The notes under the pieces: model-generated
The model's input: the letters and a program-made list of their open reading frames with translations, nothing else
Databases searched by the model: none
Told to the model about the DNA's origin: nothing
Made by a program: the position numbers and the translations under genes
Part shown: positions 1 to 64,000 of the stretch, piece after piece
Numbering within the stretch: the first letter of the stretch is position 1
How the letters are laid out: each line of letters starts with the position of its first letter
IMG/VR virus record: IMGVR_UViG_3300033076_001341
Span: 63,940-127,939 of that record
Origin: a virus
Taxonomy: Duplodnaviria > Caudoviricetes
Length of the DNA stretch: 64,000 nt
Direction: 5' to 3' (one strand)

Positions 1-1
1 T

Positions 2-460
2 TCTGCTGCTTGGGTTGCTATGAACAACCTGAATGATAACGTGGTTTATCGTGTATTTGGAAATGGAGTTTCGGGGTCTCAGATGGGAATCTCCCTTGTA
101 AGAAGTGCATCTTTGATGGCTAACTTAGGAGGATCGGGTGCATTCCTGATTGGAACGTACTCTGGAACTGATATGGTCTTCGGAACAGCCAACGTAGAGA
201 ACATGCGTATCTCCAACAATACAGGAAACGTTCTTATAGGAACTACTGTTGACAGTGGATTTATGCTTGATGTAAACGGTTCTGCCCGTGTGCAGGGAAA
301 TATCACCTGTGCTGCTTTGACAAACAATGGACCAGTATTGTCTTTGTCTGGGGTGTTAACTTCTGTAGTTGGATACACAGGCATGTTTACTGTACCTACA
401 AACCCTCCTGGACAGCAGACATTGGTCATCCAAGATGGTATTATTGTCAATGTAATGTAA
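2..460 (+). CDS. C-terminal part of a tail fibre/structural protein (runs off the left edge)
   Basis: Frame is open from base 2; G/T/N-rich beta repeats (ENMRISNNTGNVLIGTT, LDVNG) typical of Bacteroidota phage fibres. Confidence 0.6.
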   Translation, partial: SAAWVAMNNLNDNVVYRVFGNGVSGSQMGISLVRSASLMANLGGSGAFLIGTYSGTDMVFGTANVENMRISNNTGNVLIGTTVDSGFMLDVNGSARVQGNITCAALTNNGPVLSLSGVLTSVVGYTGMFTVPTNPPGQQTLVIQDGIIVNVM

Positions 461-500
461 CACACATATATTTTGATCTCACCTTTAAATTTTGTATTTT

Positions 501-815
501 ATGTCTAACACACTCATGAATTATGTACATATTGAACCCGTAACAGTACCTATCAAAGGCGAAGGTACTTTCATGGAAGTCCGGTCACTTGGATTTCCTT
601 TAAACCCCTCAAGTGTCAGCTGGTACTATGCCATCCGAAAAGCTCAGGTTATTGAGCATGAAGGTGTAAGTGTCTCTGTTCCTGGAGAAGTAGTTCTGGA
701 AGGTAACCTGCTGATGGACCGTTCTACCTACGACTTGTGGTCAACAGACGACAACTACGTTTTCGAATGGGCTGCGCAGGAGTTAAGTCTCACTATCATT
801 GACGATCCTGCATAA
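501..815 (+). CDS. hypothetical protein (tail-associated)
   Basis: ORF track; ATG at 501; follows the fibre gene. Confidence 0.6.
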   Translation: MSNTLMNYVHIEPVTVPIKGEGTFMEVRSLGFPLNPSSVSWYYAIRKAQVIEHEGVSVSVPGEVVLEGNLLMDRSTYDLWSTDDNYVFEWAAQELSLTIIDDPA

Positions 816-970
816 TGGCATCTGTAAAGAAAACGAAAAGCAGCGGTGCACCTGCTGGTAAATTTCAAGTTAAAGCTAAGATTCGTCGCCCAGGAGTACA
901 CTCCAAGAACAAGGCGAGTAAATCAAAGAACAGTAAAAATTATCTGAAACGCTCACGCGGACAAGGATAA
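815..970 (+). CDS. 51-aa highly basic protein MASVKKTKSSGAPAGKFQVKAKIRRPGVHSKNKASKSKNSKNYLKRSRGQG
   Basis: Absent from the ORF track; ATG overlaps the upstream TAA (TAATG), ends TAA 968-970; K/R-rich, ends RGQG. Confidence 0.7.
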   Translation: MASVKKTKSSGAPAGKFQVKAKIRRPGVHSKNKASKSKNSKNYLKRSRGQG

Positions 971-1013
971 TTAATTCATATTAACTATATTTGTAATATA
1001 ATAACCGACACCC

Positions 1014-1499
1014 ATGGCAACGTTAAACAAAATCACTCTTTCACTCAGCGAGATTCTTGAGCTGGAAGTGGAATTGAATGGTTCCAGAAACCAGAAGACT
1101 GGTGAAGTTCTCTTCACAGGTTTGCTCAATCAGAAGCTTCCCATTAAGACTAAGTATTGGCTGAGTCGACTTGGAGAAACAGTGCAGAGCGAGAAAAAGA
1201 CGATTGACAGCTTGCGCGATGAACTAGTAAAGAAGTACGGCAACGAAACAGAAGACAAATCCGGATGGACTATTCCTCTTCGTATTGAAGACAAGAATGC
1301 AAAATCTGCTGATGGTGCTCCTGTTCTTGTACCAAACCCTGCGTTTGTTGAGTTTAACAAAGAGTATGCTGACTTGTTGGATACTACCAAAGAAATCGAG
1401 CATGCGACCATTAGCTTTGACGAGCTTGCAAACATCGAAACCACTGACAACTACGCAGTTCTTTTCAAACTGTTGACTATTACTGAGACGGCGTCTTAA
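1014..1499 (+). CDS. hypothetical phage protein
   Basis: 161-aa ORF with TATATTTG upstream and a terminator downstream. Confidence 0.75.
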   Translation: MATLNKITLSLSEILELEVELNGSRNQKTGEVLFTGLLNQKLPIKTKYWLSRLGETVQSEKKTIDSLRDELVKKYGNETEDKSGWTIPLRIEDKNAKSADGAPVLVPNPAFVEFNKEYADLLDTTKEIEHATISFDELANIETTDNYAVLFKLLTITETAS

Positions 1500-1530
1500 C
1501 CTGGTTTATTTTAATTAGTTCTAGTCTAGT

Positions 1531-1560
1531 AATCCCCGCAGCAATGTGGGGATTTTTTTT
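1531..1560 (+). terminator. intrinsic terminator
   Basis: AATCCCCGCA-GCAA-TGTGGGGATT hairpin followed by a T run. Confidence 0.85.
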
Positions 1561-1710
1561 GTAGATAATTTGTAGTTATAAATTATTGATCTACATTTGG
1601 GAGTACCCCTCTCGTTTTTCGGTACTGCAACGTAAAGTAACGGTTACAAAATCAGGAAACCCCGCTTGTCTAGGCGGGGTTCTTTGTTTCCTGATATGTA
1701 CGTGTTGGTA

Positions 1711-2319
1711 TTATACCACTCGGTATAATCCGGAGTAGTCTATGTCCGGACGTACACTTGCCGGATCGTCCAACTCCTGCTGGATAAGTTCACACCAATG
1801 ACCCAGATCACTGATGTCTACCTTCGATGAATCCTGCTTGCGAATAAAGTACGCACTCGTTCTCATGTAGGTCAGATCGTCTTTGCGACTCTCTACATAA
1901 CGCCTGGTTGCTTCGAGGACTACGTCCCAGCTGTACTGGTAATTTTGGAAAAACCATTCAAAGCGGGGAAGCAGTTCCCGAACAGGGGAACGAAATGCTT
2001 TTCCGGAACCGTGACCGGTTGGAAAGATGGTGCGGTAGGTTTCAATCTGGGTAGACCAGTCTCCGTGTTGCGCTGCTTTTTTCTTCTTGGGCGCATCAAT
2101 GGTTCTGCACTCCTGGAGAATAGCAGTACCTGCCGGCGTCAAATTGAACGCATCGTCCAGGAAACCCTTGTCCTGCAAGCGCATCAGCTCAATCTTGGTA
2201 TTGGGGATGTAACTCCCGTAATCAAGATGTTGTTCAATGCTATCAAGCAAGAACAGCTGGTTGGGCGTCATCCGTTTGGACAGCAGTAGCGTGAATAAAT
2301 TTTTCATAATCCAATGCAA
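1711..2319 (-). CDS. hypothetical protein with possible N-terminal winged helix
   Basis: 202-aa ORF; LQDKGFLDDAFNLTPAG resembles a wHTH wing. Confidence 0.6.
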   Translation of the reverse strand: MHWIMKNLFTLLLSKRMTPNQLFLLDSIEQHLDYGSYIPNTKIELMRLQDKGFLDDAFNLTPAGTAILQECRTIDAPKKKKAAQHGDWSTQIETYRTIFPTGHGSGKAFRSPVRELLPRFEWFFQNYQYSWDVVLEATRRYVESRKDDLTYMRTSAYFIRKQDSSKVDISDLGHWCELIQQELDDPASVRPDIDYSGLYRVV

Positions 2320-2761
2320 ATTTTACGTTGTGGTACATGCGACGGAAATCACTATCGGTTTCCATCAGGTTCTCAGCACTCGTCAGACTATGAATGATCG
2401 TGCTGTGATCCTGATCCATAATCAACCCTATTGTGTTCAGGGTGAACTTCTTTTCCCGAAGGATCATAGAAGCAAGCTTGCGACCGTCGACCAGTTCGCG
2501 TTTGCGTGATTTGACAAACAGTGTGCGCTTGCCGGCAGCTTTCCAGATGTCGCGGAGCTTGTCAGTCAATGGTAGCTGGTCGCAGATCAACTGATCTAAT
2601 TGTTCTATAAAACGAGTGCTTCGGAAAAAACTGGGATCAACGGCTTCGCGGATCTCAATGTTGGTCTTAAAGAGTTCCTCATACATGGTGGTAAACCACT
2701 GAGTGAACCGTTGGGGCGTGCGAATAGAAGACGCCGGAATCGTTATTTCTTGTGTGTTCAT
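2243..2761 (-). CDS. protein with DnaA C-terminal (domain IV)-like HTH
   Basis: SRKRELVDGRKLASMILRE..FTLNTIGLIMDQDHSTIIHSL matches the DnaA domain IV signature (IG..F.RDHSTV.H). Confidence 0.75.
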   Translation of the reverse strand: MNTQEITIPASSIRTPQRFTQWFTTMYEELFKTNIEIREAVDPSFFRSTRFIEQLDQLICDQLPLTDKLRDIWKAAGKRTLFVKSRKRELVDGRKLASMILREKKFTLNTIGLIMDQDHSTIIHSLTSAENLMETDSDFRRMYHNVKFALDYEKFIHATAVQTDDAQPAVLA

Positions 2762-2837
2762 TAAATAATAGGGTAAGGTTAGTAACGGACCGGGTCTACA
2801 AAGATATCAAGTAATTTGTAGACTTTCGGCATTTCTT

Positions 2838-2848
2838 CGTATATTATA
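2838..2848 (+). promoter_or_regulatory. candidate late promoter element CGTATATTATA
   Basis: Identical 11-mer at 46179-46189; both copies precede + strand membrane-protein cassettes. Confidence 0.45.
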
Positions 2849-2910
2849 TATAGCAGCTGTGCTACGCTGCAAACTTCTCTTTTTGTCATTTATGTTACTG
2901 ATTTTCTGAC

Positions 2911-3240
2911 ATGTCTACCGCACCCAAGAACGACATCATTTCAACTGTAAAGGAGTGGGCTTCTCCTGCGTTGATCGCCATTGTAGGAACGCTGTTATAC
3001 AGCGATCTGAGTGAACTCAAAAGCGATGTAAAAACATTGCTCATTCAACAAAGCGTCGACAGGACCCGCATCGAAATGCTTGAACGTGATCTTCAGATCC
3101 TGGAGCAGAATCGTTCGGCAGTCGCATCAGACAGCTCACGCAGTGTTGCTTTTGGATTGAGTATATGTCCGGTCTGGATGCGCATAGGACCCTTCAAGAA
3201 AGAAGACGAGATCTCGCTAGAAGAGAAGAAACTGTCGTAG
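2911..3240 (+). CDS. membrane protein (TM + coiled coil), lysis cassette
   Basis: N-terminal TM (PALIAIVGTLLY) then heptad repeats. Confidence 0.65.
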   Translation: MSTAPKNDIISTVKEWASPALIAIVGTLLYSDLSELKSDVKTLLIQQSVDRTRIEMLERDLQILEQNRSAVASDSSRSVAFGLSICPVWMRIGPFKKEDEISLEEKKLS

Positions 3241-3267
3241 CAGACTCCACCCTGCAAACCAACACCA

Positions 3268-3555
3268 ATGCGAGGTTTAAAATCCCTGTACATGAAAACG
3301 AAATCCATTCTTTTAGAGATGCTGCGCGACGAACGCGGCAGTGTATCTGTAAAACCGGTGTTAGGTTTTTTATTAGGAATTACTATGGGTGTCACCCTGG
3401 TGATCAACACCATTCATCCCAAAGAATATCAACCCAGTGACGGACTGATCTGGGGTGTCGTGACGGTGGTCGTTGCCTGCATAGGTGCCGACACAGTAGA
3501 CAAGTTCTCCATCAAAGACCTGGTCTCAGGTTCCAAAAAGAAAACAGAAGATTAA
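3268..3555 (+). CDS. holin-like two-TM protein
   Basis: Two hydrophobic helices, charged C-tail, directly upstream of the putative endolysin. Confidence 0.6.
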   Translation: MRGLKSLYMKTKSILLEMLRDERGSVSVKPVLGFLLGITMGVTLVINTIHPKEYQPSDGLIWGVVTVVVACIGADTVDKFSIKDLVSGSKKKTED

Positions 3556-3566
3556 TCACATAACTC

Positions 3567-4154
3567 ATGTTCACAAGAGAAAAAATCGAAGCAGCTGTAA
3601 AAGCTAAAGGATACAAGTACTTTGAAAACGGCGAGTATAACGTCAACATCATTGGTATCCGAAATTCAGCAACTGGCAACAAAGTAACGAACGCATTCGA
3701 CGACTGGATGTCGATCTCCTACAAAGAGAACGGTGTCTGGAAGTTTTTCATCTGGTCTGCTACCACGGACCCTGGAAAAGACCCCATGCTGCGTGGAAAC
3801 AACGGACGCGGTACAGCGAGAGTTGTTCCCGGACAGTATCCAGGAAGTCACAACATTGATCTGCACCAGGGCAAGTACCGTGCACTCAAGCAGAAAGGTA
3901 AGCTCCGCCTTTACAGAGACGCTGACAAGGACATGGAGTACGACGTAGACAAAATCGTTGACAGCTTCGGTGACGGGATCAACATCCACCACGCCGGTGA
4001 AGACTCTGTTCTTATTGGTGAATGGTCGCATGGATGCCAGGTGTTCAAGCGGATCAAAGATTTCAACGCGTTCATGGTCATTGTCGAGAAGGCAGCAAAA
4101 CTGCAGGGTAATTCATTTACCTACACGCTTCTGGAGTCTAAAGACATCGTTTAA
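3567..4154 (+). CDS. putative endolysin, L,D-transpeptidase (YkuD)-like fold
   Basis: GINIHHAG...WSHGCQV matches the H..SxGC catalytic motif of YkuD-like enzymes; lysis-cassette context. Confidence 0.65.
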   Translation: MFTREKIEAAVKAKGYKYFENGEYNVNIIGIRNSATGNKVTNAFDDWMSISYKENGVWKFFIWSATTDPGKDPMLRGNNGRGTARVVPGQYPGSHNIDLHQGKYRALKQKGKLRLYRDADKDMEYDVDKIVDSFGDGINIHHAGEDSVLIGEWSHGCQVFKRIKDFNAFMVIVEKAAKLQGNSFTYTLLESKDIV

Positions 4155-4169
4155 TCAGCAGGCAAACCA

Positions 4170-4739
4170 ATGAAAACACTCGCTCGATTATGCATGCTGG
4201 TATTCATATTGATATCAGGATGCTCCCCGGTCAGACAGGTCCTCAAGAATCCACGCTACTTCCAGGAAGTAGCTGACAGTGTTGTTAAACGTGGATACTG
4301 TATCAACGATACTGTGCTGGTTCTGGACACTATTGTCGAAGAACATGTGGTGGATAAACCCAGCTACATCCATGACACTTTGCGTGTTGCTGGTCTTGCT
4401 TCCGTTTTACATTTTGATACGATGCTTTCCAACGGGACCAAAGTCACCATACACCAGGGTCAACTCAGTGTTGCCTGTCCGCAGGTCCAGCAAAAGACCG
4501 TCTATATTAAAAAAGAAGCGGTGGTTCGTGATCGCAGACTGGAGGACATACTTAACAAAGAAATCAAGTTCTGGTCAGCGCACAGTGATTCGTTGCAACA
4601 GGTTATTAAAAAGCGTGATCTGCAGATTGAAGAAGTGGAGTTAAGACTCACCATAGCAACGGCAAAGTTCTATACGTTGCTGGCACTCTTACTGGGTGTC
4701 ATCGGTGTAAATCTACTGCGCACGTTCAAGATTATATAA
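4170..4739 (+). CDS. putative unimolecular spanin
   Basis: N-terminal lipobox (ILISGC) plus C-terminal TM (FYTLLALLLGVIGVNLL), after the endolysin. Confidence 0.6.
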   Translation: MKTLARLCMLVFILISGCSPVRQVLKNPRYFQEVADSVVKRGYCINDTVLVLDTIVEEHVVDKPSYIHDTLRVAGLASVLHFDTMLSNGTKVTIHQGQLSVACPQVQQKTVYIKKEAVVRDRRLEDILNKEIKFWSAHSDSLQQVIKKRDLQIEEVELRLTIATAKFYTLLALLLGVIGVNLLRTFKII

Positions 4740-4760
4740 TATACTTACTACCTAAACATT

Positions 4761-4791
4761 AAACCCCGAAGTGTATGCTCCGGGGTTTTTT
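4761..4791. terminator. terminator between convergent genes
   Basis: AAACCCCG...CGGGGTTTTTT. Confidence 0.75.
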
Positions 4792-4793
4792 GT

Positions 4794-5045
4794 TTATAGT
4801 TCTGCGGGACTATCCACCAGTTCCAGGAAGGATACCTGTTCGGTCTCCGGTAAATAGTCAATCATCAAATTGATTGCTCCGTCAACCTTGAGGATCTGGT
4901 AGAACAATTCATCCAGCGCGGTGAGGTCTTTCTCCATCATGTCCTGTTGGATCTGATTGAGAAATGCATCCTGCAAGCGGGCAAGACGAACTGCTTTGTC
5001 GTTGGCATCGATGATGCGCTGGTCACTGTTAGCTAACTCGTTCAT
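4794..5045 (-). CDS. hypothetical protein
   Basis: 83-aa ORF at the end of the operon. Confidence 0.6.
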   Translation of the reverse strand: MNELANSDQRIIDANDKAVRLARLQDAFLNQIQQDMMEKDLTALDELFYQILKVDGAINLMIDYLPETEQVSFLELVDSPAEL

Positions 5046-5691
5046 GGTGTTGTAAATTAAAATGCTCCATCATCTGGACGATCTTCTCATAGAATTCCTG
5101 GATTGTTCCGTTGTTGTCAATGACGTAGTCAAATTCAAAGTCATCCAGGTCGTTCTCACTCGGGTGTACTTCTCCTGGAACAGGGATACTTGAGTTGTTG
5201 ATACGAACGACGATCCCACCATGGCGTTTCACAGCTGCCGCTTCATTCTTAAACCGGCAATCTGTAATCAACCAACGGGAGAGCGTCGTGTGGTAATCAG
5301 CAAACAAGGCGTTTACCCAAGCTTCCGGATGAATGCCGGTGCGGATCGCTTCAGTTCCCAGGCGTTGTAAAAACTCCCGGTACGTCATGAAGTTCCACTC
5401 CTTACCCATCTTGCGCTTCTTGAAGTCCTGGTCTTCCAGTTCTGAAATGCTTGCACCCGTCAGGATGCCGGCAATCTCTTTGAGTTTGTACGCAAACTTC
5501 TTGATCTGCCAGGCACCACTGGTTACATAACCCCGGAGGGAAACATCCAGCAGTTCGCTGGACATCTCCTTCAGAGTGTTGTTGGTTAATGCCAGCAGAA
5601 ACAATTCTGCGGCGGTGTCTTTTCCTGCACCCATCCTTCCGGAGAATGCAATCAGGTTTGGTTTAGAGTTCATAGTCATCGTTTTGTTCAC
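5029..5691 (-). CDS. deoxynucleoside monophosphate kinase
   Basis: P-loop SGRMGAGKDT, REFLQRLGTE, ITDCRFKNE, HPSE. Confidence 0.9.
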   Translation of the reverse strand: MNKTMTMNSKPNLIAFSGRMGAGKDTAAELFLLALTNNTLKEMSSELLDVSLRGYVTSGAWQIKKFAYKLKEIAGILTGASISELEDQDFKKRKMGKEWNFMTYREFLQRLGTEAIRTGIHPEAWVNALFADYHTTLSRWLITDCRFKNEAAAVKRHGGIVVRINNSSIPVPGEVHPSENDLDDFEFDYVIDNNGTIQEFYEKIVQMMEHFNLQHHERVS

Positions 5692-6508
5692 GTAAGGTGT
5701 CCCAAGTTGGTTCTTCTTCCACGCTCACCAGTTCTTCTTCTGGTTCGCTGGTAGTCTTCGTTGCACCAGTCATTGCTACTCCTGCTTTGAGGTAGAAGAG
5801 TTCATTGAAGATCTCATAGACTTTTAGGTGGTCGGTCAACCAGGTGTTAGGGTGAGAGTTCTTCAGTGCACTGGCAATGTGGTTATACCAGTTCCAGGCG
5901 TTCTCAAAGTCAGCATGCCAGCTTACCGCAGGGTTCTTCAAACTTTTGCGCAGCTGGGTCATCTGTACAGAATCCAGTACATCGTTCATGATGAGCTTAC
6001 CAAATGTGCGCTCCATGGCGACTGTACTCATGCGGTGGTCTTTGAGGATGTCCTTGATACGCACCAGTTCGTCCCAGTACACACCTGCCTGCTTGATGCT
6101 GTCCTTGATGTGGGTGTGAATGATGTTGAGAGCATCACCGGTATGCTTGCGCACCAAGGACTCATCCTCCTGCTGACTGATGATCAGGTTAGTCATCCCA
6201 TGTTTTACCAGTGCACCCAGCGAAAACTGGAAGCGGGTGGATTTATCATAGGAGTTGATGAAGGTTGCCGACAGGATGACGTCGGGGTCCAGCTTGTAGG
6301 TGATACCGAAGTTGATAGCAACCACCGCACCGTTCACGGTACTGCGGCACTCTTCGCTTTGGATGGTAAATCCAGCTTTGTAAAGCTCCTGACGCACCAG
6401 CGTCAGAACGTGGTGGTGCGCAACAGGAGTGTATGTTTTAGTCTGTTCGGGAACAGCGGCGGATAACATGGTGTTGTAGGCGTCAATGCCGTTTAAAGCT
6501 CTTTGCAT
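5663..6508 (-). CDS. DUF932-like protein
   Basis: YTPVAH, NSYDKS, RKHTG, NAWNWYN motifs. Confidence 0.65.
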   Translation of the reverse strand: MQRALNGIDAYNTMLSAAVPEQTKTYTPVAHHHVLTLVRQELYKAGFTIQSEECRSTVNGAVVAINFGITYKLDPDVILSATFINSYDKSTRFQFSLGALVKHGMTNLIISQQEDESLVRKHTGDALNIIHTHIKDSIKQAGVYWDELVRIKDILKDHRMSTVAMERTFGKLIMNDVLDSVQMTQLRKSLKNPAVSWHADFENAWNWYNHIASALKNSHPNTWLTDHLKVYEIFNELFYLKAGVAMTGATKTTSEPEEELVSVEEEPTWDTLREQNDDYEL

Positions 6509-6517
6509 GATTGTCGG

Positions 6518-8503
6518 TTAAAATAGTTGGAATTGTAATGGTTGTGCAGTCGTCTGAGACGATTCAATTTTCTGTATTTCCTGGTTGATTTTGTCCAGGT
6601 AATAGCTTTGGTCAATGTCAAAGTCCTCAAAGGGTTTACTCTTGGCACCGCGTGCATCGTTAAAGGCAGTAGTCATCCATTTACCGGATTCTATCTGCAT
6701 CTCCCGACCGTCCGGGTGCACCTTGTAGAGTTTCATACCTTTCTTGGAAATGTAATACCGCATCATTTTCTGAAGCGGTTCATCGTGGAAGACGCTCTCT
6801 TTGACGTAGCGTGCGTAAAGCTTCCATTCACCTTTGGTTTTCACCCCTCCGCAGTAGTCGAAGATGTTGGTGTTGCTCCGGAGATAATCTTCCGGTTTGA
6901 TACCGTCAATGAAATACGCGTAGATCGCTTTGGGGATAACCGCAAAGGATTTGTTTTTGTGTAAAGCGAGGTCCTGGAATTCAAAACGACCTTTACACTT
7001 TGTTTTACCACCGATGAATTGACCGATGTAATTGTTCACATCACCAATGATGAGTTGCTTGTACTCTTCAAACTCCAGCTGAAGCGTAGTCATGGTCTCC
7101 CACTCTTTGCAGATCTCGGTGAATACACTCTCGAACTCTACGGGAATCGAAAACTCCAGACCGTCGGTGTTCTGCATCAGCGGGATGGCATCCGGAATAC
7201 GCAGCATGACCTGTTCGTATAGCATTGCCAGCAGCAGCTGACCGTTCACTGTAATCCTAAACGTAAGTTCAGGATCGTACAGGAATGAGTGACGGTTCTT
7301 GCTCAGTCCGTAGGTAGCGTTCAGGATAATCTTGAACAGGTAGTTCAGCGCAGATCCTTTCGGATACTTCTTACGCTCTTCAAACATCCACTCGTACAGA
7401 TCGCAGAACATCTCGCGGTTCAGGTGTGCCGGTGACCACTTGTTACGGATCGCCAGGTTGGGATAGAAACTGGTAACGTCCGCACTTTTGATCATGCGTC
7501 CATTGCCTTTCTTGTAGATCCCGCTGTCGATGCAACCGTGCAGTCCACCCAGACCAAAGACAGTCTTAACGCCGCCATAGTGCATCGTGTACTTGGGACC
7601 TTTGCGTCCTTCGTCATCCAGGGCGTCTTCATCAAAGCTGATGGGTACGACCTGTGCTTTGAACCACTCATGCATCTGTTGGAACTCAGGCGTCTCAAAC
7701 TTTACATACGGCAGGATGATGTCGTTAATGCGCACTTCAGATCGAAGCGTACGCATCTCCCGCAGCTCGCGCTTGGGGATACCCGTGCGTTCACTTAAGA
7801 GGTGCATGAATACTTCCTTACTGATCCGTGGCTCGCTTGCACTGTGCAAACTCAGACCATACTGATCAGAGAGTTCTTTACGAAGCATGATCCCCTCTTT
7901 CATCGGGAACTTACCCTTGGCGTCCTTGAAGTGAAAGATTGCTTTGGTGGAGGATACGTCATTGCGGCAATAGTCGACCAGTTCAAAGAGTGTCTTGTCA
8001 TCAAGCACGGGTTTGTCGTGCGGATGAGGCATCTCCTCGACGTTCTCCCAGTCCATGGTATATTGTATCCACTTCAGGGAAGAACTCTTGGCAGCGTTGT
8101 CCCAGTGATTCAGACGGAAGATATCCAGGTTCTTCATCGTCAGCTTCCATTCCGGGAAGGGTGTACGCTCTCCGCTGCGTTGAGAAGAAATCACACGCTG
8201 TGCAAAGTCATGAATCTCTTTGGTGATTTTGTCAGCATCGGTTTCTTTGGCAAGCCGAGCGGCATTGCGCAGAATGTGCTCGGTAATCTGTCCGTCAAAA
8301 TTGATGTTGTTAAAACCGAAGTGCCAGGAGTCTGAAGCGACGTTCTGTTGCAGAAACCCGATCAGCTCCGGCATTTGGTTGATGTGCCGGTTGATAATGA
8401 AGGTACCCTTCTCCGCACTACCATAGTCCTCTACACATAAGATTGTGCAGTTGACGATGGTTTCATAGTCAATGACCCATTGACGTTTGTGTAATGGTTC
8501 CAT
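6518..8503 (-). CDS. polB: family B DNA polymerase (crAss-like)
   Basis: Exonuclease motifs DYET, FNNINFD, YCRND; polymerase motifs DVTSFYPN, KIILNATYG, NTDG. Confidence 0.95.
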   Translation of the reverse strand: MEPLHKRQWVIDYETIVNCTILCVEDYGSAEKGTFIINRHINQMPELIGFLQQNVASDSWHFGFNNINFDGQITEHILRNAARLAKETDADKITKEIHDFAQRVISSQRSGERTPFPEWKLTMKNLDIFRLNHWDNAAKSSSLKWIQYTMDWENVEEMPHPHDKPVLDDKTLFELVDYCRNDVSSTKAIFHFKDAKGKFPMKEGIMLRKELSDQYGLSLHSASEPRISKEVFMHLLSERTGIPKRELREMRTLRSEVRINDIILPYVKFETPEFQQMHEWFKAQVVPISFDEDALDDEGRKGPKYTMHYGGVKTVFGLGGLHGCIDSGIYKKGNGRMIKSADVTSFYPNLAIRNKWSPAHLNREMFCDLYEWMFEERKKYPKGSALNYLFKIILNATYGLSKNRHSFLYDPELTFRITVNGQLLLAMLYEQVMLRIPDAIPLMQNTDGLEFSIPVEFESVFTEICKEWETMTTLQLEFEEYKQLIIGDVNNYIGQFIGGKTKCKGRFEFQDLALHKNKSFAVIPKAIYAYFIDGIKPEDYLRSNTNIFDYCGGVKTKGEWKLYARYVKESVFHDEPLQKMMRYYISKKGMKLYKVHPDGREMQIESGKWMTTAFNDARGAKSKPFEDFDIDQSYYLDKINQEIQKIESSQTTAQPLQFQLF

Positions 8504-8574
8504 GTTAAGGGGATTAAAAAAGAAAAGGGGAACTTGCGATTCCCCCTCTCTCCTGGTTGGTTTTTGACAGGGGT

Positions 8575-8943
8575 TTAAGCTGTCAAAGCGTTCTTGAACT
8601 CAAAAGAGTCCGCATTAAATGCAAACCGCTCGATAAAAGCAGTTATCTCTACAGCATCCGTAATGAAATACTCATAGTAGGTCTCAAGAAGCTTACGCTC
8701 TTCAGCAAACTTGCGTCCGTTAGCACCTGGTTTTCTCAGCGGTGTAAGGTCACCGTTAGAGTCCAACTTGGGTAAGAATTGAAAGGTCTCTTTCTTTTCT
8801 TTAGATACAATTGCTAAAGCTTTCAGCTCGGTGTCGAAGATGACTTCGTTGTAAGGACAAGAAGTTTCTACGGGGATCAGTCGGAAACTGGGTTTTTCAT
8901 TCCAGCTTGATGTGATCAGCATCATTGATTTTTCAGAAGACAT
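8575..8943 (-). CDS. hypothetical protein
   Basis: 122-aa ORF in the replication operon. Confidence 0.7.
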   Translation of the reverse strand: MSSEKSMMLITSSWNEKPSFRLIPVETSCPYNEVIFDTELKALAIVSKEKKETFQFLPKLDSNGDLTPLRKPGANGRKFAEERKLLETYYEYFITDAVEITAFIERFAFNADSFEFKNALTA

Positions 8944-8950
8944 TTTTTGG

Positions 8951-9583
8951 TTATTCTAATTGGTTGTTCAAATCTACAAAATTTCCGGGAAAATTCTCTA
9001 AGTTGTCGTCTCTTTCGCCTGTAAATGTTTCTTTTTCAATACTTGGACTCTCGCAGAGTTCTACACCTTCTCGGAGTATTTGTTCTTCCACATCCAGGAT
9101 TTTAGCATACTGACTGTAGTATTTTTCCGGATACAGGAAAGACTCCATGTGTGCCCACTCAGGGGTGTGGTAACCGTAATAGGCACGGACCTTGTTCTTG
9201 AGTTTGTCACTGACCTTGGAGTACTGACCTTTCAGGACCCGTTCGACATCCTCTCGGTGAAAGCTTAGATCAAAGACAATCACGTCCACCATACGCTTGG
9301 CAGCAGTGCCGTCCAGCATCGTAAAATGTTCGGTGCTGGCAATGTGCTCGCTGAACATTTCGTGGGGATAGATTTCATCTTCGAGGAACTTCTTCCATTC
9401 AGGAGTGTCCAGGTATAAGTCAAAACTCACCATCAGCTTACAATCCTGGGGAACATAGAAGTTCTTCCAGGCGACGTAAGATTGACGGGGAGGGAACGGC
9501 ATGTTCCGTTTAAAGTTGAGCAGTGGGTACAGAAAGGATTTGGACTTTTGAAAGTAACGGGTGTACAAATGATTCAGGATCAT
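8951..9583 (-). CDS. hypothetical protein
   Basis: 210-aa ORF in the replication operon. Confidence 0.7.
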   Translation of the reverse strand: MILNHLYTRYFQKSKSFLYPLLNFKRNMPFPPRQSYVAWKNFYVPQDCKLMVSFDLYLDTPEWKKFLEDEIYPHEMFSEHIASTEHFTMLDGTAAKRMVDVIVFDLSFHREDVERVLKGQYSKVSDKLKNKVRAYYGYHTPEWAHMESFLYPEKYYSQYAKILDVEEQILREGVELCESPSIEKETFTGERDDNLENFPGNFVDLNNQLE

Positions 9584-9595
9584 AGTTGGTCAGGA

Positions 9596-10648
9596 TTAAA
9601 TTTCGTAATCATCTTGGAGAGCGTACTCATAGGGAAGGTCGAAGCGTCGGTTGTCAAAGTGCCATTGACACTCATCGAGCTTTTCTTCGAGCACCTGCAG
9701 GTTCTTTGCCATAGTTTGCTCGCTTACTTTGAATGCTTTGACCTGCATGTACGGATCTACAACGATGAAACGGAATTCAATCTTGTACCCTTTGTGTTCA
9801 ACTTCAGGAAGTCCGGAGACCAGCTTGTAGTACATCGCTGCCTGGATGTTGTAATTGTACAGATCGATGCTCTCTTTGAAACGCGTGATGTCCTTAGAGG
9901 TTGTCTTGAGGTCATTGACACGAATGACCTGGTTCTCGTGGTCGAAGACAAGGTTGTCGACGATTCCATGAATACCAAATCCAGGACGTACGTCGCTGAG
10001 ACCCAGGTGGATCTCGTTGTGTTTCTTAACGCCTTCGAAAGATTGCTGGTAAGATTCGCCCATCAGGTTCATGATGTACCCGTTTGTGCGGATCATGTGT
10101 ACCATGTTAGCGACGCTCATCATCAGTTCCTGACTCACCAGGGTTTTACCCTTGGCAGACCACATGTGGTTCCAGTACTGGTATGCCTCCGGAGTCAGCA
10201 TCTTGGCAACGCGTTTCTCCTGGTCGGTAATCTTTTGATAGTATTCCGCTTCATCCATCAGCTGCAAAATCTCTTTCTTGAGGTCTTCCAGCAAGGATTG
10301 TTCGGGTTCGTCTGCACCTTCGATGGTAAAGCTTTGCTGTTCGAATAGCATGTCCAGAACGATCTTGCCCTTACCGGACATCACGTTCTCATCTGCCAGC
10401 ACGAACTGCTCACTGAACCGCTCAGGCGTCAGTAGTTGACAATGGATAAGCCTGCCTTCCAGTCCTTTGGTGTCATCAAGTTCCCGCTGCTGCAGGATGT
10501 AATGATTGTAAAACAACGTTGGACTGTATAGCAACTTATTTAATCCGCTGTACGATAGAAAGAACTTTGAACTAAAAAATTCAGCTTCTTTCTCACGCAT
10601 CAGTCTCGCATCCGGTATCGTCACCGGGGTTTTCTTCAATAGTGCCAT
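9596..10648 (-). CDS. PD-(D/E)XK exonuclease
   Basis: LSYSGL, HGIVD, DLKTT, YNIQAAMY. Confidence 0.85.
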   Translation of the reverse strand: MALLKKTPVTIPDARLMREKEAEFFSSKFFLSYSGLNKLLYSPTLFYNHYILQQRELDDTKGLEGRLIHCQLLTPERFSEQFVLADENVMSGKGKIVLDMLFEQQSFTIEGADEPEQSLLEDLKKEILQLMDEAEYYQKITDQEKRVAKMLTPEAYQYWNHMWSAKGKTLVSQELMMSVANMVHMIRTNGYIMNLMGESYQQSFEGVKKHNEIHLGLSDVRPGFGIHGIVDNLVFDHENQVIRVNDLKTTSKDITRFKESIDLYNYNIQAAMYYKLVSGLPEVEHKGYKIEFRFIVVDPYMQVKAFKVSEQTMAKNLQVLEEKLDECQWHFDNRRFDLPYEYALQDDYEI

Positions 10649-11084
10649 TGTGTGTTAATTCTTCTAGTGTAAAATGGTTGTCGCACATATCGTCCAGGAC
10701 GGTTATGTAGACACCTGCTTGGGGTTTATTCAATGTCCAGAAGCGGTCATTGATTTTTAAAGGGACAGGGATCATCTCAAAGATGTTGTCATCTGAAATG
10801 TACCCGTGTTTGACCATCTCGTCCTGGATGGTCTGACAAGGATTGTTAAAGTCCCAGGCGTGACGGGTCGCACGTACAAAGTGCATTCCGATCACATAGG
10901 GTTTTTGTTTGCCGTGGAGCATCTTGAGAAACTCCGCTTTGTGCATCTTGAAGTACCAGGGTGTAATCTTGCGATACTTCTGTGTTGCTTTGCTGGCAAT
11001 AAATCCGTTGTTCTTGGTCATCATCCGGCTGTTCTTCGACGAAGGAACACTTCCGGGTATAAACAGTAGTTTCATAGTTGTCAC
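10593..11084 (-). CDS. RusA-like Holliday junction resolvase
   Basis: GSVPSSKN, D.NN, D..VKHGYISDDN. Confidence 0.65.
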   Translation of the reverse strand: MTTMKLLFIPGSVPSSKNSRMMTKNNGFIASKATQKYRKITPWYFKMHKAEFLKMLHGKQKPYVIGMHFVRATRHAWDFNNPCQTIQDEMVKHGYISDDNIFEMIPVPLKINDRFWTLNKPQAGVYITVLDDMCDNHFTLEELTHNGTIEENPGDDTGCETDA

Positions 11085-12094
11085 ACTTGGGATAAAGCTT
11101 CGGTGCGACTGGCACGAAGGTTTTCAATTTGACGCATGATGATCGGCGCTACCGTGTTGCGGACTTTCATGGGTCCGTGAACCTTTACGGCATCAGCAAG
11201 GTCCTTCTCCATTTGCAACCAGGCAAAGGGGAGCTGATACTTGTCGCGGTATGCTTTCATGTTCTTGATGCCGGCAGCATCGTTGTCAAAAAGGGTAATG
11301 ACGGCTTCATAACTTTCCTTCCAGATGTCAATGACTTCCGGGGAGATCATTACGTTCTCGCTGTCAGGAGCAACCACGTCCAGTTCCATCTTCATGGAGC
11401 GCAGACACATCGCGTCCTTGAGGGAAGCGCAGATAACCAGGTAAGGTTTCTTGTACGTCATCTGATCAGAACCCTGCAGGTAGTCTTCCACTTTGAAAAA
11501 CTTGCGGTCCGGGTTCATGGGTTGATAGATCTTGCGGAGCTGTCCATCGGCGGAATAATAGCCGTAGATGTGCTTGGCAGATACGGTAAATGAGGAGACG
11601 TCTCCGTCTTCATTCTTTGTCATGTTGTAGCTGGCAATAGGAACCACTCGGTAGTGTTCCAACATATTGCTACTGATTTTGTACTGTCCCCAATACCACG
11701 CATCGTCGGTGTTCCAGGTGCGGGTCCGGATGTGATCAAATTGCCAGCGTGCTGCTGGTTTGATCTCCCGGTCTCCCTGTCCACCCTTCATCTTGAAGGC
11801 AGCGTAGTCACTGAGTACTCGCTGAGCGGCACGACCGAAGTCCAGGTTCCAAAGCTTCATGACCAGATCCATCGCACTGCCTTTGTTCCCACTGGAGAAA
11901 TCCTGAAACCAGTACTGGTTCAGCTTCAGTGAAAAGAAAATGTTCATGCTGGGATTAGAGTCCTTAGGGTTGAAGACCGACTTGATTTTGACACTCTGCC
12001 CGGTAAGGGTTTCACCAAGTCCCAGGTAGTGCTCGAAGATCCAGGCACTTGGGACGTCTTTGACGGAATCAGATAAATCTTTGCTGCAAAACAT
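11081..12094 (-). CDS. DNA primase (TOPRIM)
   Basis: SLKDAM, APDSE, FDNDAAG, KDLAD; probable start MFCSK. Confidence 0.85.
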   Translation of the reverse strand: MFCSKDLSDSVKDVPSAWIFEHYLGLGETLTGQSVKIKSVFNPKDSNPSMNIFFSLKLNQYWFQDFSSGNKGSAMDLVMKLWNLDFGRAAQRVLSDYAAFKMKGGQGDREIKPAARWQFDHIRTRTWNTDDAWYWGQYKISSNMLEHYRVVPIASYNMTKNEDGDVSSFTVSAKHIYGYYSADGQLRKIYQPMNPDRKFFKVEDYLQGSDQMTYKKPYLVICASLKDAMCLRSMKMELDVVAPDSENVMISPEVIDIWKESYEAVITLFDNDAAGIKNMKAYRDKYQLPFAWLQMEKDLADAVKVHGPMKVRNTVAPIIMRQIENLRASRTEALSQV

Positions 12095-12142
12095 ACGAAG
12101 AAAAAAAAGCAGGGATGGTATTAGCACCCCTGCTTGTATTGA

Positions 12143-12880
12143 TTAGAGATCCAGATCCGAAGCAAACGGGTTAGCAACACTTGGTGCAACAGCAGGCGTT
12201 GCTGCCATGCTTGGAGATGCACCAAATCCATCGTCACTACCGCTACCAAAACCGGCTACAGCTTCAGCAACTTTCTTCTTCTTGATGTGCAATTCAGGAT
12301 TAAACATGACGAAGTTTGGATCTTCGCTGTTCAAGCTGAATGCTGTCTCACGACCTTTGGTTTTAGGGATCACCAAACGGTAGCTGGTGTACACCTTACC
12401 ATCAGAAGCAACATTGTCATACTCCTCACCACCGATGGTAGCAAAGAACCAGTTGTTGCGATCACACAAAACCACCTTGGCTTTCTCTACGTACTCCTCG
12501 ATAGAGCTGGCGTTTACTTTGTCCAGCATCTCACGCTTGCCAATGTTGTCAGCAAGTTTGATGAGGTAGCGGAACACCTGCTGCTCCTTGGGAGTCACGT
12601 TGCCGTTGTACTCGTAATCGGTGAACAAATACGGCTGCGACTTCACACGTGCTGCCTGACCAGAGTAATTACCTCTGCTTGGGTCATTCTTGTCAATTTG
12701 CAATCCCACAAATCCTTCTTCAAGAATCGGAGAAGTTTCTAACTGCAGGTGCAATTGGTATGCTCCGTTACCGAAGCTAGGTTGCTCAAGGATTAAATCC
12801 AGCAAATGAACTTTAACGGTTCCTGGGTTGATTACTTTGGCGATTCCGCCAGTGGTCTTAACGTCTTTTGAATTAAACAT
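12143..12880 (-). CDS. putative ssDNA-binding protein
   Basis: Beta-rich core, flexible tail ending DLDL, between primase and AAA ATPase. Confidence 0.5.
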   Translation of the reverse strand: MFNSKDVKTTGGIAKVINPGTVKVHLLDLILEQPSFGNGAYQLHLQLETSPILEEGFVGLQIDKNDPSRGNYSGQAARVKSQPYLFTDYEYNGNVTPKEQQVFRYLIKLADNIGKREMLDKVNASSIEEYVEKAKVVLCDRNNWFFATIGGEEYDNVASDGKVYTSYRLVIPKTKGRETAFSLNSEDPNFVMFNPELHIKKKKVAEAVAGFGSGSDDGFGASPSMAATPAVAPSVANPFASDLDL

Positions 12881-12901
12881 GGTTGTTATTAATTAGGTGG
12901 T

Positions 12902-13744
12902 TTATTTTGATAATTCTACATAAATGGTTTCCCAGAAAGTTTTCAGACCTTCTTCGGTCATCTCAGAGATTACAATCTCTTTATTACGCAAGTGCTCGGG
13001 ACGTGCACCGCATGATACTTCGTCAGTGGTTTTGAATGAAAGGATGTTTTGATCACCCTTACGATAGAGGTATCCGATTGCATCGGAGTTCGAAGAACTG
13101 ATACGCTTCAGTTTACCCGTCAGGTCAAGATCCATGGCAGTAAACTCTGCACCGTTCTTCTCCAGGAGGGTATCTTTGATGTGACCAACCAAGATCACGT
13201 GCGGCGCAAGGGTCTTCACATAGTCAATCACCTTGGTAAATGCCTGACGCAACCAGGGATAACCGGCACCGTTAGGAAGATTCAGGATGTTGCCATACTT
13301 GGGTTTACCCTCAACCGCCCAGTTCTTACCCATAGGAGTAGCACTGTAGAGTTGCTCAGCAAAAGGAATACACATTTCTTCCAATGCGGTGATGGTATCC
13401 ACTGCAATAAAAGAATACGGATTACCCGCTGCTTTGATCTCGCGACCGATCTCACGGATATCGTCAATCGAAGATGCTTTGATCTTCAATGCGTCTACGT
13501 AATCAGTACCTGATTCCAAATCCAGGATCAGACAGTTTGGTAGTTGTGCCAGCAAGCTGGTCTTACCCACTTTGGGTTTAGCGAAAATGATCAGGTTCTT
13601 GGGTGACTGTCTCACGGCTTTTACGGGAGCTGTTGGTAGGACAAACTTCTTTGCTGCCGGCGTCTCAATTGCCGGTACGGCTGCTGCGGGTGTTGCAGGT
13701 GTTGCAGTCGTCTTTGCGGTTGATTTTATTTCTGTTGTTGCCAT
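12902..13744 (-). CDS. AAA_24/Sak4-like ATPase
   Basis: AKPKVGKT, LDLESG, IAVDT, GAGY. Confidence 0.85.
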   Translation of the reverse strand: MATTEIKSTAKTTATPATPAAAVPAIETPAAKKFVLPTAPVKAVRQSPKNLIIFAKPKVGKTSLLAQLPNCLILDLESGTDYVDALKIKASSIDDIREIGREIKAAGNPYSFIAVDTITALEEMCIPFAEQLYSATPMGKNWAVEGKPKYGNILNLPNGAGYPWLRQAFTKVIDYVKTLAPHVILVGHIKDTLLEKNGAEFTAMDLDLTGKLKRISSSNSDAIGYLYRKGDQNILSFKTTDEVSCGARPEHLRNKEIVISEMTEEGLKTFWETIYVELSK

Positions 13745-14328
13745 TTTTGTCCTTCTTTAATTAGGTTGTTTAACCATGATTTTTGGGAAAGCGGTACGTT
13801 GTGCGTAATGCAGTAGTAATCGCGAAGTGTCATTGTGTTGTAGTGAGCATCCACATCACCAATTTCCTGTTCCTCACTGTCAAACGTCAGTTCACTGGGA
13901 ACTGCTTCTGTTGAAGAAGAGAGGCGGGGGGTATCCCAAGGAGCGGGTGTGGAGGGAATGGCAGCACCGAGATCCACTACAAGATTCAGTGCGCTGAACG
14001 GTACGATGAAGCTCATCCCGGAGGCGCCTTCAATCGATTCATAAGCGGTGTTAAAGTCACCACGGTGGGTCAGTTTGTACAATCGTCGCGGTGTATACAG
14101 CGGCGTGTACTCAAAGTCTACCAGCTCGATGTAAACATCACCGCGCGTCAGTTCACTGGGGAACATGCGGATGATGCGTTCGATTTTGTCTTTGGGTTTG
14201 TAACAAACCTTCTGGACATGGTAGGGTTTTACTACACCAAGTTTGGCGTAGGTGTCGCTGAAGAGTTTTTCACTCTCCGACAACAGCGATTGACGTAACT
14301 CGGGAGTTACTGTTTTTGTTGTGCTCAT
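13726..14328 (-). CDS. hypothetical protein
   Basis: 200-aa ORF; C-terminal MTLRDY motif. Confidence 0.7.
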   Translation of the reverse strand: MSTTKTVTPELRQSLLSESEKLFSDTYAKLGVVKPYHVQKVCYKPKDKIERIIRMFPSELTRGDVYIELVDFEYTPLYTPRRLYKLTHRGDFNTAYESIEGASGMSFIVPFSALNLVVDLGAAIPSTPAPWDTPRLSSSTEAVPSELTFDSEEQEIGDVDAHYNTMTLRDYYCITHNVPLSQKSWLNNLIKEGQKWQQQK

Positions 14329-14337
14329 TTAGATTAC

Positions 14338-15327
14338 TTACTTAGAAGAAAATGTTGCTTTGCCTTTGCACGGAGGGGGTTCTGTTTCCACAATCCTCAT
14401 TTTGTCAAATTGCGCTTCAAAGAAGCTCATTCGAGGGTCACCGTTACGAACTTTCAGAAAGTGCATCACAAGCGTGTTGGGCGTCATGATGTACTGGTCC
14501 GGACCATAAACAGGCAGGTGCAACTTGTAGGGACGGTTCAGTCCGATTACCATGTCTGCGTGCTGTAGCATCGCATCGGCACCGAAGATGTCCGTGTCCT
14601 TTACATAGTTGCCGGCGGTTCCTTCCTTCAAGCGGTCCTTGTCTTGGATGTCGCGGTTAAGCTGAGAGAGCACAATGAAAGTCACTGGCAGCTCTTTCTT
14701 TAGTTCAGTGAGCGCTTCACCTAAATTGTAAAGCATCTCGAATTTGTCTTTCTCCGAAGCATTCTTACGGAAGAGTACCGAGTGGTCAATGGTGACCATC
14801 ACGGGTTTGCCAATGTGTTTGCAGAAGTTGCGGACAGTTCGTTTGAACTCATCTACGGTAACAGGTTTGTCAACCACATAGATCTGACGATTTTCATTGG
14901 CTTTGCAATAGTTGTAAGCAGCCATGATGTCTTCGTTCAAGACAGGACCGTAGATTTTGTCAGCACTGGCGATTTGTTTCATACTCTTACCCAGGTGTGC
15001 ACTAAATTCTCGCATCGCCATGGTTCGACCCAGCATCTCGAACTGAAAGTCCAGGACGGCAAAGTCTTGCGTAGGATTGCGATAGTGCGCCTCGCGGGTA
15101 ATCTGTGAAGTCAAAAGTGTCTTGCCGGCAGCAGGTCTCGCAGCGATCACCGTAATGGTGTTCCACTCGATGCCTCCCATACCAGCGTCATTAAATCGTT
15201 CCCAAGGAGTTTCAATTGAACGAATGATTCCCTTCTTACGGTTCACCATGTAATCCAAACCCTCTTGGTACACCTGGGATATATGCTTCCAGGGATACGC
15301 TCCACCGATCAATTTACCGTCGCTCAT
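14338..15327 (-). CDS. dnaB: DnaB-like replicative helicase
   Basis: ARPAAGKT, FEM, IDH, LSQLNR, KVRNG. Confidence 0.92.
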   Translation of the reverse strand: MSDGKLIGGAYPWKHISQVYQEGLDYMVNRKKGIIRSIETPWERFNDAGMGGIEWNTITVIAARPAAGKTLLTSQITREAHYRNPTQDFAVLDFQFEMLGRTMAMREFSAHLGKSMKQIASADKIYGPVLNEDIMAAYNYCKANENRQIYVVDKPVTVDEFKRTVRNFCKHIGKPVMVTIDHSVLFRKNASEKDKFEMLYNLGEALTELKKELPVTFIVLSQLNRDIQDKDRLKEGTAGNYVKDTDIFGADAMLQHADMVIGLNRPYKLHLPVYGPDQYIMTPNTLVMHFLKVRNGDPRMSFFEAQFDKMRIVETEPPPCKGKATFSSK

Positions 15328-15387
15328 ATTTTATTGGGGCGGTAAATTTACTAAGTTCTACAAAATTTTCCAACACTTCTGTAGAAT

Positions 15388-16131
15388 TTACCATATTACT
15401 TGCTCACCATAAATCTGGTCAAGTAGTACGTTTATTTGGTTGAACATGTCCTTGCAATCCCATTGCTTTTGCTTGGCATAAGCAGCGCTTGCAGGGTGTG
15501 AAACGAATAATTTGTGATGTGCAATGTCCGGAACAAGATCCGCATATTGCTGTGCTGCTTTTCCAAGGAACGCCCAGATGAGCGCTGAATTGGAATTAGC
15601 AATGACGTCAATGACATGCTGCGTAAATGGTTTCCAAAGCTCCTGGTGCACACCGATTTTACCAACTTCAGTAGTCAGTGCGGTGTTTAACATCAGGATA
15701 CCTTGTTTGGACCACCGGCTGAGGTCATTGGTCAAAGCGTACTCCTCATCGCTGTTGTAGACGGTTCGGTACACTGCTTCCGTGATATAGCGAAGCGATG
15801 CTTCCATCTTGTTATCGGGTTTGTTGGCGTTGCAAAAAGCAATACCGTTGGCGATACCAATTTGCGGATAAGGGTCCTGACCAATGATGATCACCTTGAC
15901 CTCATTAACAGGAGTCAGTTCGAATGCGCGAAACAAATCTTTGATTACTGGTGTGAACCTTTTCTCCTCAACGGAGTTGTTGACAAGGGTGTAAATGATT
16001 TTGTGAAACTCCTGTGAGGTAAGTAACCCGTGGAGGCGATTGTACCAACCGGAGGGTTTCAAACGCTCCTGGAGCTTGTGAACAATCTCATCAGTTTTTT
16101 GTAGAATTTCTGTAGATAGGATGGTTGTCAT
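15388..16131 (-). CDS. ung: uracil-DNA glycosylase (family 1)
   Basis: VIIIGQDPYP, GILMLNTALT, SHPAS. Confidence 0.92.
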   Translation of the reverse strand: MTTILSTEILQKTDEIVHKLQERLKPSGWYNRLHGLLTSQEFHKIIYTLVNNSVEEKRFTPVIKDLFRAFELTPVNEVKVIIIGQDPYPQIGIANGIAFCNANKPDNKMEASLRYITEAVYRTVYNSDEEYALTNDLSRWSKQGILMLNTALTTEVGKIGVHQELWKPFTQHVIDVIANSNSALIWAFLGKAAQQYADLVPDIAHHKLFVSHPASAAYAKQKQWDCKDMFNQINVLLDQIYGEQVIW

Positions 16132-16170
16132 TATGTTAAAGCATTATATTTGAAGCTTGTAAAAAATCCA

Positions 16171-16485
16171 ATGGAAAACACGCAACCCCAAACCGTGGAA
16201 ATGATACGCAAGGATGCGATCATTCCAATTGAAATTGGTGCAGGTTTTTATGCGCGATTGCAACAGTTGCTTGCCTTCATGGTTGAAGACAAAACCGATG
16301 AAGAAATCAAAGAGATGCAGCAGGCGTTGAACAGTGATACCGTGAATGCAAATTCTTGGCATTACCATTACAACACCACGCTCTCTCTGTGTCAGGCACT
16401 TGACAAGCAAGCGCAGGAACTTAAACTTACCGTTACCGTACCAATGGACAGCTTGATCTCCCAGATGGATGATCAGGCTAACTGA
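16171..16485 (+). CDS. hypothetical protein, lone + strand gene
   Basis: ATG at 16171 with a TATATTTG -7 box at 16145-16152. Confidence 0.6.
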   Translation: MENTQPQTVEMIRKDAIIPIEIGAGFYARLQQLLAFMVEDKTDEEIKEMQQALNSDTVNANSWHYHYNTTLSLCQALDKQAQELKLTVTVPMDSLISQMDDQAN

Positions 16486-16862
16486 CAATTAAATAACTCT
16501 CCCAGGTGGATGCACGCATCAATCGCTTGGGAGAGTTCTTGTCTGGAACAGTAAGCAAAACTTTTAAGTTCGTAGATTTCTTTCTCGTCTTCGACTTTGT
16601 GAACCACCAAACCAGTGCGTTCTTTTACCATTGACTTTAACTCTTCAAACCCATGACCGGTGTATGCACTTAGCTCACGCAGCATAGCGTGTATTCGTGC
16701 AATTTGTGCTACCGTGGCATTGTTACCACGGATTTCGGTGAACTCTTCGACAATGTCCCCTTCTTTGAGGTTGGAGAGAAAACGTTGATAACGGACCTGG
16801 TCTGCAGCGCTTGCAAACTCAAGCTTGCCATTCACCATCTTTCGCTTGATGATTGAATACAT
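16473..16862 (-). CDS. hypothetical protein (NinB-like)
   Basis: Q...IHAMLRELSAYTGH..EELK, KSF...S..ELSQ.ID. Confidence 0.55.
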   Translation of the reverse strand: MYSIIKRKMVNGKLEFASAADQVRYQRFLSNLKEGDIVEEFTEIRGNNATVAQIARIHAMLRELSAYTGHGFEELKSMVKERTGLVVHKVEDEKEIYELKSFAYCSRQELSQAIDACIHLGELFNCQLA

Positions 16863-16864
16863 TC

Positions 16865-17986
16865 TTAGAATTGAATAGGGTCGCTGAAAATAATCTTGGC
16901 GGAATCAAGTTCACCCAGCGCTTGCATTACCCAGTGTTCATCTACGGTACCTGCATACATGAGCAGGTGCACGGTAGCTGTTTCATTGGGGTTCAAACGC
17001 AGGAAACGACCAATGCGTTGATTGGTCTTGCGTTCGTTGCTGTAAGCGTGCATGATTAAACCACTACGAAGATTGGGGATGTTTACTCCCTCGTTCAATT
17101 GCTGTACGCAACTGAGTTTGTCAATAAGACCGTTTTTGAAAGCGGTGAGATTCTCTGCACTCAGCGGGTTGGAACTATGAAAGGAATGATTGCACAGACG
17201 ATCAGCCTGTTCCTGAGTGTTAGCAAAGATCAGACACTTGTTGTGAATGTTCTCCAGCAGATTCTTTGCATAGCGTTCCTTGGTTTTGAAATCCATCAGA
17301 ACCCGCATGCGCATGATACGTGCGTGCTGCATCTCCTGGAAGCTACCGCCATCTGCAATCTTTCGATCCCAGTAGTCATACTGTTCACGCTCCGAAGTCA
17401 TCCAGCTCTTGCCGGACTTGGTAGAGATGAGCACATCTTTCTTCTTGGAGAGTTCCATGGTATGAATAATGATCTTGTAATTGTTTAAGATCCCGTCGTC
17501 TACCGCATCATCGGTGATGTAGGTATAGACCATGGGACAAAACATATTGACCATCTCCCCTTTTTCGCTGTTGGCATGACGGGGTGGTGTACCAGTCAGT
17601 CCGAGGATCTTACCCCAGAAGGTTTGTAACCAGAACTGATGAGAGTACAGTAAACTGTGACACTCATCCAGGTAGGCAACCGCGTAGGATTGCTTTTGTT
17701 TTTCTAAAGAGCGGTACGTACTGAAGGTGATTACCTCCAGCAGCTCATCAAGTCCAAACTTCACTGCGTCGTCTTTCCAGGATTGAAAGATCGAAACCTT
17801 GGGAGCGACCACAAGAAATTCAGCACCTGGATGTTCGTCCAGATGCTGTTTCATGTGTCTCAGTCCTATTAAGGTTTTACCGACGCCCATGCTGACGCTC
17901 AGACCTGCCCGGTGACGCAGTGCTACAGCCTGGAGTGCTTCCTGCTGTACCTTGTCCCGAACCTCGGTTTGTAATTCGGTTGTCAT
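16865..17986 (-). CDS. superfamily 2 helicase
   Basis: MGVGKT, DECH, GLTGT, LNEGVNIP, QRIGR. Confidence 0.9.
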   Translation of the reverse strand: MTTELQTEVRDKVQQEALQAVALRHRAGLSVSMGVGKTLIGLRHMKQHLDEHPGAEFLVVAPKVSIFQSWKDDAVKFGLDELLEVITFSTYRSLEKQKQSYAVAYLDECHSLLYSHQFWLQTFWGKILGLTGTPPRHANSEKGEMVNMFCPMVYTYITDDAVDDGILNNYKIIIHTMELSKKKDVLISTKSGKSWMTSEREQYDYWDRKIADGGSFQEMQHARIMRMRVLMDFKTKERYAKNLLENIHNKCLIFANTQEQADRLCNHSFHSSNPLSAENLTAFKNGLIDKLSCVQQLNEGVNIPNLRSGLIMHAYSNERKTNQRIGRFLRLNPNETATVHLLMYAGTVDEHWVMQALGELDSAKIIFSDPIQF

Positions 17987-18001
17987 GCGCTCGATTTTAA
18001 T

Positions 18002-18211
18002 TTACACCTTGGGTTTGCGCCCGGTTTTCACGCGCTGCGCTCGTTCTGAAGGGTGCATCTCCATAATTTTGTCATACCACTTCATGTTCAGAAACACGCG
18101 GGCAGCCGTACGTTGAATGAATGATGGTTTCTTGGGGAGGCGGATGGTCATGATGTCAATCTTACCATGCACGTTAGTGACCTCCATTTCGTAAAATCCT
18201 ACGTAAGTCAT
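18002..18211 (-). CDS. hypothetical protein
   Basis: Probable start MTYVG; ORF track 18002..18301. Confidence 0.5.
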   Translation of the reverse strand: MTYVGFYEMEVTNVHGKIDIMTIRLPKKPSFIQRTAARVFLNMKWYDKIMEMHPSERAQRVKTGRKPKV

Positions 18212-18227
18212 GTTGTTGTTAGGTTGT

Positions 18228-18623
18228 TTAATTAAGGTTGGATAAATAGTGTTCGCATCGCTCTTTCCAATCATCAGATAGGGAGTCAATAGCGGGTACA
18301 CGGGTTAATTCGTTGATGTCAGAGAGTTCAACTTCATCGTCATCAAGATGCCACAGCACATGAGGAGTATGTTTGAACGTCTCGTATTTTGCTTCCATGT
18401 TCGTAAAATGAACACGGCGATGGGGGATTCCCAGTTTGTCAATGATCTCCCACAAATCTTCGTTGTGTGGTGAGGTAGTCCAGCGATGCTTCTGCAATTC
18501 ACTGAACCTGGCTGTGACAACATGCACGTTGAAACCACGTTTAAGTAGTTCAGCAGCGTACTCCTGAACTTCAGGTCTGCTTAGTGTCTTGTCAAAGTCA
18601 AAGGATACAGTTCTTGATTCCAT
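18228..18623 (-). CDS. HAD-superfamily hydrolase
   Basis: FDFDKT, VTAR, K, HLDD. Confidence 0.8.
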   Translation of the reverse strand: MESRTVSFDFDKTLSRPEVQEYAAELLKRGFNVHVVTARFSELQKHRWTTSPHNEDLWEIIDKLGIPHRRVHFTNMEAKYETFKHTPHVLWHLDDDEVELSDINELTRVPAIDSLSDDWKERCEHYLSNLN

Positions 18624-18625
18624 AA

Positions 18626-19045
18626 TTAGATGCGGGTCTCGGAATAACCCAGTGCTTTCGCTTCTTCAGGATGTGTCTCCACATACATGTGACAGTGAAT
18701 GCACAGTGCTTTCCAGGTAGTCGTATCAAGCAGGTACTTTCCACGACCTTTAGAATGGTGAATGGTCAGCTCTTCAGAGCAGCCGGTACACTCGGGGACA
18801 AGTCTTGCACGACAACACTTATTTCCCGAACGGGAAAGAAACTCCTTGCGTGCAATTGCATACACGACATTGAGCTTCGACTGTTTGTCGGACACTTGTT
18901 TGATGGGAGTGCGTTTGGTCAGAGTGGTTGTGCTGGTTGGCTTTACGAGAGACCAACAGGTTTTGCAGTAACGAGTTCCCCGATCATTTTTCCAGATGGG
19001 TTTGATTTCGTTGCAGTGAGCACAGAGTTTTGGTTTAGCAAGCAT
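18626..19045 (-). CDS. Zn-binding HNH-like nuclease
   Basis: CxxC pairs, IHH..GRG, LCIHCH. Confidence 0.65.
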   Translation of the reverse strand: MLAKPKLCAHCNEIKPIWKNDRGTRYCKTCWSLVKPTSTTTLTKRTPIKQVSDKQSKLNVVYAIARKEFLSRSGNKCCRARLVPECTGCSEELTIHHSKGRGKYLLDTTTWKALCIHCHMYVETHPEEAKALGYSETRI

Positions 19046-19098
19046 AGACAGCTGGTCATAAATGACCACTACGGATAAGGGTGATACGGCTGTAAGTG

Positions 19099-19365
19099 TT
19101 ATTCGTCTTCGAACAGATCAATCTCTTCGTCGGCGGGGTCGATGACTTCCAAATCGGAAACATCGTCTACACCGAGTTCTTCGAGGTCTTCGTCTGAGAG
19201 CACGGTAGGTTGCTCACCGAGAGATAATACGGATGAGTGGAAAGGGTCCTCAAAATGTTCACCCCAGTTGATAGCCAGGAGATATTCGAAGTCTTCATCG
19301 GTCATTCGTAAGTATGTCTCTATCGAAACTTCAATACACTTACCGTTTGGTAAACTGACTATCAT
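19099..19365 (-). CDS. acidic hypothetical protein
   Basis: 88-aa ORF. Confidence 0.65.
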   Translation of the reverse strand: MIVSLPNGKCIEVSIETYLRMTDEDFEYLLAINWGEHFEDPFHSSVLSLGEQPTVLSDEDLEELGVDDVSDLEVIDPADEEIDLFEDE

Positions 19366-19515
19366 TACAATTAATGATGCAAATTACCAAATTTTGTAGA
19401 TCAAATATACAACAGTTCTACAAATTAAAACACTATATCGCTATCAGGAAATAAAAAAACCGGTCACTACGAGAGCAACCGGCTTACACCAATACAGTAG
19501 ACACTGTATTATATC

Positions 19516-19863
19516 TTAGTAGATGGTGATCACGTCACCGTCGATGGAAAAGTTTGCAGTAGATTTGGCGATCTGGATTGTTACTCCTTTGACAACCAGT
19601 ATAACAAATTTGCTGTCATCAGGTTTTTCGACAGACGACGGTGTCATAGGTACATTATTAACGGCTAGTGCATTAACACCAACCGGACGTTTACCGCGCA
19701 AGTTGGTGAGAACTATTCCTTCGTCTTTCATTTTCTTTTTAAAGTTGTGAACGCTTGAGATTGCAATGCCGAAATACTTGCTGATGTCTTCAGGTGTTAC
19801 ACCTTGCAGCACCATTCCTTGCAACTTTTCCTTTTCTTCAGGAGTCAACCGTTTTTGATTCAT
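19516..19863 (-). CDS. HTH DNA-binding protein
   Basis: LQGVTPEDISKYFGIAISSVHNFKK helix-turn-helix; directly downstream of the integrase. Confidence 0.7.
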   Translation of the reverse strand: MNQKRLTPEEKEKLQGMVLQGVTPEDISKYFGIAISSVHNFKKKMKDEGIVLTNLRGKRPVGVNALAVNNVPMTPSSVEKPDDSKFVILVVKGVTIQIAKSTANFSIDGDVITIY

Positions 19864-20015
19864 GCGTACTGATTGGGTTATTGTATTATTGATTTTTGTC
19901 AAGCAATTTAGAAAAATTTGTCAAATATTCGTTGTGCTCTTGTAGAGTATTAATAAAAACACACAATATTGTTGAATTTATAGAATTGTATTGACTTATC
20001 AATCAAGTGTTAATG

Positions 20016-21140
20016 CTAAATCTGAGGTAAATCTTGCTCGTTGATATTTAATAGAACTCCTAAAGACCTTAAATATACAATAGTTATACTAACATCACCA
20101 TGTCCCATAAGTTGAGACAACTTTGGAAGGTCCTGAGTTCTTCTAAATAGCAATACGGCAGCCGTATGTCGTATACTGTACAGGGTGTGGTCTTTAGTTA
20201 CTACTTTGTCCTTCAACAGCTTACGCTTTACTTTTTTCCATATCGTTGAAAAGTATTCTTCGCTTTGATATGGTTTTTTCTTTTTGGTGAATATGTTATA
20301 ATCCGGTGGAAGCTCGTCAATCTGACGTTTAATTAACTCTTCCCGGACAAATCCAGGGACTGGTACAACGCGAAGTTGTCTGTTTTTAACTTCGTCCCCA
20401 TCCATTGAAATCATGGTTAACTGCTCGTTAAAGTGATCTCGATTAAGGTTTCTGATCTCTTTATGTGGTCTCAAAAAGCTTCCGTACATCAATAAAGCGC
20501 ACAGATAAAGATTGCTGTTTTCTGCTTTGATGTACTCTAATACTTGTTTGAATTGTTTTTCTGTAAACGCTCGGTTACGTTTAGGACTTTTCTTTTTTAC
20601 ACTGGTTAATGTTACGGGATTAACTCCGATCATTTTGTTCTCGACAAAAAGTGTAAATATCCCGCTAAGTCGATTGCGAACAATCATGTAATAAGCTGCT
20701 GATGATGTAATTGTATTTAAGTACGTTTGAATATCATCTTTAGTAATCAATGCTGTTCGAAGATGTTTGAGGTTCTTTATGTCCAGGTATTTGCGAAACT
20801 TTCTTGCCGCGTATTTAAAATCTTTCTTGTGGCGTTCCGAAAAACTTGCTGGATAAAGGCGCTCTAGATTCTCCTCCTGGAGATCCGTAGTCAATAAACT
20901 ACGGGGATGGTCAACACTATCAACAGGTTCCCAGCCGGCAAGCAACAGCTTATGGAGATGGTATTGCAACCTCTCCAATTCCTGCTGTCGATGTTTAAGA
21001 GTTGTACACGTTATCGGTGAACAATCCAATCCGACCTGGGACCCGTCATAGTAGCGTTTACGTTTTTTGTTGTAATAGAAAAAAACAAACCCGCGCTGGG
21101 TGAGTTCCTGAGGATTGTACACCTCCGGTTTTGTAAACAT
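20016..21140 (-). CDS. int: tyrosine recombinase / integrase
   Basis: Catalytic set R (FLRPHKE), K (VKN), HxxxxxRH (HTLYSIRH), GH, Y (IVYL); start taken at MFTKPE. Confidence 0.92.
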   Translation of the reverse strand: MFTKPEVYNPQELTQRGFVFFYYNKKRKRYYDGSQVGLDCSPITCTTLKHRQQELERLQYHLHKLLLAGWEPVDSVDHPRSLLTTDLQEENLERLYPASFSERHKKDFKYAARKFRKYLDIKNLKHLRTALITKDDIQTYLNTITSSAAYYMIVRNRLSGIFTLFVENKMIGVNPVTLTSVKKKSPKRNRAFTEKQFKQVLEYIKAENSNLYLCALLMYGSFLRPHKEIRNLNRDHFNEQLTMISMDGDEVKNRQLRVVPVPGFVREELIKRQIDELPPDYNIFTKKKKPYQSEEYFSTIWKKVKRKLLKDKVVTKDHTLYSIRHTAAVLLFRRTQDLPKLSQLMGHGDVSITIVYLRSLGVLLNINEQDLPQI

Positions 21141-21190
21141 TTGCAGTAAATTTTGTCTCTTTGAAAAAATAGTAATCAAGCAAAACGCTT

Positions 21191-21358
21191 GACAGCAGAG
21201 AGTTTGAAGGCAGTATCATGGGAAACTCATAACCCGAAGGTCCCAGGTTCGATCCCTGGCTTCGCAACAAAACAAGACCCACTACTACAGTGGGTTTTGT
21301 CGTTTTTATGAGGTTCTGATTTTTGCTTCATTTTACTGTCTCTGCTGTCTCTGCTGTT
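21191..21358 (+). other. putative attP: 3' half of a tRNA-Met(CAT) core (21226-21267) flanked by arm-type repeats
   Basis: CTCATAACCCGAAGGTC-CCAGG-TTCGATC-CCTGG-CTTCGCA-A with no 5' tRNA half; CTCTGCTGT(C/T) at 21340 and 21349 and its inverse GACAGCAGAG at 21191. Confidence 0.8.
21272..21307. terminator. hairpin terminator after the half tRNA
   Basis: ACAAGACCCACT-ACTAC-AGTGGGTTTTGT. Confidence 0.7.
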
Positions 21359-22248
21359 TAGTACTCCGAATTTAGTAAATCTACCTCTTTGGTACGGTAA
21401 CTGTCGGAGGTCGTGTAATAAGTAAATTCATTGAAGGTCAACTCCACGTCTTTTGCACGGTCTTCGATGGAAAATCCTTGATCATCATAGCAATGATCCG
21501 CCTCGTATTTGTCCATCAAGTCTCTAAAAAATTCAGCTAACGCATTCTCCAGTTCCTCGATGCATTTCGCTGCTTCAGCGCTTAACTCGTCGTTGTGGCG
21601 CCTCCAATCTCCCCTGACACGTAGTGAAATGTTTACCTCCGGAAAGCTCCCATCGTAACCATCCTGAATGCTTACATATACCTCGTTGATGTGCTCGGGT
21701 ATGAGTGCAATAGGGATTGTAAAGGTGCAGGGTTCAATGCCCACGTGATGGTAATCGTACTGGGAGTAATTGTCCGTTCCTCTGAACCCTACAAATCCGT
21801 CTTCAATAATGAAGTCGGCGGTTCCAGAAGCGGAGAATTCACCTGCCCAGCTTCCGTAATCCAGGTTGTCATACATTTCGTTGATGACAAATTGGTGGAT
21901 GCGGTCATAGAGCGTTTGTTTGTCACCGTCCCAAATTTCGTCTATTTGCTTGTTGTTGATGTTTAACCAGACAGATCCACTGTCTCCTCCGCCACTCCAT
22001 TCCAGCTGAATCCTGTTGCCGGCAAGGTGTAGGGAGCTGTAATAATCCATGGCAAGTTGACTGGTAATCACGACGTCATCGGTTTCCTTGTAAGGAAACT
22101 TGATTTCACCAGGTTCTATGTTAATGGATGGTTCTTTTGTCAACGGTGTTCCCATCATTTTGGCATGCAGAGCTTCACCCGCTGCTGCGTATTTTGAAAA
22201 TACTTCACTAGGGGTAAAAGGATGTGTTGTTTTTTCATCTGGTTCCAT
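21358..22248 (-). CDS. hypothetical protein (DUF6878-like)
   Basis: WSGGGDSG motif; paired with the DUF6915-like gene upstream. Confidence 0.6.
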   Translation of the reverse strand: MEPDEKTTHPFTPSEVFSKYAAAGEALHAKMMGTPLTKEPSINIEPGEIKFPYKETDDVVITSQLAMDYYSSLHLAGNRIQLEWSGGGDSGSVWLNINNKQIDEIWDGDKQTLYDRIHQFVINEMYDNLDYGSWAGEFSASGTADFIIEDGFVGFRGTDNYSQYDYHHVGIEPCTFTIPIALIPEHINEVYVSIQDGYDGSFPEVNISLRVRGDWRRHNDELSAEAAKCIEELENALAEFFRDLMDKYEADHCYDDQGFSIEDRAKDVELTFNEFTYYTTSDSYRTKEVDLLNSEY

Positions 22249-22612
22249 TTTCTTGTTTATCAATATTGTGTAACTGTCTACCAACTTTCATCATCCACTT
22301 GGTAGGTGTAAAATTGTCAAAGTACTGTTTGGCGGACGGGATAAATCCACAGTCCTCCTGGACATGCTGCTCTGCAATGACACGGGTAGGGACATTCTTG
22401 ATGCTGCCGTCCGTCATGGTAATGGGTGTCACGATACCGAATAAGGATTCGCATTGGAAGATCCCTTCGGAGTGGTGACGGAACGCGCGGTGACGAATGT
22501 CACCCACCCACGCCTTGGTTTCATCGAACCAGTTGTGGATGTGGATGTACTGCTCCCAGGTACCTCCATGTTTCTTTACAGATGATACTGCGTGATGATA
22601 CGGTGTTGCCAT
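22235..22612 (-). CDS. DUF6915-like protein
   Basis: PYHHAVSSVKKHGG, IHNWFDETK, RHRAFRHHSEGIF, EQHVQED. Confidence 0.75.
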   Translation of the reverse strand: MATPYHHAVSSVKKHGGTWEQYIHIHNWFDETKAWVGDIRHRAFRHHSEGIFQCESLFGIVTPITMTDGSIKNVPTRVIAEQHVQEDCGFIPSAKQYFDNFTPTKWMMKVGRQLHNIDKQENGTR

Positions 22613-22842
22613 TAGAAGTGATCTTTAATTGCTGCTACGGCAGCACGCTTGTTGATAGGTTCTCCTTCGGTAAAGGTGATGTCAGTTACCAGTTCGGGAG
22701 CACCGGTCTCAGGGTTTTCCTGGGTAGTCATGGTAAAGGGGAACTCCTCGTCGTCTTCGGTGAGTGTTCCGGCATATACCCGGGTAACCGCAAAGGGTTC
22801 GCGTTCCAGGTACACAGCTTCAGGTCCTAATATCTTACTCAT
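22612..22842 (-). CDS. hypothetical protein
   Basis: 76-aa ORF coupled to the next gene. Confidence 0.6.
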   Translation of the reverse strand: MSKILGPEAVYLEREPFAVTRVYAGTLTEDDEEFPFTMTTQENPETGAPELVTDITFTEGEPINKRAAVAAIKDHF

Positions 22843-22952
22843 ATTCTTTGTTGTTTACAGTGTTGGATTGTAGATTATCCGTAGTTTATTAGCGATAATC
22901 CATAAAAAAACCGGGACGTTGATCATCCCGGTTTACTCACATGTGTTGCCTC

Positions 22953-23306
22953 TTACTTAATCCTCCAGACTCGCCGGTATTTGTTGAGCTGGAGACGAGT
23001 AGTTACTGTAAATCCCGGCTTCATTTTCGCAAACTGGTTTGCTGCATAATGAATGGAGTTTGGATTTTCAGCATGCTTGTCTCCTGGAGGGATCAAAAAG
23101 CTGTCACCGACGTTCATTTGGTCAAATGGAAAGCGGTTCAGATTTGTGATCGACCGTACCCCACCAATGGGTACATTCTTGTCTACTATGTAAGGCGCTT
23201 CATCGGGTACCGCAATAGGTTGCGTTTTTACTTCGACTTTAACCGGTGGTTTCACTTTGGATTTAGTGGAAACCTTTCGTTTAGACTTTGACTTAACAGT
23301 AGACAT
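22953..23306 (-). CDS. small basic DNA-binding-like protein
   Basis: VDKNVPI, FPFDQMNVGDSF, RVWRIK. Confidence 0.65.
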   Translation of the reverse strand: MSTVKSKSKRKVSTKSKVKPPVKVEVKTQPIAVPDEAPYIVDKNVPIGGVRSITNLNRFPFDQMNVGDSFLIPPGDKHAENPNSIHYAANQFAKMKPGFTVTTRLQLNKYRRVWRIK

Positions 23307-23395
23307 CGTGTAGAGTTTAGGTTATTGTCTACAAATAAATGCATTTTAGTATATCAACCAATAAATGTTTACACTTTGTATTGAAATACCAGTGT

Positions 23396-23683
23396 TTACT
23401 TGTAGGCATCCATCAAAATCTGGTTCGCAAATGTCATCATCGCACTAGCCGCCTCTTGCAAAACTTCCAGAAACTCCTCCTTGGTGCAATCGTCGTATTC
23501 CTTGATGGAATCAGCAATTCCGCTGACGTCGTCGAATTCGTAGGGGATACATGGTCTCCAGGAATTCTTTTTACAACGAATCACAAACCCGGCACCACTC
23601 TCGGTAAAAGCGTAGTAATTGAAATATTCCGTGGACCTATCCGGTTTCCACTTCTTAAACATGACAAGGTTGAATCGTGTCAT
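23396..23683 (-). CDS. hypothetical protein
   Basis: ORF track. Confidence 0.55.
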   Translation of the reverse strand: MTRFNLVMFKKWKPDRSTEYFNYYAFTESGAGFVIRCKKNSWRPCIPYEFDDVSGIADSIKEYDDCTKEEFLEVLQEAASAMMTFANQILMDAYK

Positions 23684-24234
23684 AATTTGTCCAAGTGTTT
23701 ACCGGTAAATGATTGGAATGTCTGTAGGAATTCCTCGTCTAGCGCTCTCTTTTTATCATGCTGTGCTTTCCATTCAGCAACCTGAGCAAAGTAGTGCTCG
23801 GTAAAGGGTTTGTCATCCAGGACAGTCAACACCTCTTCCAGCCCCCAGGTGTGATACTTGCTGAGTAAACACTCCGGATCAGCACCAATTTGCGCTGCCT
23901 GTAGAAGCGCTTTGACCCCATCTCCAATCGAGTTGAGTTCCCAGTACGCTTCGACAAATGAACTCTCCATCAGCTCTTCAAAATCTGCCAAGCTGGTGAC
24001 TTGCTTAGTGATCAGTCGTTTGTTTTCCGCGTGCAGGTACATGACCGGAAACGGAAATGTTTTGTTACTGGTCAATGGTTTGGCAGTCACGCGACATAAG
24101 TCTACCTGCTGCAGAAAAGCCTCCAGCACGCGGTTAAGCTTCTCGCTGTTAAACGATTTGTGCATCAACAGCATTTCCTGTGTCAGATTGATCAACTCGT
24201 TGAGTCGTGGAAATTCTCTTGGATCGGGTTTCAT
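23680..24234 (-). CDS. hypothetical protein
   Basis: Probable start MKPDP, overlapping the upstream stop. Confidence 0.6.
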   Translation of the reverse strand: MKPDPREFPRLNELINLTQEMLLMHKSFNSEKLNRVLEAFLQQVDLCRVTAKPLTSNKTFPFPVMYLHAENKRLITKQVTSLADFEELMESSFVEAYWELNSIGDGVKALLQAAQIGADPECLLSKYHTWGLEEVLTVLDDKPFTEHYFAQVAEWKAQHDKKRALDEEFLQTFQSFTGKHLDKL

Positions 24235-24716
24235 AGTCGTATGATTAGTTCTTCTAACGTAATTGGTTTGTATGCCACTCGTTCGCAGGAGACGCACCAG
24301 TAATTGGGTTCCCCTACTTCTTTGTCATGAATGTGACCATGGATGTTACCCCGCACATCCCGGTAGGTAAGCTCCGTAGGGTGTACCGGACAGTGAGTCA
24401 GGAAGAATCCTTTGTAATGAACCATGCCGCCGACGCTTTCCACGTGATTTAGCAACTCCCGGGTATGCTGCCGGCGATCATGATTACCTAGTACGACGTG
24501 CTTGATCCCGTTGAGACGATCCAGCAGTTTATAGGGTTCTTTCTTTTCCATGGTGACGTCACCCAGGATATAGGTAACGTCTCGTTTGTCCACGATTTTG
24601 TTCCATTCCTGGATGAGGTGCTCATCGTGTGCTTCGACTGAATCGAAACCACGACGCTTTGCCATGTTCTGGTGACCAAGATGCAGGTCAGCGATAAAAC
24701 GTACAACGCCTGCCAT
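24231..24716 (-). CDS. calcineurin-like metallophosphoesterase
   Basis: DLHLGH, LGD, GNHD, HGHIH. Confidence 0.9.
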   Translation of the reverse strand: MAGVVRFIADLHLGHQNMAKRRGFDSVEAHDEHLIQEWNKIVDKRDVTYILGDVTMEKKEPYKLLDRLNGIKHVVLGNHDRRQHTRELLNHVESVGGMVHYKGFFLTHCPVHPTELTYRDVRGNIHGHIHDKEVGEPNYWCVSCERVAYKPITLEELIIRL

Positions 24717-24940
24717 TACTCCGATGCGATGTCAAATTGGTCACCAATACCACGAAGGGATTTTCCCAGTTGTTTAGCAAGATTTCTCAATGCATTAGGT
24801 TTCAGGGATGCTAACCATTCGTCTTGTTTTGCTTCCGTGCAATCTTCAAAGCACGTGGGTTGTCTTTTTTCTTCACCTTCGAACTGTTCAAAGATGTAGA
24901 TACCGGACAGGTTTCTGCGTTTAGGTTCTGGATTCGTCAT
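24716..24940 (-). CDS. hypothetical protein
   Basis: Coupled ORF. Confidence 0.6.
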   Translation of the reverse strand: MTNPEPKRRNLSGIYIFEQFEGEEKRQPTCFEDCTEAKQDEWLASLKPNALRNLAKQLGKSLRGIGDQFDIASE

Positions 24941-25253
24941 GGAATGTGTTCATTACAAGCTCCCTTTTGAGCTTTTGGTTTTCTTTTGATAGTTCTTCAA
25001 TTCGGTCAATAGGTCCGTCTGGTCCTACACCGCACCACAAAGAGAGCAATACGATTTGGTCTTTCTCTCCTCCTTTTTCCCAGTATACACTGGCAAGTTT
25101 GGTTATGCGGGGACTGTTGGTTTCAGCAACTTCTTTCAAGAAATTGATCTGACCGTTCAGGATCTGCAGCATGTTCTCATTGAACGTTTGAGGACGGCGG
25201 TAAACCGTCCACGCCCACTTGATTGCGTTAAGGACTCGTTTCATACTGTTCAC
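24921..25253 (-). CDS. hypothetical protein
   Basis: ORF track. Confidence 0.55.
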   Translation of the reverse strand: MNSMKRVLNAIKWAWTVYRRPQTFNENMLQILNGQINFLKEVAETNSPRITKLASVYWEKGGEKDQIVLLSLWCGVGPDGPIDRIEELSKENQKLKRELVMNTFHDESRT

Positions 25254-25968
25254 GTTTGATTTCTCCCACAGAGGTTACACCGTCTTCATAGATCAGGAAC
25301 TGACCATGCTTGTTGTGTAATTTGTCGATGAAGTGATAGCGACCGTTGGTCAACTCATGCTCAATGATGTCAATCTTTACCGCTGTATGACCAACAACCT
25401 GTACTAAACTGGGTTCCAGTGAATCACGGTTGACAGCAATCAAACTTGCTGGTCTGATCCATACAGGAGTCTGGTACGTGTTGTCACCATAGGGGTTTGT
25501 ACCGTTGTGATCAAAGAACGTTTTGTTTTCTTCATACAGCTCATTGACAATGTCTGCAATCTTGAGAGTGTCAACCTCTTTAAACCCCATCATGCTCAAC
25601 CACTCGACGCTCACACCGGCATGCGTGCACAAGAATCCTTCGAACTGGTAAGCCATTTGCAGATGCTGCTTGTTGCTGTCCAGTTGGTGTCGGATCTCCA
25701 GGGCATGCTTGGATTGATATCCGCTGTACTGAGCGGGAAACCCGGGCATGTAGTGGATGTCGTGGTTACCGATCAGCATGATGACTTCACACTGTCCGGA
25801 CTCTTTAAAAGCGATGATGTCTTTAAAGTTTGCAAGCTGCACGGCAGCAGAGAGGTCAAAAGAATCAAAGTAGTCACCGATAAAGATGACTCGGTCGGGT
25901 TGTTCCTGTGAGACGATATCTTTCCAGATATCACGACCATGTATGTCTCCGATAAAAATTGTTTTCAT
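25228..25968 (-). CDS. metallophosphoesterase (Ser/Thr phosphatase-like)
   Basis: GDIHG, GDYFD, GNHD, THAG, VGHT. Confidence 0.9.
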   Translation of the reverse strand: MKTIFIGDIHGRDIWKDIVSQEQPDRVIFIGDYFDSFDLSAAVQLANFKDIIAFKESGQCEVIMLIGNHDIHYMPGFPAQYSGYQSKHALEIRHQLDSNKQHLQMAYQFEGFLCTHAGVSVEWLSMMGFKEVDTLKIADIVNELYEENKTFFDHNGTNPYGDNTYQTPVWIRPASLIAVNRDSLEPSLVQVVGHTAVKIDIIEHELTNGRYHFIDKLHNKHGQFLIYEDGVTSVGEIKREQYETSP

Positions 25969-26843
25969 TAAAATATGTAGCGGATTTTGCACCACGGGAT
26001 GCTGAATTCCAATAGATTTTTAAACATGTTAATGTAGGATGCTTTAAGACCAGCTTTGTAGCGCAGGTTCTTGCCTCCGTACTCGCTTGTCTTACTCTCC
26101 TGGATGTCCGGACGCCATAGCAAGTATTCACCAGGTAAATCATGCTTGACATTGTACTCGTGTTTCTCCCGGTTATGCGTTAGAAAGATTACCTCCGCTT
26201 TTACAAACCGTTTGTATTCCTCTTTCACTTTCCAGTCTATTTCCTGGAACAGTTTGGTATAGAGGTCCAACCAGTTGCTGGAGACGATGACCGGAGAGAA
26301 ATTGATGTGCACGTCGTATCCTGCTTCAATGAAATCATTGATCGCAGCAATCCGCTCAGAGATAAGACTGGTGTTTGGTTCCAGAATGGTACTGAAATAC
26401 TGAGGCATCAGAGAAAAACGAATACGTACTTTTTTGTTCGGATTGTAGGAAAGCAAATCACGGTTCACATACTTGGTAGCAAATGATCCGACCGCATGGG
26501 CGTGACCATTGAAGAACTCAAAGATCTCTTCCCACTTGTGATACTTGGCATGAAGCGCAAAGTCTTCATTACACGAGATGTCATAGGTAATGAACTCATC
26601 GTGTGTTTGATTGGGTTTGTCCACTACTGCAAAGTGGGCATGGTTGTTAATCATCGTCAGGATCTCCCAGTGGTTCTTAGCAATGCTGAGACCTTCCGGG
26701 AGATGACGTTTCATGTAGCAGTAAGTACAATTGTACAGGCACCCATATCCGAAGCTGGGTGCGATAAAGTCCGTTGACCGCCCGCTTGGACGGATCAACA
26801 TGGACTTGCGTACAACGTTCTCGATAAGGGGTTTTGTGTGCAT
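25968..26843 (-). CDS. splB: spore photoproduct lyase-like radical SAM protein
   Basis: GCLYNCTYCY (CxxxCxxC), ATKYVN, RIRFSL, EP.T...ERI.AIN..IEAGY.V..NFSPVI. Confidence 0.8.
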   Translation of the reverse strand: MHTKPLIENVVRKSMLIRPSGRSTDFIAPSFGYGCLYNCTYCYMKRHLPEGLSIAKNHWEILTMINNHAHFAVVDKPNQTHDEFITYDISCNEDFALHAKYHKWEEIFEFFNGHAHAVGSFATKYVNRDLLSYNPNKKVRIRFSLMPQYFSTILEPNTSLISERIAAINDFIEAGYDVHINFSPVIVSSNWLDLYTKLFQEIDWKVKEEYKRFVKAEVIFLTHNREKHEYNVKHDLPGEYLLWRPDIQESKTSEYGGKNLRYKAGLKASYINMFKNLLEFSIPWCKIRYIF

Positions 26844-27082
26844 TAACGAATGTTTCTGACCACTGAAATCTTCGTGCTACTGAATGGGTAGTACGAGAGT
26901 GCATAGATCTGTTTAGTAATGGTGTCTTCTACCATAATCTCGTAACCCTGGTTAGCTAAAATGCTGGTAGAAGGTGTTACGATTGAATTGGGATACTTTT
27001 TCTGAGCATCGGCAAGTCTGTCGAAGTCTGATACGCATGATGTCGTTCCGATCACCAATAGCGCGATTAATAATTTTTTCAT
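26843..27082 (-). CDS. small lipoprotein
   Basis: MKKLLIALLVIGTTSC lipobox. Confidence 0.65.
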   Translation of the reverse strand: MKKLLIALLVIGTTSCVSDFDRLADAQKKYPNSIVTPSTSILANQGYEIMVEDTITKQIYALSYYPFSSTKISVVRNIR

Positions 27083-27567
27083 AGGTTTTGTTCTGAATCA
27101 ATTTTACGTCCTACGTTGCGCAGGAATTCACTGTGGGGAAACCAAGCTTTTGCAAGTTCTTGCTTTGAAAATTTAGGATCGTCAAAACTGCACATGCGGT
27201 TCGCTTTAGGAACAAGCGCTCTACACTGTGCAGGACGGGTAATCCAATCGAGTTGACAACCGGTGTCTCCAAGAAATACACATTGTCCACCCCAGCTAAA
27301 ATCAAATACTTGGTTTCTTGCTTTAATAGTTTGCGGACGCAGGTAAAACACTTGAGTTATGTCACGACCATCATTAAACGGGTTGTTTTCCCAACAGTCA
27401 ATAGCGTAACCTCCTTCGGAGATTAGATGTGTCAAAAATTCTTCGCTCATCTCAATGTCATCGGGATGCACGATACCTGGCATTTTCTTGCAGCATTGAC
27501 CCCCGCAGGGACCGCAGATGTCAGGATTTTGATTGTCAATGATAAAGGGTTTGCTAAGAATGTTCAT
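27079..27567 (-). CDS. YkgJ-like cysteine-cluster (Fe-S/Zn) protein
   Basis: CGPCGGQCC, CVFL...GC, RPAQCR. Confidence 0.75.
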   Translation of the reverse strand: MNILSKPFIIDNQNPDICGPCGGQCCKKMPGIVHPDDIEMSEEFLTHLISEGGYAIDCWENNPFNDGRDITQVFYLRPQTIKARNQVFDFSWGGQCVFLGDTGCQLDWITRPAQCRALVPKANRMCSFDDPKFSKQELAKAWFPHSEFLRNVGRKIDSEQNL

Positions 27568-28646
27568 TAGTTACTAAGAGGCGCTTTGATAGCAGGGTGT
27601 GAACTGTAGTTTAACAAGTCGAAGTCGTTCAGTTCGTGATGAGCAATGTCATCCAGCGGACCTGAAGAGATACGGATCTGAGGTAAGTCGTACGACTCTC
27701 TGTAGATCTGCATCTTGGCTTGCTCAAGGTGGTTCAAATAGAGGTGTGTATCACCAAGGTTTCCGATGAGTTCATCTGGAATCATGTTAACATGCTTGGC
27801 GATGATCTCCAGGAGAAGACCGTACGATGCAATGTTAAACGGGAGACCGAGAAACGTGTCGACACTGCGCTGATTCCACATTAGAGAAATTGCTCGAGTA
27901 GGGATGTGTAATTCATCATAATATTTATCAGACTTAATATCATCAGTACCCACTGGATATTTTGTATAATAAATATCAGTTCTTTCACCCCAACTCAACT
28001 CCCTGGTGTACAACTGAAACCCGTAGTGACACGGTGGTAGCACCATGTTCTGGATCTCTCCTACATTCCAGGCAGATACCATCAACCTTCTTGAGTCTGG
28101 GTTTGTTTTAAGGTCGTTGATTAGGTTTTGAATTTGGTCCAAATAGATTGGCTGATCATCATCAGTTAAATCTTGTAAACCACCCCACTGTCTCCACTGC
28201 TTACCATAAATTGGTCCTAATTCACCCCACTTCTTAGCAAACTCATCATCGGTTTTGATTTTGTCAATGAATTCTTCTATTGTAAATGGTTCAGTTAATG
28301 TTCTATTTTTCTTAGAATTCTCTAATAATTTGGTTTTACCAACATATTCACCTTTATTATATCTTTTAATATAGGCTTGGTAAGCATCACCATTCCAGAT
28401 GTTGCAGTTGTTGTCAACCAGGAACTTGATGTTGGTGTCACCACGCAGGAACCAAATGAGTTCCGTAACGATTTGTTTCCACGCCATCTTCTTGGTAGTC
28501 AGCAACGGGAACCCCTCCCGCATGTTGTGGCGGATTTGCCGACCAAATACAGATTTTGTTCCTGTACCGGTGCGGTCCTGCTTGGTCACCCCGTTATCAA
28601 GGATATCCTGTAGCAAGTTCTGGTAGTCTTTATCTAGTTTGTTCAT
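27567..28646 (-). CDS. thyA: thymidylate synthase
   Basis: DRTGTGT, FPLLTTKK, YGKQWR, LPPCH, QRSVD..LGLPFNIASY, GDTHLY. Confidence 0.97.
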   Translation of the reverse strand: MNKLDKDYQNLLQDILDNGVTKQDRTGTGTKSVFGRQIRHNMREGFPLLTTKKMAWKQIVTELIWFLRGDTNIKFLVDNNCNIWNGDAYQAYIKRYNKGEYVGKTKLLENSKKNRTLTEPFTIEEFIDKIKTDDEFAKKWGELGPIYGKQWRQWGGLQDLTDDDQPIYLDQIQNLINDLKTNPDSRRLMVSAWNVGEIQNMVLPPCHYGFQLYTRELSWGERTDIYYTKYPVGTDDIKSDKYYDELHIPTRAISLMWNQRSVDTFLGLPFNIASYGLLLEIIAKHVNMIPDELIGNLGDTHLYLNHLEQAKMQIYRESYDLPQIRISSGPLDDIAHHELNDFDLLNYSSHPAIKAPLSN

Positions 28647-29281
28647 TAGTGTCCGTAGTAGATTAGTACGTTGTTCTCGAAATCAAAGTTTCGGTAGAGA
28701 CTGACCATCTGAAAGATCGAGTGTTCAAACTTCCAGCTGCTGATCATTTCGCTTTCGGGATCTAGTGAGTAAGGACGTTGTTCGTTACCACCCCATCCTC
28801 CGATACCCCACTCACCTGCTATGTCTTGAACATGTTTAAATATTTCAAAGAGTGCACCGTTGCTTGTGTCATCGGGTACCAGCTCATTTAAGAAGTCTGC
28901 TTTGTACTCACCGCTTGGATTCTTAAATGGTTCCAGCAGGGCTGTGTAGTAAGACCGGACCTTTTCGGAGTAGTACTCAATCAGTTCCGCTAGAAACTCT
29001 TTCTCTACTTTGACAAACTCGCAGTCACTATTGTGAAACATCTCATTCAGTTCTGGATCAGAAAAGGCAGGAGTAAAAAACTTCTCGTCAAAAGAGTCAA
29101 CGTATTTACCAAGTTCCAGCAGATCGTCTTTAATTACAGAACGAAATGATAAATAATCACGTTCTTCCGGATCTTCATGGTAAGTGTGCCCTTTGTGTTT
29201 GTAAAACTCTTCTAGAGTCATGTCTTTGATAGTCTCGTAGTCCGCCTTCGGCAGTGTTCCGAGGTAATTTCTGTAACCCAT
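28646..29281 (-). CDS. hypothetical protein
   Basis: 211-aa coupled ORF. Confidence 0.7.
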   Translation of the reverse strand: MGYRNYLGTLPKADYETIKDMTLEEFYKHKGHTYHEDPEERDYLSFRSVIKDDLLELGKYVDSFDEKFFTPAFSDPELNEMFHNSDCEFVKVEKEFLAELIEYYSEKVRSYYTALLEPFKNPSGEYKADFLNELVPDDTSNGALFEIFKHVQDIAGEWGIGGWGGNEQRPYSLDPESEMISSWKFEHSIFQMVSLYRNFDFENNVLIYYGH

Positions 29282-29490
29282 TATGTTGTTTCCTTGATTG
29301 TGTGAATAGATACAGCGTCAAAATTGTTACGGATGTACAACTTTGCCTGCTTGAGGTGATCGTCTGTATGATGTTGTTCTCTGAACAACTCATAGTGTGC
29401 ACCTTGAGGTCCGGTGAGGAAGCTGCGGTAGAAGAAATCTTCATGTTCTGGACCTGTTACTCCTTCGGGTCTGAATTCTTTAAGAGTCAT
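29281..29490 (-). CDS. hypothetical protein
   Basis: Coupled ORF. Confidence 0.5.
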   Translation of the reverse strand: MTLKEFRPEGVTGPEHEDFFYRSFLTGPQGAHYELFREQHHTDDHLKQAKLYIRNNFDAVSIHTIKETT

Positions 29491-29505
29491 AGTGTTAAAA
29501 TTTAG

Positions 29506-29549
29506 AACTGGTGCAGGGAGTCGAACCCTGCACGTGTACCATACCAGTT
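29506..29549 (-). ncRNA. tRNA minihelix-like element (acceptor-like stem + T arm)
   Basis: AACTGGT-ATGGTACACGT-GCAGGG-TTCGACT-CCCTGC-ACCAGTT. Confidence 0.5.
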
Positions 29550-30111
29550 ATTTTGATTTAAGATAATTGCGCAATACGCGGGAAAAGCGTCCTTCAGTGG
29601 AGCCGGTTTGACCGTCAACGGTACCTGCAAACCCGGGGTGATCTTCCAGGATTACATTCTCAATGAGTTTACCGTCCCGGTTGACAACATTGCCGTCGCG
29701 CTTGACCAGTTTAATGACTGTCTGAGAGTTGTCTTTGGTTTCAATGTGAATCATTACACCTTCTGTCTTGGGAATGTCTTTCCAATCCTGAGGAACAGAT
29801 GGTGTACGGGTTTCACGCAACCATACTTCGGTGATCCAACTGAACACGAGAATCTCTTTGAACCCATCGCTTTCCATGGAACCAAAAACAGTTGGAAACA
29901 ACTTGGTTGCCAGCGCTTCTTTTGTTTCATCACTTTGCAGGAACTGTCCGGGAACAGGAATAAATCCTACTTCCAGTTTGTCTGTGACTTTGTCATGTAG
30001 TAAAACAGCACCCAGAGGGGGTAATTGTCCCTCGTCTGTCATTACTTTGGTGATCAGTCTAAGCTGATCTTCTTTGAATTCGTTTAGAATTTCAGGGGTT
30101 AACTGTTTCAT
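29548..30111 (-). CDS. hypothetical protein
   Basis: 187-aa ORF. Confidence 0.65.
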   Translation of the reverse strand: MKQLTPEILNEFKEDQLRLITKVMTDEGQLPPLGAVLLHDKVTDKLEVGFIPVPGQFLQSDETKEALATKLFPTVFGSMESDGFKEILVFSWITEVWLRETRTPSVPQDWKDIPKTEGVMIHIETKDNSQTVIKLVKRDGNVVNRDGKLIENVILEDHPGFAGTVDGQTGSTEGRFSRVLRNYLKSK

Positions 30112-30605
30112 TTGATTGATTTAATCAGATTGAGGTAGTCTTTGGACTCCGCGTACTTACCATCAATGTTTTTGAGATAGCGATTCTGAATGCGGATGTA
30201 GTCGCGCAGACAATCGCGGTAGGTAGTGTATGCACAGTGTCCGTTTTTAACACCGATGACATACTCTGAACGCGATGTGCGAATGCCGGCAATGTTCTTG
30301 TTCTCCTTGCAGATCTTGCTGGTGAAATGACCAGTCTCAATCTTCATTTGAGCAAGAGCAACATTGGGTAGCACACAACCCAGGGTGACAAGTTCATGCG
30401 TAATAGCACTGTCGGTAAGAGGAAGATCATCTACCAACTCTTTTACCACAACTTGTTTGTAATGATGAACAACGTTTGCTTCCTGGAAAACAAACAGTAC
30501 AACCAGTACTACATTGAGTAGCACCGATAAAATCAATACTGAAGTGAAATCCCTTCCGGATCTCACGCAGAGGTCTTTGTCGATGACAGTGATCTTCTTT
30601 ACCAT
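30108..30605 (-). CDS. membrane-anchored glucosaminidase (GH73-like)
   Basis: N-terminal TM; ALAQMKIETGHF, NKNIAGI, KYAE..DY. Confidence 0.7.
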   Translation of the reverse strand: MVKKITVIDKDLCVRSGRDFTSVLILSVLLNVVLVVLFVFQEANVVHHYKQVVVKELVDDLPLTDSAITHELVTLGCVLPNVALAQMKIETGHFTSKICKENKNIAGIRTSRSEYVIGVKNGHCAYTTYRDCLRDYIRIQNRYLKNIDGKYAESKDYLNLIKSIK

Positions 30606-30661
30606 AGTTTTTGAACGGTTACGTTTAAATAAACCCCGGTTTGACCCCCGGGGTTAAAGGG

Positions 30662-32509
30662 TTAGTGAATGGTGACGTGTTCTTTGATGGTCTTGTTCAC
30701 ACGCACGCGCAGGAAATTGACCAGGTCGTTTGGAAACGTCTTCATGTCTTTCATGTTCACGAAGTGCTTGAACATCCGGTGAGACGCTACTGAATCGATA
30801 GCGACCTGGATGACCTGCATACCAAGTGCTTCTGCTTTAAGTACCATCTTGCGGGTGTGTTCAATACCCACGTTGCCGCCGTAGCCTTGTGCTGCCGGCT
30901 GACCATCACTGATCACGATAAACACCACAGCGTTCTGGGTAAACTTGCGAATGCGTTTGGCAACTTCAATGATCGCCTGACCATCGCGGTTGTTCGAGCG
31001 TGCTCGCACTTCGCCCAGGGAGTGCTTGTTAGCAAATCCGGGTTCGCGGTAGATTGCTATCTCACACGTCCCGTAACCTTTATCATCATCAGCGGTGTGA
31101 CCGTAGATGTACAACTCCACGTCCGGTTGTTTACCGAATGCTTCGTTGAGGAAAATGGCTGCCTGGCGTGCTTTGTCAATCTTGGTCCCACTCATCGAAC
31201 CGGATTCATCGATTAGGATGCAGACGGCAAGCTTGTCGGTCTTCACCTCACCCATACGCTCATAGACCGTTGGGACATGCTGTCTTGCTTCTACTAGTTT
31301 ATTGGTATCGAGTCGACCTGAACGCATGCCGCGTACCGAGAACTTGAAGTCCCTGGACTTGCGCTTCAGCAGGTTGGCAACCGTGTTCGCTTTGGCGCGG
31401 TCGATACTGCCCAATACCCTTTCATAGACTGAACGATTGTTTTCCTGCTTGATCCAGTGTACTTTCTCCGGAGAGCAGCCTTCTTCGCTTTTGATGACGC
31501 GACCGTTTTCTTCCATCTCATCGGTGAGCGACTTCATGATCGCATCTGATCCGGCGGATTCAGATTCGGATTCACTGAGCATGTTCTCTGCGTAGGACTT
31601 TGCCATCTCTGACAATGATTCCTCCGATCCCGGAGGTGGAGGTGTACCTTCGCCTTCACCACCACCGCCGCCACCACCGCCTGGTGGTTCCTCTTCTGGA
31701 GGAGGAAGCATATTGATGATGTAATTGGCGATGCGATTGCTCAGCAATTGAGTGTCTCTGTAGGTCTCCGGAATTCCCCCGTAGTAGTCCATCATCTCAC
31801 GCATTTCTTCTACGTGTGGTGCGAACTTGTCGAGTTCTTCCTGCTCTACAGTACCCGGGTGCTGGATCATGCGCATGGTCAGATCCATGAACTCTTCCGC
31901 TTCGTTTTTGAAGTCCGTTTTCTTTTCGAACTTGGTCTCGAACTTGTATTCCTTGTACTTGGAAATGAAGCGTGAGTAACCGGGGAACTTCTCGGCTACC
32001 TTGCGGTCGGTGCGCTCGTCGTGCAGGATGGTTTCAAACATCGCTGATACGCGCTCCGTAGCACTGATGCCTTCTTCTTTTGCTGCTTTGTGACGGGATG
32101 CCTGGATGTTGGAGGCGTTTGCTGATTTCTCAAAAGCATTGATTGCAGCATTGCGCAGTGAACCACCCAGGAATGCATCGGCACGCTTACCGGAAGGGAT
32201 TCCCTCGTTGAGTTCGTCATTGAGTAAATCCACCGGAAGCAAGATGCTGCCATCCTGTGCGGCTTTGCTCAGCTTATCAGTAAGTGCTTCGCGCTTGTTT
32301 ACACCCATCATGTTAAACATGCTGTTCAGTAGTCGCGCAGCTTCCTTGGGACTGTTGGTACTGCCCAGCAAAAAGTCTGAGTAGTTGTGATACCTGGTCT
32401 CCCAGTTTATCGCTTTGTTGGTATCATTGCGGAAGGTAAAGCTGTCCTCAGCTGCTCTTCCGAACCAATCTTTAAATGCTTGTTGTTTCTCGTTGTCTTC
32501 GTTTTTCAT
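30662..32509 (-). CDS. vWA-domain protein (CobT/NorD-like)
   Basis: MIDAS DESGSM, ISDGQP, SGRLD; P/G/E-rich linker. Confidence 0.85.
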   Translation of the reverse strand: MKNEDNEKQQAFKDWFGRAAEDSFTFRNDTNKAINWETRYHNYSDFLLGSTNSPKEAARLLNSMFNMMGVNKREALTDKLSKAAQDGSILLPVDLLNDELNEGIPSGKRADAFLGGSLRNAAINAFEKSANASNIQASRHKAAKEEGISATERVSAMFETILHDERTDRKVAEKFPGYSRFISKYKEYKFETKFEKKTDFKNEAEEFMDLTMRMIQHPGTVEQEELDKFAPHVEEMREMMDYYGGIPETYRDTQLLSNRIANYIINMLPPPEEEPPGGGGGGGGEGEGTPPPPGSEESLSEMAKSYAENMLSESESESAGSDAIMKSLTDEMEENGRVIKSEEGCSPEKVHWIKQENNRSVYERVLGSIDRAKANTVANLLKRKSRDFKFSVRGMRSGRLDTNKLVEARQHVPTVYERMGEVKTDKLAVCILIDESGSMSGTKIDKARQAAIFLNEAFGKQPDVELYIYGHTADDDKGYGTCEIAIYREPGFANKHSLGEVRARSNNRDGQAIIEVAKRIRKFTQNAVVFIVISDGQPAAQGYGGNVGIEHTRKMVLKAEALGMQVIQVAIDSVASHRMFKHFVNMKDMKTFPNDLVNFLRVRVNKTIKEHVTIH

Positions 32510-32570
32510 ACCGCTTTAGTAAACACCCCTGGCGGTTAAACCAGGGGATGTTAAATGTTTAAGGGTTAAA

Positions 32571-33869
32571 TTAAAGGGCAGCAATAATGCTGCGTACTTT
32601 GGCACGCTCTCCAGCACCGCTACCATCATCAAAGAGTGGCAGGATTACCTGGTTAAGCGACGTGATCAAATCAAATCCGTCGGTCACCAATGCTGCTGTT
32701 TGCAGGGTGTGACGAACTGATACAGACGTAGAGAGTTCCTGCTCCTTGAACTGAGAGCGAATGCTGCGGCTGATCTTTACGATTGCCTTGGCAGTCTTCT
32801 TGTCAATACCAGTACGTTTAGCAAGGATGTCGATCTCTGCTTTTTCGATGGGGTAATCCAGTTCAACGGGGAAGAAACGGTCGATCAACGCACGGTCAAT
32901 CGCGTGGGTGCCGGTGTATTCCGAACCTAGGTTGGCAGTAGCGAAGAACATGGCGTTCTCATGTACAGGGATGTGACGCTCTTCACCGTCGCCGGCGATG
33001 TCAATCGGCAAGTACCGGCGTCTGTCCAGACATGGAAACAGGATGTTGGCTGCACTCAGTGGTGCACGAGACAACTCATCGAGCAAAATGATACAGTCCT
33101 CCTGGATGTACTGCGCAAAAGGTGCGTAGTCAAACTCCGAGAATCCTTTCTCATTCAAACGGTGAACACCCAAGAGCGCTGATTGTGCGTCCTGGATAGT
33201 ACCCATGTCCACGATGTGAAGCTTCTTACCAAGGGCATCAGCAACGTGCTGCAATACTTCGGTCTTACCTGTACCGGTTGGACCGATCAGCATGGTGTTT
33301 TCCAAACGAAGACCGTTGCGGATCAGTAGGTTCCAGATGTCCTGCTCCACGTGGAAGCCGGTTTTCTTGGTGTCCGGTGTCGGGTAAGTTGCTTCGATGT
33401 GTGCACGGAATCCACCAACTTTAGTGGCTTCTTCTTCTTCTACGACTGGTTTGGCAGCAGCTTTCTTTGCTTCCAAATCGATCACCATACCCACGGACGC
33501 AAATCCGTCTACGATGGTCTTGGCAAATGTTTCGTCGTTCTCTTCCAGGAGGTAATCCACATAGTGGTCAACTGCCTGGATAGATGCTTGCAACTCGGGT
33601 GCTACACCATGGTAGTAGATCACGTCATTGTAGTGAAGGATCTTGACTGAATTGATTTTCAGTACCCGGTCGGCGTTAAATACCCAGTCATCTGATGAGA
33701 ACACGCTCTTCATAGGGAAGCGCATGCACTGCTCTTCAGGGTAAATGATGTCAGCGATGTCAGCGAAACTTTCAAGGGTTTCAGCAATTTGATCTTCTTG
33801 CTTAGGCAGGATAACAGGTTTGAAGGTTTTACCTGCGAAATCGATTTTGAAAAATATTGTGTTTGACAT
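32571..33869 (-). CDS. MoxR-family AAA+ ATPase (CbbQ/NorQ-like)
   Basis: GPTGTGKT, LLDELSRA, ATAN, DRALIDRF, SVR. Confidence 0.9.
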   Translation of the reverse strand: MSNTIFFKIDFAGKTFKPVILPKQEDQIAETLESFADIADIIYPEEQCMRFPMKSVFSSDDWVFNADRVLKINSVKILHYNDVIYYHGVAPELQASIQAVDHYVDYLLEENDETFAKTIVDGFASVGMVIDLEAKKAAAKPVVEEEEATKVGGFRAHIEATYPTPDTKKTGFHVEQDIWNLLIRNGLRLENTMLIGPTGTGKTEVLQHVADALGKKLHIVDMGTIQDAQSALLGVHRLNEKGFSEFDYAPFAQYIQEDCIILLDELSRAPLSAANILFPCLDRRRYLPIDIAGDGEERHIPVHENAMFFATANLGSEYTGTHAIDRALIDRFFPVELDYPIEKAEIDILAKRTGIDKKTAKAIVKISRSIRSQFKEQELSTSVSVRHTLQTAALVTDGFDLITSLNQVILPLFDDGSGAGERAKVRSIIAAL

Positions 33870-33874
33870 GTTTT

Positions 33875-34099
33875 TTAAGTTGATTTTTTAATGCGTACTG
33901 CGAATTCTTTATTGAATTTGGGACTTTGAATTTTACGTTTCTTGAGTGGATCAGTAGCGGTGAGTATGCGCTTCTGCGAGACTCCCAGGTAATGGGATGC
34001 AGCAGTCACTGTTGCAAACTCCTTTGGCTTCCTCTGCTCAATGGGTACTGATAAATCGTATATCAGTATCGGTATTCCTTCGAAATGATCATCTAGCAT
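33875..34099 (-). CDS. small NUMOD1-like DNA-binding protein
   Basis: EFATVTAASHYLGVS. Confidence 0.5.
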   Translation of the reverse strand: MLDDHFEGIPILIYDLSVPIEQRKPKEFATVTAASHYLGVSQKRILTATDPLKKRKIQSPKFNKEFAVRIKKST

Positions 34100-34168
34100 A
34101 CGTGTAACTCTTAGTGGATTTGTTGGTGCTCCAACGGGGTGTCAAATGAGGTGTTTTTTTCGTGCACA

Positions 34169-34282
34169 TTGTCTCACTGATGAGACAACAGTGTCTCACT
34201 GGTGAGACTCCCTATATATATAGTATTATATAGAGTACTCTATAGAGAGCACACGAATTGCTCTTGTCTCACTGGTGAGACA
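34169..34282. repeat. three palindromic TGTCTCACTG(G/A)TGAGAC(A) repeats flanking an AT-alternating tract; candidate origin or operator
   Basis: Copies at 34170, 34192 and 34265; TATATATATAGTATTATATAG between copies 2 and 3. Confidence 0.8.
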
Positions 34283-34290
34283 TTGCATGC

Positions 34291-34773
34291 TCACGGATTG
34301 ATCGGCATGCTGTTGCCTTCGAACCCAAATCGTTTGTTGATTTGCGATAGGATCGATTTGACAAAGGCAGCTTTGATTTCATCAGTTGCAACATCTTCTT
34401 TGCGATGCTTGCCTAACTCTTTATCCAGTTTGTTGAGCAGTGCATTGACCGGATCACGAAGCTCTTCGGGAAGTGATTCGACTTTTTGGCGAAGCGCCTT
34501 CGCCTTTTCTTCGATGATAGATTCTGCATCACCGGAGGAACGTTTAGTTTCTTCGCTGTCATTTTGCAGCTGTTCGTGCAATTCTTCACGGATGTCTTCG
34601 AGCTGACGGATCAGCACATCGATCATACCCAGTCGGGTCATCAGGTTACCGTCGAAGTTGACAAAGACAGCAGCAGGGTTGCCGGCAGCGTTCAGCTCCA
34701 GCGTAATGGAGAGATGATTGTGGACTTTATTGTCCTGGATAGCTGCTTCAATGGCTTTAATTAGTTTACTCAT
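34291..34773 (-). CDS. hypothetical coiled-coil protein
   Basis: 160-aa ORF. Confidence 0.65.
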   Translation of the reverse strand: MSKLIKAIEAAIQDNKVHNHLSITLELNAAGNPAAVFVNFDGNLMTRLGMIDVLIRQLEDIREELHEQLQNDSEETKRSSGDAESIIEEKAKALRQKVESLPEELRDPVNALLNKLDKELGKHRKEDVATDEIKAAFVKSILSQINKRFGFEGNSMPINP

Positions 34774-35068
34774 GGTCTGTTTGATTGAGGAATGCGAGGT
34801 TGCGGGTGATAATTCGTTTCTTGGATGGGTCGTATGAGCGTCGGATCAGTGCTCGGTCTTCCAGGTCCTGGAGGTGCCTGTACACGGTCGCACGACTCAT
34901 AGAAGTCATTTCCATCAGGTACTCTACGCCAGGATAACAGTAGTCCCGTGCACCGCAGAGGCACACGAGAATACTGTAGAGTCCTTTTGTTTGTAACGGG
35001 ATGGTCTGATCAAGCATCACTGATGCCGGTACCCTTCCAAATTTCATCGGATAGCATTTTGGGTTCAC
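34766..35068 (-). CDS. winged-helix protein of the phage replication-initiator N-terminal type
   Basis: KGLYSIL, CYPGVEYL...SMSRATVYRHLQDLEDRALI. Confidence 0.75.
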   Translation of the reverse strand: MNPKCYPMKFGRVPASVMLDQTIPLQTKGLYSILVCLCGARDYCYPGVEYLMEMTSMSRATVYRHLQDLEDRALIRRSYDPSKKRIITRNLAFLNQTDHE

Positions 35069-35330
35069 GAATACCGCTCTCGCGGATCATCTCAGCTATC
35101 GGATTTAACTTCCCCACGATGCTCTGCGCAGTGAGGTACTGCTCAGATTGCAGAATTGCTTCTGCCTGCTCCTCGTTGATGGGGTAATTGGTAGCGCCTG
35201 TTCCGACACCTGGGATTTCAACGGTGCGGATGATGCTCTTGTTCTTGACGCAGGTTTCGATAGCTGCCAGGTGCTCACTGAACCGGTCGTGGATCAGGAG
35301 CAATTCTTCGTTGGTGAAATTTTGTTTCAT
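35010..35330 (-). CDS. hypothetical protein
   Basis: Probable start MKQNF. Confidence 0.55.
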   Translation of the reverse strand: MKQNFTNEELLLIHDRFSEHLAAIETCVKNKSIIRTVEIPGVGTGATNYPINEEQAEAILQSEQYLTAQSIVGKLNPIAEMIRESGIREPKMLSDEIWKGTGISDA

Positions 35331-35833
35331 AATGCGAGTGTCTGTGGTGTAATGCTGAAAAAGTTTTGTGGGAGTAGTCCTGCCTGAATCAGCGTATCGC
35401 ATACCTCTTTGGTACCGATGCGTAGTTCCCGCAGGGAAGGAAGAGACACATGAAAATCATAGGGTTTTGACCCGATTTGTGCATGTGGGAAAATGGCGTT
35501 GAACAATTTGTCTACGGGAGCGTAGGTCAACTCGTACTTCATTTTGTCAATGGCAGTCTTGGCACGCTTGTGATCTGCTTCAATAGCGACACGTGTCTTC
35601 TTGTCCATCTCCTGGAGTTGCTGGGGAGTAAAGTCTCCCAGTCCGTACATCACCCGGCGATACATGGTTCGCTGAATGGTGTTCAGATGCAGTCCGCCAA
35701 AACGGTTTACGGGGTTGTTACGCTGATTTTGGTACAACGCACGGTCGTACTTAATCGTAGTCAAATGCTGGGTGCGCTCGTAGTAGATATTCAATCCCTG
35801 AGCGGTTGCGGTGATACTTTTAATATTGGTCAT
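35327..35833 (-). CDS. hypothetical protein
   Basis: 168-aa ORF. Confidence 0.7.
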   Translation of the reverse strand: MTNIKSITATAQGLNIYYERTQHLTTIKYDRALYQNQRNNPVNRFGGLHLNTIQRTMYRRVMYGLGDFTPQQLQEMDKKTRVAIEADHKRAKTAIDKMKYELTYAPVDKLFNAIFPHAQIGSKPYDFHVSLPSLRELRIGTKEVCDTLIQAGLLPQNFFSITPQTLAL

Positions 35834-35977
35834 AAATGTGGTTTTGATAGTCGATTTTTAAATTGGGGATTAAATGTAGACTTTTGAACTATACAGTCCA
35901 AATAATCTACATATGGTCTACAAAAAAAGACCCCGGTAGGTAGTACCAGGGTCTAATTAAGAGGGAAGAGACTAGGT

Positions 35978-36478
35978 TTAGTCTAACTCAGCTTCAGCAA
36001 AGGCTTCGCGCTTTGCATCTGCTTTTGCAGAAATGGCAGCACGAACTTCCTCCACGTTGGTATGCTGGATGTAGGTGTCTTCCTTGTCCGGGTTAATACT
36101 GTAGAATGTTCTACGAAAGATCGGTTGATCTTCGTGCACCAACATGACCCCGCCTTCACGGCTGGACATCTTGATGTCGTAGTCAATACTCTTCTCCCGG
36201 AAGGGGGTCAGAGACTCCTGGACAGCAATTTTACCTTTCAGGGACTGCCAGGGTTTCCAGTTACGGCGTTTGAGAACAGAGATCTCGCCTTTTACCAGGC
36301 AAGTCACTGCTTTTTCTTCTACGAATCCGTTCTCGGAGAATTCCTCCCGGATCTGACGAAGTACTACGTAACCAAACTGGTTGTTCTTTTCGTTAACACG
36401 GATGACCATACCGCTCTCGGTAGGTACAACGGTGGGTTGAGAGAATGATACATTCTCTGGAGCATTTGCGCTTTGCAT
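35978..36478 (-). CDS. hypothetical protein
   Basis: 166-aa ORF followed by a terminator-like hairpin. Confidence 0.7.
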   Translation of the reverse strand: MQSANAPENVSFSQPTVVPTESGMVIRVNEKNNQFGYVVLRQIREEFSENGFVEEKAVTCLVKGEISVLKRRNWKPWQSLKGKIAVQESLTPFREKSIDYDIKMSSREGGVMLVHEDQPIFRRTFYSINPDKEDTYIQHTNVEEVRAAISAKADAKREAFAEAELD

Positions 36479-36510
36479 AATCGTTTTGAATTAAGTGTGA
36501 ATGAAATAAA

Positions 36511-36741
36511 TTAAGGTTCGCTGGAATCGTCGTCCAGGTTGGTCAGAACGTTTGTTACGAGAAGTAACAGGTGGTAGGGTGCACTGATGGGTGCAGTTAA
36601 CCAGATATACACGTGGTATTTGCTAAGTTTTCCTTGTGAAATAACTGCAATACCCAGGTAGATGGTCATAAACAGATAACACCAGATGAGGTATCTTAAC
36701 AACATCAGCAATGTGACGCATAAGATAATCTTGGTGATCAT
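36511..36741 (-). CDS. small membrane protein
   Basis: Hydrophobic 76-aa ORF. Confidence 0.5.
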   Translation of the reverse strand: MITKIILCVTLLMLLRYLIWCYLFMTIYLGIAVISQGKLSKYHVYIWLTAPISAPYHLLLLVTNVLTNLDDDSSEP

Positions 36742-37121
36742 AATTTGTGGTCAGGACTCCAGTTGAAACCATCGTAATCGCTCACACGCGACGGATTTTC
36801 AACCAAGTGATGTTCCAGTACCACCATGTTGCCGTAAAGCGCTATGAGGTGCTCAGAAATGCGCTGAGAGGCATCACCACGCAGTACAGGGACGCTGATG
36901 GGTTCTCCCAGGTCATTAGCAGGTACATACACCAGGTGTTTCCCGGAGCGTACAACCAGCAAATGATTATAAGAGATGTCCTTGCAATCCTTAACGTCTA
37001 CCTGGTTGGCAGCGTTAACTTCGTCATCATCGTAGTGTACACAGTCAACATACTGATGTCTGGTCTCACTAAGTTGGTACAGGGTGGAATCATTACGATC
37101 CCAGAGTTTATGGACTTTCAT
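36738..37121 (-). CDS. hypothetical protein
   Basis: Coupled ORF. Confidence 0.55.
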   Translation of the reverse strand: MKVHKLWDRNDSTLYQLSETRHQYVDCVHYDDDEVNAANQVDVKDCKDISYNHLLVVRSGKHLVYVPANDLGEPISVPVLRGDASQRISEHLIALYGNMVVLEHHLVENPSRVSDYDGFNWSPDHKL

Positions 37122-37393
37122 AGGGTTTGTCGTTGTTTGTATTCTTCTTCGAGTGATTGATCAGGACTGTAGACTTTGTCACATTTACCGCAGATCATGT
37201 TCTCACCATCTTCAGTCCATTTGTTGATGTATTCACCCTCGTTGATGTGCGGTTCACATGATGGACAACTGCAAGCGTTTTCAGTTTTGCAGTAGGGACA
37301 GATAAATGCGCCTTTCATTTGATGTTCCCCCATCTGATGTAGATTGACCAAAACGCCAGTGCAATAGTGATCAGGTACTTCTTTTTGTGCCAT
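37118..37393 (-). CDS. Zn-finger-like protein
   Basis: CPYC, CSCPSC, CGKC. Confidence 0.55.
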   Translation of the reverse strand: MAQKEVPDHYCTGVLVNLHQMGEHQMKGAFICPYCKTENACSCPSCEPHINEGEYINKWTEDGENMICGKCDKVYSPDQSLEEEYKQRQTL

Positions 37394-37547
37394 ACAGCGT
37401 GTTGCCAGGAGACACCTAACTCAAACCACCACGGGTCTTTGTCCAGAATTTTGTGCTTAACTAGTTCGATTTTCATTTGCTATTTCTTTGTTGATTTACC
37501 TAATGAAAAACCTGCCCAGAACATGAGTAATGCTATTGTCAGTTTTG

Positions 37548-37796
37548 TCATTGCTTAGCTCCTCTGTAGATGTAGGTAGTATCACACTTGCCGTCTTTAC
37601 ACTCAACTACGATAGAAGGTTTGATGGGTTTATCTGTTCTTACACCAATTTCTTCTCCTAATAATAAACCTATTATTAAACCGAATGCCGTCATCGTCAA
37701 GATTAGGAAGTTATAAAAACCTTTGTCATCATCCCGGTCTAAGACATTTAGTGCAAACAAAATGAGAAGACATACAATTATGAATACCCAGATCAT
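37548..37796 (-). CDS. small membrane protein
   Basis: Two TM segments. Confidence 0.55.
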   Translation of the reverse strand: MIWVFIIVCLLILFALNVLDRDDDKGFYNFLILTMTAFGLIIGLLLGEEIGVRTDKPIKPSIVVECKDGKCDTTYIYRGAKQ

Positions 37797-38020
37797 TTGT
37801 TACCTCCTTTGTGAATAGGGTTAGAACAATTGCCTTTGTGGGTCACGCTCCTACTTCTATCGTAGTAAGAGACTAGATATTCGCACCCTTCAGAAATGAA
37901 TATCTCCACCGGCTTATCACCAGGTGCAATTACTATTGGAGTTTTTGTTTTTTGAACTGTTGGTTCTGTGCAACCACCCATCATTCCGATGAGTAATGTT
38001 GCTATTAATAGTTTTTTCAT
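37793..38020 (-). CDS. small lipoprotein
   Basis: MKKLLIATLLIGMMGGC lipobox; HKGNCSNPIH. Confidence 0.65.
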   Translation of the reverse strand: MKKLLIATLLIGMMGGCTEPTVQKTKTPIVIAPGDKPVEIFISEGCEYLVSYYDRSRSVTHKGNCSNPIHKGGNK

Positions 38021-38283
38021 GGTTTTTTCTTTGGGTCCATTAGTTGTTCCAGATGCTCCAGGAGTTGAAACCCCAGTTCTTCATCTTCGTCAATCTGTTT
38101 GTTCTGATGATGTTTCTTAAACGTCTCATCGATTTGCTTAATGAAATACGAATTCTTTGACTTTGCCTCGTTGATTGCTTTGCGCAGGTCATCGTTGACA
38201 AACTCGCGGATGAACTGATACTGCACGTTGAGTGCTCTGGCTAACAGGTAAGCTCTACGTACGTCTTTGATATTGTTTTGCAT
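38017..38283 (-). CDS. hypothetical protein
   Basis: Probable start MQNNIK. Confidence 0.55.
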   Translation of the reverse strand: MQNNIKDVRRAYLLARALNVQYQFIREFVNDDLRKAINEAKSKNSYFIKQIDETFKKHHQNKQIDEDEELGFQLLEHLEQLMDPKKKP

Positions 38284-38396
38284 AACTGTTTCATAGTGTT
38301 GGACATAATGTAAATACCCCGGAGTGCAGCCTCCAGGGTAATACAAACTTTAACCACAAGTTTACTCGCACACCTCGGTTGTATCTGCATGAGGAA

Positions 38397-38481
38397 TGGC
38401 GCAGGCGACCGGAATCGAACCGGTACTTGTAATAGTCTTTTGCAAGGACCATTACTGGGATACTCAATACCCAACACCTGC
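38397..38481 (-). ncRNA. atypical tRNA-like RNA with a 9-bp anticodon stem (loop contains GCA)
   Basis: Acceptor GCAGGTG/CGCCTGC-G-CCA; T arm ACCGG-TTCGATT-CCGGT; GTAATGGTC/GACTATTAC stem; non-canonical D arm. Confidence 0.7.
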
Positions 38482-38501
38482 TATAACTTTAATCAATCTA
38501 C

Positions 38502-38653
38502 TGGTGAGTACTCCCGGATTCGAACCGGGATTATCAACAAATTCTGATGAACGTTCAGCTACTGGGCGTTCGCAACCAAAAAGGATGCTACTAGGGGTTC
38601 ACGTACTTGTAGGATCTGAATCCGTGATGGTATACGCTATAACCACAGTACTC
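38502..38653 (-). ncRNA. 152-nt tRNA-like RNA with a ~70-nt insert in place of the anticodon loop
   Basis: Acceptor GAGTACT/AGTACTC-A-CCA; T arm CCCGG-TTCGAAT-CCGGG; ATCACGGATTC/GAATTTGTTGAT stem encloses the insert. Confidence 0.7.
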
Positions 38654-38707
38654 ACGCCTGATGAGTAAACTCTTCAGACATAGTTATTTAAACCCTTTGC
38701 ATTTAAA

Positions 38708-39256
38708 CTATGCAAAGTCATGATTGTGCAGTCCGCCTGCCAGACACTTGATATCGGAAATATCAACTAGATCTATAAAGGACGCGCGTTCTTTGCGATC
38801 AAATTCGTTTATCCACTTGTCGCACGTAATGCCAACTTTGTTGACATGGATGTGATCGATTCGGTAAATACCCCGCTTGCTAAAGAGGTGCACCTTGGCA
38901 CCAGCAAAAAGGGAATCTTCGAAACTCCTGCGATACGCTGCCTGCTGAAGACGAATGAACGAGTCATACATCGCCTTTGTCATGTTGGCGATGAAGCGAA
39001 AGCTCACCTGTTCAGGAAGACCACTCATTTCGTTGGTCTGTTCCTTGGTGATGCTCATGACGCAGTAATTGATGGGGTCGAACTCTTTGCCTTCTTGTTC
39101 GTAGAGGTCGCAAAACTTACCGACCGATACGGTCTGTCCGTTTAGGAAGCGTACGCGATTGCGTTGAACAATGGGAATGACACCGGTGAGCATAAGCGGT
39201 TTAAAGCTTTTTTGCTGGGGTGTGGAAGTCGGAGGGTTGGAGGTGTTTAGTGACAT
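38708..39256 (-). CDS. hypothetical protein
   Basis: 182-aa ORF. Confidence 0.65.
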   Translation of the reverse strand: MSLNTSNPPTSTPQQKSFKPLMLTGVIPIVQRNRVRFLNGQTVSVGKFCDLYEQEGKEFDPINYCVMSITKEQTNEMSGLPEQVSFRFIANMTKAMYDSFIRLQQAAYRRSFEDSLFAGAKVHLFSKRGIYRIDHIHVNKVGITCDKWINEFDRKERASFIDLVDISDIKCLAGGLHNHDFA

Positions 39257-39298
39257 AGTGAAAGTAGTTAGACTCGTACAAGAGTTGGGTTAAAGTGG

Positions 39299-39619
39299 TT
39301 ATTCGAGGGAATACTTCTTGAAGTGATTTGGACCGATCTCGAAGATGTCATCGAGGTAACCGTCACAGAAGGTGTATACCATATCGAATTGCTCAAACTT
39401 GAGCGTGATGATAAAGTTTAGCTCTGAATACTTGAACATGAAAGCTTTGCTTACAGGTCCGTCAAAAGCGAGTTCGTCAATTAAGCAGGAATCCTCAAAC
39501 GTTGGTACTAGCATACCAGGTTCCTTGCAGTAGTCAATCGGAAATGTCCGAGCGGTGTCAACTGTTTGCGCCTGCAGACTGCAGGTCATCAGACACAGGA
39601 AAGTTAGGATTATTTTCAT
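39299..39619 (-). CDS. hypothetical secreted protein
   Basis: Signal-peptide-like start MKIILTFLCLMTCSLQA. Confidence 0.55.
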   Translation of the reverse strand: MKIILTFLCLMTCSLQAQTVDTARTFPIDYCKEPGMLVPTFEDSCLIDELAFDGPVSKAFMFKYSELNFIITLKFEQFDMVYTFCDGYLDDIFEIGPNHFKKYSLE

Positions 39620-39890
39620 CAAGATTGGGGTTAGAATATTCAATTGATCCTTTGTGTTTGATCCATGGTCCGGAGGGATCGCCTTCTCCATTCCAGGAGT
39701 GGTAAGCATCGAGTGCATCTTTCATGCGTGGATAGCAATAGCGACCTTCATACCCGCTTGCATTCATCCCGTAGACAAGTCCGACGGTAAAGGCAAAGTG
39801 CGAGAGACCGCAGATACCACGACCAGGGATTTCCCGAAAGTCAAAGTACCCTTGTCGGGTGAGGTATTGTTCTAAAGTTGGATTGATCAT
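39558..39890 (-). CDS. hypothetical phage protein
   Basis: GRYCY, W.GEGDP.GPWIKHKG. Confidence 0.6.
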   Translation of the reverse strand: MINPTLEQYLTRQGYFDFREIPGRGICGLSHFAFTVGLVYGMNASGYEGRYCYPRMKDALDAYHSWNGEGDPSGPWIKHKGSIEYSNPNLDENNPNFPVSDDLQSAGANS

Positions 39891-39936
39891 AGGAGTAAAA
39901 ATAAACGATTGACCTATACATCGTGAGGTGTGGAAC

Positions 39937-40167
39937 TTACCTGGCTGATCCGAATGAACGGGTCACCCACTCAGCGCGATCTTCGCGTGTAACAACAATG
40001 CGGTACTGATTGCGTACGCCCTGAAGCATGAGCTTTTCCTGCTTATGCTGGTCGCTGATGTTGTTGGCGATCCAGTCAGCAAGTGCTGTTACATTGGAGA
40101 AAGCGAGTTCTGAAGACTGCGAAGCAACCACGTTGCTGGTCTTGCGTTTGCGTTTTAGAATTTTCAT
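39937..40167 (-). CDS. hypothetical protein
   Basis: Probable start MKILK. Confidence 0.5.
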   Translation of the reverse strand: MKILKRKRKTSNVVASQSSELAFSNVTALADWIANNISDQHKQEKLMLQGVRNQYRIVVTREDRAEWVTRSFGSAR

Positions 40168-40189
40168 ATGCGAGTTAATTAATGGTTTG

Positions 40190-40257
40190 CTCCCCGTGAG
40201 TGATTCGAACACACCCTCCGTCGTTGCTGACTTTGGTTCCTTAAATTATTACGGGGA
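40190..40257 (-). ncRNA. degenerate tRNA-like element (acceptor + T arm, no D arm)
   Basis: TCCCCGT/ACGGGGA acceptor; GTGTG-TTCGAAT-CACTC T arm. Confidence 0.45.
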
Positions 40258-40289
40258 AGTTGACATGTTTTATGAGATGTCATCTCTTG

Positions 40290-40371
40290 TGATGTAGACA
40301 GGAATCGAACCTGCACAACTTGCGTTACTGCCACCTGAAGACAGCGCGTCTACCAATTCCGCCACTACACC
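40290..40371 (-). tRNA. trnL: tRNA-Leu(CAG)
   Basis: GGTGTAG/CTACATC-A; D arm TGGCGGAATTGGTAGACGC; CTGTC-TTCAGGT-GGCAG; long variable arm; GCAGG-TTCGATT-CCTGT. Confidence 0.9.
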
Positions 40372-40421
40372 AGTAACTGAGTACAGGGTGTACCCCATAC
40401 TCAGTAATTAGTTTGATTTGT

Positions 40422-40850
40422 TTACTTCACCAACTCCAGCTCTTCGATCTTGGGGATGTCGCTGAGTTTCTTCTTCTTAGCAACAACTTTGACCTTGGCT
40501 TTGGTCTGGTTCTCAATACGATCTACTGCAGTGGAGATTCGGTACATGTCAACTCTTATGTCGTTGATCTTGTCAGTCATCCGGAGCTGTAACTGTACAC
40601 TCTCATGAATTACGTCACAAATTCCTTTGGTGATCTCTGCATTGTCTTTATGCTGACGATCACTTACCAGGATACTGTAATTACTCTGCAGCAGAAACAA
40701 TCCGAAGAATGCATTGGTGCAAGAGATGATGGTCAAAGTTAATGCCGCGTGTTTGTCTGAAGTAATTTCATCGACGAACAATAGCACGACATAACATAAC
40801 AACGTGTAGACGAACAACACGATGTTCTCAAGGGATACGAATTTTTTCAT
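40422..40850 (-). CDS. membrane protein
   Basis: Two TM segments then a coiled coil. Confidence 0.6.
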   Translation of the reverse strand: MKKFVSLENIVLFVYTLLCYVVLLFVDEITSDKHAALTLTIISCTNAFFGLFLLQSNYSILVSDRQHKDNAEITKGICDVIHESVQLQLRMTDKINDIRVDMYRISTAVDRIENQTKAKVKVVAKKKKLSDIPKIEELELVK

Positions 40851-40882
40851 AAGTGTATTGGATGTTTGTTTGTTTACGTGGG

Positions 40883-41194
40883 TCATTCAAAGTCAATAGA
40901 ACCGATGGCAACCAGGGTTTTATTGAAGTGATAGATAAAGTCAGTCTTACTGATTGTAATGAAGTGAAAGCTCTCCATCCATTGGTTGATAGCAAAGGTG
41001 TTTCGATGGACGCTCCAAAGTTTGGTTCGCAGATTAACCCGGACACCGATATAGCGTATGGTTGCCGGAGAATAGATCTGACGAGGTCTTAAAGGCTGGT
41101 CTGTAGCGATATAGTACTCATCATTTGGCTTTCCAATGGTAGAAAGCTGGTAGAAATGCTGCATGTTGACGTTGTCAAAGTCAAACGCTTTCAT
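40883..41194 (-). CDS. hypothetical protein
   Basis: ORF track. Confidence 0.5.
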   Translation of the reverse strand: MKAFDFDNVNMQHFYQLSTIGKPNDEYYIATDQPLRPRQIYSPATIRYIGVRVNLRTKLWSVHRNTFAINQWMESFHFITISKTDFIYHFNKTLVAIGSIDFE

Positions 41195-41618
41195 AAGGAC
41201 AGATCAATACGTGTGAGGCATCGATTTCCATCTCCCGGAGGAAAGCAGCAATCTCTTGGTCATTGTCATATTCATTGATAGAGAGAGAACTCTTAAGCTT
41301 CTGATAAACCAGGCATGTGGTATCATACACCTTGGCATTGGTCTTTTCCAGCGCGAGATACCCTTTGTTTCTACTAACGATAAGATCTACCGGCTGTTTA
41401 CAGAAGAGCAGGTGCTTACAGACAAGGGTATTATCTTCTTTGGCTTGTAGCACAGCAATGGTAGCACCCTTGGGATACGTGGCGAACACGCTTGTCTCGT
41501 CGGTGTTTACTTCCACAATGACGTCCCTGGTGTAGGCGTCGTCGAGGGTGACAACGGCATTGTCATAGTGCTTGATGACAGGCAATACCTGGAGCATTTT
41601 AATGATTTGTTCTTTCAT
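41181..41618 (-). CDS. hypothetical protein
   Basis: ORF track. Confidence 0.6.
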   Translation of the reverse strand: MKEQIIKMLQVLPVIKHYDNAVVTLDDAYTRDVIVEVNTDETSVFATYPKGATIAVLQAKEDNTLVCKHLLFCKQPVDLIVSRNKGYLALEKTNAKVYDTTCLVYQKLKSSLSINEYDNDQEIAAFLREMEIDASHVLICPYESV

Positions 41619-41648
41619 GGCTTATTGGTTACATGTTGAGGTGTTTAG

Positions 41649-41731
41649 TAGTCAGGACAGGTACTGCCCCTGTTGCTTGGTCTTTTGCCTTTGCAGACGT
41701 CACCCACGAGTTACTTTTACTCTACCTGACT
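41649..41731 (-). ncRNA. tRNA-like RNA with a GCAA tetraloop hairpin instead of an anticodon loop and a GGCAGTA T loop
   Basis: AGTCAGG/CCTGACT-A acceptor; GAGT/ACTC D stem; ACAGG-GGCAGTA-CCTGT. Confidence 0.65.
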
Positions 41732-41892
41732 AGATAATCATTTGGTCTTCTTCGGTTGTTTTGGTCTGTCCGTTATTTTCTCAGCGAAATAGCAGAATAA
41801 CGTGATGGAAAAACAAAACAGTTTGTAAAAGACATAGCAACCGAGTGCTGTTAGGATTACATGCATATACAGATGTTTAGTTGGTTACTGAT

Positions 41893-42441
41893 TTAGAAAG
41901 GTAAAACGGAGTGCTCATCCTTCAGGAGAGCTAAAGGATTACTCATACCCATGTTTACAGCAATGTCTGCAAGATCTTGCGCATGCTTTATCATGTAAGG
42001 AGTGTGTGCTTTAGAGTTACTTACATACTGGCGTTTGGCTTCAATAGCAAACATGGGTCTTTGAATACGTATGTACAGATGATGCCCCGCTGAGATTGCG
42101 TATCTATGTTCGTAATCATACACGATCTGTTCTACGGGCACCTTAAACACACAGATCTTGATGTCTTTGTACATGCAAGCAGTGCGTTGGATCTTGTTAC
42201 CAAACACATCTGTAGAGACATCACTCAATGAACTCAGGTCTGTTGCTAACTCTACACCTGGCAGTCTTTCTAAGAACTTTGTGATAGACAGGTAATTAGG
42301 AATAAGAACGTCCACGTCATTGGGTTCTCTTTTAATCAGACCCCGATAATACAGCATCAGACTACCACCTATAATCGCAAGTGGCATCTGCAGGGTAAGT
42401 TTTTTGACTAATTCGTCGAGATGTAGTTTATTTAAAGACAT
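41893..42441 (-). CDS. nucleotidyltransferase-like protein (Pol-beta superfamily motif)
   Basis: IIGGSLML...REPNDVDV (GS + DxD); C-terminal KHAQDL. Confidence 0.6.
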   Translation of the reverse strand: MSLNKLHLDELVKKLTLQMPLAIIGGSLMLYYRGLIKREPNDVDVLIPNYLSITKFLERLPGVELATDLSSLSDVSTDVFGNKIQRTACMYKDIKICVFKVPVEQIVYDYEHRYAISAGHHLYIRIQRPMFAIEAKRQYVSNSKAHTPYMIKHAQDLADIAVNMGMSNPLALLKDEHSVLPF

Positions 42442-42470
42442 GATGTTTCGTTATTAGGTACATGGTAATC

Positions 42471-42704
42471 CCCTCTGCACTCAAGTTGTAATCCTCGGCT
42501 ATACCGTAGACATATATTCTAGCTTCAGTCTGCAGTTTTAAAACGCTGTCTCTAGATTACAACTTGCTCACCCTTGGGAGACTGATTAAAGACTGCTATC
42601 TGCCGCAGTATGCTTACACTTAATCAGTGTGGTTTCACATCTCAAGGTTATCTACATTGGAGAGCCCTGAGAAGTCTTCATATCCACGTGAGAATGGTGC
42701 ATTA
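42471..42704 (-). ncRNA. twister ribozyme (P1-type) with a 107-nt insertion
   Basis: UAA-UGCA-CC ... P4 CUCAC/GUGAG, L4 UCCCAAGG, P5 AAGUUGUAAUC/GAUUACAACUU, UGCA-GA-GGG; T1 CCC:GGG, T2 CC:GG; P1 weak. Confidence 0.7.
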
Positions 42705-42760
42705 ATGCTCGTCTTTCCGAGCTGTCAACCAGTGTTCATGTAAAATGCTCTTGGCTTTCG

Positions 42761-42866
42761 TAGTCAGGACAGGATTCGAACCTGTAATCATGGATATGGT
42801 ATCTACGGTGGATTACCCGCCTCACCTCACCACTTATCCTTGCGTCTACCATTCCGCCACCTGACT
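42761..42866 (-). ncRNA. 106-nt tRNA-Leu-like RNA with an extended, anticodon-less arm
   Basis: AGTCAGG/CCTGACT-A; Leu-type D arm TGGCGGAATGGTAGACGC; ACAGG-TTCGAAT-CCTGT; GGATA..TGGT/ACCATATCC long arm. Confidence 0.75.
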
Positions 42867-42885
42867 ATGTTATGTAACTGTTTGA

Positions 42886-43230
42886 TTAGTTTCTGCAAAG
42901 CAGACCGTAAGCATGGATGATTGTGTATGGCATACCGCGATCATTCAATACTTTTATTGTTTCTGGCAAGTCCTCACCTTTTGCTATAGTAGGTTCATTT
43001 AATCTGGAATAGATGATGCTGAGTGCATACGCAGTGTTTTCATCAAACGCTTGTATTTTACAATCTGACGGGCCGGGTATTTCGCCGTTTCTCCACACAA
43101 TGCCTTTTTCCTGAAAAAGCATCATAAGCTGTTGAGCATAGAACTGACGATCACAAGGAATGATGATGAATTTGATCTTTTTATTCATCAGATCGTCAAT
43201 AAGGGTTTGCAGTATATCTAACGGTTTCAT
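42886..43230 (-). CDS. hypothetical protein
   Basis: Probable start MKPLD. Confidence 0.55.
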   Translation of the reverse strand: MKPLDILQTLIDDLMNKKIKFIIIPCDRQFYAQQLMMLFQEKGIVWRNGEIPGPSDCKIQAFDENTAYALSIIYSRLNEPTIAKGEDLPETIKVLNDRGMPYTIIHAYGLLCRN

Positions 43231-43285
43231 AGTTCTGGTTATTGAGGACAAGGTAAAGGGAGCTGTTACACTCCCTTGTTACAAA

Positions 43286-43738
43286 TTAGATGTACATGGA
43301 AACGATCTTGTTAACGAACTCTTCAGAGGTAGTAGAACATTCTGCGAAAGCAGCTTCAACAAGGATGTTGTTAGCAATGTCTTTAGTACAAGGTACACTT
43401 TGACATCTGGCAGATACACTTATATTTGATGGATCATACCTATAACGAGTGGTGCTTGCACTTGTGTAAACATTCTCTTTCTCGTACTTTTTGTCGAATT
43501 GCTCGCGCTTTTTCTCAAACTTATCGATCAAGTCGTTAAGTTCATTACGTTTGGCGCTGATGTCTTCAATCAGTTTAGTTAACTCTTTGAAGTCTTTAGA
43601 TTCTTCAAGTTTGCTAGTCTTCGCTTTTCTTGCTTCGTCATTGGATTTTTCAATCCTCGCTTGTACCTGCCCTGCAAGTGCTTCAGCGAGCGTTTTGGTG
43701 ATTTTAATACCTGTGGTTTTCATGGATGTATTTTTCAT
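43286..43738 (-). CDS. hypothetical coiled-coil protein
   Basis: Start at ATG 43738 or 43723. Confidence 0.65.
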   Translation of the reverse strand: MKNTSMKTTGIKITKTLAEALAGQVQARIEKSNDEARKAKTSKLEESKDFKELTKLIEDISAKRNELNDLIDKFEKKREQFDKKYEKENVYTSASTTRYRYDPSNISVSARCQSVPCTKDIANNILVEAAFAECSTTSEEFVNKIVSMYI

Positions 43739-43795
43739 ACCTGCATTACTGCAACGCACTAGACCTAAATGCTGTTTATACTCGTCTAGTCGAGT
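43736..43795 (-). ncRNA. pistol ribozyme
   Basis: ACUCG-ACUAGA-CGAGU-AUAAA-CAG-CAU-UUAGG-UCUAGU-GCG-UUGCA-GUAA-UGCAG-GU-AUG: P1, 6-bp pseudoknot, AUAAA linker, GCG, P3, GU cleavage site, P2 CAU/AUG. Confidence 0.85.
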
Positions 43796-43809
43796 TGGTT
43801 AATCAATGT

Positions 43810-44137
43810 GGTGCATTAAAGTAATTCAATTGTAATACAAGGCTTGTTGATCTATCTTGTATTTCGACACATTCATTTCCCCATAGTGTCTGATGAGGTA
43901 ATGGAGAATTATTACTTGCTGAGTAAACCCAGCATCGTCCATTTTTTTTATCTAGCACCTTTATCCTGTCTTTGCATTAGCTACTGCAAATGAGAATTGG
44001 GTTACAATTGTTTACTACACTCTGCATTCAGTTGTACTATGTAGGATTTGAACCTAACTGTTTCCACTACTTACATGCTTTACAGCATTGAGCCTAGTAC
44101 AACTGCCTACCCTTGTGAAGTAGGTTGTGATGCATTA
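43810..44137 (-). ncRNA. twister ribozyme with two possible cleavage strands (P1-type, or permuted with a long P1)
   Basis: P4 CCUAC/GUAGG, L4 UCACAAGG, P5 AGUUGUACUA/UAGUACAACU, UGCA-GA-GUG; UAAUGCAUC at 44137 and UAAUGCACC at 43818; AGUAA/UUACU and CAAUUGUAA/UUACAAUUG stems. Confidence 0.75.
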
Positions 44138-44920
44138 CTTATTTGATTACCCGACAAGCGCGGGGTGTGTTTCACTTTCCCTTCAAGAACTAGAGAGAGA
44201 GTAAAGAACATACATAGAGAGAGAGAACAATACTCTAGAGAGAGATATACTAACTCTACCCTATAAGAGTAACACTACTTATCACTACCCAATCATGCTA
44301 CCCAAACGATCTACTCGTACATACGAAACAATCGTAAGAGATGTCTCTCGTACTAGTTGTTAGCCATCTAATGCAACCGCCCCTTGAGACGCAATAGTGC
44401 AGTTGTGCTGTTGGTGTAAAGGGTAAGAAAGGGTGTGTTGGGATGTCACTCTCGCTCTATCACGCTCACTAATAATTAGTTAGCGTTATGATTTTTACTG
44501 CGTAAACTCGACGGATGCCGTATATAGACGGATACTGTCCGGTAAATCCACGTAGTGGACTCAACACTGCACAAGTAAACTCAATTAAGTGAGTGGGGCG
44601 AAGCCCCACGAACCTAGATGCGTGTAACATTCTTGACGTGTACGAGTCCGAGACTACACCGACGAGCGGCTGTGCAGGGTAGTGAGTCGTGAAACAGTCG
44701 TTTTCTAAGTGATTGATAATCAATGACGGAGTCAGGATTTCCCTAGAGAGAGTATCAAGACAAGTCTACTCTCCTGGAACGTACTCCGACAACAGGCTGC
44801 GCCGGGTAGGTGACTCGACTGTTCCGCTTGCGCGGCGCGACAATGGGTGCTGCCGTCAGGTTAAAAGAAACCCGAACGCAGTGAGGACCTTTTTGATAGA
44901 GACGAAAGAGAAGGGAGCGA

Positions 44921-45115
44921 TTAAGCTCCCTTGTTTCGTAGGTTCAGCGCTGCTACCCCTCCGATCACTGTATACGCTCCTATTGTAAAAATGAGTAGCG
45001 TGTACTGAAAAGAGTCCCAGCTCTGAGAGAGAGTGAGTCGAGTAACCGAAATCACTGCGATAGCGCTCCACACGAACAGCGCGAGTGAAGCGTAGAATTT
45101 AAAACCTTTTTTCAT
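44921..45115 (-). CDS. small membrane protein
   Basis: Start MKKGF; two TM segments. Confidence 0.55.
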   Translation of the reverse strand: MKKGFKFYASLALFVWSAIAVISVTRLTLSQSWDSFQYTLLIFTIGAYTVIGGVAALNLRNKGA

Positions 45116-45116
45116 G

Positions 45117-45317
45117 TCAGAAGTTTTGAGTGGTGTTTTCGGTCTTTTGAATCTCAATGATGCGTGTCATGAGAATAACGATAGCGATCATGACGATCTC
45201 TGTAGCGAAGACCGCTTCGATGTTGGTCGTTGCGTTTTCCAGTTCACCTGGAAAAACGAATACTAAAGCGATGATGGCAAGTGCACGCAGCACTCGAGCG
45301 AAGGTGATTGGTTTCAT
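45117..45317 (-). CDS. small membrane protein
   Basis: Two TM segments. Confidence 0.55.
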   Translation of the reverse strand: MKPITFARVLRALAIIALVFVFPGELENATTNIEAVFATEIVMIAIVILMTRIIEIQKTENTTQNF

Positions 45318-45445
45318 GGTGTAGATTGATTATTAGTGTAAACATGACGTGGCAGAAGTAACCTTGACTTTTAGGAGCAAGACGTAGTCTTGTGACGTGT
45401 GATCAAAGAGAAGCACTCACCCCGAAGGGTAAGTGCTGTTGCTCT

Positions 45446-45814
45446 TTAGTCCAAGTCAGCGTCGTCTTCGACTTCGACTTTCGCACGTGTTTGAACGGGA
45501 CGTGCTACGTTGCTGGTGAAAGCTTGTAGCGCAGCTTTCTCGATGAAGTCCATTGGAGGATTCAGGTTGAAGTAGCTGGTGTCGCGCTTGACGTTGTAGT
45601 CGAAGGTCAGCTCCGCAGTTGCGTAGAGATCCGGCGAATAGAACGTTTCAGCATCGCGACCGCCCGAAGTGCTCATCTCGGTGTAGTTCTCGTGAAAGAA
45701 GTCCATCTCCGCTTGCGCAGTTTTGGGGTCACGAGAAAGTGATGATACGCGATACGCGTAGTTTCCGTTGCGAGTCTTACGTACGAAGGTCGCCTTGAGT
45801 TTCAAATCTTTCAT
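45446..45814 (-). CDS. hypothetical protein (first gene of the minus-strand arm)
   Basis: 122-aa ORF, acidic tail, followed by a hairpin. Confidence 0.7.
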   Translation of the reverse strand: MKDLKLKATFVRKTRNGNYAYRVSSLSRDPKTAQAEMDFFHENYTEMSTSGGRDAETFYSPDLYATAELTFDYNVKRDTSYFNLNPPMDFIEKAALQAFTSNVARPVQTRAKVEVEDDADLD

Positions 45815-45940
45815 AACTGTATCTATTTAATTGGTGTAGACCCAACGCTGCTGAAGTCACCTCATCAACTAAAAGGCGTAGCCTTTTTGTTACTCAACTC
45901 ACCACCCGAAGTGTGCCGCAACGAAGCGTAGCGTAGTTGC

Positions 45941-46154
45941 AAACACCGGGGGTGGGCGGAAGTCTACTCGGACGGGGGGACGTAGTCGCTAGGTGGTCCC
46001 AACAATCTCTCCCTCAGTGTGAGTCGATTTACCGGAAGACAACACCAAAAAAAATTCCACGCTCAAAAAAAACGGGGTGCACAACAACCACGGGGGGTAG
46101 ACACATGGTGGGACAAGTACGGGGGGTATTGAGTAAGCGATAAACACCCGGGGG
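45941..46154. repeat. CG(4-6) G-tract repeats at the strand switch
   Basis: G runs begin at 45948, 45974, 46074, 46092, 46121 and 46150; the last three are 29 bp apart. Confidence 0.75.
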
Positions 46155-46202
46155 ATGACTATATATTTTTCAAAAACGCGTATATTATACTTACCACAAG
46201 TC

Positions 46203-46361
46203 ATGAGTAAATCCAAGAAACCTAGTCCAAAAACCAAGTCCGTCACTGAGGCGGATCAAATCCAGGAGGAGATAGCAAAACATCTCCCAAACAATAAGTA
46301 CAAATCTCTACTGCTGACATGCTGGCGTCTACTGAACAGTATTAAAAAGATCCTTAAATAA
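46203..46361 (+). CDS. small basic protein
   Basis: ATG at 46203 just after CGTATATTATA. Confidence 0.5.
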   Translation: MSKSKKPSPKTKSVTEADQIQEEIAKHLPNNKYKSLLLTCWRLLNSIKKILK

Positions 46362-46378
46362 TTAATCACTCTACTCCC

Positions 46379-46669
46379 ATGTCTGCAAAGAAAACTGTTA
46401 GCGCATCTGCTAACCCTCTACCCATTTCCTTCGAGCAGTTCCGGAAGAACCCTGTTGCAGGGGTTGCATTCCTGGCGCTCGTAGGTGTATCCTACCTGTA
46501 CTACGACGTGAAGTCTAGCTACACTGAACAACTGGAAAACTCCAACAAGAAGATCGAGGCGCTGGACGTCAAGATTGACAAGCTGGGGTATGCCCTGAAG
46601 AAGTCTGACAGCGCATTGGCGGCTGCCATCACTGAACTACGTATCATTAACACCGTCAAGAAGCTATGA
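46379..46669 (+). CDS. membrane protein (TM + coiled coil)
   Basis: VAGVAFLALVGVSYLYY then heptad repeats. Confidence 0.7.
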   Translation: MSAKKTVSASANPLPISFEQFRKNPVAGVAFLALVGVSYLYYDVKSSYTEQLENSNKKIEALDVKIDKLGYALKKSDSALAAAITELRIINTVKKL

Positions 46670-47100
46670 GGTACCTGATCATTGCATTCTGCATGTTCCT
46701 GGCAGCGGTGGAGATCGCCTTTCCGGTGGGTGCGGTTGCCACTCCGCCCATCGATGAGATCGAAGCAATGCTGAAGCGTGTGGAGGGAAACCTGCGCCAG
46801 GCATCTGCGGTGGTGAGTGTGGCAAAAGCCAAGGGAGAAAAACTCGTTGAATCCAAGGTCGAAGAAAAAGCTGAACTCCAGGAAGCGGTGGTTGCCGCTG
46901 AGCAGAAAGTGGAAGCACTCGAAGCCGTGCAGGAGGTCTTTGTTGCCAAGATGGTAGCAGCCGGTGTTGATACCACCATGACAGAGACAGCTGTTGAGAA
47001 CGACGTGTTCAACGGTCCCATGTATCAGTCCTTCCTGGAATATCAGAAAAATGGAGGAACCGAAGACTTCGGATACTTCCGCTTATACATTTACAAATAA
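46666..47100 (+). CDS. secreted/anchored coiled-coil protein
   Basis: N-terminal hydrophobic helix, A/E/V-rich coil. Confidence 0.65.
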   Translation: MRYLIIAFCMFLAAVEIAFPVGAVATPPIDEIEAMLKRVEGNLRQASAVVSVAKAKGEKLVESKVEEKAELQEAVVAAEQKVEALEAVQEVFVAKMVAAGVDTTMTETAVENDVFNGPMYQSFLEYQKNGGTEDFGYFRLYIYK

Positions 47101-47102
47101 CC

Positions 47103-47336
47103 ATGAAAAAATTACTAGAAATATTCAAAGGTGACAAAGGCGAGTTCTCAAGCAAGCGCTTTGTCGGAATCATTGGTGCGTTCGTATTGTTCGGCACCAT
47201 GGCACACAACTCTATGAGTCCTGCGGAGATCGCTCCCAGCGCTGAACTAGTCCAGGCAGTGGAATGGGTAACCATCCTGACCCTCGGATTTACCTCTGTT
47301 GACAAGTTCAGCGGTAAGAAAAACGAAGAAGGGTAA
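47103..47336 (+). CDS. holin-like two-TM protein, paralog of 3268-3555
   Basis: Shares LLE, G..S.K, N...P....PS..L and VDKFS with the 3268 protein. Confidence 0.65.
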   Translation: MKKLLEIFKGDKGEFSSKRFVGIIGAFVLFGTMAHNSMSPAEIAPSAELVQAVEWVTILTLGFTSVDKFSGKKNEEG

Positions 47337-47340
47337 TCTC

Positions 47341-47742
47341 TTACCCTTCCATCTGTTCTACTTCTATCCCTGCGCGTTGCAGGAGTCTTAACCCAGTATC
47401 ATCCCGGTACTGGGTTTTGTATATAAAATGGGTGATGCCCGATTGAATAATCATCTTGGCGCACTCCACGCAGCAGCTGTGCGTGCAGAAGATCGTTGCT
47501 CCCTCGGTAGATTCCGTAGAGCGTGCTGCTTTGAAAATAGCGTTTGCTTCGGCATGCACCACTTCGGGAATCGTGACGTTGTCACACTCACACGCATTTG
47601 GGAATCCTGAAGGCGTACCGTTCCATCCGTAAGCAATGATATTCTTGTCCCGGACAATGACTGCCCCGACGTTTAAGCGCAGGCATTTAGATTCTTTTGC
47701 GATCCGCTCTGCCAGATCCATGTATAATGTTGCGTGTTTCAT
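47341..47742 (-). CDS. dCMP deaminase
   Basis: VGAVIV, GWNGTPSG, HAEANA, CVECAKMIIQSGI. Confidence 0.92.
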   Translation of the reverse strand: MKHATLYMDLAERIAKESKCLRLNVGAVIVRDKNIIAYGWNGTPSGFPNACECDNVTIPEVVHAEANAIFKAARSTESTEGATIFCTHSCCVECAKMIIQSGITHFIYKTQYRDDTGLRLLQRAGIEVEQMEG

Positions 47743-47745
47743 GCA

Positions 47746-48171
47746 TTAAAGGTTGCTTTTGGGGATAATGACGGATTTCTCGGACAATGCCTGGAAGTTG
47801 CGTCTGACTTGATCGGAGATGGGAATGGGTCCGCCTTCATCGTCGATGCGCACAAAGGTCATGTGCGTGCTCAGGATCACGGTCTCCTCTTCGGTGAAGA
47901 CGTTGTAGACACGCGCCTGCACTTCAAAGATAGCGCTCGTTGTTCCCACGTGGGTCATCTGTGCGTAGATCTTCACCAGGTTGCCTTCCTTGGCAGGTCG
48001 CTTGAAGACCAGTTTGTCAATGGCGATGGTCACCATGTTCTTGCTGTGTGCGCATTCCATAGCGTAGGCAGCCACTGCTGCATCTACCCAGGAGAGAAGC
48101 TTTCCTCCAAAGAGGTTTCCGTGGAAGCCAAGGTCAAGCTTCTTCACGGGGTGTGTAGAGAGTAATTTCAT
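47746..48171 (-). CDS. acyl-CoA thioesterase (hotdog fold, YciA-like)
   Basis: HGNLFGGKLLSWVD, VTIAIDKLVFKRP, VGTTS, TFVRID. Confidence 0.88.
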   Translation of the reverse strand: MKLLSTHPVKKLDLGFHGNLFGGKLLSWVDAAVAAYAMECAHSKNMVTIAIDKLVFKRPAKEGNLVKIYAQMTHVGTTSAIFEVQARVYNVFTEEETVILSTHMTFVRIDDEGGPIPISDQVRRNFQALSEKSVIIPKSNL

Positions 48172-48318
48172 GGATGGGTTGGTTGCTGCTGCGCAGACTC
48201 ATCGGTCTGGCAGGTTTCGCCGTTGCAACAAGGCACGACGTTGGTGTGACAAACGGAGCATTGATAATGTCCGTGTACAAAAACCAGGGAGGACGTGCTT
48301 CCGCACATCAGACAAAAA

Positions 48319-48825
48319 TCAATCCCAGTGTCTGTTGTATCGCTCATAGTAAAACTCGATCATGTCTTCGTAAAACACTTCACCCACATACTGGCACTTA
48401 AAGATGCTGTCGTAGCGCTCGAATGCGGCGGTGGTGATGATGTCTTTGGGGTCGATCCCTTCGGCAATCATCATTTCAGTAATCCAGGTGTAGTTATTTC
48501 CAGAAAGGACAGCTGCTTCTACCAGGATATACTTTCGTTTGCTTTGCTTGAGGTGACGCAGCATCAAAAAGAATTCTTGCTTATAGATCACATCCAGTTC
48601 GTCCGGATAGGGAACATCCACGTTCACCACGTCCATCAGCTCCCCAGCATGACTCATCTGGTGCGCCATACGCTGGGCAACAATGGAGGAGTAATCCGGA
48701 CTGACGTTCAGGATCACCGCGTTGGTCGGATTAAAATCCGGACTGTGCGCTGCATACACCAGGTGGCAGATACGCCCGATTGCCTCGTTGTCGGCGTATA
48801 AATCAATAAACTTATTCTTGGACAT
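48319..48825 (-). CDS. phosphoribosyltransferase-like protein
   Basis: YILVEAAVLSGNNY resembles the PRPP-binding loop; start MSKNK. Confidence 0.55.
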   Translation of the reverse strand: MSKNKFIDLYADNEAIGRICHLVYAAHSPDFNPTNAVILNVSPDYSSIVAQRMAHQMSHAGELMDVVNVDVPYPDELDVIYKQEFFLMLRHLKQSKRKYILVEAAVLSGNNYTWITEMMIAEGIDPKDIITTAAFERYDSIFKCQYVGEVFYEDMIEFYYERYNRHWD

Positions 48826-49201
48826 CTTCTGTAGACTCTTCAGGTATTTCCGAACTACCCATTTCATATGTTCCTTCGCGATTGGTGAATCGATCCCAGG
48901 TGGTATGGCACTCCGGACACTGATGCATGACGGTTCCGTCGTAGGCACCCCGGATTTCAATACCCATAATGTTGCTGAAGGACACGGGTTTTTCCGCAGT
49001 CCAGCCGTACATCGCTGCAATCCGCTCTGCTTCTGCCTCTATGTCCTCTACTGCGTTGGGTTGCTCGCTCAGGTACTTTAAGAAATGCATCTTCACGTCC
49101 TCGCCGGCAAAGTCAAAGTTGCATTTGGGACACTTGCCGTGGATACTTTCCAGGATGGTCCCGCCTTCTACGGGAACAAACTTAAATTCTTGTACTTCCA
49201 T
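48812..49201 (-). CDS. Zn-ribbon protein
   Basis: CPKC ... YDG..QCPEC. Confidence 0.65.
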   Translation of the reverse strand: MEVQEFKFVPVEGGTILESIHGKCPKCNFDFAGEDVKMHFLKYLSEQPNAVEDIEAEAERIAAMYGWTAEKPVSFSNIMGIEIRGAYDGTVMHQCPECHTTWDRFTNREGTYEMGSSEIPEESTEDVQE

Positions 49202-49289
49202 GACTACAAATTTAGAGAACTTTAAGGTTAAATTTGTAGAGTTTAAACTTTTTTTGTAGATTTGTAATGAAGACCTATTAGAAAGACCA

Positions 49290-49514
49290 ATGGACGATAC
49301 CCAAAAAACCCCGACCCTGGATGAAATGAAAGCGTTCTACGAAGAGCAGCTTCCATTCCTGGAAGTGCAACTCCGCTACGCTACCCTGAAAAAGGAAATC
49401 CAACAAGCTGACGCAGAACGCATCGAAGCAATTGCCAAGATTGCGTACCTCAAAGGCAACATGCAAAACATGGCTGCTGCAGAAACGGAAGGAACTGATC
49501 AATCTCCTGAGTAA
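49290..49514 (+). CDS. hypothetical protein
   Basis: 74-aa ORF with TAGATTTG upstream. Confidence 0.65.
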   Translation: MDDTQKTPTLDEMKAFYEEQLPFLEVQLRYATLKKEIQQADAERIEAIAKIAYLKGNMQNMAAAETEGTDQSPE

Positions 49515-49624
49515 ATCATGAAAGAAGTTGCGCTCTCTATCCTTGTGGTGATCCTATTCATAGGTGTCTGCCTGCAGATCATAGAAAGCGACGACGACCA
49601 ACACTATCCTCCTTTTCAACCGTA

Positions 49625-50008
49625 ATGCAAGTAACCAAAATCACCAAGAAGCTGCGGGTATCGCGACAGGACATGTTGCGGTGCCAGCTGCTTATGGAGA
49701 TCGCTTTTCTCAAGCGAGAGCATGTGATCCCCAGTGATCTGGAGTTTCTCACACTGCTTGCGCTGTGGGGACCGATGGATCTGACCCTTTTCTGCGAGAA
49801 AGCAGCTATTCATGTCTACACCGATGTAGACCCCTATGATCTGCCCAAGCGTTCGCAAAATGTTCGCAACCGGGTAGTGAAGCTGGAGAAACGCGGTTTG
49901 ATGATCAAACAGAAAAAAGGCAAGAAGCAGGTCATGGTTGCTCCCGAACTCGTTCGTACCGACGCCGGCGCTGTGCTGCTGGATTATCAGTTCTTAACCA
50001 TTGAGTAA
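49625..50008 (+). CDS. winged-helix-like protein
   Basis: SQNVRNRVVKLEKRGLMIK. Confidence 0.6.
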   Translation: MQVTKITKKLRVSRQDMLRCQLLMEIAFLKREHVIPSDLEFLTLLALWGPMDLTLFCEKAAIHVYTDVDPYDLPKRSQNVRNRVVKLEKRGLMIKQKKGKKQVMVAPELVRTDAGAVLLDYQFLTIE

Positions 50009-50011
50009 ACG

Positions 50012-50377
50012 ATGAAACCCACGCGTGTTAAAGACATCGTATCCCCTCTTGCGCACAAGCATGGTCTGACCACCGAACAGGCAGATCAGATTGTTCGCGC
50101 CTACTGGTCCTTTGTCCGGGAGAAGTTGGGAGAGATTACGCACCCGCGTGTGCTCCTGCCGAACCTGGGAACCTTTACGGTGAAACCCTGGAGTCTGCAA
50201 AAGCGCATCACCAGTGTCAGTCGATACATCGACTACCTGTTGCCGCAGCATTCTACCAGCAGTTACGCCATCCTCAAGGAACGCGAGAAAGATTACGAAC
50301 GCCTTCAACAGCTGCAGCAATTGCTGGACGAAGAGTTGGAAAACAAGAAAGCATTTAAAGAAAGCAAACAAGCATGA
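50012..50377 (+). CDS. HU/IHF-like DNA-binding protein
   Basis: DIVSPLAHKHGLT...IV..YW..V...L......VLLPNLGTF. Confidence 0.7.
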   Translation: MKPTRVKDIVSPLAHKHGLTTEQADQIVRAYWSFVREKLGEITHPRVLLPNLGTFTVKPWSLQKRITSVSRYIDYLLPQHSTSSYAILKEREKDYERLQQLQQLLDEELENKKAFKESKQA

Positions 50378-50682
50378 AATCACTGATAACAATCTGGAAG
50401 GAAAAAGGAAACATTCTGGAAGGAATTCAAAACTCCATCTTCAGTAAGCAGGATGTAGAGATCATTGCGGAAAAGCGCATGAGCATTTGCGAGGGATGCG
50501 TCAACCTGGATACCAACGGCAACCATTGTCTGGTTCCCGGAACACAACCCTGCTGCTCCAAGTGCGGCTGCAAACTCGCCTGGAAGACACGAGCACTGTC
50601 AAGTGAGTGTCCGATAGGCAACTGGAAAGCAGAAGTCTCTCAGGACGAAGAAGACCAGATCAACAAACAACTTGGACTATAG
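50374..50682 (+). CDS. Cys-rich hypothetical protein
   Basis: RMSICEGC, CSKCGC, KTR, CPIGNW. Confidence 0.7.
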   Translation: MKSLITIWKEKGNILEGIQNSIFSKQDVEIIAEKRMSICEGCVNLDTNGNHCLVPGTQPCCSKCGCKLAWKTRALSSECPIGNWKAEVSQDEEDQINKQLGL

Positions 50683-50721
50683 GATTTCCCTCCGGGATGT
50701 CCGACACGTTCTTTGATTTAT

Positions 50722-51097
50722 GGGGATGAAATGGATTCGACAGCATTGTCGGGGACATGTACACATGCAGAGAGATGATACTGTTCTCTATAATCACGTA
50801 TTACACTAATTAAACGGCAACGTAGAATTATCTGAAATGACTTTTGAAGACGCTATCGCATTCGTTGGTGAATACGAAATGGCAGCCTAAGTCGCGGGGA
50901 GTCATCCCTGGGAACAGAAAATGACACACGAGTATCACGGTTCCTGGACCTAAACCAGGTGGTGGAATCTGACTTCGGTCAACCCTACGGTGCAGACCAT
51001 ATCGTTGACATCAACGAAATGATCAGTACTAAGCATGTAAGATGTACATATCTGCTGCTTTGACTGGACGGCGGTTCGATACCGCCCATCTCCACCA
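50722..51097 (+). ncRNA. ssrA: tmRNA; predicted tag (A)GNVELSEMTFEDAIAFVGEYEMAA* at 50816-50890
   Basis: 5' GGGGATG...GGATTCGAC; 3' GGCGG-TTCGATA-CCGCC-CATCTCC-ACCA; G3:U70 pair; TAAAC before the resume codon; tag ends AA-stop. Confidence 0.92.
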
Positions 51098-51225
51098 AAC
51101 CGTTTCGGCGTTACAGGTGAAAGTGGTGCGCCGCGATACCCTGCCCTGGTAAGTAACCAGGGGAACCTGACCTGCAGTCGCGACTGAGGTAAACCACCAA
51201 CTGGGAGTTTGCGGTGCTCCTAACA

Positions 51226-51300
51226 GCTTCTTAAGCATTGCTGGCGATGCGCGTGATTTGTACCCACGTGAACCTGGTTCGATTCCGGGAAGAAGCTCCA
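51226..51300 (+). tRNA. trnT: tRNA-Thr(TGT)
   Basis: GCTTCTT/AAGAAGC-T-CCA; loop TTTGTAC; CCTGG-TTCGATT-CCGGG; one mismatch in the anticodon stem. Confidence 0.8.
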
Positions 51301-51318
51301 ACCTTAATAACCAACAAT

Positions 51319-51564
51319 ATGAGAACAGAAACAACAACACGAGAACTAACCTACGGTGAGAAAGCCGTTGGGTTGACGTTCAACCCTGGCGGACACGCAC
51401 AGGTCAATGAGATCAAGAAGGACTTTGCTTTAGTCATTGATCACATCAATTTCATTCGCGAGAACTCCAGCGACGCTGAAGTGAAACGCATGTGTTCCAT
51501 TGCCATCACTGAAGCGCAGACCGCACAGATGTGGGCAGTAAAAGCAGCAACCTGGACTAAGTAA
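51319..51564 (+). CDS. Acb2/Tad1-like helical hairpin protein (candidate immune-signal sponge)
   Basis: R..SIAITEAQTAQMWAVKA resembles the Tad1/Acb2-type C-terminal helix. Confidence 0.6.
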   Translation: MRTETTTRELTYGEKAVGLTFNPGGHAQVNEIKKDFALVIDHINFIRENSSDAEVKRMCSIAITEAQTAQMWAVKAATWTK

Positions 51565-51565
51565 C

Positions 51566-51859
51566 ATGAGTGAATTTAAAATATTGGGAAGCCGCATCCT
51601 GGTGACGGTCCCAGCCGCCCCTGAGTCAACCATCGAATTGACCGACGAAGTAAAAGCACAACTCCACGTAGAGTTCGTGCAGAAATTAAAATCTCTGGAA
51701 GTATTTGCAATCGGCACCGACGTGACGGCTGTAAGTGTTGGTGAGAAAGTGTTTGTTCCCAGCAACATCGTGATGCACGCCGATAAGGTAATTATCGGAG
51801 ACTCGGTGAAGCTGATGGTAGCAGAACGCGACATCGCCATCATCTGGAAAGAAAACTAA
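51566..51859 (+). CDS. groES: GroES-like co-chaperonin
   Basis: FKILGSRILV, VFAIGTDVTAVSVGEKV, ERDIAII. Confidence 0.75.
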   Translation: MSEFKILGSRILVTVPAAPESTIELTDEVKAQLHVEFVQKLKSLEVFAIGTDVTAVSVGEKVFVPSNIVMHADKVIIGDSVKLMVAERDIAIIWKEN

Positions 51860-51865
51860 ACCACT

Positions 51866-52192
51866 ATGACAGAAAGTTATTTGACATACGAACCCCTCAA
51901 TGGTGCAACGTTTGACTTCGGACAAGCAATTCGCTTGATGAAGCAAGGACATAAAGTTGCCAGGCAAGGTTGGAACGGCAAAGACATGTGGATCGCTCTT
52001 GGACAAGGTAACCCTGCACTTGCTGCAGAGAGTTTCTGGAACGAGCATACCCGTGCATTTGCAGAGAGTAATGGCGGCAGTGCGGAAGTACTCCCTTATA
52101 TATTGTTCAAAACCGCTGACAACAAAGTGTTGATGGGATGGTTGGCATCCCAGACGGACATTTTGAGTGAGGATTGGGTAATCAGTAAATAA
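51866..52192 (+). CDS. tad2: DUF2829 / Tad2 (Thoeris anti-defence 2) family protein
   Basis: FGQAIRLMKQGHKVARQGWNGKDMWI ... GWLASQTDILSEDW. Confidence 0.85.
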   Translation: MTESYLTYEPLNGATFDFGQAIRLMKQGHKVARQGWNGKDMWIALGQGNPALAAESFWNEHTRAFAESNGGSAEVLPYILFKTADNKVLMGWLASQTDILSEDWVISK

Positions 52193-52194
52193 CC

Positions 52195-52479
52195 ATGACA
52201 TACAAACTGTACAATCGAATCCCTGAAACAGTTGCGGCACTGAAGTTTACCGGCAACAATGTAACACAGACCAAGCATTTCCTGGAACCCAACGAATACC
52301 AGGTCCGGGTGATTGGTGAAGATGTCTTTGAAGTGGACGTTCCAACGCGCCACGGCATGGTCAGCATTGGAAAAGGTGATTGGATTGTGCGGCAACTCAA
52401 TGGAGAAATTGATGTGTTCACTTCGGAACGATTTAAAAAGTTGTTCCAGGATTCTGGTGAGCGCATTGAGTTTGACTAA
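52195..52479 (+). CDS. conserved small phage protein
   Basis: P.TVAALKFTGNN ... GDWIVR...GE.......F.K.F. Confidence 0.65.
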   Translation: MTYKLYNRIPETVAALKFTGNNVTQTKHFLEPNEYQVRVIGEDVFEVDVPTRHGMVSIGKGDWIVRQLNGEIDVFTSERFKKLFQDSGERIEFD

Positions 52480-52515
52480 ACCTGCTCGTCCCACAGCAGT
52501 GATGTGGGACAATAT

Positions 52516-52586
52516 TGCGCGGTAGTGTAGCGGTAACACGCAGGACTCATGATCCTGTACCGGAGGTTCGATTCCTCCCTGCGCAA
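52516..52586 (+). tRNA. trnM: tRNA-Met(CAT)
   Basis: TGCGCGG/CTGCGCA-A; GTGT/ACAC D stem; CAGGA-CTCATGA-TCCTG; GGAGG-TTCGATT-CCTCC. Confidence 0.85.
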
Positions 52587-52599
52587 CTAGTCTAACCCT

Positions 52600-53439
52600 A
52601 TGGACGTGTTAATATTTGAACCCCAAACCCACAGTTACATATCGCCGGAAACGGATATTGACTGGATCAGTGTAACCACACTCTTATCCAACTTCAAGAA
52701 ACCTTTTGACGGAAAAAGCATCGCTGCAAAGAGTGCTAAGAATGCAAAAGGTAAATGGTATGGGATGAGTGTAGAAGACATTCAAAAAGCATGGAAAGCA
52801 GAAGCAGACCGTGCCTGTGACCTTGGTACCTACTACCACAACCAGCGTGAAGAAGAACTCTTGAGTTTCAAGACCATCGTGAAGCAAGGCGTTGAGTTGC
52901 CGGTGATTCCTCCCATCTACGATGAGCAGGGTCGCAAGATGGCACCCTCTCAGAAACTGGGAGATGGTATTTATCCTGAACACATGGTGTACCTGCGCTC
53001 TGCGGGCGTATGCGGTCAAAGTGACCTGGTAGAAGTGATTGATGGAAAAGTCTATATCACTGACTACAAGACCAATAAGGAAATCAAACGTCAGAGCTTC
53101 AAGAACTGGGAAGGGATCAGCGAGAAAATGCTTGCACCGGTCTCGCACCTCGATGACTGCAACTACAATCACTACAACCTGCAGCTTTCCATCTACATGT
53201 ACATGATCCTCAAACACAATCCTAAACTGGAGTTTGGTGATCTGATCATCCGCCATGTCACCTTCCACGAGAAAGATCAAAAAGACATGTACGGATTTCC
53301 GGTGACACTCCAGGACGAGAACGGCAAACCCATCGTCAAGGACAGTATCGAATACCACATGCCTTACCTGCGCGATGAAGTCATCTCCATCATGCACGCC
53401 GTTCAGGACAACCCCTACAGATACAAAAAACGCAAATGA
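52600..53439 (+). CDS. PD-(D/E)XK nuclease
   Basis: SVTT, GT..H, E, GQSDLV, DYKT, YNLQLSIY. Confidence 0.85.
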   Translation: MDVLIFEPQTHSYISPETDIDWISVTTLLSNFKKPFDGKSIAAKSAKNAKGKWYGMSVEDIQKAWKAEADRACDLGTYYHNQREEELLSFKTIVKQGVELPVIPPIYDEQGRKMAPSQKLGDGIYPEHMVYLRSAGVCGQSDLVEVIDGKVYITDYKTNKEIKRQSFKNWEGISEKMLAPVSHLDDCNYNHYNLQLSIYMYMILKHNPKLEFGDLIIRHVTFHEKDQKDMYGFPVTLQDENGKPIVKDSIEYHMPYLRDEVISIMHAVQDNPYRYKKRK

Positions 53440-53954
53440 TCCGATTATTCGATGTCCAAAATGGTGTAGTTGTTCCCACAGAACATTGCTACACACTTCC
53501 GACGCTGCACGGACTGATGAAGCATTATCCGGATGACTACATTAAGATCTATGCGTACCTGTTTTACATGTCCTGTCCAAACCCCGATACCAACCCATTC
53601 TTTGATTTACCAGAAAGCGAGAAGGAAACCATCATCCTTCGGGAGATTGATGCCGACTTCTCTGTAGAAGACCTGGAGATCATCAAAGCACTGGCGTTCT
53701 GTAAAAAGTTATACGAGACACCTACCATGCGTGCTTACATGGGTATTAAGACCATGCTGGACCGACTGGCGACGTATATGGAGAAAACGCCCATCGAACA
53801 CGGTCGCGACGGAAACATCAACTCGATGGTAAACGCTGCGGCAAAATTTGAAGCAATCCGCGCCTCTTTCAAAGGTGCATACAAAGACTTGCAGGAAGAA
53901 CAGAAAGGTCACACCCGTGGTGGCGCACAGTTGTCCTATGATCAAATGAGATAA
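53436..53954 (+). CDS. hypothetical protein upstream of the terminase
   Basis: 172-aa ORF with C-terminal RGG. Confidence 0.7.
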   Translation: MIRLFDVQNGVVVPTEHCYTLPTLHGLMKHYPDDYIKIYAYLFYMSCPNPDTNPFFDLPESEKETIILREIDADFSVEDLEIIKALAFCKKLYETPTMRAYMGIKTMLDRLATYMEKTPIEHGRDGNINSMVNAAAKFEAIRASFKGAYKDLQEEQKGHTRGGAQLSYDQMR

Positions 53955-54157
53955 TGAACGAGCACATTCTTTACACCTGGGTATTTCACTACAACACCCA
54001 CACAAAATTGTGGTACGCTTTCCACCGCGAAGATTACCGCGCTTACTGGAACGGTGAACAGACCAAGTTCCCCGTCATCAAATCAAAAGACCACAGTGTG
54101 CTGGTGCAAATCCTGGAGCATACCAAAGGAGATCCTATAATGATTGAAAAACTATGA
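53954..54157 (+). CDS. hypothetical protein
   Basis: Coupled ORF; WVFHYN...W.A..R. Confidence 0.6.
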   Translation: MNEHILYTWVFHYNTHTKLWYAFHREDYRAYWNGEQTKFPVIKSKDHSVLVQILEHTKGDPIMIEKL

Positions 54158-54411
54158 GCACAAATACTATACAGGAAGTAAGCGTTGTCAATGATTTTCT
54201 TTTCAAAGAAATGCTTTTCAGCAGTGAAGGTCAACAAACCCGCATCCCCTTTACCCAGGTCAAAAACATGAAAGACCATGAGGTGATCAATTACCTCATT
54301 GACTTTTTTGCAGAAGCTCGTCCGGGATGGGGAGGCAAAATGCTGTCCACCAAAGCACTTAAAGGATTGTATGCAGTGGTTGCTGTGAAGATCCAGGAGA
54401 TTCATGAGTGA
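54154..54411 (+). CDS. hypothetical protein
   Basis: Coupled ORF. Confidence 0.55.
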   Translation: MSTNTIQEVSVVNDFLFKEMLFSSEGQQTRIPFTQVKNMKDHEVINYLIDFFAEARPGWGGKMLSTKALKGLYAVVAVKIQEIHE

Positions 54412-56620
54412 ATTCTTAGAGAACATACCTACCTACGACGGCGCAACAGATACCTGGAGCACGACTTCGTTTGCTTCCCGCAAGGAGTTTACGGAGTTTC
54501 TATGGTCGATCTGGAAGCAACCGGGTGAGTACGACTTTGACGAGACGTCTTTTAAGTTTAACCAGGAAGGTAACCGTTGGAAAAAAGACGGTGTGTACTG
54601 CCTGGCACCGTTTCGGTCTAAGGACTTCATGGACTACTGGGACGAACAAAAGGAGCGCTGCCGCAAAGGGGTCATCTACAAGGGACTCCATGGACAAAGC
54701 TGGTTTCTGAACCGCGATTATTACATGTGGTTGAACTTCCTGCCGATCTATAACAAAGAGATTGGTAAGTTCTCCTTTGCCGATGTCCGGGATGCGCAGT
54801 ATCACATGCAGCTCTATGAGTGTATTGCTGAGTGGTCCTACAAACATGCAGCGATTCTGAAGAAACGTCAGATCGCTTCTTCGTACTATCATGCTGCCAA
54901 GATCGTCAACCTCTTCTGGTTTGAAGAAGGTGCAGTCAATAAGATGGCGGGATCGCTTAAGGATTACATCAACGAAAAAGGTACCTGGCGTTTCCTGGAA
55001 GAATACCGAAACTTCCTGAACGAACATACAGCGTGGTATCGTCCCTGTAACCCAGATAAAGTACTCAACTGGGAACAGAAAGTAGAAGTCAACACCGGGG
55101 GTCGTAAGAAAGACGTGGGATTAAAATCCGTGTTGATCGGACTGTCCCTGGATAAAGATCCAACCAATGGTGTCGGTGGTCCCTGTAAGTTTTTCTTTCA
55201 TGAGGAAGCAGGTATTGCTCCCAAGATGAACGAAACACTGGAGTACTTGCTACCAGCACTTAAGTCCGGTATGATTTACACCGGAATGTTTGCCGTTGCC
55301 GGATCTGTCGGTGATCTGGAGCAGTGCGAACCGCTCAAGGAACTTATCCTGCAACCCGACAGTAAAGACATCCTTGCAGTAGAAACCAACCTGATTGACA
55401 GCAAAGGTGCCGTGGGGATGTGTGGACTGTTTATTCCGGAGCAGTGGAGCATGCTTCCCTGCATTGACCGCTTCGGAAACTCCCTCGTTGAACAGGCAAT
55501 GCAGCTCATTGCGGAGGAGCGCGAAGACTGGAAGCGTAAGATGAAGCCAGGGGATTACCAGCTGCGTATCTCTCAGAAACCTACCAACATTGAAGAAGCG
55601 TTTGCCTACCGCAAACAAAGTGTTTTTCCGCAACACCTGGTCTCTCAGCAGATCCGTCGCATCGAGGAGAAAGAATATTTCTACGAACACATAGAGCTGG
55701 AACGTACTGACCAGGGTAAGATCACGGCAAAGGGTACACGAAAGCTTCCCATCCGGGAATTTCCGATCTCACCAAAAACCGAAAACAAACAGGGTGCAAT
55801 TGAAGTCTACGAGCGACCCATCCAGGATGCGCCGTGGGGAACCTATTACGCCTCGATGGACCCGGTTCGAGATGGAAAGACAACGACCAGTGATTCACTG
55901 TGCTCACTGTTGATTTACAAAAACCCGCTGGAGCGCATCATCCACAAATCCGATGGTAGCATCGAACACGTCATTGAGCAAGATAAACTGGTTGCCACAT
56001 GGTGCGGTCGATACGATGACATCAATGACACGCACGAACTCTGCGAGCTGCTCATCGAATGGTATGGTGCCTGGACGGTTTGCGAGAACAACGTAACGGG
56101 GTTCATACAACACATGATCCGCAAGCGTAAGCAAAAGTACCTGGTACCCAAAAACCAGATTGCCTTCCTCAAAGACCTCGGCAGCAACACTAACGTGTTC
56201 CAGGATTACGGGTGGCGCAACGTCGGTACCATCTTTAAGACCAATCTCCTGGAGTATGGTATCCAATATCTGAGCGAGAAGATCGACGAAGAAGTGGACA
56301 CTGAAGGAAACATCAAGGGTGTACGCTATGGTGTGGAACGCATCACCGACATCATGATCCTAAAAGAGATGCAGGCATACCGCGATGGTGTCAACGTCGA
56401 TAGACTGGTTGCCTACTGCGCACTGATTGCCTTTGCTAAAGTGCAGCAGTCTAACCGGGGAACTGCAAAAAAAGTCGAACATGAAAACCAAGACAGCAAA
56501 CAAATGTCAAATAATATGAGTAAATTAAATATGACCCCCTTCCGTAACATCGGCAGGAATAAACCTGTTGTTGACGATCGTTACAAAGTCAAACGCAATC
56601 CGTATAAGAACCTCCGCTAA
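54404..56620 (+). CDS. terL: terminase large subunit
   Basis: LKKRQIASSY, FFHEEAG, GSVGD, nuclease MDP..SDS, ENN, NVDRL. Confidence 0.9.
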   Translation: MSEFLENIPTYDGATDTWSTTSFASRKEFTEFLWSIWKQPGEYDFDETSFKFNQEGNRWKKDGVYCLAPFRSKDFMDYWDEQKERCRKGVIYKGLHGQSWFLNRDYYMWLNFLPIYNKEIGKFSFADVRDAQYHMQLYECIAEWSYKHAAILKKRQIASSYYHAAKIVNLFWFEEGAVNKMAGSLKDYINEKGTWRFLEEYRNFLNEHTAWYRPCNPDKVLNWEQKVEVNTGGRKKDVGLKSVLIGLSLDKDPTNGVGGPCKFFFHEEAGIAPKMNETLEYLLPALKSGMIYTGMFAVAGSVGDLEQCEPLKELILQPDSKDILAVETNLIDSKGAVGMCGLFIPEQWSMLPCIDRFGNSLVEQAMQLIAEEREDWKRKMKPGDYQLRISQKPTNIEEAFAYRKQSVFPQHLVSQQIRRIEEKEYFYEHIELERTDQGKITAKGTRKLPIREFPISPKTENKQGAIEVYERPIQDAPWGTYYASMDPVRDGKTTTSDSLCSLLIYKNPLERIIHKSDGSIEHVIEQDKLVATWCGRYDDINDTHELCELLIEWYGAWTVCENNVTGFIQHMIRKRKQKYLVPKNQIAFLKDLGSNTNVFQDYGWRNVGTIFKTNLLEYGIQYLSEKIDEEVDTEGNIKGVRYGVERITDIMILKEMQAYRDGVNVDRLVAYCALIAFAKVQQSNRGTAKKVEHENQDSKQMSNNMSKLNMTPFRNIGRNKPVVDDRYKVKRNPYKNLR

Positions 56621-56988
56621 TGGAACCCTTCGAAGAAAACACCATGCTTTCTCCCCAAGAATCGATCATCAACATTCTGGGACGATTGTTCAATAACGGA
56701 CATATCTCCAGCGAAGAGTTAATGCTCATGCAGCAGGAACTGGTGATGAAGCACAAACCGGTAGATGAGGACAAGGATCTGGTCACTCGACTGATTGCTG
56801 AACTTGTCAAACAAGTTGACATGCCGAAATTTACAGCTCCATCCTTGTCTCCTTTTGATGGAGTTCACCTGCAGCCTGGTAACTCACCAATGACTTTTCC
56901 AAACATCCATTCCGGAACAGGTGATTACAAAATATTCACCAGCGCAGGTGGTCCCTTCGATTTTAATCCCCGCAACTTACAACCTTAA
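56620..56988 (+). CDS. hypothetical protein
   Basis: Between terL and portal. Confidence 0.6.
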   Translation: MEPFEENTMLSPQESIINILGRLFNNGHISSEELMLMQQELVMKHKPVDEDKDLVTRLIAELVKQVDMPKFTAPSLSPFDGVHLQPGNSPMTFPNIHSGTGDYKIFTSAGGPFDFNPRNLQP

Positions 56989-56996
56989 CATCCACG

Positions 56997-59723
56997 ATGC
57001 CTAAAATTTATAACGCACTCCAACTCAAGAACGGTGCAAAAGCAGATTATAACAAGATGGGTACCATTACCCAGCCTGTTCAGTTTCTTCCCAACAAGGA
57101 CAAGAACGATGAGTGGGCAGCATGGAATGTAGACTGGTTGGAACTACAGGGACTCAAGCAGCTGCGACGCAATGCTCGCCGGTTGCTCAAAAACTACAAG
57201 CTCGCCAACGGGATCATTGACAAGACCGATTACATGGTCGAAGATGACAACGAGCAGGCAGAGTTGATTGATATCTTAACTCGCCAGGATGAGACAGCAC
57301 TGGAGTTAAAGTTCTACCCGATCATACCTAACGTAGTAAACGTCATGGTGGGTGAATTTGCCAAGCGTGCAGATCGTATCATGTACCGCGCCGTCGATGA
57401 TCTTTCCTACAACGAAATGATGGAGGAAAAACGTGCGATGGTCGAAGATCACCTCATTGCATACGCTGAGCAGAAACTGATTCAGAATATGATTGCTCAG
57501 GGTGCTGATCCAAACGATCCTGAACTGCAACAACAAATGCAGCAACAGATCAAGTCACTTCCTGAAATCCAACAGTTCTTCACCAAGTCCTACCGTTCGA
57601 TGTATGAACAGTGGGCAACGCACCAGCACAAGGTGGACGAAGAGCGTTTCTTTATGAAGGAGTTGGAAACTACCGGCTTCCGGGATATGCTGACTACGGA
57701 TAGAGAGTTCTGGCACTTCCGCATGCTGGAAGACGATTATGAAGTCGAGTTGTGGAACCCTGTCTTGACCTTCTATCACAAGAGTCCGGATGTACGCTAC
57801 GTATCGCAAGGAAACTGGGTAGGAAAGATTGAACTGATCACCCTCTCTGATATCATCGACAAGTATGGTTACATGATGACCGATGAACAGCTGGAGGCGC
57901 TGGAACATATTTATCCCGTCAAGAGTGCTGGTTACCCAATCCTGGGACAGCAAAACGATGGTACCTTCTACGATGCTACGCGCTCCCACGAGTGGAACAC
58001 CAACATGCCTTCATTGGGTATGCGTCAATTCATGAGTGTGACGGATAATTTCCTGAGCATGGGCGATGACCTGATTACGCAAATCACTTCACAGAGCGAG
58101 GATCTGATCGACTACGGTACCTACCAGATGCTGCGTGTGACCACGGTCTACTGGAAAAGTCAGCGTATGGTGGGTCACCTCACCAAGATCACCGAAGATG
58201 GCATGATCATCCAGGAAGTAGTTACCGAGGATTACAAGATAACTGAGAAACCCATTTACAACACCTCGCTCAATAAAAACAAAACCGCTGAGACATTGGT
58301 ATTCGGAGAACACATTGAGTGGATCTGGATCAACCAGGTGTGGAGCGGTATCAAGATTGGTCCAAACCGCCCAAGCTTCTACGGTTCTGCTGACGTCAAC
58401 GGCGTACAACCCATTTACCTGAACATCAAACCAGTTCCTTTCCAGTTCAAAGGTGACTTCACGCTGTACGGCTGTAAGCTGCCGGTAGAAGGATCTGTGT
58501 TCAGTGACCGGAACTCCAAGAGTGTGTCGCTGGTCGATAAGATGAAACCCTATCAGATTGGCTACAACATGGTGAACAACCAGATTGCAGACATCCTGAT
58601 CGATGAGCTTGGTACGGTGATCATGATGGATCAGAACGCGCTTCCCAAGCACTCCATGGGTGAAGACTGGGGTCGTGGAAACTTTGCCAAAGCATACGTG
58701 GCAATGAAGGACTTCCAGATGCTTCCGCTTGATACATCCATCACCAATACAGAAAACGCGCTGAACTTTCAGCACTACCAGGTATTGAACCTGGAGCAGT
58801 CACAGCGTTTGATGAGTCGTATCCAGCTGGCTAATTACTTCAAGCAGCAGGCATTTGAGACCATTGGTATCTCTCCGCAACGTATGGGTGCTGTAAACGC
58901 GCAGGAAACCGCCACAGGGGTACAACAAGCGATCAACCAGAGTTACTCCCAGACTGAGATGTATTTCGTGCAGCACAGCGAGTATTTGATGCCTCGTGTG
59001 CACCAGATGCGCACCGACCTGGCGCAGTACTACCAAAGCAAACGACCCAGCGTCCGCCTGCAGTACATGACCACCATGGACGAGCGCGTGAACTTCCAGA
59101 TCAACGGAACGGATTTACTGGCGCGTGATTTCAATATTTTCTGCACCACCAAGGTCAACACCAGACAAGTGATGGACAGTATCCGACAGCTTGCGATGAG
59201 TAACAACACGAGCGGTGCAAGTATCTATGACCTGGGTAACCTGATCAAAGCAGAAAGCATGGCAGAGATCACCCACGTCCTCAAAGAAGTGGAAGAGAAA
59301 GTACAAGGTCAACAACAACAAGCACAGGAGTCTGCCAAGCAAATCGAAGAGATGCGTCAGCAGGCAGAATCAGAACGCCAGCAGCAGAAGCTTCAGTGGG
59401 ACGCCGAACAAAAAGCACTCGACCGTCAAAACGCGGTGGATGTGGCAGAAGTTCGCTCCGCTGGATTCGGTGCAATGAAAGACCTCGATAACAACCAGCA
59501 GAACGACTACATGGATTCTCTGGAGGTCCTGGACAAGAAGCGCAAGGATCAGCAGGAGTTGAACCTCCGACGCGAAGACAGCATCATGCGTCAGAACAGC
59601 GATATGCAGAAGAACCAACTCAAACGGGAAGAGCTGCAGATCCGACGTGAGATCGCTGACAAACAGGTACAGGTCGCCCGCGAAAACAAGAATCGCTACG
59701 ACAAGAAGTCCAGCAAAGACTAG
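56997..59723 (+). CDS. portal protein (crAss-like)
   Basis: 908 aa after terL; YPIIPN..N...GE, SLVDKMKPYQ, GISPQRMG, Q-rich C-terminal coil. Confidence 0.88.
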   Translation: MPKIYNALQLKNGAKADYNKMGTITQPVQFLPNKDKNDEWAAWNVDWLELQGLKQLRRNARRLLKNYKLANGIIDKTDYMVEDDNEQAELIDILTRQDETALELKFYPIIPNVVNVMVGEFAKRADRIMYRAVDDLSYNEMMEEKRAMVEDHLIAYAEQKLIQNMIAQGADPNDPELQQQMQQQIKSLPEIQQFFTKSYRSMYEQWATHQHKVDEERFFMKELETTGFRDMLTTDREFWHFRMLEDDYEVELWNPVLTFYHKSPDVRYVSQGNWVGKIELITLSDIIDKYGYMMTDEQLEALEHIYPVKSAGYPILGQQNDGTFYDATRSHEWNTNMPSLGMRQFMSVTDNFLSMGDDLITQITSQSEDLIDYGTYQMLRVTTVYWKSQRMVGHLTKITEDGMIIQEVVTEDYKITEKPIYNTSLNKNKTAETLVFGEHIEWIWINQVWSGIKIGPNRPSFYGSADVNGVQPIYLNIKPVPFQFKGDFTLYGCKLPVEGSVFSDRNSKSVSLVDKMKPYQIGYNMVNNQIADILIDELGTVIMMDQNALPKHSMGEDWGRGNFAKAYVAMKDFQMLPLDTSITNTENALNFQHYQVLNLEQSQRLMSRIQLANYFKQQAFETIGISPQRMGAVNAQETATGVQQAINQSYSQTEMYFVQHSEYLMPRVHQMRTDLAQYYQSKRPSVRLQYMTTMDERVNFQINGTDLLARDFNIFCTTKVNTRQVMDSIRQLAMSNNTSGASIYDLGNLIKAESMAEITHVLKEVEEKVQGQQQQAQESAKQIEEMRQQAESERQQQKLQWDAEQKALDRQNAVDVAEVRSAGFGAMKDLDNNQQNDYMDSLEVLDKKRKDQQELNLRREDSIMRQNSDMQKNQLKREELQIRREIADKQVQVARENKNRYDKKSSKD

Positions 59724-59758
59724 TCTTTATAAGTTCTCCAATAGTTATGTTACACGTG

Positions 59759-59785
59759 GAACCCTGCTCTTACCGGCAGGGTTTC
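59759..59785 (+). terminator. terminator after the portal gene
   Basis: ACCCTGC-TCTTACCG-GCAGGGT-TTC. Confidence 0.6.
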
Positions 59786-59922
59786 TCATTTTCCATACCC
59801 AAAGCGGGTTTTGGTTAGCGATATAGTACGGGTTTGTCCAAATAATAGTCTACAGATAACTCTCCAACGTTTAAAATTCTGTAGATTATTAATGTAGACC
59901 TCGGTCGCAAACCAACCAAAGT

Positions 59923-61155
59923 ATGACAACCCAGCCTAACCTGACTACCACGTCCACTGAGGACATAGTCGACATTGATCAGTTCTTACCCTTACCTGGT
60001 GCAGACGATATCCTCGATGGAGGAGACAACCAGAAACCAAACATGTTCAGCACTCCAAAAGAGGTAGACACTTCTTTCTTGGATGACGATACCTCCGGTG
60101 ACGATCCAGGGGATGGTACACCCAAACCCAAAACGACCGACACGGTGGACAGTGTACTGGATGACTTAAACAGTGATGATGATAATCAAGATGATCCAAA
60201 GAAATCACCCGGACGTCAACGCATCGATAAAAGTGGTTTGGTAGAAACCTTCACCAAACTCATTGACAAAGGAACCATCATTCCTTTTGAAGATGACAAA
60301 AAACTGGAAGACTACTCAGTCAAAGACTGGGAAGAACTTCTGGAAGCAAACATGCAGGAGCGCGAACGCCAGTTGCGTGAGCAAACTCCTAAAGAGTTCT
60401 TTGAATCCTTACCCGAGGAATTACAATACGCTGCTAAGTACGTAGCTGACGGTGGAAATGATCTGAAAGGATTGTTCCGTGCACTTGCCTCTGTCGAAGA
60501 GTCACGTTCACTAGACCCACAAAACGATGCGGACGCTATTGCACGACACTACCTGATGGCAACTCAGTTCGGAACCGAAGAAGAGATTGCTGAACAAATC
60601 CAGGAGTGGAACGAGCTAGGTGTGCTTGAAAAGAAAGCAGGCGGGTTCAAACCAAAGTTGGACCGCATGCAGGAACAAATGGTTCAGGCGCAGCTTGCCC
60701 AGCAAGAGCAACTTAAGCAGCAACGTGAAGATGCCATGAAGCAGTACGTAGACAATGTATACGAGACTGTGAAAGCCGGCGAAATCAACGGCATCAAGCT
60801 GGACAAAAAAACCCAGGCGTTCATCTTCACCGAAATGACTCAACCCAAGTATGACTCCATTAGTGGAAAGAAAGTCAACCTGCTGGGTCACCTCCTCGAA
60901 AAATACCAGTTCGTAGAACCTAACTACGGAATCATTGCTGAAGCAATGTGGTTACTGAGCAACCCCGACGAATACAAAACACAGATTCGTCAGCAAGGTC
61001 AGAACGCAGCTACACAAGACACCGTACGCAAGCTCAAAACCGAACAGTCCAACCGCATTTCATCTAATCCCGCAGATGATAAAGACGACGACACCTCTTC
61101 TCGCTCCTCTCGCAAATCAATCCCACGTCCGACAGGAAACTTCTTCAAACGCTAA
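59923..61155 (+). CDS. acidic putative capsid scaffolding protein
   Basis: D-rich disordered N-terminus and coiled coil; between portal and major capsid gene as in crAss-like phages. Confidence 0.65.
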   Translation: MTTQPNLTTTSTEDIVDIDQFLPLPGADDILDGGDNQKPNMFSTPKEVDTSFLDDDTSGDDPGDGTPKPKTTDTVDSVLDDLNSDDDNQDDPKKSPGRQRIDKSGLVETFTKLIDKGTIIPFEDDKKLEDYSVKDWEELLEANMQERERQLREQTPKEFFESLPEELQYAAKYVADGGNDLKGLFRALASVEESRSLDPQNDADAIARHYLMATQFGTEEEIAEQIQEWNELGVLEKKAGGFKPKLDRMQEQMVQAQLAQQEQLKQQREDAMKQYVDNVYETVKAGEINGIKLDKKTQAFIFTEMTQPKYDSISGKKVNLLGHLLEKYQFVEPNYGIIAEAMWLLSNPDEYKTQIRQQGQNAATQDTVRKLKTEQSNRISSNPADDKDDDTSSRSSRKSIPRPTGNFFKR

Positions 61156-61188
61156 CAACACAAAACAAACTTATACCCTAACTAAACA

Positions 61189-62805
61189 ATGGCAACTCCA
61201 GTATTAAACAACGGTCTGTTCTTGCGTGACACCCAGTACAAGGTGCAGTCACACTTGGACTCCTACCACTTGGTGAACATGCTTAAGTCTAGCGAACCCA
61301 TGGATTTGGGTCCTGTAGACTTATGGGCAATGGCGCAAAAGGTAGAAATGCCTCTTTACCAGATGGCATCATTCGGTGGTAAAAACACCATCATGGTTGA
61401 CAACGCTCGCGGCGAGTACAAATGGCAGGTTCCTGTGGTACAGGATCTTCCTTACGTTACCGAAGATGTAGAATCTAATTCTACTCCTGGTGTGGACGGT
61501 ACTACGTTCAAGATCAAATTGAACAAGCGTATTTTCGGTCACGGTGATATCATCACCTACGATAAATACAACGGTGTAGAATTGTACATCACTGCTGAAG
61601 ATATTCTTCCTGCAGGTGATGGTTTCATCTACACAGTTCAGATTGTCAACAACGACAACACCAAGTATTTCGACAAGAACTACATGAAACCTGGCGTGAA
61701 GTATTTCCGCAAAGGTTCTGCTCGTGGCGAATACGGTGAAAAATTCTCTGACATTGGAGAAATCTCTGCTGGTTACCGCGAGTTCTACAACTTCGTGGGT
61801 GGTGCAGAAGCACACGTACACTATTCTATCTCTTCTCGCGCAGAGTTGATGATGAAAGGTGGTATGAACCAGGATGGTTCAGTTCCTGTAACTGAGATCT
61901 GGAGAAACTTCGACAAATCTGTTGACCCTTCAATCACCTCTATTGACGAGATGGTTAAGAAGATGGGTAAGGAATTCGTTCGTAAAGCTTACGATAACGG
62001 AAACTTGTCCAGGACTTTCGTAACCAACTTGGAAGCAGCTCACTTGACCAAGATTGCAACTGACATCGAAACCTACTTGATGTGGGGACAAGGTGGACGT
62101 GTGAAGCAGGATGGTCCAGATGACATCCGCTTGTCAGTAGGTCTTTGGAAGCAGTTGGATAACGCCTTCAAACGCGTGTACAACAAAGGTTCTTTCACAT
62201 TGGAATTGTTCCGTTCTGAAATCTTCAACTTCTACAATGGTAAGGTTGAGTTCAAAGGTCCAGATCCTAAGCGTCAGATCATCGTTCAAACCGGTATGGC
62301 TGGTATGAAGATGGTGAACGAGGCGATCAAGAAGGAAGCTTTGGGTGCAGGTTTGGTTGTTCAGGCTGCAGACATCGGGGCGATCACTGGTAAAGGAATG
62401 GACTTGAACTTCGGTTTTGCGTTCACTTCTTACACCATTCCTTTCTTGGCAAACGTGAAGTTTGTTTTGAACCCTGCTTTTGACAACGTTCACACCAACG
62501 ACATCGAGAACCCTATCGTAGATGGTTTCCCATTGTCTTCTTACAACTTCATCGTGTTCGATATCACCGACAACACCAACGACAACATCTACTTGTTGAA
62601 GTTGAAGTGGGATAACGAATTGAAGTGGTTCTACCAAAACGGTACCATGGACTACATGGGTCGTACTCAAGGTTTCAACAGCTCTGGAAACTTCAACGGT
62701 TACAGAGTGTACATGACTCAAACAATGCCTGCAATCTGGGTGAAAGACCCTACAAAGGTGTTGAAGATTGTTATGAGAAACCCAGTAACTGGCGCATCTC
62801 TGTAA
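61189..62805 (+). CDS. major capsid protein (crAss-like)
   Basis: 538 aa, strongly biased codons, terL-portal-scaffold-MCP order, C-terminal IWVKDPTK. Confidence 0.85.
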   Translation: MATPVLNNGLFLRDTQYKVQSHLDSYHLVNMLKSSEPMDLGPVDLWAMAQKVEMPLYQMASFGGKNTIMVDNARGEYKWQVPVVQDLPYVTEDVESNSTPGVDGTTFKIKLNKRIFGHGDIITYDKYNGVELYITAEDILPAGDGFIYTVQIVNNDNTKYFDKNYMKPGVKYFRKGSARGEYGEKFSDIGEISAGYREFYNFVGGAEAHVHYSISSRAELMMKGGMNQDGSVPVTEIWRNFDKSVDPSITSIDEMVKKMGKEFVRKAYDNGNLSRTFVTNLEAAHLTKIATDIETYLMWGQGGRVKQDGPDDIRLSVGLWKQLDNAFKRVYNKGSFTLELFRSEIFNFYNGKVEFKGPDPKRQIIVQTGMAGMKMVNEAIKKEALGAGLVVQAADIGAITGKGMDLNFGFAFTSYTIPFLANVKFVLNPAFDNVHTNDIENPIVDGFPLSSYNFIVFDITDNTNDNIYLLKLKWDNELKWFYQNGTMDYMGRTQGFNSSGNFNGYRVYMTQTMPAIWVKDPTKVLKIVMRNPVTGASL

Positions 62806-62884
62806 TCTGACCCTATAGGAAACGCCGGGTAGTTCTTCTACCCGGCAACTTTCCGAACCCCTCCATGGATAGTCTCCATGGACC

Positions 62885-62929
62885 GAACTGGACAGTCGGT
62901 GTCACTCAGAGTTCAACTCTCTGCAGTTC
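62885..62929 (+). ncRNA. tRNA minihelix-like element
   Basis: GAACTG-GACAGTCGGTGTC-ACT-CAGAG-TTCAACT-CTCTG-CAGTTC. Confidence 0.45.
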
Positions 62930-62967
62930 TCGAAAAACCCGGGATACCGGTAACCAACAACCAACCA

Positions 62968-63984
62968 ATGAGTGTAACAATAGTAGAAGGCAGCAATTCT
63001 GCGAAGCAGGGTTCTGCAATTGCGATCCGACCCTATGTTGAATCAGGTTCAACAAACATGGGTCTTGAAAAGTACAACCTTGCCCTGTACGACGGGATAT
63101 TCCACGAAGAACAGCTGGCATGTTTGGAAAGAAACGGAATCAAGCAGTACGTAACCGGTTTAAACGAGTTCGCTCCGGAGATCCAGTTACTTCCTGAAGA
63201 AGAGAAAAATGCTAAGGTGAAAGAAATCAGAACCTTGGTAGCGACTTTGGAGAAGATGCTTGCTTCTAACGTTCTTGACGTTAATGATTCAGAGTTCTGG
63301 AACAAAGTGAAAGTACTTCGTCCGGACAATGGTGACTTCTGGGACAAGATCATCCTTCGAATGAGTAATGATCCTGTGTACCTAGATCCTTCAAAAGATC
63401 CACACGATTTGATCAAGCTAAGAGCAATCGAAGCTGGTGGGTTCTCTTTAGTAGGTAAATCATTGGAACACGCTCGCACCATGCCGAAACCTCCTAAGTT
63501 TTACTTAGACAAATACGAGGAGACTGCAGGAACGAAGACTGAAATGAAGAAGATCCGTAACAAAGCGTTGGCTGAGTTGCAGAAGCTCTTTGACAAGAAC
63601 GTTAATAAACTCTTGTATGTGTGCAAGGTTATTGATCCTAACAGTGCACAATACCGCAAGAGCACGCCTAACGATGTGATGTATGATATCATGGACCGCT
63701 ACATCAACGGTGAGTCTATTGAGACCAACAAGCGTCGTGCAGCACAAACATTCTTAGACGTTGCCTCTTTGGATATGGAGACATTGAAATTGCGTGCGAT
63801 TGTTAAGGATGCTACCTACTACAAAATGATTGCCTTCCGTGGCGATGGTTTCATCTACCACATGAAGTCAAGCACTGTACTGGGTAAAAACCCAAGTGAT
63901 GTAACTGAGTACTTGAAGAACCCTTTGAATGAACAAATTCTTTTAGACTTAAGCAAGAACCTGGAGAAGTTTTGGAATCAGTAA
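62968..63984 (+). CDS. protein downstream of the major capsid gene
   Basis: Start MSVTI; YLDPSKDPHD, YLKNPLN; crAss-like gene order. Confidence 0.75.
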   Translation: MSVTIVEGSNSAKQGSAIAIRPYVESGSTNMGLEKYNLALYDGIFHEEQLACLERNGIKQYVTGLNEFAPEIQLLPEEEKNAKVKEIRTLVATLEKMLASNVLDVNDSEFWNKVKVLRPDNGDFWDKIILRMSNDPVYLDPSKDPHDLIKLRAIEAGGFSLVGKSLEHARTMPKPPKFYLDKYEETAGTKTEMKKIRNKALAELQKLFDKNVNKLLYVCKVIDPNSAQYRKSTPNDVMYDIMDRYINGESIETNKRRAAQTFLDVASLDMETLKLRAIVKDATYYKMIAFRGDGFIYHMKSSTVLGKNPSDVTEYLKNPLNEQILLDLSKNLEKFWNQ

Positions 63985-64000
63985 GAAGTAATCAATGAAT

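Follow-up and report, generated by a model that had tools for sequence, protein, structure and literature searches.

A Probable Integration Module Aimed at Initiator tRNA-Met Genes of Chitinophagaceae in Distant crAss-like Phages

Introduction

The window analyzed here, 64,000 nt of an environmental phage genome of ∼126 kb, contains a tyrosine integrase gene next to a half-tRNA attachment site. Together, they are likely to form the working lambda-type site-specific integration system of a distant crAss-like subclade with genomes of ∼100-128 kb, and the phage very probably inserts into the initiator tRNA-Met gene of Chitinophagaceae. An integrase accompanied by a tRNA-attP module is a known kind of arrangement; the host family and the target tRNA are unusual. 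The crAss-like phages are usually regarded as incapable of lysogeny (PMC8375218), and other explanations are given for their persistence. Integrase annotations exist in Intestiviridae and Zeta crAss-like genomes (PMC13503771).

The Phage

The record is a 127.9-kb contig, of which bases 1-1367 overlap bases 126527-127923 at 81% identity. Judged by their sequences, the terminase, portal and major capsid proteins are closest to those of crAss-like phages, and the matches are distant. For the terminase, those to cr130_1, cr1_1 and others reach 24-26% identity over 85-88% of the length; for the major capsid protein, they are Leptolyngbya phage Lbo-JY46 (29%), crAssE-Sib (24%), cr6_1, Cellulophaga phages and Azobacteroides ProJPt-Bp1, while the portal protein matches phrog_6547. 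Deposited phage genomes gave no DNA match to the phage, and for the integrase (Int) tblastn gave no match in 50,697 of them. An ORF of 3,928 aa (genome positions 32622-44405) has a C-terminal RNase H as its sole PHROGs match, and unusual small RNAs abound, a tmRNA and a pistol ribozyme among them.

The sequence-only reading that preceded this work had taken the DNA for the unintegrated form of the phage. This stands: phage genes flank the module on both sides, the core of the attachment site is a single copy in the genome, and the contig overlaps itself. The features of the module are collected in Table 1.

Table 1. Features of the putative integration module (positions in the window)
Feature	Position	Strand	Basis
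Intrinsic terminator, predicted to close the int-HTH transcription unit	19457..19485	-	12-bp stem, T run
Helix-turn-helix (HTH) protein, 115 aa, directly downstream of int	19516..19863	-	AF2 model, synteny
Tyrosine integrase, 374 aa, three-domain, lambda-Int-like	20016..21140	-	PF00589, phrog_1, AF2 model
Third, direct arm-type repeat TGTCTCT (reverse complement AGAGACA)	21154..21160	+	14-20 nt upstream of int ATG
Inverted 11-nt copy of the tandem-repeat junction	21191..21201	+	100% complementary to 21339-21349
Putative attP core, half tRNA-fMet, 43 nt	21226..21268	+	Exact host tRNA match
Intrinsic terminator, predicted to serve the tRNA gene rebuilt by integration	21272..21308	+	12-bp stem, T run
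Tandem arm-type repeats, 9-nt unit twice plus partial third	21337..21357	+	Repeat search, relatives

The Attachment Site

The core begins at C32 of the anticodon loop (CTCATAA) and runs to A73 plus one base, that is, over positions 32-74 of tRNA-fMet. Its description as the 3' half of an initiator-type tRNA-Met(CAT), starting at the anticodon loop, was right, and only the length needed mending, from 42 to 43 nt. Does any host carry such a sequence? The comparison with host tRNA-fMet genes that had been proposed gave a clear answer, Chitinophagaceae: the core is identical at 43/43 nt in at least 30 genome stretches of this family. A 33-nt part of it is exact in 30 genome stretches, every one from Chitinophagaceae, with no other family among the matches; identity with the host runs 8 nt further left and ends at the anticodon loop in every stretch. 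A GGG/CCC anticodon stem and a C1-A72 mismatch mark the host genes as initiator type, and the complete 5' half is present in all 31 host matches.

In the phage, neither ARAGORN nor Rfam called a complete tRNA at the core, which occurs once in the genome, with no second copy or flanking direct repeat. In every related phage, too, the left boundary is C32. The bases that adjoin the anticodon loop towards int do not mimic the anticodon stem and so define no core-type sites for Int. The layout is that of a textbook attP of the anticodon-loop class, as summarized in the literature (bioRxiv 10.1101/2020.11.02.365908). Two other sources of the core were considered and rejected. The phage's own tRNA-Met (52516-52587) differs in anticodon stem, T arm and acceptor, and so is unrelated; the full initiator-like tRNA gene of the distant relative L147 differs in T arm and acceptor.

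The terminator noticed beyond the half tRNA was confirmed at 21272-21300, where a T run follows a hairpin with a 12-bp stem. Of the relatives examined, only L060 has another sequence there; the rest keep a hairpin, each with its own stem sequence, and the host tRNA-fMet genes have a terminator in the matching place.

The core is flanked on both sides by arm repeats that are unlike the core sequence. The tandem 9-mer pair (21337-21354) lies at an equal distance from the core in all relatives, and its sequence is lineage-specific. Repeats on both sides of the core, in opposite orientation, had been part of the sequence-only reading. A tandem 9-mer and an inverted 11-mer are indeed present, one on each side, but the inverted copy is found only in the window phage and its 99% twin L076. 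When the relatives are compared, the conserved pattern is a tandem pair on the far arm and a single direct copy near the start of int. The direct third copy had not appeared in the earlier account. At the matching spot (+105, counted from the core's far edge), L049, L056, L059, L060, L074 and L075 each have a copy of their own repeat. By lineage, the units include AGAGACA, CAGTGTCA, CTGAGTCA, CTGCGCCAG and CACAGAGGT, always repeated and at constant positions; in at least seven lineages the positions are conserved while the sequences covary.

The Integrase and Its Neighbor

The int ORF spans 20016..21179 on the minus strand, and its true start, ATG at 21140, was placed from homologues. Int matches PF00589 (2e-13, 50.8 bits with a cut-off of 27.1) and phrog_1 (1e-31), and the catalytic residues R224, K252, R324, H347 and Y356 are invariant in 17 homologues. 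Thus the gene, read from its sequence, is intact with a complete R-K-R-H-Y set, in agreement with the full tyrosine recombinase first reported. The AF2 model (pLDDT 86) has an N-terminal three-stranded sheet (residues 6-30) and a helix (48-67), and superposes on full-length lambda Int (1z1b_A) with a TM of 0.61 over 385 aligned columns. At E <= 5, a Pfam search of Int returned PF00589 alone and no arm-binding family. The closest named sequence families are Xer recombinases, with scores far under their cut-offs.

The HTH gene directly follows int in 9/9 relatives compared. In its AF2 model (pLDDT 67), a three-helix HTH is joined to a small beta domain; the Pfam HTH matches are all sub-threshold and the PHROG matches weak. 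This protein is a candidate recombination directionality factor or regulator. The Bacteroidota -7 promoter motif TAnnTTTG does not occur immediately before int, and the window shows no enrichment for it.

Conservation and Age of the Module

The module recurs, in the matching gene slot and with the same geometry, on more than 12 contigs that represent at least eight distinct relatives, whose integrases are 49-78% identical. The common layout is a DUF6915 gene, a gene for 250-300 aa, the tandem repeats, the hairpin, the core, the arm, int and the HTH gene. From the int ATG to the far edge of the core, the distance is 125-131 nt across the related phages. The module is absent from ∼40 wider relatives with a flank long enough to judge.

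The core itself exists in two versions, with the T-stems CCAGG/CCTGG and GGGAG/CTCCC, related by compensatory changes. Each version is exact in real Chitinophagaceae tRNA-fMet genes, the second one in 46/401 genomes of the family. One version-2 phage branches among version-1 phages in the Int tree, with 100/100 support, and its Int is 78% identical to that of a sister phage that has the other version; what the core follows is therefore the host tRNA and not phage phylogeny.

How old is the module? It had been described as more AT-rich than its neighbors, which suggested recent acquisition. The first point is correct for the window phage, where GC is 0.34-0.40 across 19200-20800 (0.39 in int) and ∼0.46 in the flanks, but it is inconsistent among relatives, several of which show no dip. 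The second point is not supported. Within the subclade, Int diverges in step with the neighboring genes, down to 47-51% identity, and the GC dip is lineage-specific; in two comparisons, Int identity was 71% against 43-91% for the neighbors, and 51% against 38-86%. According to these comparisons, the module was gained once, at the base of the subclade, long ago, and is by now part of the phage. The idea of an independent small element that had landed in the phage was likewise rejected: there is a single core copy, no flanking duplication, and one slot in all close relatives.

The Search for Integrated Forms

Integrated copies were sought in the host family and among the clade contigs. Int searches of the five genomes with the best core matches, 401 sampled Chitinophagaceae and 35 Niabella gave at most 36% full-length identity. 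No attL/attR junction or lysogen was present in the 401 Chitinophagaceae and 35 Niabella genomes, in more than 12 clade contigs or among close protein homologues. The 12 contigs examined for close Int homologues are all in the attP form or truncated, and every informative contig is in the attP form. A search of 5.8 billion proteins returned no close Int homologue from an NCBI genome, and a metagenome scan with an Int alignment gave relatives at 30-46% identity only.

Hence the check for junctions or prophage homologues, suggested with the sequence-only reading, came back empty for host-family genomes and clade contigs. The prediction of an attP aimed at tRNA-Met stands as regards an intact site in a free, distant crAss-like genome, with an initiator target, and lacks its integrated copy. 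As attL, attR and a lysogen were all unfound, integration is still something that we infer.

Two side observations count in favor of an integration module. More distant relatives of Int (34-42% identity) lie in bacterial contigs adjoining tRNA genes for Arg, Thr and Phe. One such contig has a tRNA(CAT) half in the same orientation as here, flanked by bacterial genes, one of which carries a Bacteroidota type IX secretion signal domain. The other observation comes from one relative: in three runs (SRR31802164, SRR31802166 and SRR31802167; ENA assembly ERZ21966605), its contigs end 1 nt past the core's far edge. There is an assembly-graph fork at this point, which could also reflect co-occurring host tRNA genes.

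Regarding lysogeny genes, the whole 127.9-kb record has no HTH_3 or Peptidase_S24 match that would denote a recognizable CI-like repressor, although a divergent one may be present, and the genome has no HTH_17 match for an excisionase.

Proposed Mechanism and Alternatives

In the mechanism we propose, the genome would circularize and then, by way of the 43-nt core, recombine with the gene for initiator tRNA-Met in a Chitinophagaceae host. Since identity begins exactly at the 7-nt anticodon loop in every phage, this loop or its vicinity is the most likely place of strand exchange. After insertion, the promoter and 5' half contributed by the host would lead into a 3' half and a terminator contributed by the phage, so that the essential tRNA gene would stay intact; the displaced host 3' half would end up at the other end of the prophage, beside int. 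The arm-type sites of 7-9 nt, two in tandem ∼69 nt beyond the core and one ∼66 nt from it on the int side, may be bound by the N-terminal domain of Int or possibly by the 115-aa HTH protein, and the repeat beside the int start could also autoregulate int. What the sequences show is an intact gene, an exact host match, conservation, covariation and the switching of cores; the crossover position, the protein that binds the repeats and the actual formation of lysogens are all points that we infer. Against the proposal weigh the unfound integrated copy, the unrecognized repressor and excisionase, the int-side sequence that does not mimic the anticodon stem, and the wider phage family, which is without the module.

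Could the module be kept for a job other than lysogeny? Multimer resolution or circularization by attP x attP recombination, in the manner of Cre/lox or Xer/dif, with the core as a leftover, would fit the unfound lysogen, attL and attR, the unrecognized repressor and excisionase, and Xer recombinases as the closest named families, albeit far under their cut-offs. We consider this improbable, because a leftover core would not stay 43/43 to living host tRNAs in two compensatory versions, nor change version between sister phages. Three arm-type sites and an arm-binding-like N-terminal domain are typical of directional integrases and not of resolvases, and a conserved terminator past the tRNA end is sensible only if the tRNA gene is rebuilt. 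The compositional and distributional data raise another thought, that the cassette entered this phage as an independent small integrative element, or by a recent horizontal insertion, with the half tRNA as one end of the element: GC in int is lower than in the flanks, the wider phage family is without the cassette, and Int has no homologue in the 50,697 deposited phage genomes. This is very improbable given the single core copy without a flanking direct repeat, the one slot in all close relatives, an Int that diverges in step with its neighbors, and the GC dip that is missing in several relatives.

Least probable of all, and hardly to be credited, is that the phage expresses the half tRNA by itself, as a 3' fragment that might serve, for example, as a decoy or repair substrate against host anticodon nucleases, and that its place next to int is a coincidence. 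The fragment is invariably tied to int at a constant geometry and accompanied by arm repeats, a search upstream of it identified no promoter, and the layout matches the anticodon-loop-class attP described above, even if the half tRNA begins exactly at the anticodon loop, has its own terminator and belongs to a genome rich in unusual small RNAs. An integration system aimed at the initiator tRNA thus remains the preferred explanation, and known systems offer a frame for it.

Comparison with Known Systems

The likeness to lambda Int and its attP (P-O-P') lies in the modeled three-domain fold, the complete catalytic residues and an int gene adjoining attP; as in lambda and other heterobivalent systems, arm repeats that do not resemble the core lie on either side of it. 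The differences are the following: Int identity is only ∼15%, the target here is a tRNA gene, neither IHF nor Xis sites were recognized, nor was a homologue of Xis, and the arm sites are few (2 + 1), of 7-9 nt. With elements that use the anticodon loop of tRNA genes, the module shares identity from the first loop base to the discriminator base and the supply of the 3' part of the gene by the element. Here, however, the target is the Chitinophagaceae initiator tRNA, and the carrier is a crAss-like phage of ∼126 kb instead of a genomic island or small temperate phage.

Among gut crAss-like phages with an integrase, the host is Bacteroidales, whereas here it would be environmental Chitinophagaceae, with the initiator tRNA as target. 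IntDOT/NBU-type enzymes carry Arm-DNA-bind_5 and Phage_int_SAM_5, and Int, according to Pfam, is without both. The Epsilon crAss-like phages (crAssE-Sib) have genes for a repressor and an anti-repressor, and incomplete prophages related to them exist in Parabacteroides (PMC11054128); the same paper reports no integrase or attP for this group. crAssE-Sib and the window phage are alike as members of distant crAss-like lineages with genomic hints of lysogeny, and they differ in the kind of hint: here the integrase and attP are clear, while repressor and anti-repressor are unrecognized.

Conclusions and Outlook

With this conserved, host-tracking module, the case for true integration in crAss-like phages reaches past the gut lineages to an environmental branch with at least eight distinct sequenced members. 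Its core predicts the host family, Chitinophagaceae (e.g., Niabella), for an uncultured phage group, and with it a pair of attP and attB sites whose recombination is directly testable. Those interested in how integrases evolve their site specificity will find a compact natural data set in the T arm, which switches between sister phages, and in the arm repeats, which covary.

A broader reading leads to deeper questions. Is the whole subclade of ∼100-128-kb crAss-like phages of soil and water Chitinophagaceae truly temperate, with each prophage rebuilding the essential initiator tRNA gene of its host out of a 3' half and terminator of its own? Would the T arm be swapped wholesale, at a change of host, for the version of the local host, and would the arm-site code drift with the integrase? 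We lean slightly towards yes. If true, the attP core would be a readable record of host switches in an uncultured group of phages thought to be non-lysogenic.

Layout of the integration module

The integrase gene (int) of this phage adjoins the 3' half of an initiator tRNA gene (tRNA-fMet), and the site is strongly supported, by sequence comparison, as a phage attachment site (attP). The elements that the sequence-only reading had listed here, namely the integrase, the tRNA half, the terminator and the repeats, are all present.

Coordinates of the module and of other features in the window
Feature	Position	Strand	Remarks
Terminator closing the int-HTH unit	19457-19485		
HTH protein, 115 aa	19516-19863	-	downstream of int
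Integrase (Int), 374 aa	20016-21140	-	PF00589 and phrog_1 matches
Third, direct repeat copy	21154-21160	read on +	
Small hairpin, then T-rich run	21175-21193	-	int-side arm, between core and third repeat
Inverted 11-mer	21191-21201	read on +	
Core (tRNA-fMet 3' half)	21226-21268	read on +	
Terminator	21272-21300	read on +	12-bp stem and T run
Tandem 9-mers	21337-21354	read on +	
Pistol ribozyme	43735-43795	-	57.7 bits, exceeding the Rfam gathering score
tmRNA	50722-51097	+	Rfam RF00023, 93 bits across the full-length model
tRNA-Met gene	52516-52587		

Int, whose start was set from homologues (consensus N-terminus MFTKPE), scores over the curated PF00589 cut-off, and R224, K252, R324, H347 and Y356 are invariant across 17 homologues. 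An AlphaFold model built from the alignment of these homologues (pLDDT 86) shows a three-stranded sheet with a helix at the N-terminus, together with a helical core-binding domain and a catalytic domain. It aligns with full-length lambda Int (1z1b_A) over 385 columns (TM 0.61), and is structurally similar also to Tn1549 Int, XerA, XerH and Cre; by sequence, only Xer models match, all below cut-off. As for the control of lysogeny, HTH_3, Peptidase_S24 and HTH_17 have no match in the genome, which leaves the HTH protein as the only candidate for maintaining or reversing it. The small hairpin of the int-side arm holds a GCGTTT(T/C) block that is kept in relatives, and may act as a site for regulation or bending.

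Match to host initiator tRNA genes

A 33-nt part of the core occurs exactly in 30 stretches of a 185,579-species genome collection, and all 30 belong to Chitinophagaceae or to MAGs of unclassified Bacteroidota; among the genera are Niabella, Flavihumibacter, Paraflavitalea, Flavisolibacter, Ferruginibacter, Niastella, Pseudobacter and Pseudoflavitalea. Identity runs 8 nt further leftward in 31 of 31 matches, ending precisely at anticodon-loop base C32, and rightward for 2-6 nt beyond A72, so that the shared core is 43 nt long (47 nt with one Niabella yanshanensis MAG). Comparison with tRNA-fMet genes, from which the sequence-only reading had hoped to predict the host, thus gave an exact match in Chitinophagaceae. 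The matched genes are initiator tRNAs, with the GGG/CCC anticodon stem and the C1-A72 mismatch, and every one has its own terminator 3' of the gene. Each of the 31 matches has a full 5' half of the tRNA, and therefore none is a displaced fragment.

Several other tRNA loci deserve mention. The phage's own tRNA-Met gene was considered as kin of the core and rejected, being unrelated to it. A more distant relative of the phage family (L147, helicase 45% identical) carries a complete initiator-type tRNA-Met gene at 1044-1118, with a T arm and acceptor stem unlike those of the attP core. On the reverse strand of a Niabella MAG (L026), about 50-170 nt past tRNA-fMet, the 3' end and terminator of that gene recur in degenerate form, broken by a short palindrome; this second copy may be the scar of an earlier insertion at tRNA-fMet.

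Conservation and age of the module

A large protein search returned 14 Int homologues (47-99% identity, contigs up to 128 kb), none from an NCBI genome. Every readable contig (L046/L047, L049, L052, L056-L061, L074-L077 and L158) has the same gene order: DUF7303, DUF6915, a gene of 250-300 aa, the intergenic region, int, an HTH gene of 113-117 aa, small ORFs and the helicase. The intergenic regions can be aligned, and in all of them lies half a tRNA-fMet whose left edge is C32. Spacing is fixed: measured from the far edge of the core (the tRNA 3'-end side, away from int), the tandem repeats of relatives lie at about 75-91 nt (55-64 nt in L060), the third, direct copy at +105 and the int ATG at +125 to +131; one contig pair, L058 and L052, has a short int-side arm lacking the third copy. 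The hairpin after the core is kept, with differing stem sequences, in every examined relative but L060, which has another sequence there.

The arm repeat itself is AGAGACA in this phage, GAGACA in L046, CAGTGTCA in L059 and L075, CTGAGTCA in L060, CTGCGCCAG in L049 and L056, GTCGCCAG in L074 and CACAGAGGT in L058 and L052. Its sequence varies by lineage, yet it is always repeated in place, a pattern typical of binding sites that evolve in step with the protein that binds them.

Another question is how old the module is. In comparison with L046, Int of this phage shows 71% identity, against 43-91% for neighbouring proteins; for L049 the values are 51% and 38-86%. The dip in GC content seen here (0.39 in int versus about 0.46 in the flanks) recurs in L056 and L074 and is missing in L046, L059 and L075. 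A scan with the neighbouring helicase gave 71 viral contigs, with identities of 45-57% and lengths that reach 100-121 kb in some. Of these, roughly 40 extend 5 kb or more upstream, and all of them lack Int, the HTH protein and the core; the one contig with these, L113, is the known relative L046 (helicase 80% identical). This confinement points to a single gain, at the base of a subclade in an otherwise integrase-less family, with vertical inheritance since. The recent acquisition proposed from sequence alone is therefore rejected: Int diverges alongside its neighbours, the GC dip is inconsistent among relatives, and the gain appears single and basal.

Two core versions and probable exchange of the T arm

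Two versions of the core exist, identical except in the T stem (CCAGG/CCTGG versus GGGAG/CTCCC, four compensated pair changes). Of 401 genomes sampled from the Niabella family, 46 match version 2 exactly over its 43 nt. On a maximum likelihood tree of Int, the version 2 homologue P0004 is nested with P0005 and P0006, both version 1 (support 100/100), inside a clade (support 100/99) to which this phage and P0002, both version 1, belong; the other clade is version 2 throughout. P0004 and P0006 share 78% Int identity and have clearly homologous int-side arms. This nesting argues that the whole T arm was replaced on at least two occasions, in each case by a sequence present in real host genes. Such exchange is taken as the strongest indirect evidence for actual integration, because a fragment that never worked within a tRNA, or never met a host gene, would have no reason to swap. 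Most simply, the copies at attL and attR would have recombined in a lysogen whose host carried the other version.

The wider integrase family

More distant Int homologues (34-42% identity) lie on bacterial contigs, adjoining tRNA-Arg(CCT), tRNA-Thr(CGT) and tRNA-Phe genes. On a 259-kb contig (L064, 2830-3000), a 34%-identical integrase adjoins the 3' half of a tRNA(CAT), beginning in the anticodon loop. The layout is that found here, orientation to int included: hairpin, tRNA half, an arm with TGCGCCA repeats upstream of the int start, and int. It is flanked by bacterial genes: one NusG-like, one for an MpaB-type oxygenase and one for a type IX secretion cargo protein (CHU_C) with a signal domain suggestive of Bacteroidota. 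The locus may mark one end of an element, either integrated or decayed. Together, the tRNA-adjoining homologues and L064 indicate that the family behaves as tRNA-directed integrases in this phylum.

The phage genome

The record is 127,939 bp long, with a CheckV completeness of 100%; the window is its second half. IMG/VR lists it as linear, without an end repeat. Its ends overlap (genome 1-1367 and 126527-127923, window 62588-63984) at 81% identity, with the first 77 nt identical. This overlap suggests that the contig wraps a closed map of about 126.5 kb, seemingly switching between two strain variants, and that the genome is that of a free phage. Terminase, portal and major capsid protein have only distant matches, to crAss-like phages: the terminase shares 24-26% identity with cr130_1, cr1_1 and others, and the capsid protein 29% with Leptolyngbya phage Lbo-JY46 and 22-24% with crAssE-Sib, cr6_1, Cellulophaga phages and Azobacteroides ProJPt-Bp1. 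An ORF of 3,928 aa (L084, genome 32622-44405, +) has a C-terminal RNase H domain (residues 3733-3919) as its sole PHROG match. The genome also encodes a pistol ribozyme and a tmRNA that adjoins tRNA-Thr and tRNA-Met genes, with an unusual tag, per ARAGORN, of 24 residues ending EMAA.

Does the phage integrate?

Genome, protein and contig searches found no attL, attR or lysogen of this phage clade. The proposal of an intact attP is strongly supported on comparative grounds, and integration at tRNA-Met is probable. Contigs of one related phage (L159, L160 and L161, bases 1-131 of each; three Logan assemblies from three runs of one study), among them one of 66,951 bp, end 1 nt past the tRNA-3'-end edge of the core. 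An ENA contig of another relative, starting 132 nt upstream of int, also stops there. The assembly graph forks at this far edge, and the int-side edge is read straight through. The fork fits attP and attR coexisting, which is only suggestive, as co-occurring host tRNA genes or strain variation could also break contigs at the core.

Gut crAss-like phages are described as unable to enter lysogeny (PMC8375218). Epsilon crAss-like phages carry genes for a repressor and an anti-repressor and have incomplete prophages as relatives, with no integrase reported there (PMC11054128), and a 2026 mouse-gut catalogue annotates integrases in the Intestiviridae and Zeta lineages (PMC13503771). That some tRNA integration sites form an anticodon-loop class is itself established (summarised in 10.1101/2020.11.02.365908). 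What is unusual in this module is the host family and the target gene, and what is informative is the pattern by which its core and arm sites have evolved.

Follow-up and report, generated by a model that had tools for sequence, protein, structure and literature searches.

Copies of a twister-like RNA family share a phage operon with a pistol ribozyme and tRNA-Leu-derived scaffold RNAs

The window analysed here, a 64,000-nucleotide stretch of phage DNA, carries on its minus strand an operon of small phage genes of about 6.5 kb, with a terminator-like hairpin at either end (near 44.9 kb and near 38.3 kb). The ribozyme region is its first part: within 2.5 kb lie one pistol ribozyme, two copies of a twister variant and several tRNA-shaped RNAs, and every ribozyme and tRNA-shaped element has the orientation of the genes in this one terminator-bounded unit. 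A reading of the sequence alone (hereafter the sequence-only reading) had listed the elements in the correct order and on the minus strand, omitting the small open reading frame (ORF) between twister-like ribozyme A and the pistol. The features, all on the minus strand, are as follows.

44006-44149, minus: twister-like ribozyme A, compact (“twister-2” of the sequence-only reading)
43803-43958, minus: small ORF, 51 aa from GTG (ATG at 43932), between twister-like A and the pistol, of no known family
43809-43818, minus: 10-nt strand identical to the twister substrate strand (U|AA + UGCA + CC ...), the third such copy, a short way 5' of the pistol
43735-43795, minus: pistol ribozyme (Rfam RF02679)
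43286-43738, minus: ORF of about 145-150 aa, coiled-coil-like, no family
42886-43230, minus: ORF of about 114 aa, no family
42761-42866, minus: TLS-1, a tRNA-Leu-derived scaffold RNA (Rfam tRNA model and fold)
42707-42722, minus: small hairpin, recognised by eye only
42459-42716, minus: twister-like ribozyme B, expanded (“twister-1” of the sequence-only reading)
41893-42441, minus: 182-aa protein with a minimal nucleotidyltransferase (NTase) fold (predicted structure; ANT(2'')/LnuA/MenT/TM1012 group)
41738-41866, minus: 42-aa ORF, hydrophobic by eye, with a gene call in the related locus L006 too
41649-41731, minus: TLS-2, a tRNA-shaped RNA (cloverleaf fold; acceptor stem identical to that of TLS-1)
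40289-40371, minus: true tRNA-Leu(CAG) (ARAGORN)
38490-38655, minus: tRNA-shaped RNA, acceptor stem and T arm enclosing about 130 nt
38400-38481, minus: tRNA-shaped RNA in which a long insert replaces the anticodon loop
38340-38315, minus: terminator-like hairpin, 3' of the two preceding tRNA-shaped RNAs

Scans of the region for sigma-70-type and TAnnTTTG promoters gave nothing above chance, and a blastn search with 2.8 kb against the phage collection gave no match. The ORF preceding the NTase gene in the related locus L004 (5306-5635) is likely to be a homologue of the ORF at 42886-43230, a similarity judged by eye only.

The pistol ribozyme proposed from the sequence is confirmed by Rfam, where it aligns full length (model positions 1-68) at 57.7 bits, against a gathering threshold of 34.5. 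Cleavage is predicted at a G-U junction between G43740 and U43739 (a position taken from the Rfam alignment and PMC6154101); an in-frame AUG (43738) follows after 1 nt and a further AUG (43723) after 16 nt. The P1, P2 and P3 stems, the 6-bp pseudoknot and the G-U junction of the class are all found, and the phage setting agrees with the class description (PMC6154101). The pseudoknot is retained with letters unlike the consensus, by 6 nt of complementarity between the P1 loop and the P2-P3 junction; there is otherwise no notable difference from the class, P3 being short and P2 consisting of 3 standard pairs in the aligned register.

No Rfam model of the twister, twister-sister, hatchet, hammerhead or HDV-like ribozymes has a match in the window, either at gathering thresholds or at E≤10 (searches of 64 kb, 9 kb and 2.7 kb). 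The twister models RF03160 and RF02684 run directly on the whole 128 kb genome also gave no match at E≤10, and neither did Rfam twister against a compact relative at the same cutoff. The two twister ribozymes (a class reported by Roth et al. 2014) that had been proposed here are not recovered by the models of the class; the complete twister layout is nonetheless present at both places. An independent covariance model (R1), built from 45 relatives, none of them from the window, retrieves exactly these two places (A at 94.7 bits, E 2.4e-21; B at 49.2 bits, E 5.7e-10). On sequence grounds, the two elements are copies of a widespread, uncatalogued twister variant, with at least 120 pattern matches in viral contigs.

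The family plan runs through P1, U|AA, a 4-bp P2, a 2-nt T2 strand, an optional P3, P4 and L4 (U-CCC-AA-GG), followed by P4', P5, P2', G-A, the T1 strand and P1', in agreement with published descriptions of twister (PMC5408937, PMC6154101). The order of elements and the core letters are those of the Rfam twister-P1, twister-P3 and twister-P5 types, with a variable P1, a U|A site followed by A, a 4-bp P2, G-A on the 3' strand, a 3-bp T1 (L4-L1), a putative 2-bp T2 (L4-L2), the P4 loop U-CCC-AA-G, and optional P3, P5 and possibly P0 (PMC5408937, PMC6154101). The U-A (N-A) dinucleotide at the P1/P2 junction, the next A, the 4-bp P2 and the opposite G-A are shared by the two window copies and almost every one of the 94 fully parsed copies.

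Across 45 sequences, 91.6% of cells in the proposed stems are paired, compared with no more than 51.5% after sliding of the partners; 14 pairs show double changes, and the observed values were reached by none of 500 shuffles. Covariation is seen in the stems P1 (six of six pairs), P2, P4 and P5 and in the T1 pseudoknot. T1 is CCC:GGG in most members and changes from C-G to A-U in 4 of the 45 sequences, without exception. Among the 94 fully parsed copies, an L4 CAC faces GUG in all eight cases (seven copies in other contigs and window copy A), and the 83-nt minimal member (L114:2528-2610) has CCA opposite UGG. In 3 members P2 is UGUA/UACA instead of UGCA/UGCA.

The family departs from known twisters in several respects, two of them at positions that are nominally near-invariant: T2 is CC:GG rather than GC:GC, and the near-invariant G-C pair closing L4 is replaced by C-G or A-U. 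L4 ((U/C)U-CCC-AA-GG) has one pyrimidine more than in twister. P5, reported in 1% of twisters, is obligatory in this family, and about one quarter of parsed copies carry a domain of 70-240 nt, mostly of two hairpins, within L4. The T2 letters, CC or UC in L2 and GG in L4, are still complementary, in columns that vary too little to test pairing. In a few relatives (L004, L021 and L067) the catalytic G is replaced by A, and in L002 and L009 the U|AA strand is missing altogether, so that cleavage is not expected to be universal in the family.

With the lack of any Rfam match, these alterations and losses would fit leaders that are not catalytic but, for example, bind protein or control translation and merely resemble twister, the tRNA-shaped elements being decayed tRNA genes. 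A conserved 3' flank in the NTase leaders that could pair with the 3' strand of P4, giving a competing fold (seen by eye), points the same way. We nevertheless give this reading little chance: the core matches twister position by position (U|AA, G-A, U-CCC-AA), a covarying T1 pseudoknot has no reason to exist outside the twister fold, and the altered T2 and closing pairs remain complementary. Under the twister-variant reading, a family of the twister class that no Rfam model recognises occurs widely in phage contigs; its altered “invariant” nucleotides would constitute natural compensatory experiments on the T2 pseudoknot and the L4 closing pair, and its large L4 and P5 grafts would reveal the tolerance of the twister fold.

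In copy A, cleavage is predicted between U44137 and A44136, with P2 formed by 44134-44131 and 44026-44023, P4 by 44124-44120 and 44110-44106, L4 at 44119-44111, and T1 by CAC (44117-44115) and GUG (44020-44018); its P5 (44104-44030) contains a T-arm-like hairpin (44054-44044). In copy B, cleavage is predicted between U42704 and A42703, P2 is formed by 42701-42698 and 42479-42476, P4 by 42692-42688 and 42571-42567, and T1 by CCC (42578-42576) and GGG (42473-42471), with P5 at 42565-42483 and, on the 5' side of L4, an insertion of 107 nt (42687-42581) that forms a domain of two hairpins. The two copies differ from each other by compensatory changes in T1 and P4. Copy B ends 29 nt before the start codon of the NTase gene and is conserved in L004, L006 and L002; the stems of its inserted domain covary. 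No convincing P1 was found in the window copies (in A, with the upstream strand), where there are mismatches; P1 is dispensable for twister cleavage (PMC6154101).

The tRNA mimics of the sequence-only reading are borne out by the Rfam tRNA model in two cases (TLS-1 at 44.4 bits and the element at 38400-38481 at 38.6 bits) and by fold in the others. TLS-1 has the acceptor stem AGUCAGG/CCUGACU, a discriminator A, a tRNA-Leu-type D arm, a canonical T arm and, in place of the anticodon loop, a structured 40-nt insert; no CCA is encoded. In TLS-2 the D arm is reduced and the T loop is not canonical; its L006 counterpart has canonical D and T arms. The D arm of the tRNA-Leu(CAG) is nearly that of the scaffold family (the TLS-1 D loop has one base fewer), and its T arm is close to theirs. 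ARAGORN reports only this tRNA between 37 and 46.5 kb, the tRNA-shaped elements appearing solely when introns are allowed. Intron-bearing tRNAs were considered and ruled out: the family has no conserved anticodon loop, and its inserts are of 30 to 130 nt. The two elements passing Rfam have inserts of 17 and 40 nt where a 7-nt anticodon loop is expected. Members of the scaffold family were found at 23 of 154 loci, in every case on the same strand as the twister-like element, and their acceptor, D and T arms are kept nearly letter for letter, in distant contigs as well, around a hypervariable middle of 30-130 nt. Such conservation is not expected from decay and argues for a function of the scaffolds. 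The tRNA-shaped RNAs are thus scaffolds derived from tRNA-Leu whose middle is hypervariable, and such shells make up an uncatalogued RNA family.

The structure model of the NTase (pLDDT 79.5) aligns with ANT(2'')-Ia, MenT3, TM1012, MenT1 and LnuA at Z 10.5-12.1 over 140-168 residues; the Foldseek probability for the fold is 1.0, and its structural neighbours in the Atlas carry PF08843 or PF10706. With the MenT/AbiEii proteins, ANT(2'')-Ia, LnuA and TM1012 it shares the fold and the G-[GS] ... D-x-D motif (G-G-S ... D-x-D in the window), which is invariant in four aligned relatives. In contrast to them, it has no match at sequence level: Pfam, PHROG, NCBIfam and PADLOC searches found nothing for the protein and nothing meaningful for its neighbours, the NTase and ten relatives belong to no Pfam family (PF08843 and PF10706 included), and a profile search against PDB sequences gave chance matches only. 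It is also a stand-alone phage gene, no antitoxin having been identified nearby.

The sequence-only reading had suggested that the NTase may modify or repair the released ends; protein and RNAs would then make up one functional unit, in which the NTase would tail, repair or block the ends released by ribozyme and tRNA-type cuts. Co-occurrence in relatives speaks for this in part. The twister-like leader has been retained immediately before the gene in the window and before homologues whose identity ranges from 90% down to 48% (L006, L004, L002, L120 and the cut contig L155). In the window, L006 and L002 the gene also has tRNA-shaped RNAs around it, and the fold matches MenT1 and MenT3 as closely as any, both nucleotidyltransferase toxins according to their database entries. 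MenT1 and MenT3 add nucleotides to tRNA 3' ends. The fold is, however, equally close to the small-molecule NTases ANT(2'') and LnuA. Among loci fetched by the RNA motif alone, moreover, the NTase lies downstream in one of about 95 (L120), and the genes downstream fall into 46 families among 64 scored, at least 45 of them unrelated to the NTase. More distant homologues lack a twister-like RNA (L156, L157) or, in L158, have a degenerate copy at a distance of 1.75 kb, and no scaffold was found near the gene in L004 or L120. In general enzymology, 3' ends bearing a 2',3'-cyclic phosphate are not known to be a substrate for nucleotide addition. We therefore regard a joint module as very improbable. 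The NTase looks like one of many cargo genes of the twister-like leader and not a partner of the RNAs, and its part in the original idea is unsupported and should be dropped unless biochemistry indicates otherwise.

Most family members are followed by the start of a same-strand ORF 20-100 nt downstream, most often at about 30-39 nt. A common function of these very diverse genes was sought and rejected, since beside the many clusters Pfam gave only DUFs and one weak HNH match. Most members have no tRNA within 1.5 kb, and every canonical tRNA found within that distance is on the same strand; in L153 and L043 a hatchet ribozyme lies on the same strand as the twister-like element. This placement upstream of diverse same-strand ORFs makes the processing of polycistronic transcripts plausible. 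Processing of mRNA has been suggested for bacterial twisters, although what self-cleaving ribozymes do for bacteria and phages has yet to be settled (PMC6765202). The theta (HDV-like) ribozymes by phage tRNAs are likewise small, self-cleaving, situated in phage tRNA regions and proposed as processors of the adjacent RNA, although they belong to a different class and directly abut the tRNA end, whereas the twister site here is 57 nt past the scaffold (PMC10879173).

The elements themselves, their placement on the coding strand of one unit and the leader distance of 20-100 nt fit the transcript-cutting part of the sequence-only reading and support it in part, without the functional tie to the NTase. 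We consider it fairly probable that the primary transcript of the operon is cut at fixed points by ribozymes and by tRNA-type processing. Three self-cleaving RNAs would cut after U44137 (twister-like A), G43740 (pistol) and U42704 (twister-like B), each leaving a 2',3'-cyclic phosphate upstream and a 5'-OH downstream. As twister cuts at its own 5' edge, the downstream mRNA would retain the folded ribozyme as a compact cap at its 5' end, some 30 nt ahead of the start codon; the pistol, cutting at its own 3' edge, would leave the next ORF almost leaderless. Host RNase P and RNase Z would probably make further cuts, at the true tRNA-Leu and at no fewer than five tRNA-Leu-derived scaffolds, freeing these as stable small RNAs and separating the flanking cistrons. 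Elements of tRNA shape between cistrons, cut by RNase P and 3' nucleases, are known as tRNA punctuation, for instance in mitochondrial transcripts and in phage T4, whose tRNA cluster includes extra stable RNAs. The arrangement here is alike in having such elements between the cistrons of one transcript; it differs in that most of them cannot decode and that the shells are repeated up to four times per locus. The sequence itself shows the RNA elements, their covariation across the family and their placement and direction with respect to genes, and from these we infer cleavage, RNase P/Z processing and consequent effects on mRNA stability and translation; the NTase would be one cargo gene whose clade has kept the leader, with no sign of a link between its chemistry and the released ends. 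The operon combines three ribozymes of two classes with tRNA-type elements, placed at set distances from start codons, which makes the hypothesis of mRNA processing directly testable by end-specific RNA sequencing.

Processing of mRNA alone appears insufficient for loci where copies stand too close for an ORF between them. At least two copies are present in about one eighth of loci, L014, L063 and L124 having tandem or closely spaced copies and L012 and L114 several copies each. The variable domain, that is twister P5 or the anticodon region of the scaffold, might instead be the product, a stable or circular RNA acting in phage-host conflict, with mRNA processing secondary. The length of P5 ranges over 43-180 nt in parsed copies (14 nt in the minimal member), and most members have P5 inserts unrelated to one another, while the stem that closes P5 hardly varies. 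Within sub-lineages the P5 hairpins are kept by compensatory changes (L012/L058, L111/L152); the scaffold shells frame their hypervariable middles in like manner. The ends of the twister products are moreover those joined by RtcB-type ligases, which link 5'-OH to cyclic-phosphate ends, the principle of the synthetic Tornado system. Variable peripheral stems are, however, common in ribozymes without having a function, and most copies are single and at leader distance from an ORF, so that we think this reading unlikely while giving it some weight. Less likely still is its fullest form, in which two self-processing shells (a self-excising twister variant, and a tRNA-Leu shell cut by RNase P/Z) would produce libraries of small structured RNAs with the hypervariable graft as the business end, RtcB-type circularisation of the twister products being possible. 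If true, such libraries would be nature's parallel to synthetic tRNA-scaffold and Tornado designs, and their RNAs would form a new class of effectors encoded by phages. The inserts were also considered as generally tRNA-like, which was rejected with a T-arm in only 2 of 97 P5 inserts (window copy A and L153).

Apart from transcript cutting as the favoured reading, two smaller features of the window deserve mention. The 10-nt substrate strand occurs in three exact copies inside 1.4 kb, all on the minus strand, and the third (43809-43818) may, on weak evidence, be an alternative, permuted substrate of twister-like A: the sequence before 43818 can form a duplex of -11.2 kcal/mol with the strand following the core of A, a value equalled by 22 of 500 shuffles, and this pairing is absent from L153, the closest relative. 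The small hairpin at 42707-42722, immediately 5' of the predicted cleavage site of twister-like B, is possibly the optional P0 of twisters. In L002 the same hairpin comes before a tRNA-shaped element, and in L120 its 3' strand comes before the twister-like element.

An IMG/VR virus record of 127.9 kb supplies the window as its second half. On the minus strand of the window lies a unit of about 6.5 kb that begins with a twister-like element (twister A) and is bounded by terminator-like hairpins.

Features of the unit and its bounds
45437-45412, 44932-44911 and 38340-38315: terminator-like hairpins
44149-44006, minus strand: twister A
43795-43735, minus strand: pistol ribozyme, full-length Rfam match (57.7 bits, gathering score 34.5)
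42866-42761, minus strand: TLS-1, tRNA-shaped RNA, Rfam tRNA model at 44.4 bits, with a 40-nt insert replacing the anticodon loop
42716-42459, minus strand: twister B
42441-41893, minus strand: nucleotidyltransferase-fold (NTase) gene
41731-41649, minus strand: TLS-2, tRNA-shaped RNA with the acceptor stem of TLS-1
40371-40289, minus strand: true tRNA-Leu(CAG)
38481-38400, minus strand: tRNA-shaped RNA, tRNA model at 38.6 bits, with a 17-nt insert

The pistol and the tRNA mimics that the sequence-only reading had placed on this strand, the latter out to 38.4 kb, are borne out by these matches. CT-rich, partly palindromic repeat clusters lie directly upstream of twister A (44200-44330, minus strand), and similar CT-rich clusters occur in L004, a related viral locus, upstream of the corresponding region (4440-4810 and 5190-5270); promoter or operator function for the unit is possible. 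A GC-rich hairpin repeat has two copies at ORF ends (43241-43280 and 44896-44935, minus strand), the second of which scores as terminator-like.

Both twisters in the window are genuine, though their type is uncatalogued. When Rfam was run at E<=10 on only 2.7 kb, none of its twister models matched, nor did twister-sister, hatchet or hammerhead, and direct searches of the whole genome with the twister-P1 and twister-P5 models gave no match. A 10-nt word starting U-AA-UGCA is present in three exact minus-strand copies spanning less than 1.4 kb, and the NTase leader keeps its nucleotide sequence even between phages with NTases only 54-57% identical. Scanning IMG/VR with the most conserved leader block retrieved 23 loci, and a looser pattern gave at least 120 matches, with the same flanking blocks in nearly all of the matches listed. 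The family plan, derived by parsing 94 complete copies, consists of a variable P1, U|AA, UGCA, CC, 3-4 nt or a hairpin at the P3 site of twisters, a 5-bp P4, the loop (U/C)U-CCC-AA-GG, P4', C, a long P5 with a nearly invariant 9-bp closing stem, GAG, UGCA, G-A, GGG and P1'. This matches position by position the described twister architecture, which has a U-A site with A as the next base, a P2 of four pairs to which an A-G pair is added, an L4 that pairs with L1 (T1, three pairs) and L2 (T2, two pairs), and optional P0, P3 and P5 (PMC5408937, PMC6154101). A covariance model from an alignment of 45 compact members, window excluded, finds exactly two places in the window, twister A (94.7 bits, E 2.4e-21) and twister B (49.2 bits, E 5.7e-10; 116 nt are inserted at the model's L4 loop positions). 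Scanning the whole genome with a regular expression gave these two again.

Covariation in the same 45-member alignment supports the fold: pairing is seen in 91.6% of cells, whereas shifting the partners by 1-3 columns leaves no more than 51.5%, both sides change in 14 pairs, and none of 500 shuffles reaches any observed covariation measure. All six P1 pairs and three P4 pairs covary, P2 shows a C-G to U-A change, and at the middle pair of T1, 41 sequences have C-G and the other 4 have A-U, with zero exceptions. In the wider set an L4 CAC is matched by GUG opposite in all eight such copies, including twister A, and an 83-nt minimal member (L114, 2528-2610) has CCA against UGG opposite and a clean P1 of 7-8 bp.

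The family differs from catalogued twisters in its T2 partners (CC:GG versus GC:GC), in the L4-closing pair (C-G or A-U versus a near-invariant G-C), in one extra pyrimidine in L4, and in P5, which is always present, versus a reported 1% of twisters. P5 measures 43-180 nt in parsed copies but just 14 nt in the minimal member, and its interior is unrelated from one copy to another. About a quarter of parsed copies, twister B included, also carry a domain grafted between the P4 5' strand and L4, mostly two hairpins (107 nt in the window, 42687-42581), whose stems covary (e.g. GUGG/CCAC to GUAG/CUAC in three loci). It is plausibly because of these differences, with the P5 insertion, that Rfam models fail even on compact members. 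A good P1 is absent from both window copies; P1 is reported to be dispensable for cleavage (PMC6154101). The catalytic G is replaced by A in L004, L021 and L067, and copies in L002 and L009 lack the U|AA strand, so that cleavage need not occur in every member.

Between twister and NTase start lies a conserved stretch of 25-30 nt (window 42470-42445, minus strand; L002 3050-3077; L004 5967-5995; L006 202-230). It contains a pentamer complementary to the P4 3' strand and could therefore compete with the ribozyme fold, a possible switch. The first ~34 bases of L006 (1-34) resemble a sequencing-library adapter and are presumably not phage sequence. Ahead of the third copy of the 10-nt substrate-strand word is a sequence able to pair with the strand 3' of the twister A core (43809-43850 with 44002-44017, minus strand; 14 bp with a 1x3 loop, energy only marginally better than shuffles), which would yield a circularly permuted twister around a 51-aa ORF; the closest relative, L153, lacks this arrangement.

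TLS-1 and TLS-2 have in common their acceptor stem, AGUCAGG/CCUGACU, and an A as discriminator. Of 154 fetched loci, 23 contain the 13-nt 3' end of this scaffold family, in as many as four copies each and without exception on the same strand as the twister-like element; by our estimate about 0.05 chance matches are expected in that much sequence. Acceptor stem, D arm and T arm are kept almost letter for letter, the D arm matching that of the window's tRNA-Leu to within one base, and the 30-130 nt middles are unrelated between copies. The scaffolds fold as cloverleaves with one long irregular arm, and CCA is encoded neither by them nor by the true tRNA-Leu. We read them as tRNA-Leu-derived shells, for which excision by RNase P and RNase Z would be expected. 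A T-arm inside the twister P5 is found only in twister A and L153. Elsewhere in the window (29505-29550, minus strand), a minihelix of acceptor stem and T arm with a canonical T loop, lacking D and anticodon arms, lies between two ORFs.

Most of 99 copies of the twister-like element have a same-strand ORF start 20-100 nt downstream, most commonly at ~30-39 nt, and every canonical tRNA within 1.5 kb of them is on the same strand. The 64 downstream ORFs that were scored form 46 clusters, with hardly any given a name by Pfam. One gene 3' of a twister-like element (L080, 838-2301, plus strand) encodes a protein with DUF2828 and DUF7788, the former of which we take to be related to the RNA-binding TROVE/Ro domain. 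Two or more copies occur in 13 of 112 locus-strands, some near tandem (L124 9870-10481, minus; L014 12885-13311, minus; L063 9193-9547, plus); in L063 and L124 the next cleavage site directly follows the 3' end of the preceding copy. Hatchet ribozymes lie ~1-1.5 kb upstream of twister-like elements on the same strand in two loci, so the mixing of ribozyme classes within a phage region recurs.

Hatchet ribozymes in related loci
L153 8591-8727, plus strand: 81.6 bits
L043 5635-5767, plus strand: 78.1 bits

Pfam, PHROGs, NCBIfam and PADLOC place the NTase (182 aa) in none of their families. Searching 1.8 billion representatives with a profile gave 111 relatives; ten of these were tested, and all lack a Pfam domain. 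Its AlphaFold model (pLDDT 79.5) matches ANT(2'')-Ia (Z 12.1), MenT3 (11.6), TM1012 (11.5), MenT1 (11.2) and LnuA (10.5), effectively a tie; Foldseek likewise gives this fold, at probability 1.0, and Atlas structural neighbours carry PF08843 or PF10706. Because of these tied matches and a G-G-S ... D-V-D motif invariant among aligned relatives, the protein is, as modelled, a minimal nucleotidyltransferase. A twister-like leader lies ~30 nt upstream of NTase homologues in the window, L006 (90% identical to the window's NTase), L002 (57%, cleavage strand lost), L004 (54%), L120 (48%) and the cut contig L155. It is absent at the more distant homologues L156 and L157, and L158, also distant, has a degenerate copy 1.75 kb away. 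Among loci fetched through the RNA, the NTase is downstream in L120 only, and in L004 and L120 no scaffold RNA lies close to the NTase. The suggestion that the NTase modifies released ends is unsupported apart from adjacency within its own clade, and action on cyclic-phosphate ends would be chemically awkward.

Co-transcriptional cutting of one long transcript is the best-supported picture. Twister A would remove the unit's 5' leader, the pistol would cut 1 nt ahead of the in-frame AUG of the next ORF, twister B would cut 57 nt after TLS-1 and stay folded on the 5' end as a cap, 29 nt ahead of the start codon of the NTase, and host enzymes would excise tRNA-Leu and the shells. For the sequence-only proposal of cutting by ribozymes and tRNA punctuation, the analysis shows the elements, how they covary and where they lie, whereas self-cleavage, cutting by RNase P and RNase Z and any consequence for stability or translation are inferred. 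Processing of mRNA alone is insufficient to explain the tandem copies or the P5 inserts, which are structured and, as compensatory changes indicate (L012 versus L058, L111 versus L152), conserved within lineages; there is therefore room for a reading in which the twister-like and tRNA-Leu shells display functional RNA domains. For transcript cutting, the nearest described case is that of the HDV-like theta ribozymes beside phage tRNAs (PMC10879173); that bacterial twisters and hammerheads process mRNA has been suggested but is not established as their role (PMC6765202), and a Crassvirales review describes group I introns only. We found no paper describing the twister variant or the tRNA-Leu shells in a search that covered a minority of subscription journals, so an earlier description is possible. 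The window also carries a tmRNA gene (50722-51097, plus strand; 93 bits, 24-residue tag), neighboured by tRNA-Thr (51226-51300) and tRNA-Met (52516-52587), and L014 likewise has a tmRNA.

Follow-up and report, generated by a model that had tools for sequence, protein, structure and literature searches.

The window analysed here, a stretch of 64,000 nucleotides from a 128-kb IMG/VR virus record, carries on its minus strand an element that an initial sequence-only reading had described as a twister ribozyme with two additional hairpins next to loop L4, placed shortly before a small gene. This raises the question of whether such an RNA still belongs to the twister class, whether it cleaves its own transcript, and what the additional domain is for. 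The portal protein encoded in this genome has distant relatives among the portal proteins of crAss-like phages and, on that basis, the source is likely to be an uncultured crAss-like phage. Twisters are among the fastest small self-cleaving ribozymes and, to our knowledge, their natural role is still unknown. It has been described that stems P1, P2 and P4 are essential in this class while P0, P3 and P5 are optional, that the fold contains two pseudoknots (T1 and T2), and that a conserved A adjoining P1 directly follows the scissile bond, with a conserved guanine after P2; L4 contains an A.A pair and a Hoogsteen pair of U with A (PMC5408937).

Every element of the twister core was found at the place noted in the sequence-only reading, and all of its coordinates proved right, including those of the 107-nt insert (Table 1). 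Counterparts of the named residues of Osa-1-4 (A7, G13, C14, U24.A29, C25-27, A28.A46, G30, C31, A8.G45 and G48; PMC5113685, PMC7026644) are all present with the exception of G13/C31, swapped here to C/G, and their presence assigns the element to the twister class at the level of the fold. Covariation in P2 and P4 and the T1 pseudoknot were found, as were the scissile-bond A, the AA...GA of L1 and the U-CCC-AA-G of L4. The order P1, U/A-A, P2, T2, linker, P4, L4, P4', P5, P2', GA, GGG, P1' is that of the reference class, the type P1 twister (Roth et al. 2014, reviewed in PMC5408937; RF03160, RF03154, RF02684), and the likeness extends to a 3-bp T1 with a compensatory change, four Watson-Crick pairs of P2 beside the AA...GA loop, a U and an A in L4 placed for the Hoogsteen pair, and P5 as an optional arm. 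P1 was agreed to be weak, with at most 2 bp in the window copy. A descriptor of the form AA-P2-NC-linker-P4...C[CA]CAAGG-P4'...P2'-GA-G[GU]G, which demands perfect pairing in P2, P4 and T1, matched two sites in the window, namely the element itself (twister-1) and an insert-less copy at 44137 (twister-2), against a mean of 0.01 matches per dinucleotide shuffle and any match at all in 2 of 200 shuffles. Folding of the whole element as a single sequence recovered H1, H2 and P5 and mis-paired the core, as expected for a pseudoknot.

Table 1. Coordinates of the twister-1 element, its parts and neighbouring features (positions in the window).
Feature	Position	Strand	Description
Whole twister element	42704-42471	minus	234 nt; all core elements in order and spacing
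Candidate scissile bond	U42704/A42703	minus	Position from twister architecture (PMC5113685, PMC7026644, PMC5408937)
Conserved AA	A42703, A42702	minus	Counterparts of Osa-1-4 A7, A8; invariant in 42/42 insert-bearing homologues
P2 5' strand UGCAC	42701-42697	minus	Partner 42480-42476
T2 5' nucleotide C	42696	minus	C14 equivalent by analogy with C14-G30 of Osa-1-4; partner G42573
Linker AUU after C42696	between C42696 and P4	minus	Read from sequence
P4 5' strand CUCAC	42692-42688	minus	Partner 42571-42567
H1	42687-42629	minus	4-bp base GUGG/CCAC, internal loop, helix, variable tip
H1 internal loop	AUAUGAAG 42683-42676 opposite GAAA 42636-42633	minus	8x4 nt, near-invariant
H1 helix past loop	within 42687-42629	minus	AC-U-UCUCA.../...UGAGA-U-GU, conserved U.U mismatch
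H2	42628-42581	minus	Base ACUGAUUAA/UUAAUCAGU, variable tip
L4 strand C-U-CCC-AA-GG	42580-42572	minus	U24 equivalent, T1 CCC 42578-42576, AA, T2 G's 42573-42572
P4 3' strand GUGAG	42571-42567	minus	Pairs with P4 5' strand
P5 optional arm	42566-42482	minus	12-bp base CAAGUUGUAAUC/GAUUACAACUUG, 42566-42555 with 42493-42482; variable interior
A, then P2 3' strand GUGCA	42480-42476	minus	Pairs with UGCAC
G42475 and A42474	42475-42474	minus	Equivalents of conserved guanine G45 and of A46
T1 3' strand GGG	42473-42471	minus	Pairs with CCC 42578-42576
Downstream ORF, 182 aa	41893-42441	minus	ATG at 42441, 29 nt past last ribozyme base
tRNA-shaped RNA	42761-42866	minus	Rfam tRNA, 44.4 bits, E = 1.7e-7; upstream of twister-1
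Pistol ribozyme	43735-43795	minus	RF02679, 57.7 bits against gathering score 34.5, full length; about 1 kb upstream of twister-1
Twister-2, insert-less	44137-44020	minus	R1 model 85.9 bits; P4 CCUAC/GUAGG, T1 CAC:GUG, fifth P2 pair U-A
tmRNA, phage-encoded	50722-51097	plus	Rfam 93 bits; ARAGORN tag peptide GNVELSEMTFEDAIAFVGEYEMAA; tRNA-Thr and tRNA-Met genes adjoin

Relatives of the element were collected from IMG/VR with two patterns. The first, of 16 nt and covering L4 and P4', retrieved 67 loci, nearly all of them true homologues, of which 43 are distinct full-length elements with the two-hairpin insert and 42 were aligned (A1); distinct insert-bearing homologues in IMG/VR number 42-47. 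With the second pattern, at least 120 relatives lacking the insert were obtained, of which 68 were aligned (A2), while a wider parse, from which AT-rich false positives had been filtered out, holds at least 116. This phage-only branch of twister is large, with at least 160 members parsed and more in existence. In genome_contigs, five short MAG contigs matched as well; these are probably mis-binned phage DNA and no host was therefore inferred from them. On the other hand, no match came from blastn searches of 50,697 GenBank phage records with the region and with the family cores, nor is there a copy in Leptolyngbya phage Lbo-JY46, the cultured phage with the nearest portal protein; a 13-bit match in the latter to a covariance model of the type described below did not read as twister-like.

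The proposed pairings are well supported by these alignments. In A1, 93.0% of the cells are paired, compared with 83.8% in column shuffles (reached by 0 of 500) and 32-45% when the partner strand is slid, and in A2 the corresponding values are 91.2% and 81.2% (0 of 500); RNAalifold, applied independently to A1, returned P2, P4, the H1 base, H2 and P5. P2 is paired in 98.8-100% of the cells with the compensatory forms UGUA/UACA, UGCG/CGCA and UGUG/CACA. P4 occurs in insert-bearing members as CUCAC/GUGAG, CUCAU/AUGAG, CUAUC/GAUAG, CCUAC/GUAGG and UCAAU/AUUGA, and in insert-less members all five of its pairs covary with 99.1% paired. P1, P2, P5 and T1 likewise covary in the insert-less set. For T1, the wider parse (at least 116 insert-less members) contains CCC:GGG in 98 and CAC:GUG in 17, with 99% paired, and in A2 the middle pair is CG in 61 members, AU in 6 and unpaired in 1. 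P5, a known optional twister stem (PMC5408937), is paired in 95.8% of the cells in A1, where 6 of its pairs covary; in A2, 9 do so. All five columns of P1 covary at family level, yet only 58-63% of its cells are paired at a fixed register, and the mean contiguous P1 is 2.8 bp in members with the arm and 3.3 bp in those without. The GA after P2 is present in 114 of the 116 insert-less members parsed, in 46 of 47 insert-bearing ones and in 160 of the 163 parsed members overall. The L4 strand does not vary in any of the 42 insert-bearing members, but this part was fixed by the search pattern itself; insert-less members have UU-CCC/CAC-AAGG. Covariation in P2, P4 and T1, for which a homologue alignment had been proposed as a check in the sequence-only reading, is thus present among more than 150 homologues.

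One pairing needs to be revised in the light of these data. Since C42697 covaries with G42480, located 5' of the 3' UGCA, P2 comprises five pairs rather than four; among the 116 insert-less members parsed, 98 have C-G and 15 have U-A as this fifth pair, and RNAalifold predicts all five. A five-pair P2 leaves a single clear T2 pair, C42696:G42573, and the T2 pairing CC:GG proposed at the outset therefore stands for one of its two pairs, while the other C (42697) goes to the fifth P2 pair by covariation. The equivalent of C42696:G42573 is C:G in 68 of 68 insert-less and in 41 of 42 insert-bearing members, the remaining one having U:G, and being nearly unvarying it yields no covariation evidence. 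Such a fifth covarying pair is a feature of the phage family and not of the published twister; for Osa-1-4, a similar pairing has been put forward as the reason why the A40C variant loses activity (RA = 0.09; PMC5113685). In the phage family, T2 is either cut down to one pair or alternates with the fifth pair of P2.

Further departures from the described twister concern T2, which is CC:GG or UC:GG instead of the conserved GC:GC, the end of L4, which is GG and not GC, an extra nucleotide before the U24 equivalent, and the closing pair of P4, which varies instead of being an invariant G-C. No match to the Rfam models of twister-P1, -P3 and -P5 (RF03160, RF03154, RF02684) was obtained at the gathering score or at E <= 10 in the window or in the whole genome, and the models likewise failed to match in seven homologous loci, in an isolated 131-nt stretch or in an 81-nt minimal member alone; the insert-less window copy also lacks an Rfam twister match at E <= 10. 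In view of the Rfam misses, the departures in T2, L4 and P4 and the fifth P2 pair, we place the family in the twister class as a divergent branch from phages and not as a standard member, an assignment supported by the sequences at the level of fold and family, for which catalysis is predicted. As the Rfam models miss this entire phage branch, surveys based on Rfam undercount ribozymes in crAss-like phages. A covariance model built from the insert-less alignment (R1) and used to scan genomes detected two copies in the source genome and between one and four in each of five other phage records, where arrays of 2-4 copies span 0.3-1.6 kb.

The twister-sister ribozyme (RF02681) in its four-way form resembles the element in having a four-way junction, in being a phage-associated self-cleaver (putative here) and in its twister-like loop nucleotides, but no match to RF02681 was found at the gathering score or at E <= 10. 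Unlike in twister-sister, the CCC of L4 pairs here with a 3' GGG that runs into P1, a covarying pseudoknot in keeping with twister, and the predicted cut falls at a UA in the P1/P2 junction. The fold of twister-sister differs from the double pseudoknot of twister. The four-way junction of the hairpin ribozyme and the loop-loop contacts of hammerheads can also be compared, by analogy only, as conserved non-catalytic additions to a minimal core.

With the core assigned in this way, the additional domain can be considered. The insert (42687-42581, 107 nt) consists exactly of hairpins H1 and H2 and lies between the 5' strand of P4 and L4, whereas in described twisters the optional stems are only P0, P3 and P5. 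That it is made of precisely two hairpins was borne out by RNAfold, which returned both from the insert alone, and by the homologues; the folding energy of the insert by itself is unremarkable (z = -1.8), so the support for the hairpins is comparative. The insert takes the place of a single extra U which insert-less members have between P4 and the U24 equivalent. As noted earlier, twister-2 has one extra U at this position (CCUAC-U-U-CAC-AAGG from 44118 on). More generally, the insert-less subfamily (44137-44020 in the window; L084:1200-1298) shares with twister-1 the genomic setting and a near-identical core (UAAUGCACC..., ...CCCAAGG..., CAGUUGUAA...UUACAACUGAGUGCAGAGGG) but has UU where twister-1 has H1, H2 and CU. 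In the literature we found no description of a twister in crAss-like phages, of an insertion in L4 or of a peripheral stabiliser of twister, and this conserved extra domain thus sits where no natural twister insertion was found described.

Among the insert-bearing members, covariation extends to the basal helices of H1 and H2. The H1 base is GUGG/CCAC in 28 members, GUAG/CUAC in 16 and GCAG/CUGC in one, and it is followed by an asymmetric internal loop with the near-invariant family consensus AUAURAAG / GAAA, whose strands appear as AUAUAAAGAC in 34 of 47 and AUAUGAAGAC in 5 of 47 on one side and as AGAUGUGAAA in 35 of 47. Beyond the loop, the family has a helix (ACUUCUUA/UAAGAUGU) interrupted by a U.U mismatch, and then a tip of free form. 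In four homologues H1 is shortened to 13-20 nt, with the base and the A/U-rich ends of the loop kept. H2 has across the family a conserved base of 8-10 bp, (A)CUGAUUAA/UUAAUCAG(U), and a free tip; its nine base pairs are 95% paired with the compensatory forms AAUGAUUA/UAAUCAUU, ACUGACAA/UUGUCAGU and AAUAACUA/UAGUUAUU. A scan with the 5' motif of H1 gave many chance matches in AT-rich coding DNA, whereas all matches that also had the 3' strand of H1 lay directly after a twister 5' strand, so that the H1 domain was found only together with a twister-type element. The internal loop was inspected as a K-turn, a loop E or an 11-nt tetraloop receptor, and was rejected as such on account of its strand lengths and GA positions. 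Regarding other variation in the arms, the H2 tips in loci L023 and L054 are T-arm-like hairpins (GGGUUCAAUUCCC) which recall the tRNA-like RNAs of these phages, and L047:212-517 has a GC-rich UUCG hairpin (CCAGAGUC-UUCG-GACUCUGG) between P5 and the 3' strand of P2, another permissive site.

Given that no linker nucleotides separate the helices, with only C-U ahead of CCC, P4, H1, H2 and L4/T1 form a perfect four-way junction, and the arm, which makes this junction, resembles a fixed structural unit. Judged by strand connectivity, the P4/T1 corner into which it is set may join the P2-T2-P4 stack to the T1-P1 stack, near the entry of the substrate strand.

Taken together, the stretch 42704-42471 is probably a type-P1 twister-class ribozyme of a phage subfamily that cuts at U42704/A42703 and carries the arm as a peripheral stabiliser. 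The cut site predicted in the sequence-only reading agrees with the published architecture, and we infer from it that the RNA most likely cuts itself at this bond. The double-pseudoknot fold would bring A42703, 3' of the scissile bond, beside the conserved guanine G42475, and the cut would leave a 2',3'-cyclic phosphate on the upstream and a 5'-OH on the downstream product. In the arm, P4 would keep stacking on the L4 core and H1 would stack on H2, so placed that the A-rich internal loop of H1 might dock against an adjacent helix and, as a fixed peripheral element, stabilise the active fold. If the upstream tRNA-shaped RNA is co-transcribed, cleavage would detach it, with its trailer, from the mRNA, and the 234-nt ribozyme would stay folded at the 5' end of the downstream gene's mRNA, as a leader beginning with a 5'-OH. 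The family as a whole could punctuate transcripts in this manner, with its one to four copies per record, often in tight arrays and usually tens of nucleotides before an ORF; the distance to the next downstream ORF has a median of about 80 nt and is commonly 30-50 nt. Two further ideas about the arm and P1 were discarded: compensation by the arm for a weak P1, for which the difference between the means given above is too small to argue from, and replacement of P1 by an upstream hairpin (42722-42707 in the window), which is no commoner in members with a weak P1 than at a control position.

It had been suggested that the insert could make the ribozyme allosteric. In such a reading, H1/H2 would bind a phage or host protein or a small molecule, which would select the stacking of the arms and switch the core on or off. 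The H1 loop and its adjoining helix with the U.U mismatch are indeed conserved far beyond the needs of pairing, catalytically degenerate copies retain the H1/H2 domain, and the arms of a perfect four-way junction can stack in either of two ways. The insert also lies at the P4/T1 corner beside the active site, according to the published strand connectivity (PMC5408937). Nevertheless, no alternative pairing between insert and core was seen on inspection, H1 changing from GUGG to GUAG while P4 remains the same, and no known aptamer or protein-site family was matched in Rfam; moreover, H1 can be reduced to the short hairpin of the four homologues mentioned above. The downstream genes are unrelated, with 68 clusters among 90 proteins, by which a link of the arm to one gene family was rejected, and one and the same AbiEii-like gene family follows arm-bearing (window, L002) as well as arm-less (L156) copies. 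A conserved domain is present, no pairing that competes with the core was seen, and we consider an allosteric ribozyme unlikely, although it deserves some weight. Its more explicit version, a sensor in which a phage or host factor binding the H1 loop would set the junction and make a natural allosteric twister that times the cutting of phage transcripts during infection, appears slightly less likely again. The arm may have a function that outlasts the loss of catalysis, as hinted by the degenerate copies that keep it.

Degenerate copies are carried by the two closest relatives. At the same locus, L002 has an A instead of the conserved guanine, while in L001 both UAA and CC are missing and T1 is mismatched, with CAC facing AGG. 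L001:2690-2985 and L003:2590-2880 have a common variant 5' strand in spite of differing arm tips, and H1 is canonical in L003 and not in L001; L025, L040 and L044 have another common strand without UAA and CC. Copies with variant strands in these five loci keep P4, the H2 base, L4 and P5, and a form that is probably non-cleaving, its variant strand being common to loci with unrelated arm tips, seems to persist. As some copies are probably inactive and yet retain these parts, there is room for a role independent of cleavage. The window copy itself might accordingly be regarded as a non-cleaving or decaying scaffold derived from twister, with a structural role such as a 5' leader that protects the mRNA, a reading to which its short P1 and the failure of the Rfam models also point. 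We consider this improbable for the window copy, in which every conserved core base is kept; about 90% of the insert-bearing homologues found via L4 alone have canonical 5' and 3' strands, and P1 has been reported to be dispensable for twister catalysis (PMC5113685). Very improbable, finally, is a neutral origin of the insert, as expansion, filler or parasitic sequence at a permissive loop. The tips of H1 (13-200 nt), H2 (35-105 nt) and P5 do vary freely in length and sequence, but the 30-40 nt next to the junction are near-invariant or covarying in more than 40 elements with unrelated tips, the distribution of insert sizes is bimodal, with one class at 2 nt (UU), the other from 65 nt upward and nothing between, and divergent tips and flanks speak against recent copying from one source. 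The reading as a cleaving ribozyme with the arm as a peripheral stabiliser is preferred. The variant 5' strands themselves read CUUUCUG[CU]AUCUCAC or CUCUUUGCAC[AG]UUCUC[AC]C (L001, L003, L025, L040, L044).

In the genomic surroundings, on the minus strand, twister-2 is followed by the pistol ribozyme, two ORFs, the tRNA-shaped RNA, twister-1 and the AbiEii-like ORF, the start codon of which lies at the distance of about 30 nt noted earlier. This 182-aa ORF, located among tRNA-like RNAs and ribozymes, had been labelled a nucleotidyltransferase, a label backed by predicted-structure look-alikes and by nothing in Pfam, NCBIfam or PHROGs, where the ORF had no match: ESM Atlas look-alikes include PF08843 AbiEii and PF10706 (TM 0.58-0.71), and the model also resembles AbiGii-type and aminoglycoside-2''-type nucleotidyltransferases, so that it probably encodes an AbiEii-like nucleotidyltransferase. 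The tRNA-shaped RNA has about 40 nt in place of a 7-nt anticodon loop and was not called by ARAGORN; look-alikes in L001, L003 and L096 have an identical acceptor end, CCUGACUA. Both forms of the ribozyme, arm-bearing and insert-less, occur in the same phage records and arrays, and such matched natural pairs that differ in the arm, some of them within a single phage, provide material on the peripheral domain of a double-pseudoknot ribozyme. The idea that these ribozymes punctuate transcripts can be tested directly, given how regularly they are placed just ahead of small genes and next to tRNA-like RNAs.

Tandem arrays were seen at L024:9868-10283, L013:12883-13150, L045:7083-8633 and L116:638-979, in some of which no more than 2 nt separate the GAGGG of one copy from the UAAUGCACC of the copy after it; if both copies of an array were to cut, unit-length RNAs with 5'-OH and cyclic-phosphate ends would result. 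In the window, a T-arm-like hairpin (UAGGUUCAAAUCCUA) lies within the P5 arm of twister-2, and a lone look-alike of the twister 5' strand (UUUAAUGCACCACA) occurs at 43815-43826 on the minus strand, directly upstream of pistol and with no L4/P4 partner nearby. An 11-codon upstream ORF (42428-42463, minus strand; AUG UAC CUA AUA ACG AAA CAU CAU GUC UUU AAA UAA) runs into the beginning of the 182-aa gene, and the leader ACC(A/U)UGUACCUAAUAACGAAA is conserved in L001 and L002.

Follow-up and report, generated by a model that had tools for sequence, protein, structure and literature searches.

The region described here lies in a 64,000-nt stretch of viral DNA (hereafter the window), which forms the second half of a 127,939-bp record of an uncultured phage (~128 kb, rated complete by CheckV). 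Locus coordinates refer to the minus strand throughout. The untranslated leader of a small gene carries, as read from the DNA, an array of RNA elements in the order P0 hairpin, twister, a module termed X, the stump of a second twister, pistol ribozyme and open reading frame (ORF). The pistol ribozyme (43735..43795; Rfam RF02679, 57.7 bits vs a gathering score of 34.5) has its predicted cut, G43740/U43739, one base ahead of the AUG (43738) of the downstream 150-aa ORF. It is conserved in the related loci L127, L078 and L147, with one loop substitution noted across L127/L147. At gathering threshold, Rfam models run over the whole window returned this pistol, a tmRNA and several tRNAs. Searching the 801-nt region against GenBank phages with blastn gave no match, and Pfam gave nothing informative for six ORFs around the array. 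Upstream of the array lies a CT/GA-rich low-complexity tract (44190-44290), preserved in kind, with differing sequence, in the relatives L127 (2030-2110) and L147. Elsewhere in the window, a full-length tmRNA is located on the plus strand (50722-51097, 93 bits; ARAGORN-predicted tag peptide GNVELSEMTFEDAIAFVGEYEMAA), and tRNA-like genes with insertions of 35-90 nt in or near the anticodon arm were found at 42761-42866 (minus strand), 40290-40371 and 38400-38481; these genes exceed the Rfam tRNA threshold and recur next to ribozymes in L019, L041 and L127.

Reading of the minus strand located every feature of the original prediction at the position given for it. The twister starts with an upstream substrate strand, UAA-UGCA-U-C (44129..44137), with a predicted scissile bond at U44137/A44136, followed by an ACAA linker, P4 and loop L4 (44106..44128), which are assigned from sequence, alignment and covariation. 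P4 is formed by CCUAC (44124-44120) and GUAGG (44110-44106), and L4, UU-CAC-AA-GG (UUCACAAGG), bears the 5' halves of T1 and T2. P5 (44029..44105) consists of an 11-bp stem (CAGUUGUACUA/UAGUACAACUG), in which covariation was found, and a 55-nt interior; the predicted T-loop hairpin, UAGG-UUCAAAU-CCUA, is indeed present inside it, beside the P5 3' strand (44056-44042). In L110 the same P5 interior belongs to a twister with a different core. The window copy continues with AA-UGCA-GA-GUG (44018..44028), comprising the P2 3' strand, the invariant GA and the T1 3' strand, and with U-AGUAA-A (44011..44017), a P1 3' strand of the RAGUAA type with AGUAA at 44016-44012. Next come X (43827..44010), its constant 3' flank AAUUACUU (43819..43826), which is also the P1 5' strand of the downstream site, and a second substrate strand, UAA-UGCA-CC-ACA (43807..43818), with a candidate scissile bond at U43818/A43817. 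UAAUGCA is thus found twice, at 44137-44131 and 43818-43812, as had been claimed, and the segment between the two candidate cut sites (A44136 to U43818) measures 319 nt. UUGAUUA (43800..43806), a possible strand of a P3-like closing stem, complements UAAUCAA (44149-44143) in the loop of the P0-like hairpin CUUGU-CGGGUAAUCAA-AUAAG (44138..44158).

By its architecture and by covariation among 64 family members, which both bear out the original twister call, the core is that of a type-P1 twister with a long P5, one of a large family carried by phages. A pattern over L4, the P4 3' strand and the base of P5 found more than 120 IMG/VR loci among the matches listed, nearly all of them with one common layout, and 64 distinct members were parsed and aligned. 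The structure consisting of P1, P2, P4, P5, T1 and T2 was paired in 91.9% of cells vs 26-52% with slid partners, the percentage for P4 being partly imposed by selection because the parser demanded at least 4/5 P4 complementarity; P1 pairing took no part in member selection. Changes on both sides were seen in 19 of the 30 pairs, and the observed values were reached in 0/500 shuffles. Covariation in this set of distinct members supports the predicted P1, P2, P4, P5 and T1 pseudoknot. P1 shows 5-6 pair types per position and P4 four covarying pairs, with ~12 fully Watson-Crick helix variants and three more with one G-U wobble. In T1 both strands change together, 50 members having CCC/GGG and 14, like the window copy, CAC/GUG, with no mixed forms; a third variant, CCA/UGG, is present in the second twister of L128. 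For T2 the complementary bases are present, but C17:G34 is invariant in 64/64 members, so that no covariation arises.

The UAA that comprises the U-A scissile dinucleotide and the following A, directly 5' of P2, is invariant in 64/64 members (44137-44135 in the window). P2 occurs in the forms UGCA/UGCA and UGUA/UACA (columns 14:174 are CG in 60 members and UA in 4). We also observed perfect covariation between two bases that flank P2, the one that follows its 5' strand (column 16) and the one that precedes its 3' strand (column 172). These columns are CG in 49 members and UA in 15, with zero mismatches in the 64, which implies, on this covariation, a fifth P2 pair or a base triple; in the usual drawing of twister the C after the P2 5' strand is given to T2. 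Columns A32 A33 G34 G35 and G124 A125 G126 are invariant and all present in the window copy, and we take the AAG of L4 and the G-A step before T1 to be the active-site purines, by analogy with Osa-1-4.

In the window core every invariant position is present, P2, T1, P4 and P5 are intact, and the sequence is near-identical to the cores of L140 and L143. It scored 94.8 bits (E ~6e-22) against the family covariance model, in which it is itself one of the 64 training rows, and the model found exactly two copies in the phage, 44145-44010 and 42704-42463 (twister-1), both in the window. Since twister-1 has CUCAC/GUGAG in P4 and CCC/GGG in T1, the differences in the present copy are real compensatory changes, as the original prediction held; they were inherited, since L140 and L143 have the same P4 and T1. 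In twister-1 (42463-42704, minus strand) an insert of 107 nt with two hairpins separates L4 from the P4 5' strand; the orthologue of this twister in the closest relative, L078, is without it, but inserts of this type (ending in ...UUAAUCAG-CUCCCAAGG) recur in many other loci.

The Rfam twister models found nothing in the window, whether the cutoff was the gathering threshold, E<=1 or E<=10, and likewise nothing in 13 family loci, in a 161-nt slice with the shortest P5 or in the L128 array. That these models score no family member is probably due to the long P5 insert. In the family, P5 always spans ~40-170 nt, with a 10-bp base conserved in sequence (CAGUUGUAAU/AUUACAACUG) and an interior that is freely swapped among members, while P5 is found in ~1% of annotated twisters (PMC6154101). 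Among 185,579 bacterial and archaeal species genomes the family is nearly absent, being found in five MAG contigs, three of <5 kb and two of >80 kb, at least two of them from lakes. No description of a long-P5 phage twister family was found in the literature searched, the coverage of which was incomplete.

The downstream substrate strand had been predicted to be brought in by a long P1 enclosing about 165 nt. The helix exists, but it belongs to module X and is not a device of this ribozyme. X is closed by CAAUUGUAA (44010-44002) pairing with UUACAAUUG (43835-43827) over 9 bp, with 166 nt enclosed, and came to light when first the 3' half of the CAC/GUG subfamily and later a word from the enclosed loop were searched for. 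This ~185-nt structured module is >90% identical in seven other IMG/VR contigs (L128, L130, L136, L137, L143, L144 and L145), and its consensus fold has four hairpins. Copies lie at 43827-44010 (minus strand) in the window, L128:4373-4574, L143:1557-1762 and L145:3000-3199; the flanks differ among the 8 phage contigs, across which the 3' half is nearly invariant. X is preceded in most relatives by a second conserved structured element, a spacer of ~95 nt. Rfam gave no match for X, the preceding spacer or the second twister. An apparent ORF of 37-51 codons within X was rejected, since homologues carry indels of 4 and 6 nt that shift the frame yet preserve a hairpin, and X is accordingly non-coding. 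X may be a mobile module, an RNA carried as cargo or a so far unrecognised ribozyme.

The flank AAUUACUU is invariant in every X copy and is identical to the P1 5' strand of the complete second twister in L128. The closing stem and this flank are both retained in L130, L144 and L145 without a following twister strand, which is why the ~165-nt loop is not attributed to the ribozyme. Comparative reading of the predicted long P1 resolves it into the X closing stem plus a P1 sequence (UUACUU/RAGUAA) common to a sub-lineage. In the window, AGUAA (44016-44012) has no upstream partner and pairs with UUACU (43824-43820); L140, L143 and L145 carry AAGUAAAC or GAGUAAAC as P1 3' strand, paired with UUACUU or UUGCUU. 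The AGUAA/UUACU pairing is thus explained by the one P1 sequence, UU(A/G)CUU with RAGUAA, that the twisters of the sub-lineage have. Cross-complementarity as a general rule of tandem twisters was considered and rejected, since it is confined to this sub-lineage.

Relatives of the locus reveal where the second strand comes from. In L128, L136 and L137 a first twister (T_a) is followed by the 95-nt spacer, X and then AAUUACUU-UAAUGCACCACAACUCAC..., the start of a second, complete twister (T_b). T_a and a complete T_b are joined in L143 by another hairpin, X', with the same stem, and X lies downstream of T_b, while L130, L144 and L145 have no twister after X; the L145 junction, GUG-GAGUAAA-X, is the same as that of the window. 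The UAAUGCA 7-mer alone is non-significant (13 matches in the window vs 8.5 expected). The longer window sequence UAAUGCACCACA, however, matches the start of T_b in L128, L136, L137 and L143 in 12/12 bases, and together with the same module and the same AAUUACUU flank this shows that the downstream copy is homologous and not due to chance. As judged by this alignment, the downstream strand is the first 12 nt of T_b, cut off in the linker just before P4, and the ancestor of the locus was a tandem array, T_a-X-T_b, which relatives have kept in full. By the same comparison, T_a at the window has lost its own P1 5' strand and T_b has been reduced to 12 nt. Intact tandem twisters are common (12/138 twister 3' ends), and true orphan substrate strands are rare (~2/138).

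Truncation is an ordinary fate in the subfamily, since partial dead copies occur in L129 and L131. Both keep the P4 3' strand, P5 and the 3' half, and both miss the substrate strand and L4; the segment missing from L129 begins exactly at the cut-site position. The locus is also a mosaic, with a P5 interior matching L110, a core matching L140/L143 and an X matching L145. L110 itself has a near-identical P5 interior, a canonical core and the same upstream hairpin. These comparisons indicate that the arrays evolve by swapping of modules (P5 interiors, X), tandem duplication and truncation.

The two candidate cut sites are in different states. At the upstream site the 3' arm of the P0-like hairpin abuts UAA, so that a P1 5' strand is missing, and 5/6 P1 pairs are marked as non-canonical by the family model. 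This is unusual but not unique, since 11/64 members have two or fewer contiguous P1 pairs, and P1 is reported to be dispensable for twister cleavage (PMC6154101, citing its reference 31). The upstream strand does match the core at the covarying position (U44130 with A44027, U:A). The downstream strand has a strong P1 and the family-majority CC, but docking it in the window core produces a C.A at columns 16:172, a combination seen in 0/64 members. UAA, UGCA for P2 and the cytosine for T2 are found in both strands. As originally predicted, each can pair with the one P2 3' strand, and at equal predicted stability: the ensemble energy with either P2 forced was -96.5 vs -96.7 kcal/mol, so that the fold has no clear preference for the upstream strand.

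Both constrained folds retain the X helix and the 7-bp P3-like stem UAAUCAA/UUGAUUA, which is also part of the MFE and centroid folds, with a whole-region z-score of only -1.6. The stem lacks covariation because it is known from a single lineage. P0-like hairpins with a GUAAUC(A) loop were also observed directly upstream of some other members (44138-44158, minus strand, in the window; L015, L025, L063 and L110), and the hairpin covaries, since its stems differ between members. Hairpins with a GUAAUC loop lie just upstream of 9/114 members vs a background of 1.2%, an enrichment of about six-fold; P0 is a known optional stem of twister (PMC6154101).

A segment of 346 nt (43799..44144) is present in one relative and absent from another. 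L127, the closest relative by the downstream protein (77% amino-acid identity), keeps the pistol and is without the block 44144-43799. The metagenome contig L147 carries it with 0 differences in 346 nt, while its ORF has 16 differences in 453 nt and its upstream region is ~57-60% identical; between the window and L147 the block differs at 0/346 positions vs 17/517 for the adjacent pistol and ORF (Fisher p = 2e-4). The tract of identity (44157-43638), however, reaches through the pistol and 100 nt into the ORF, and on its upstream side it ends abruptly, which points to a recently shared segment. We therefore rejected L147 as an independent confirmation of the two-strand layout, which counts as a single known evolutionary instance. 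Three further candidates were also rejected: L146, a chance 20-mer match; an IMG/VR pattern of UAAUGCACC followed by the pistol start, with 5 matches, all by chance inside coding sequence; and the idea that UAAUCAAAU/AUUGAUUA are inverted repeats at the ends of a mobile insert, because some of the left arm falls outside the indel and this arm is part of the recurring P0-type hairpin loop.

The explanation that we favour, with moderate confidence, is that the array-descended, intact long-P5 type-P1 core is predicted to cut its upstream strand, and that the downstream stump is there by descent. The core would fold during transcription on its cognate upstream strand, with a 5-bp P2, T1, T2, P4 and P5, and would cut U44137/A44136 without P1, while the pistol would cut G43740/U43739. 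The two cuts would separate a ~397-nt structured RNA, made up of core, P5 and X, from an mRNA with almost no leader, and processing of the downstream gene's leader by an active twister together with the pistol is the best supported role suggested by the layout. The stump may dock in the same core via the 5+9-bp helix, in a type-P3-like topology, but its cleavage at U43818/A43817 would be optional and is a candidate only. Some features of the stump point away from a mere scar. The breakpoint of T_b falls exactly in the 3-4-nt T2-P4 linker and leaves exactly a substrate strand. Behind the stump come 7 nt complementary to the upstream hairpin loop, and the upstream site has lost exactly its P1 strand. 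These complementary losses at the two sites give more of an impression of design than would be expected of a random remnant. Against a functional second site stand the single origin, the C.A mismatch and the relatives, which have either a full ribozyme or nothing at the position.

The core and its array resemble several known systems. Type-P1 twisters, reportedly the class of Roth et al. 2014, run in the order P1, U-A cut followed by A, P2, C-rich T2 strand, P4, L4 with CCC and AAG, optional P5, P2 3' strand, GA, GGG and P1 3' strand. The window copy resembles this type (RF03160; Osa-1-4, 4OJI; PMC6154101) in having the same order of elements from P1 through the P1 3' strand, the double pseudoknot and the optional P0 hairpin upstream. 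It differs in the long P5 with a sequence-conserved base, which every member of the phage family has, and in lacking an upstream P1 partner while carrying an orphan second substrate strand downstream. Clusters of self-cleaving ribozymes near phage genes are established, with a largely elusive function, and processing of multi-gene transcripts has been proposed as their role (PMC6765202). As in such clusters of twister, hammerhead, pistol and hatchet ribozymes, the twister here adjoins a pistol in the leader of a phage gene, and relatives show twister-twister and twister-hammerhead-like (L067) combinations or a nearby hatchet (L110); unlike in these clusters, one member of the window array is reduced to its substrate strand alone. 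In L067 the hammerhead-like motif, CUGAUGAG...CGAAAC, directly follows the twister, and in L110 the hatchet ribozyme (8591-8727, 81.6 bits) lies 1.4 kb upstream of it.

An alternative that we regard as unlikely, and that in outline had been put forward in the original prediction, is that the one core cuts both strands in turn, excising a 319-nt RNA (core, P5 and X) that is circularised by an RtcB-type host ligase or by reverse cleavage. The ends of this RNA would lie side by side in a nicked twister, and the expected junction would be UUACUUU joined to AAUGCAUCACAA. The shared UAA, UGCA and T2 cytosine and the isoenergetic P2 pairings fit this reading, and in the excised product the 5+9-bp helix would fix the 3' end and P2 the 5' end, as in a nicked ribozyme. 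It is also consistent with the UURCUU/RAGUAA sub-lineage, in which a twister's P1 3' strand is complementary to the P1 5' strand of the twister after it (window, L128, L134 and L143) and whose arrays resemble repeats of one unit, and with the extent of the block present or absent between relatives, which spans roughly cut site to cut site. No paper on a twister with two substrate strands was found in the literature searched (coverage incomplete). Against this reading, the layout is a single evolutionary instance whose copy in L147 lies within the recently exchanged tract. Where the window has the stump, relatives carry either a full second twister or none, and the C.A that the downstream strand would form falls at a position without a mismatch in any of the 64 members. 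Searches of the phage genome with ligase profiles found neither RtcB (PF01139) nor an Rnl2-type ligase (PF09414); for the Rnl1 profile (PF09511) the controls were silent too. A longer-than-unit DNA copy of a circle was rejected, because the left flank, AAAUAAG, fails the required match to AUUACUU.

The full sequence of events of this unlikely alternative, in which one core cuts two strands and the refolded 319-nt nicked twister closes into a circular phage non-coding RNA with X, is a shade less likely again. In the engineered Tornado design an RNA placed between two twisters is joined by RtcB, and retrozymes and viroid-like RNAs are natural ribozyme-bounded circular RNAs. The locus resembles these systems in that two twister-type sites bracket a structured RNA and in that the predicted ends, a 5'-OH and a 2',3'-cyclic phosphate, would be RtcB substrates. 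In these systems a separate ribozyme serves each site and circle formation has been shown, whereas at the locus one core would serve two sites, in a DNA phage that is without RtcB or an Rnl2-type ligase. A ribozyme-bounded circular RNA has a ribozyme at each end, and neither the sequence nor the family model reveals a second core at the downstream site.

To a second alternative we assign the same low probability as to the first: the core of T_a and the strand of T_b would form a hybrid, permuted type-P3-like twister that cuts only at 43818/43817, ahead of the pistol, with UAAUCAA/UUGAUUA as closing stem and the upstream strand as a vestige or a competing regulatory decoy. This bears on the circularly permuted arrangement of the original prediction, which survives in part: use of the downstream strand would indeed give a type-P3-like topology, while the loop of the supposed P1 is the independent module X. 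Type P3 is a known natural permutation of twister (PMC6154101), the closing stem recurs in all the folds described above, and the strong P1 and majority CC of the downstream strand stand against an upstream strand essentially without P1. If the downstream strand is used, the window would share with the type-P3 twisters env9 and env22 a loop-closed P1 and a P3-like stem closing a chain that begins and ends between T2 and P4. In natural type-P3 twisters there is one substrate strand and the P1 loop is short, whereas in the window P1 is capped by the 166-nt module, a competing cognate strand is kept 5' of P4, and the P3-like stem is without comparative support. The C.A mismatch with the window core weighs against this reading as well, as do the upstream strand, perfectly conserved within the subfamily and the first to form in transcription, the lack of covariation and modest z-score of the closing stem, and the fact that this stem borrows a P0-type hairpin loop that recurs elsewhere without a downstream partner.

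That the block is an inert relic, a recombination scar of a mobile or decaying ribozyme array with no cleavage at all, we consider the least probable, because, although the block is dispensable (as in L127), the family yields dead fragments, the upstream P1 is missing and the locus is a mosaic (L110-like P5, L140/L143-like core, L145-like X), every invariant core position and helix is intact, P1 is reportedly no prerequisite of cleavage (PMC6154101), and the block differs from L147 significantly less than the adjacent sequence, for which a recently shared tract could equally account.

If both sites are cut, the locus would provide the first natural twister-bounded RNA of a DNA phage suited to circularisation, carrying the highly conserved X, and such cutting would bear on the old question of the role of clustered ribozymes in phages. 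A circular RNA, if it forms, would be a natural counterpart, with one ribozyme, of the engineered twister-flanked circular RNA systems, and it would possibly be a vehicle spreading the twister-plus-X unit between phages. The locus represents a natural experiment, in which a core is without its own P1 strand and a neighbouring stump supplies one, and it offers a direct test of strand switching by a twister and hence of a shift of the cut site by 319 nt. Since the Rfam twister models miss the long-P5 family, which comprises more than 120 loci among the matches listed, ribozyme censuses of phage genomes undercount twisters.
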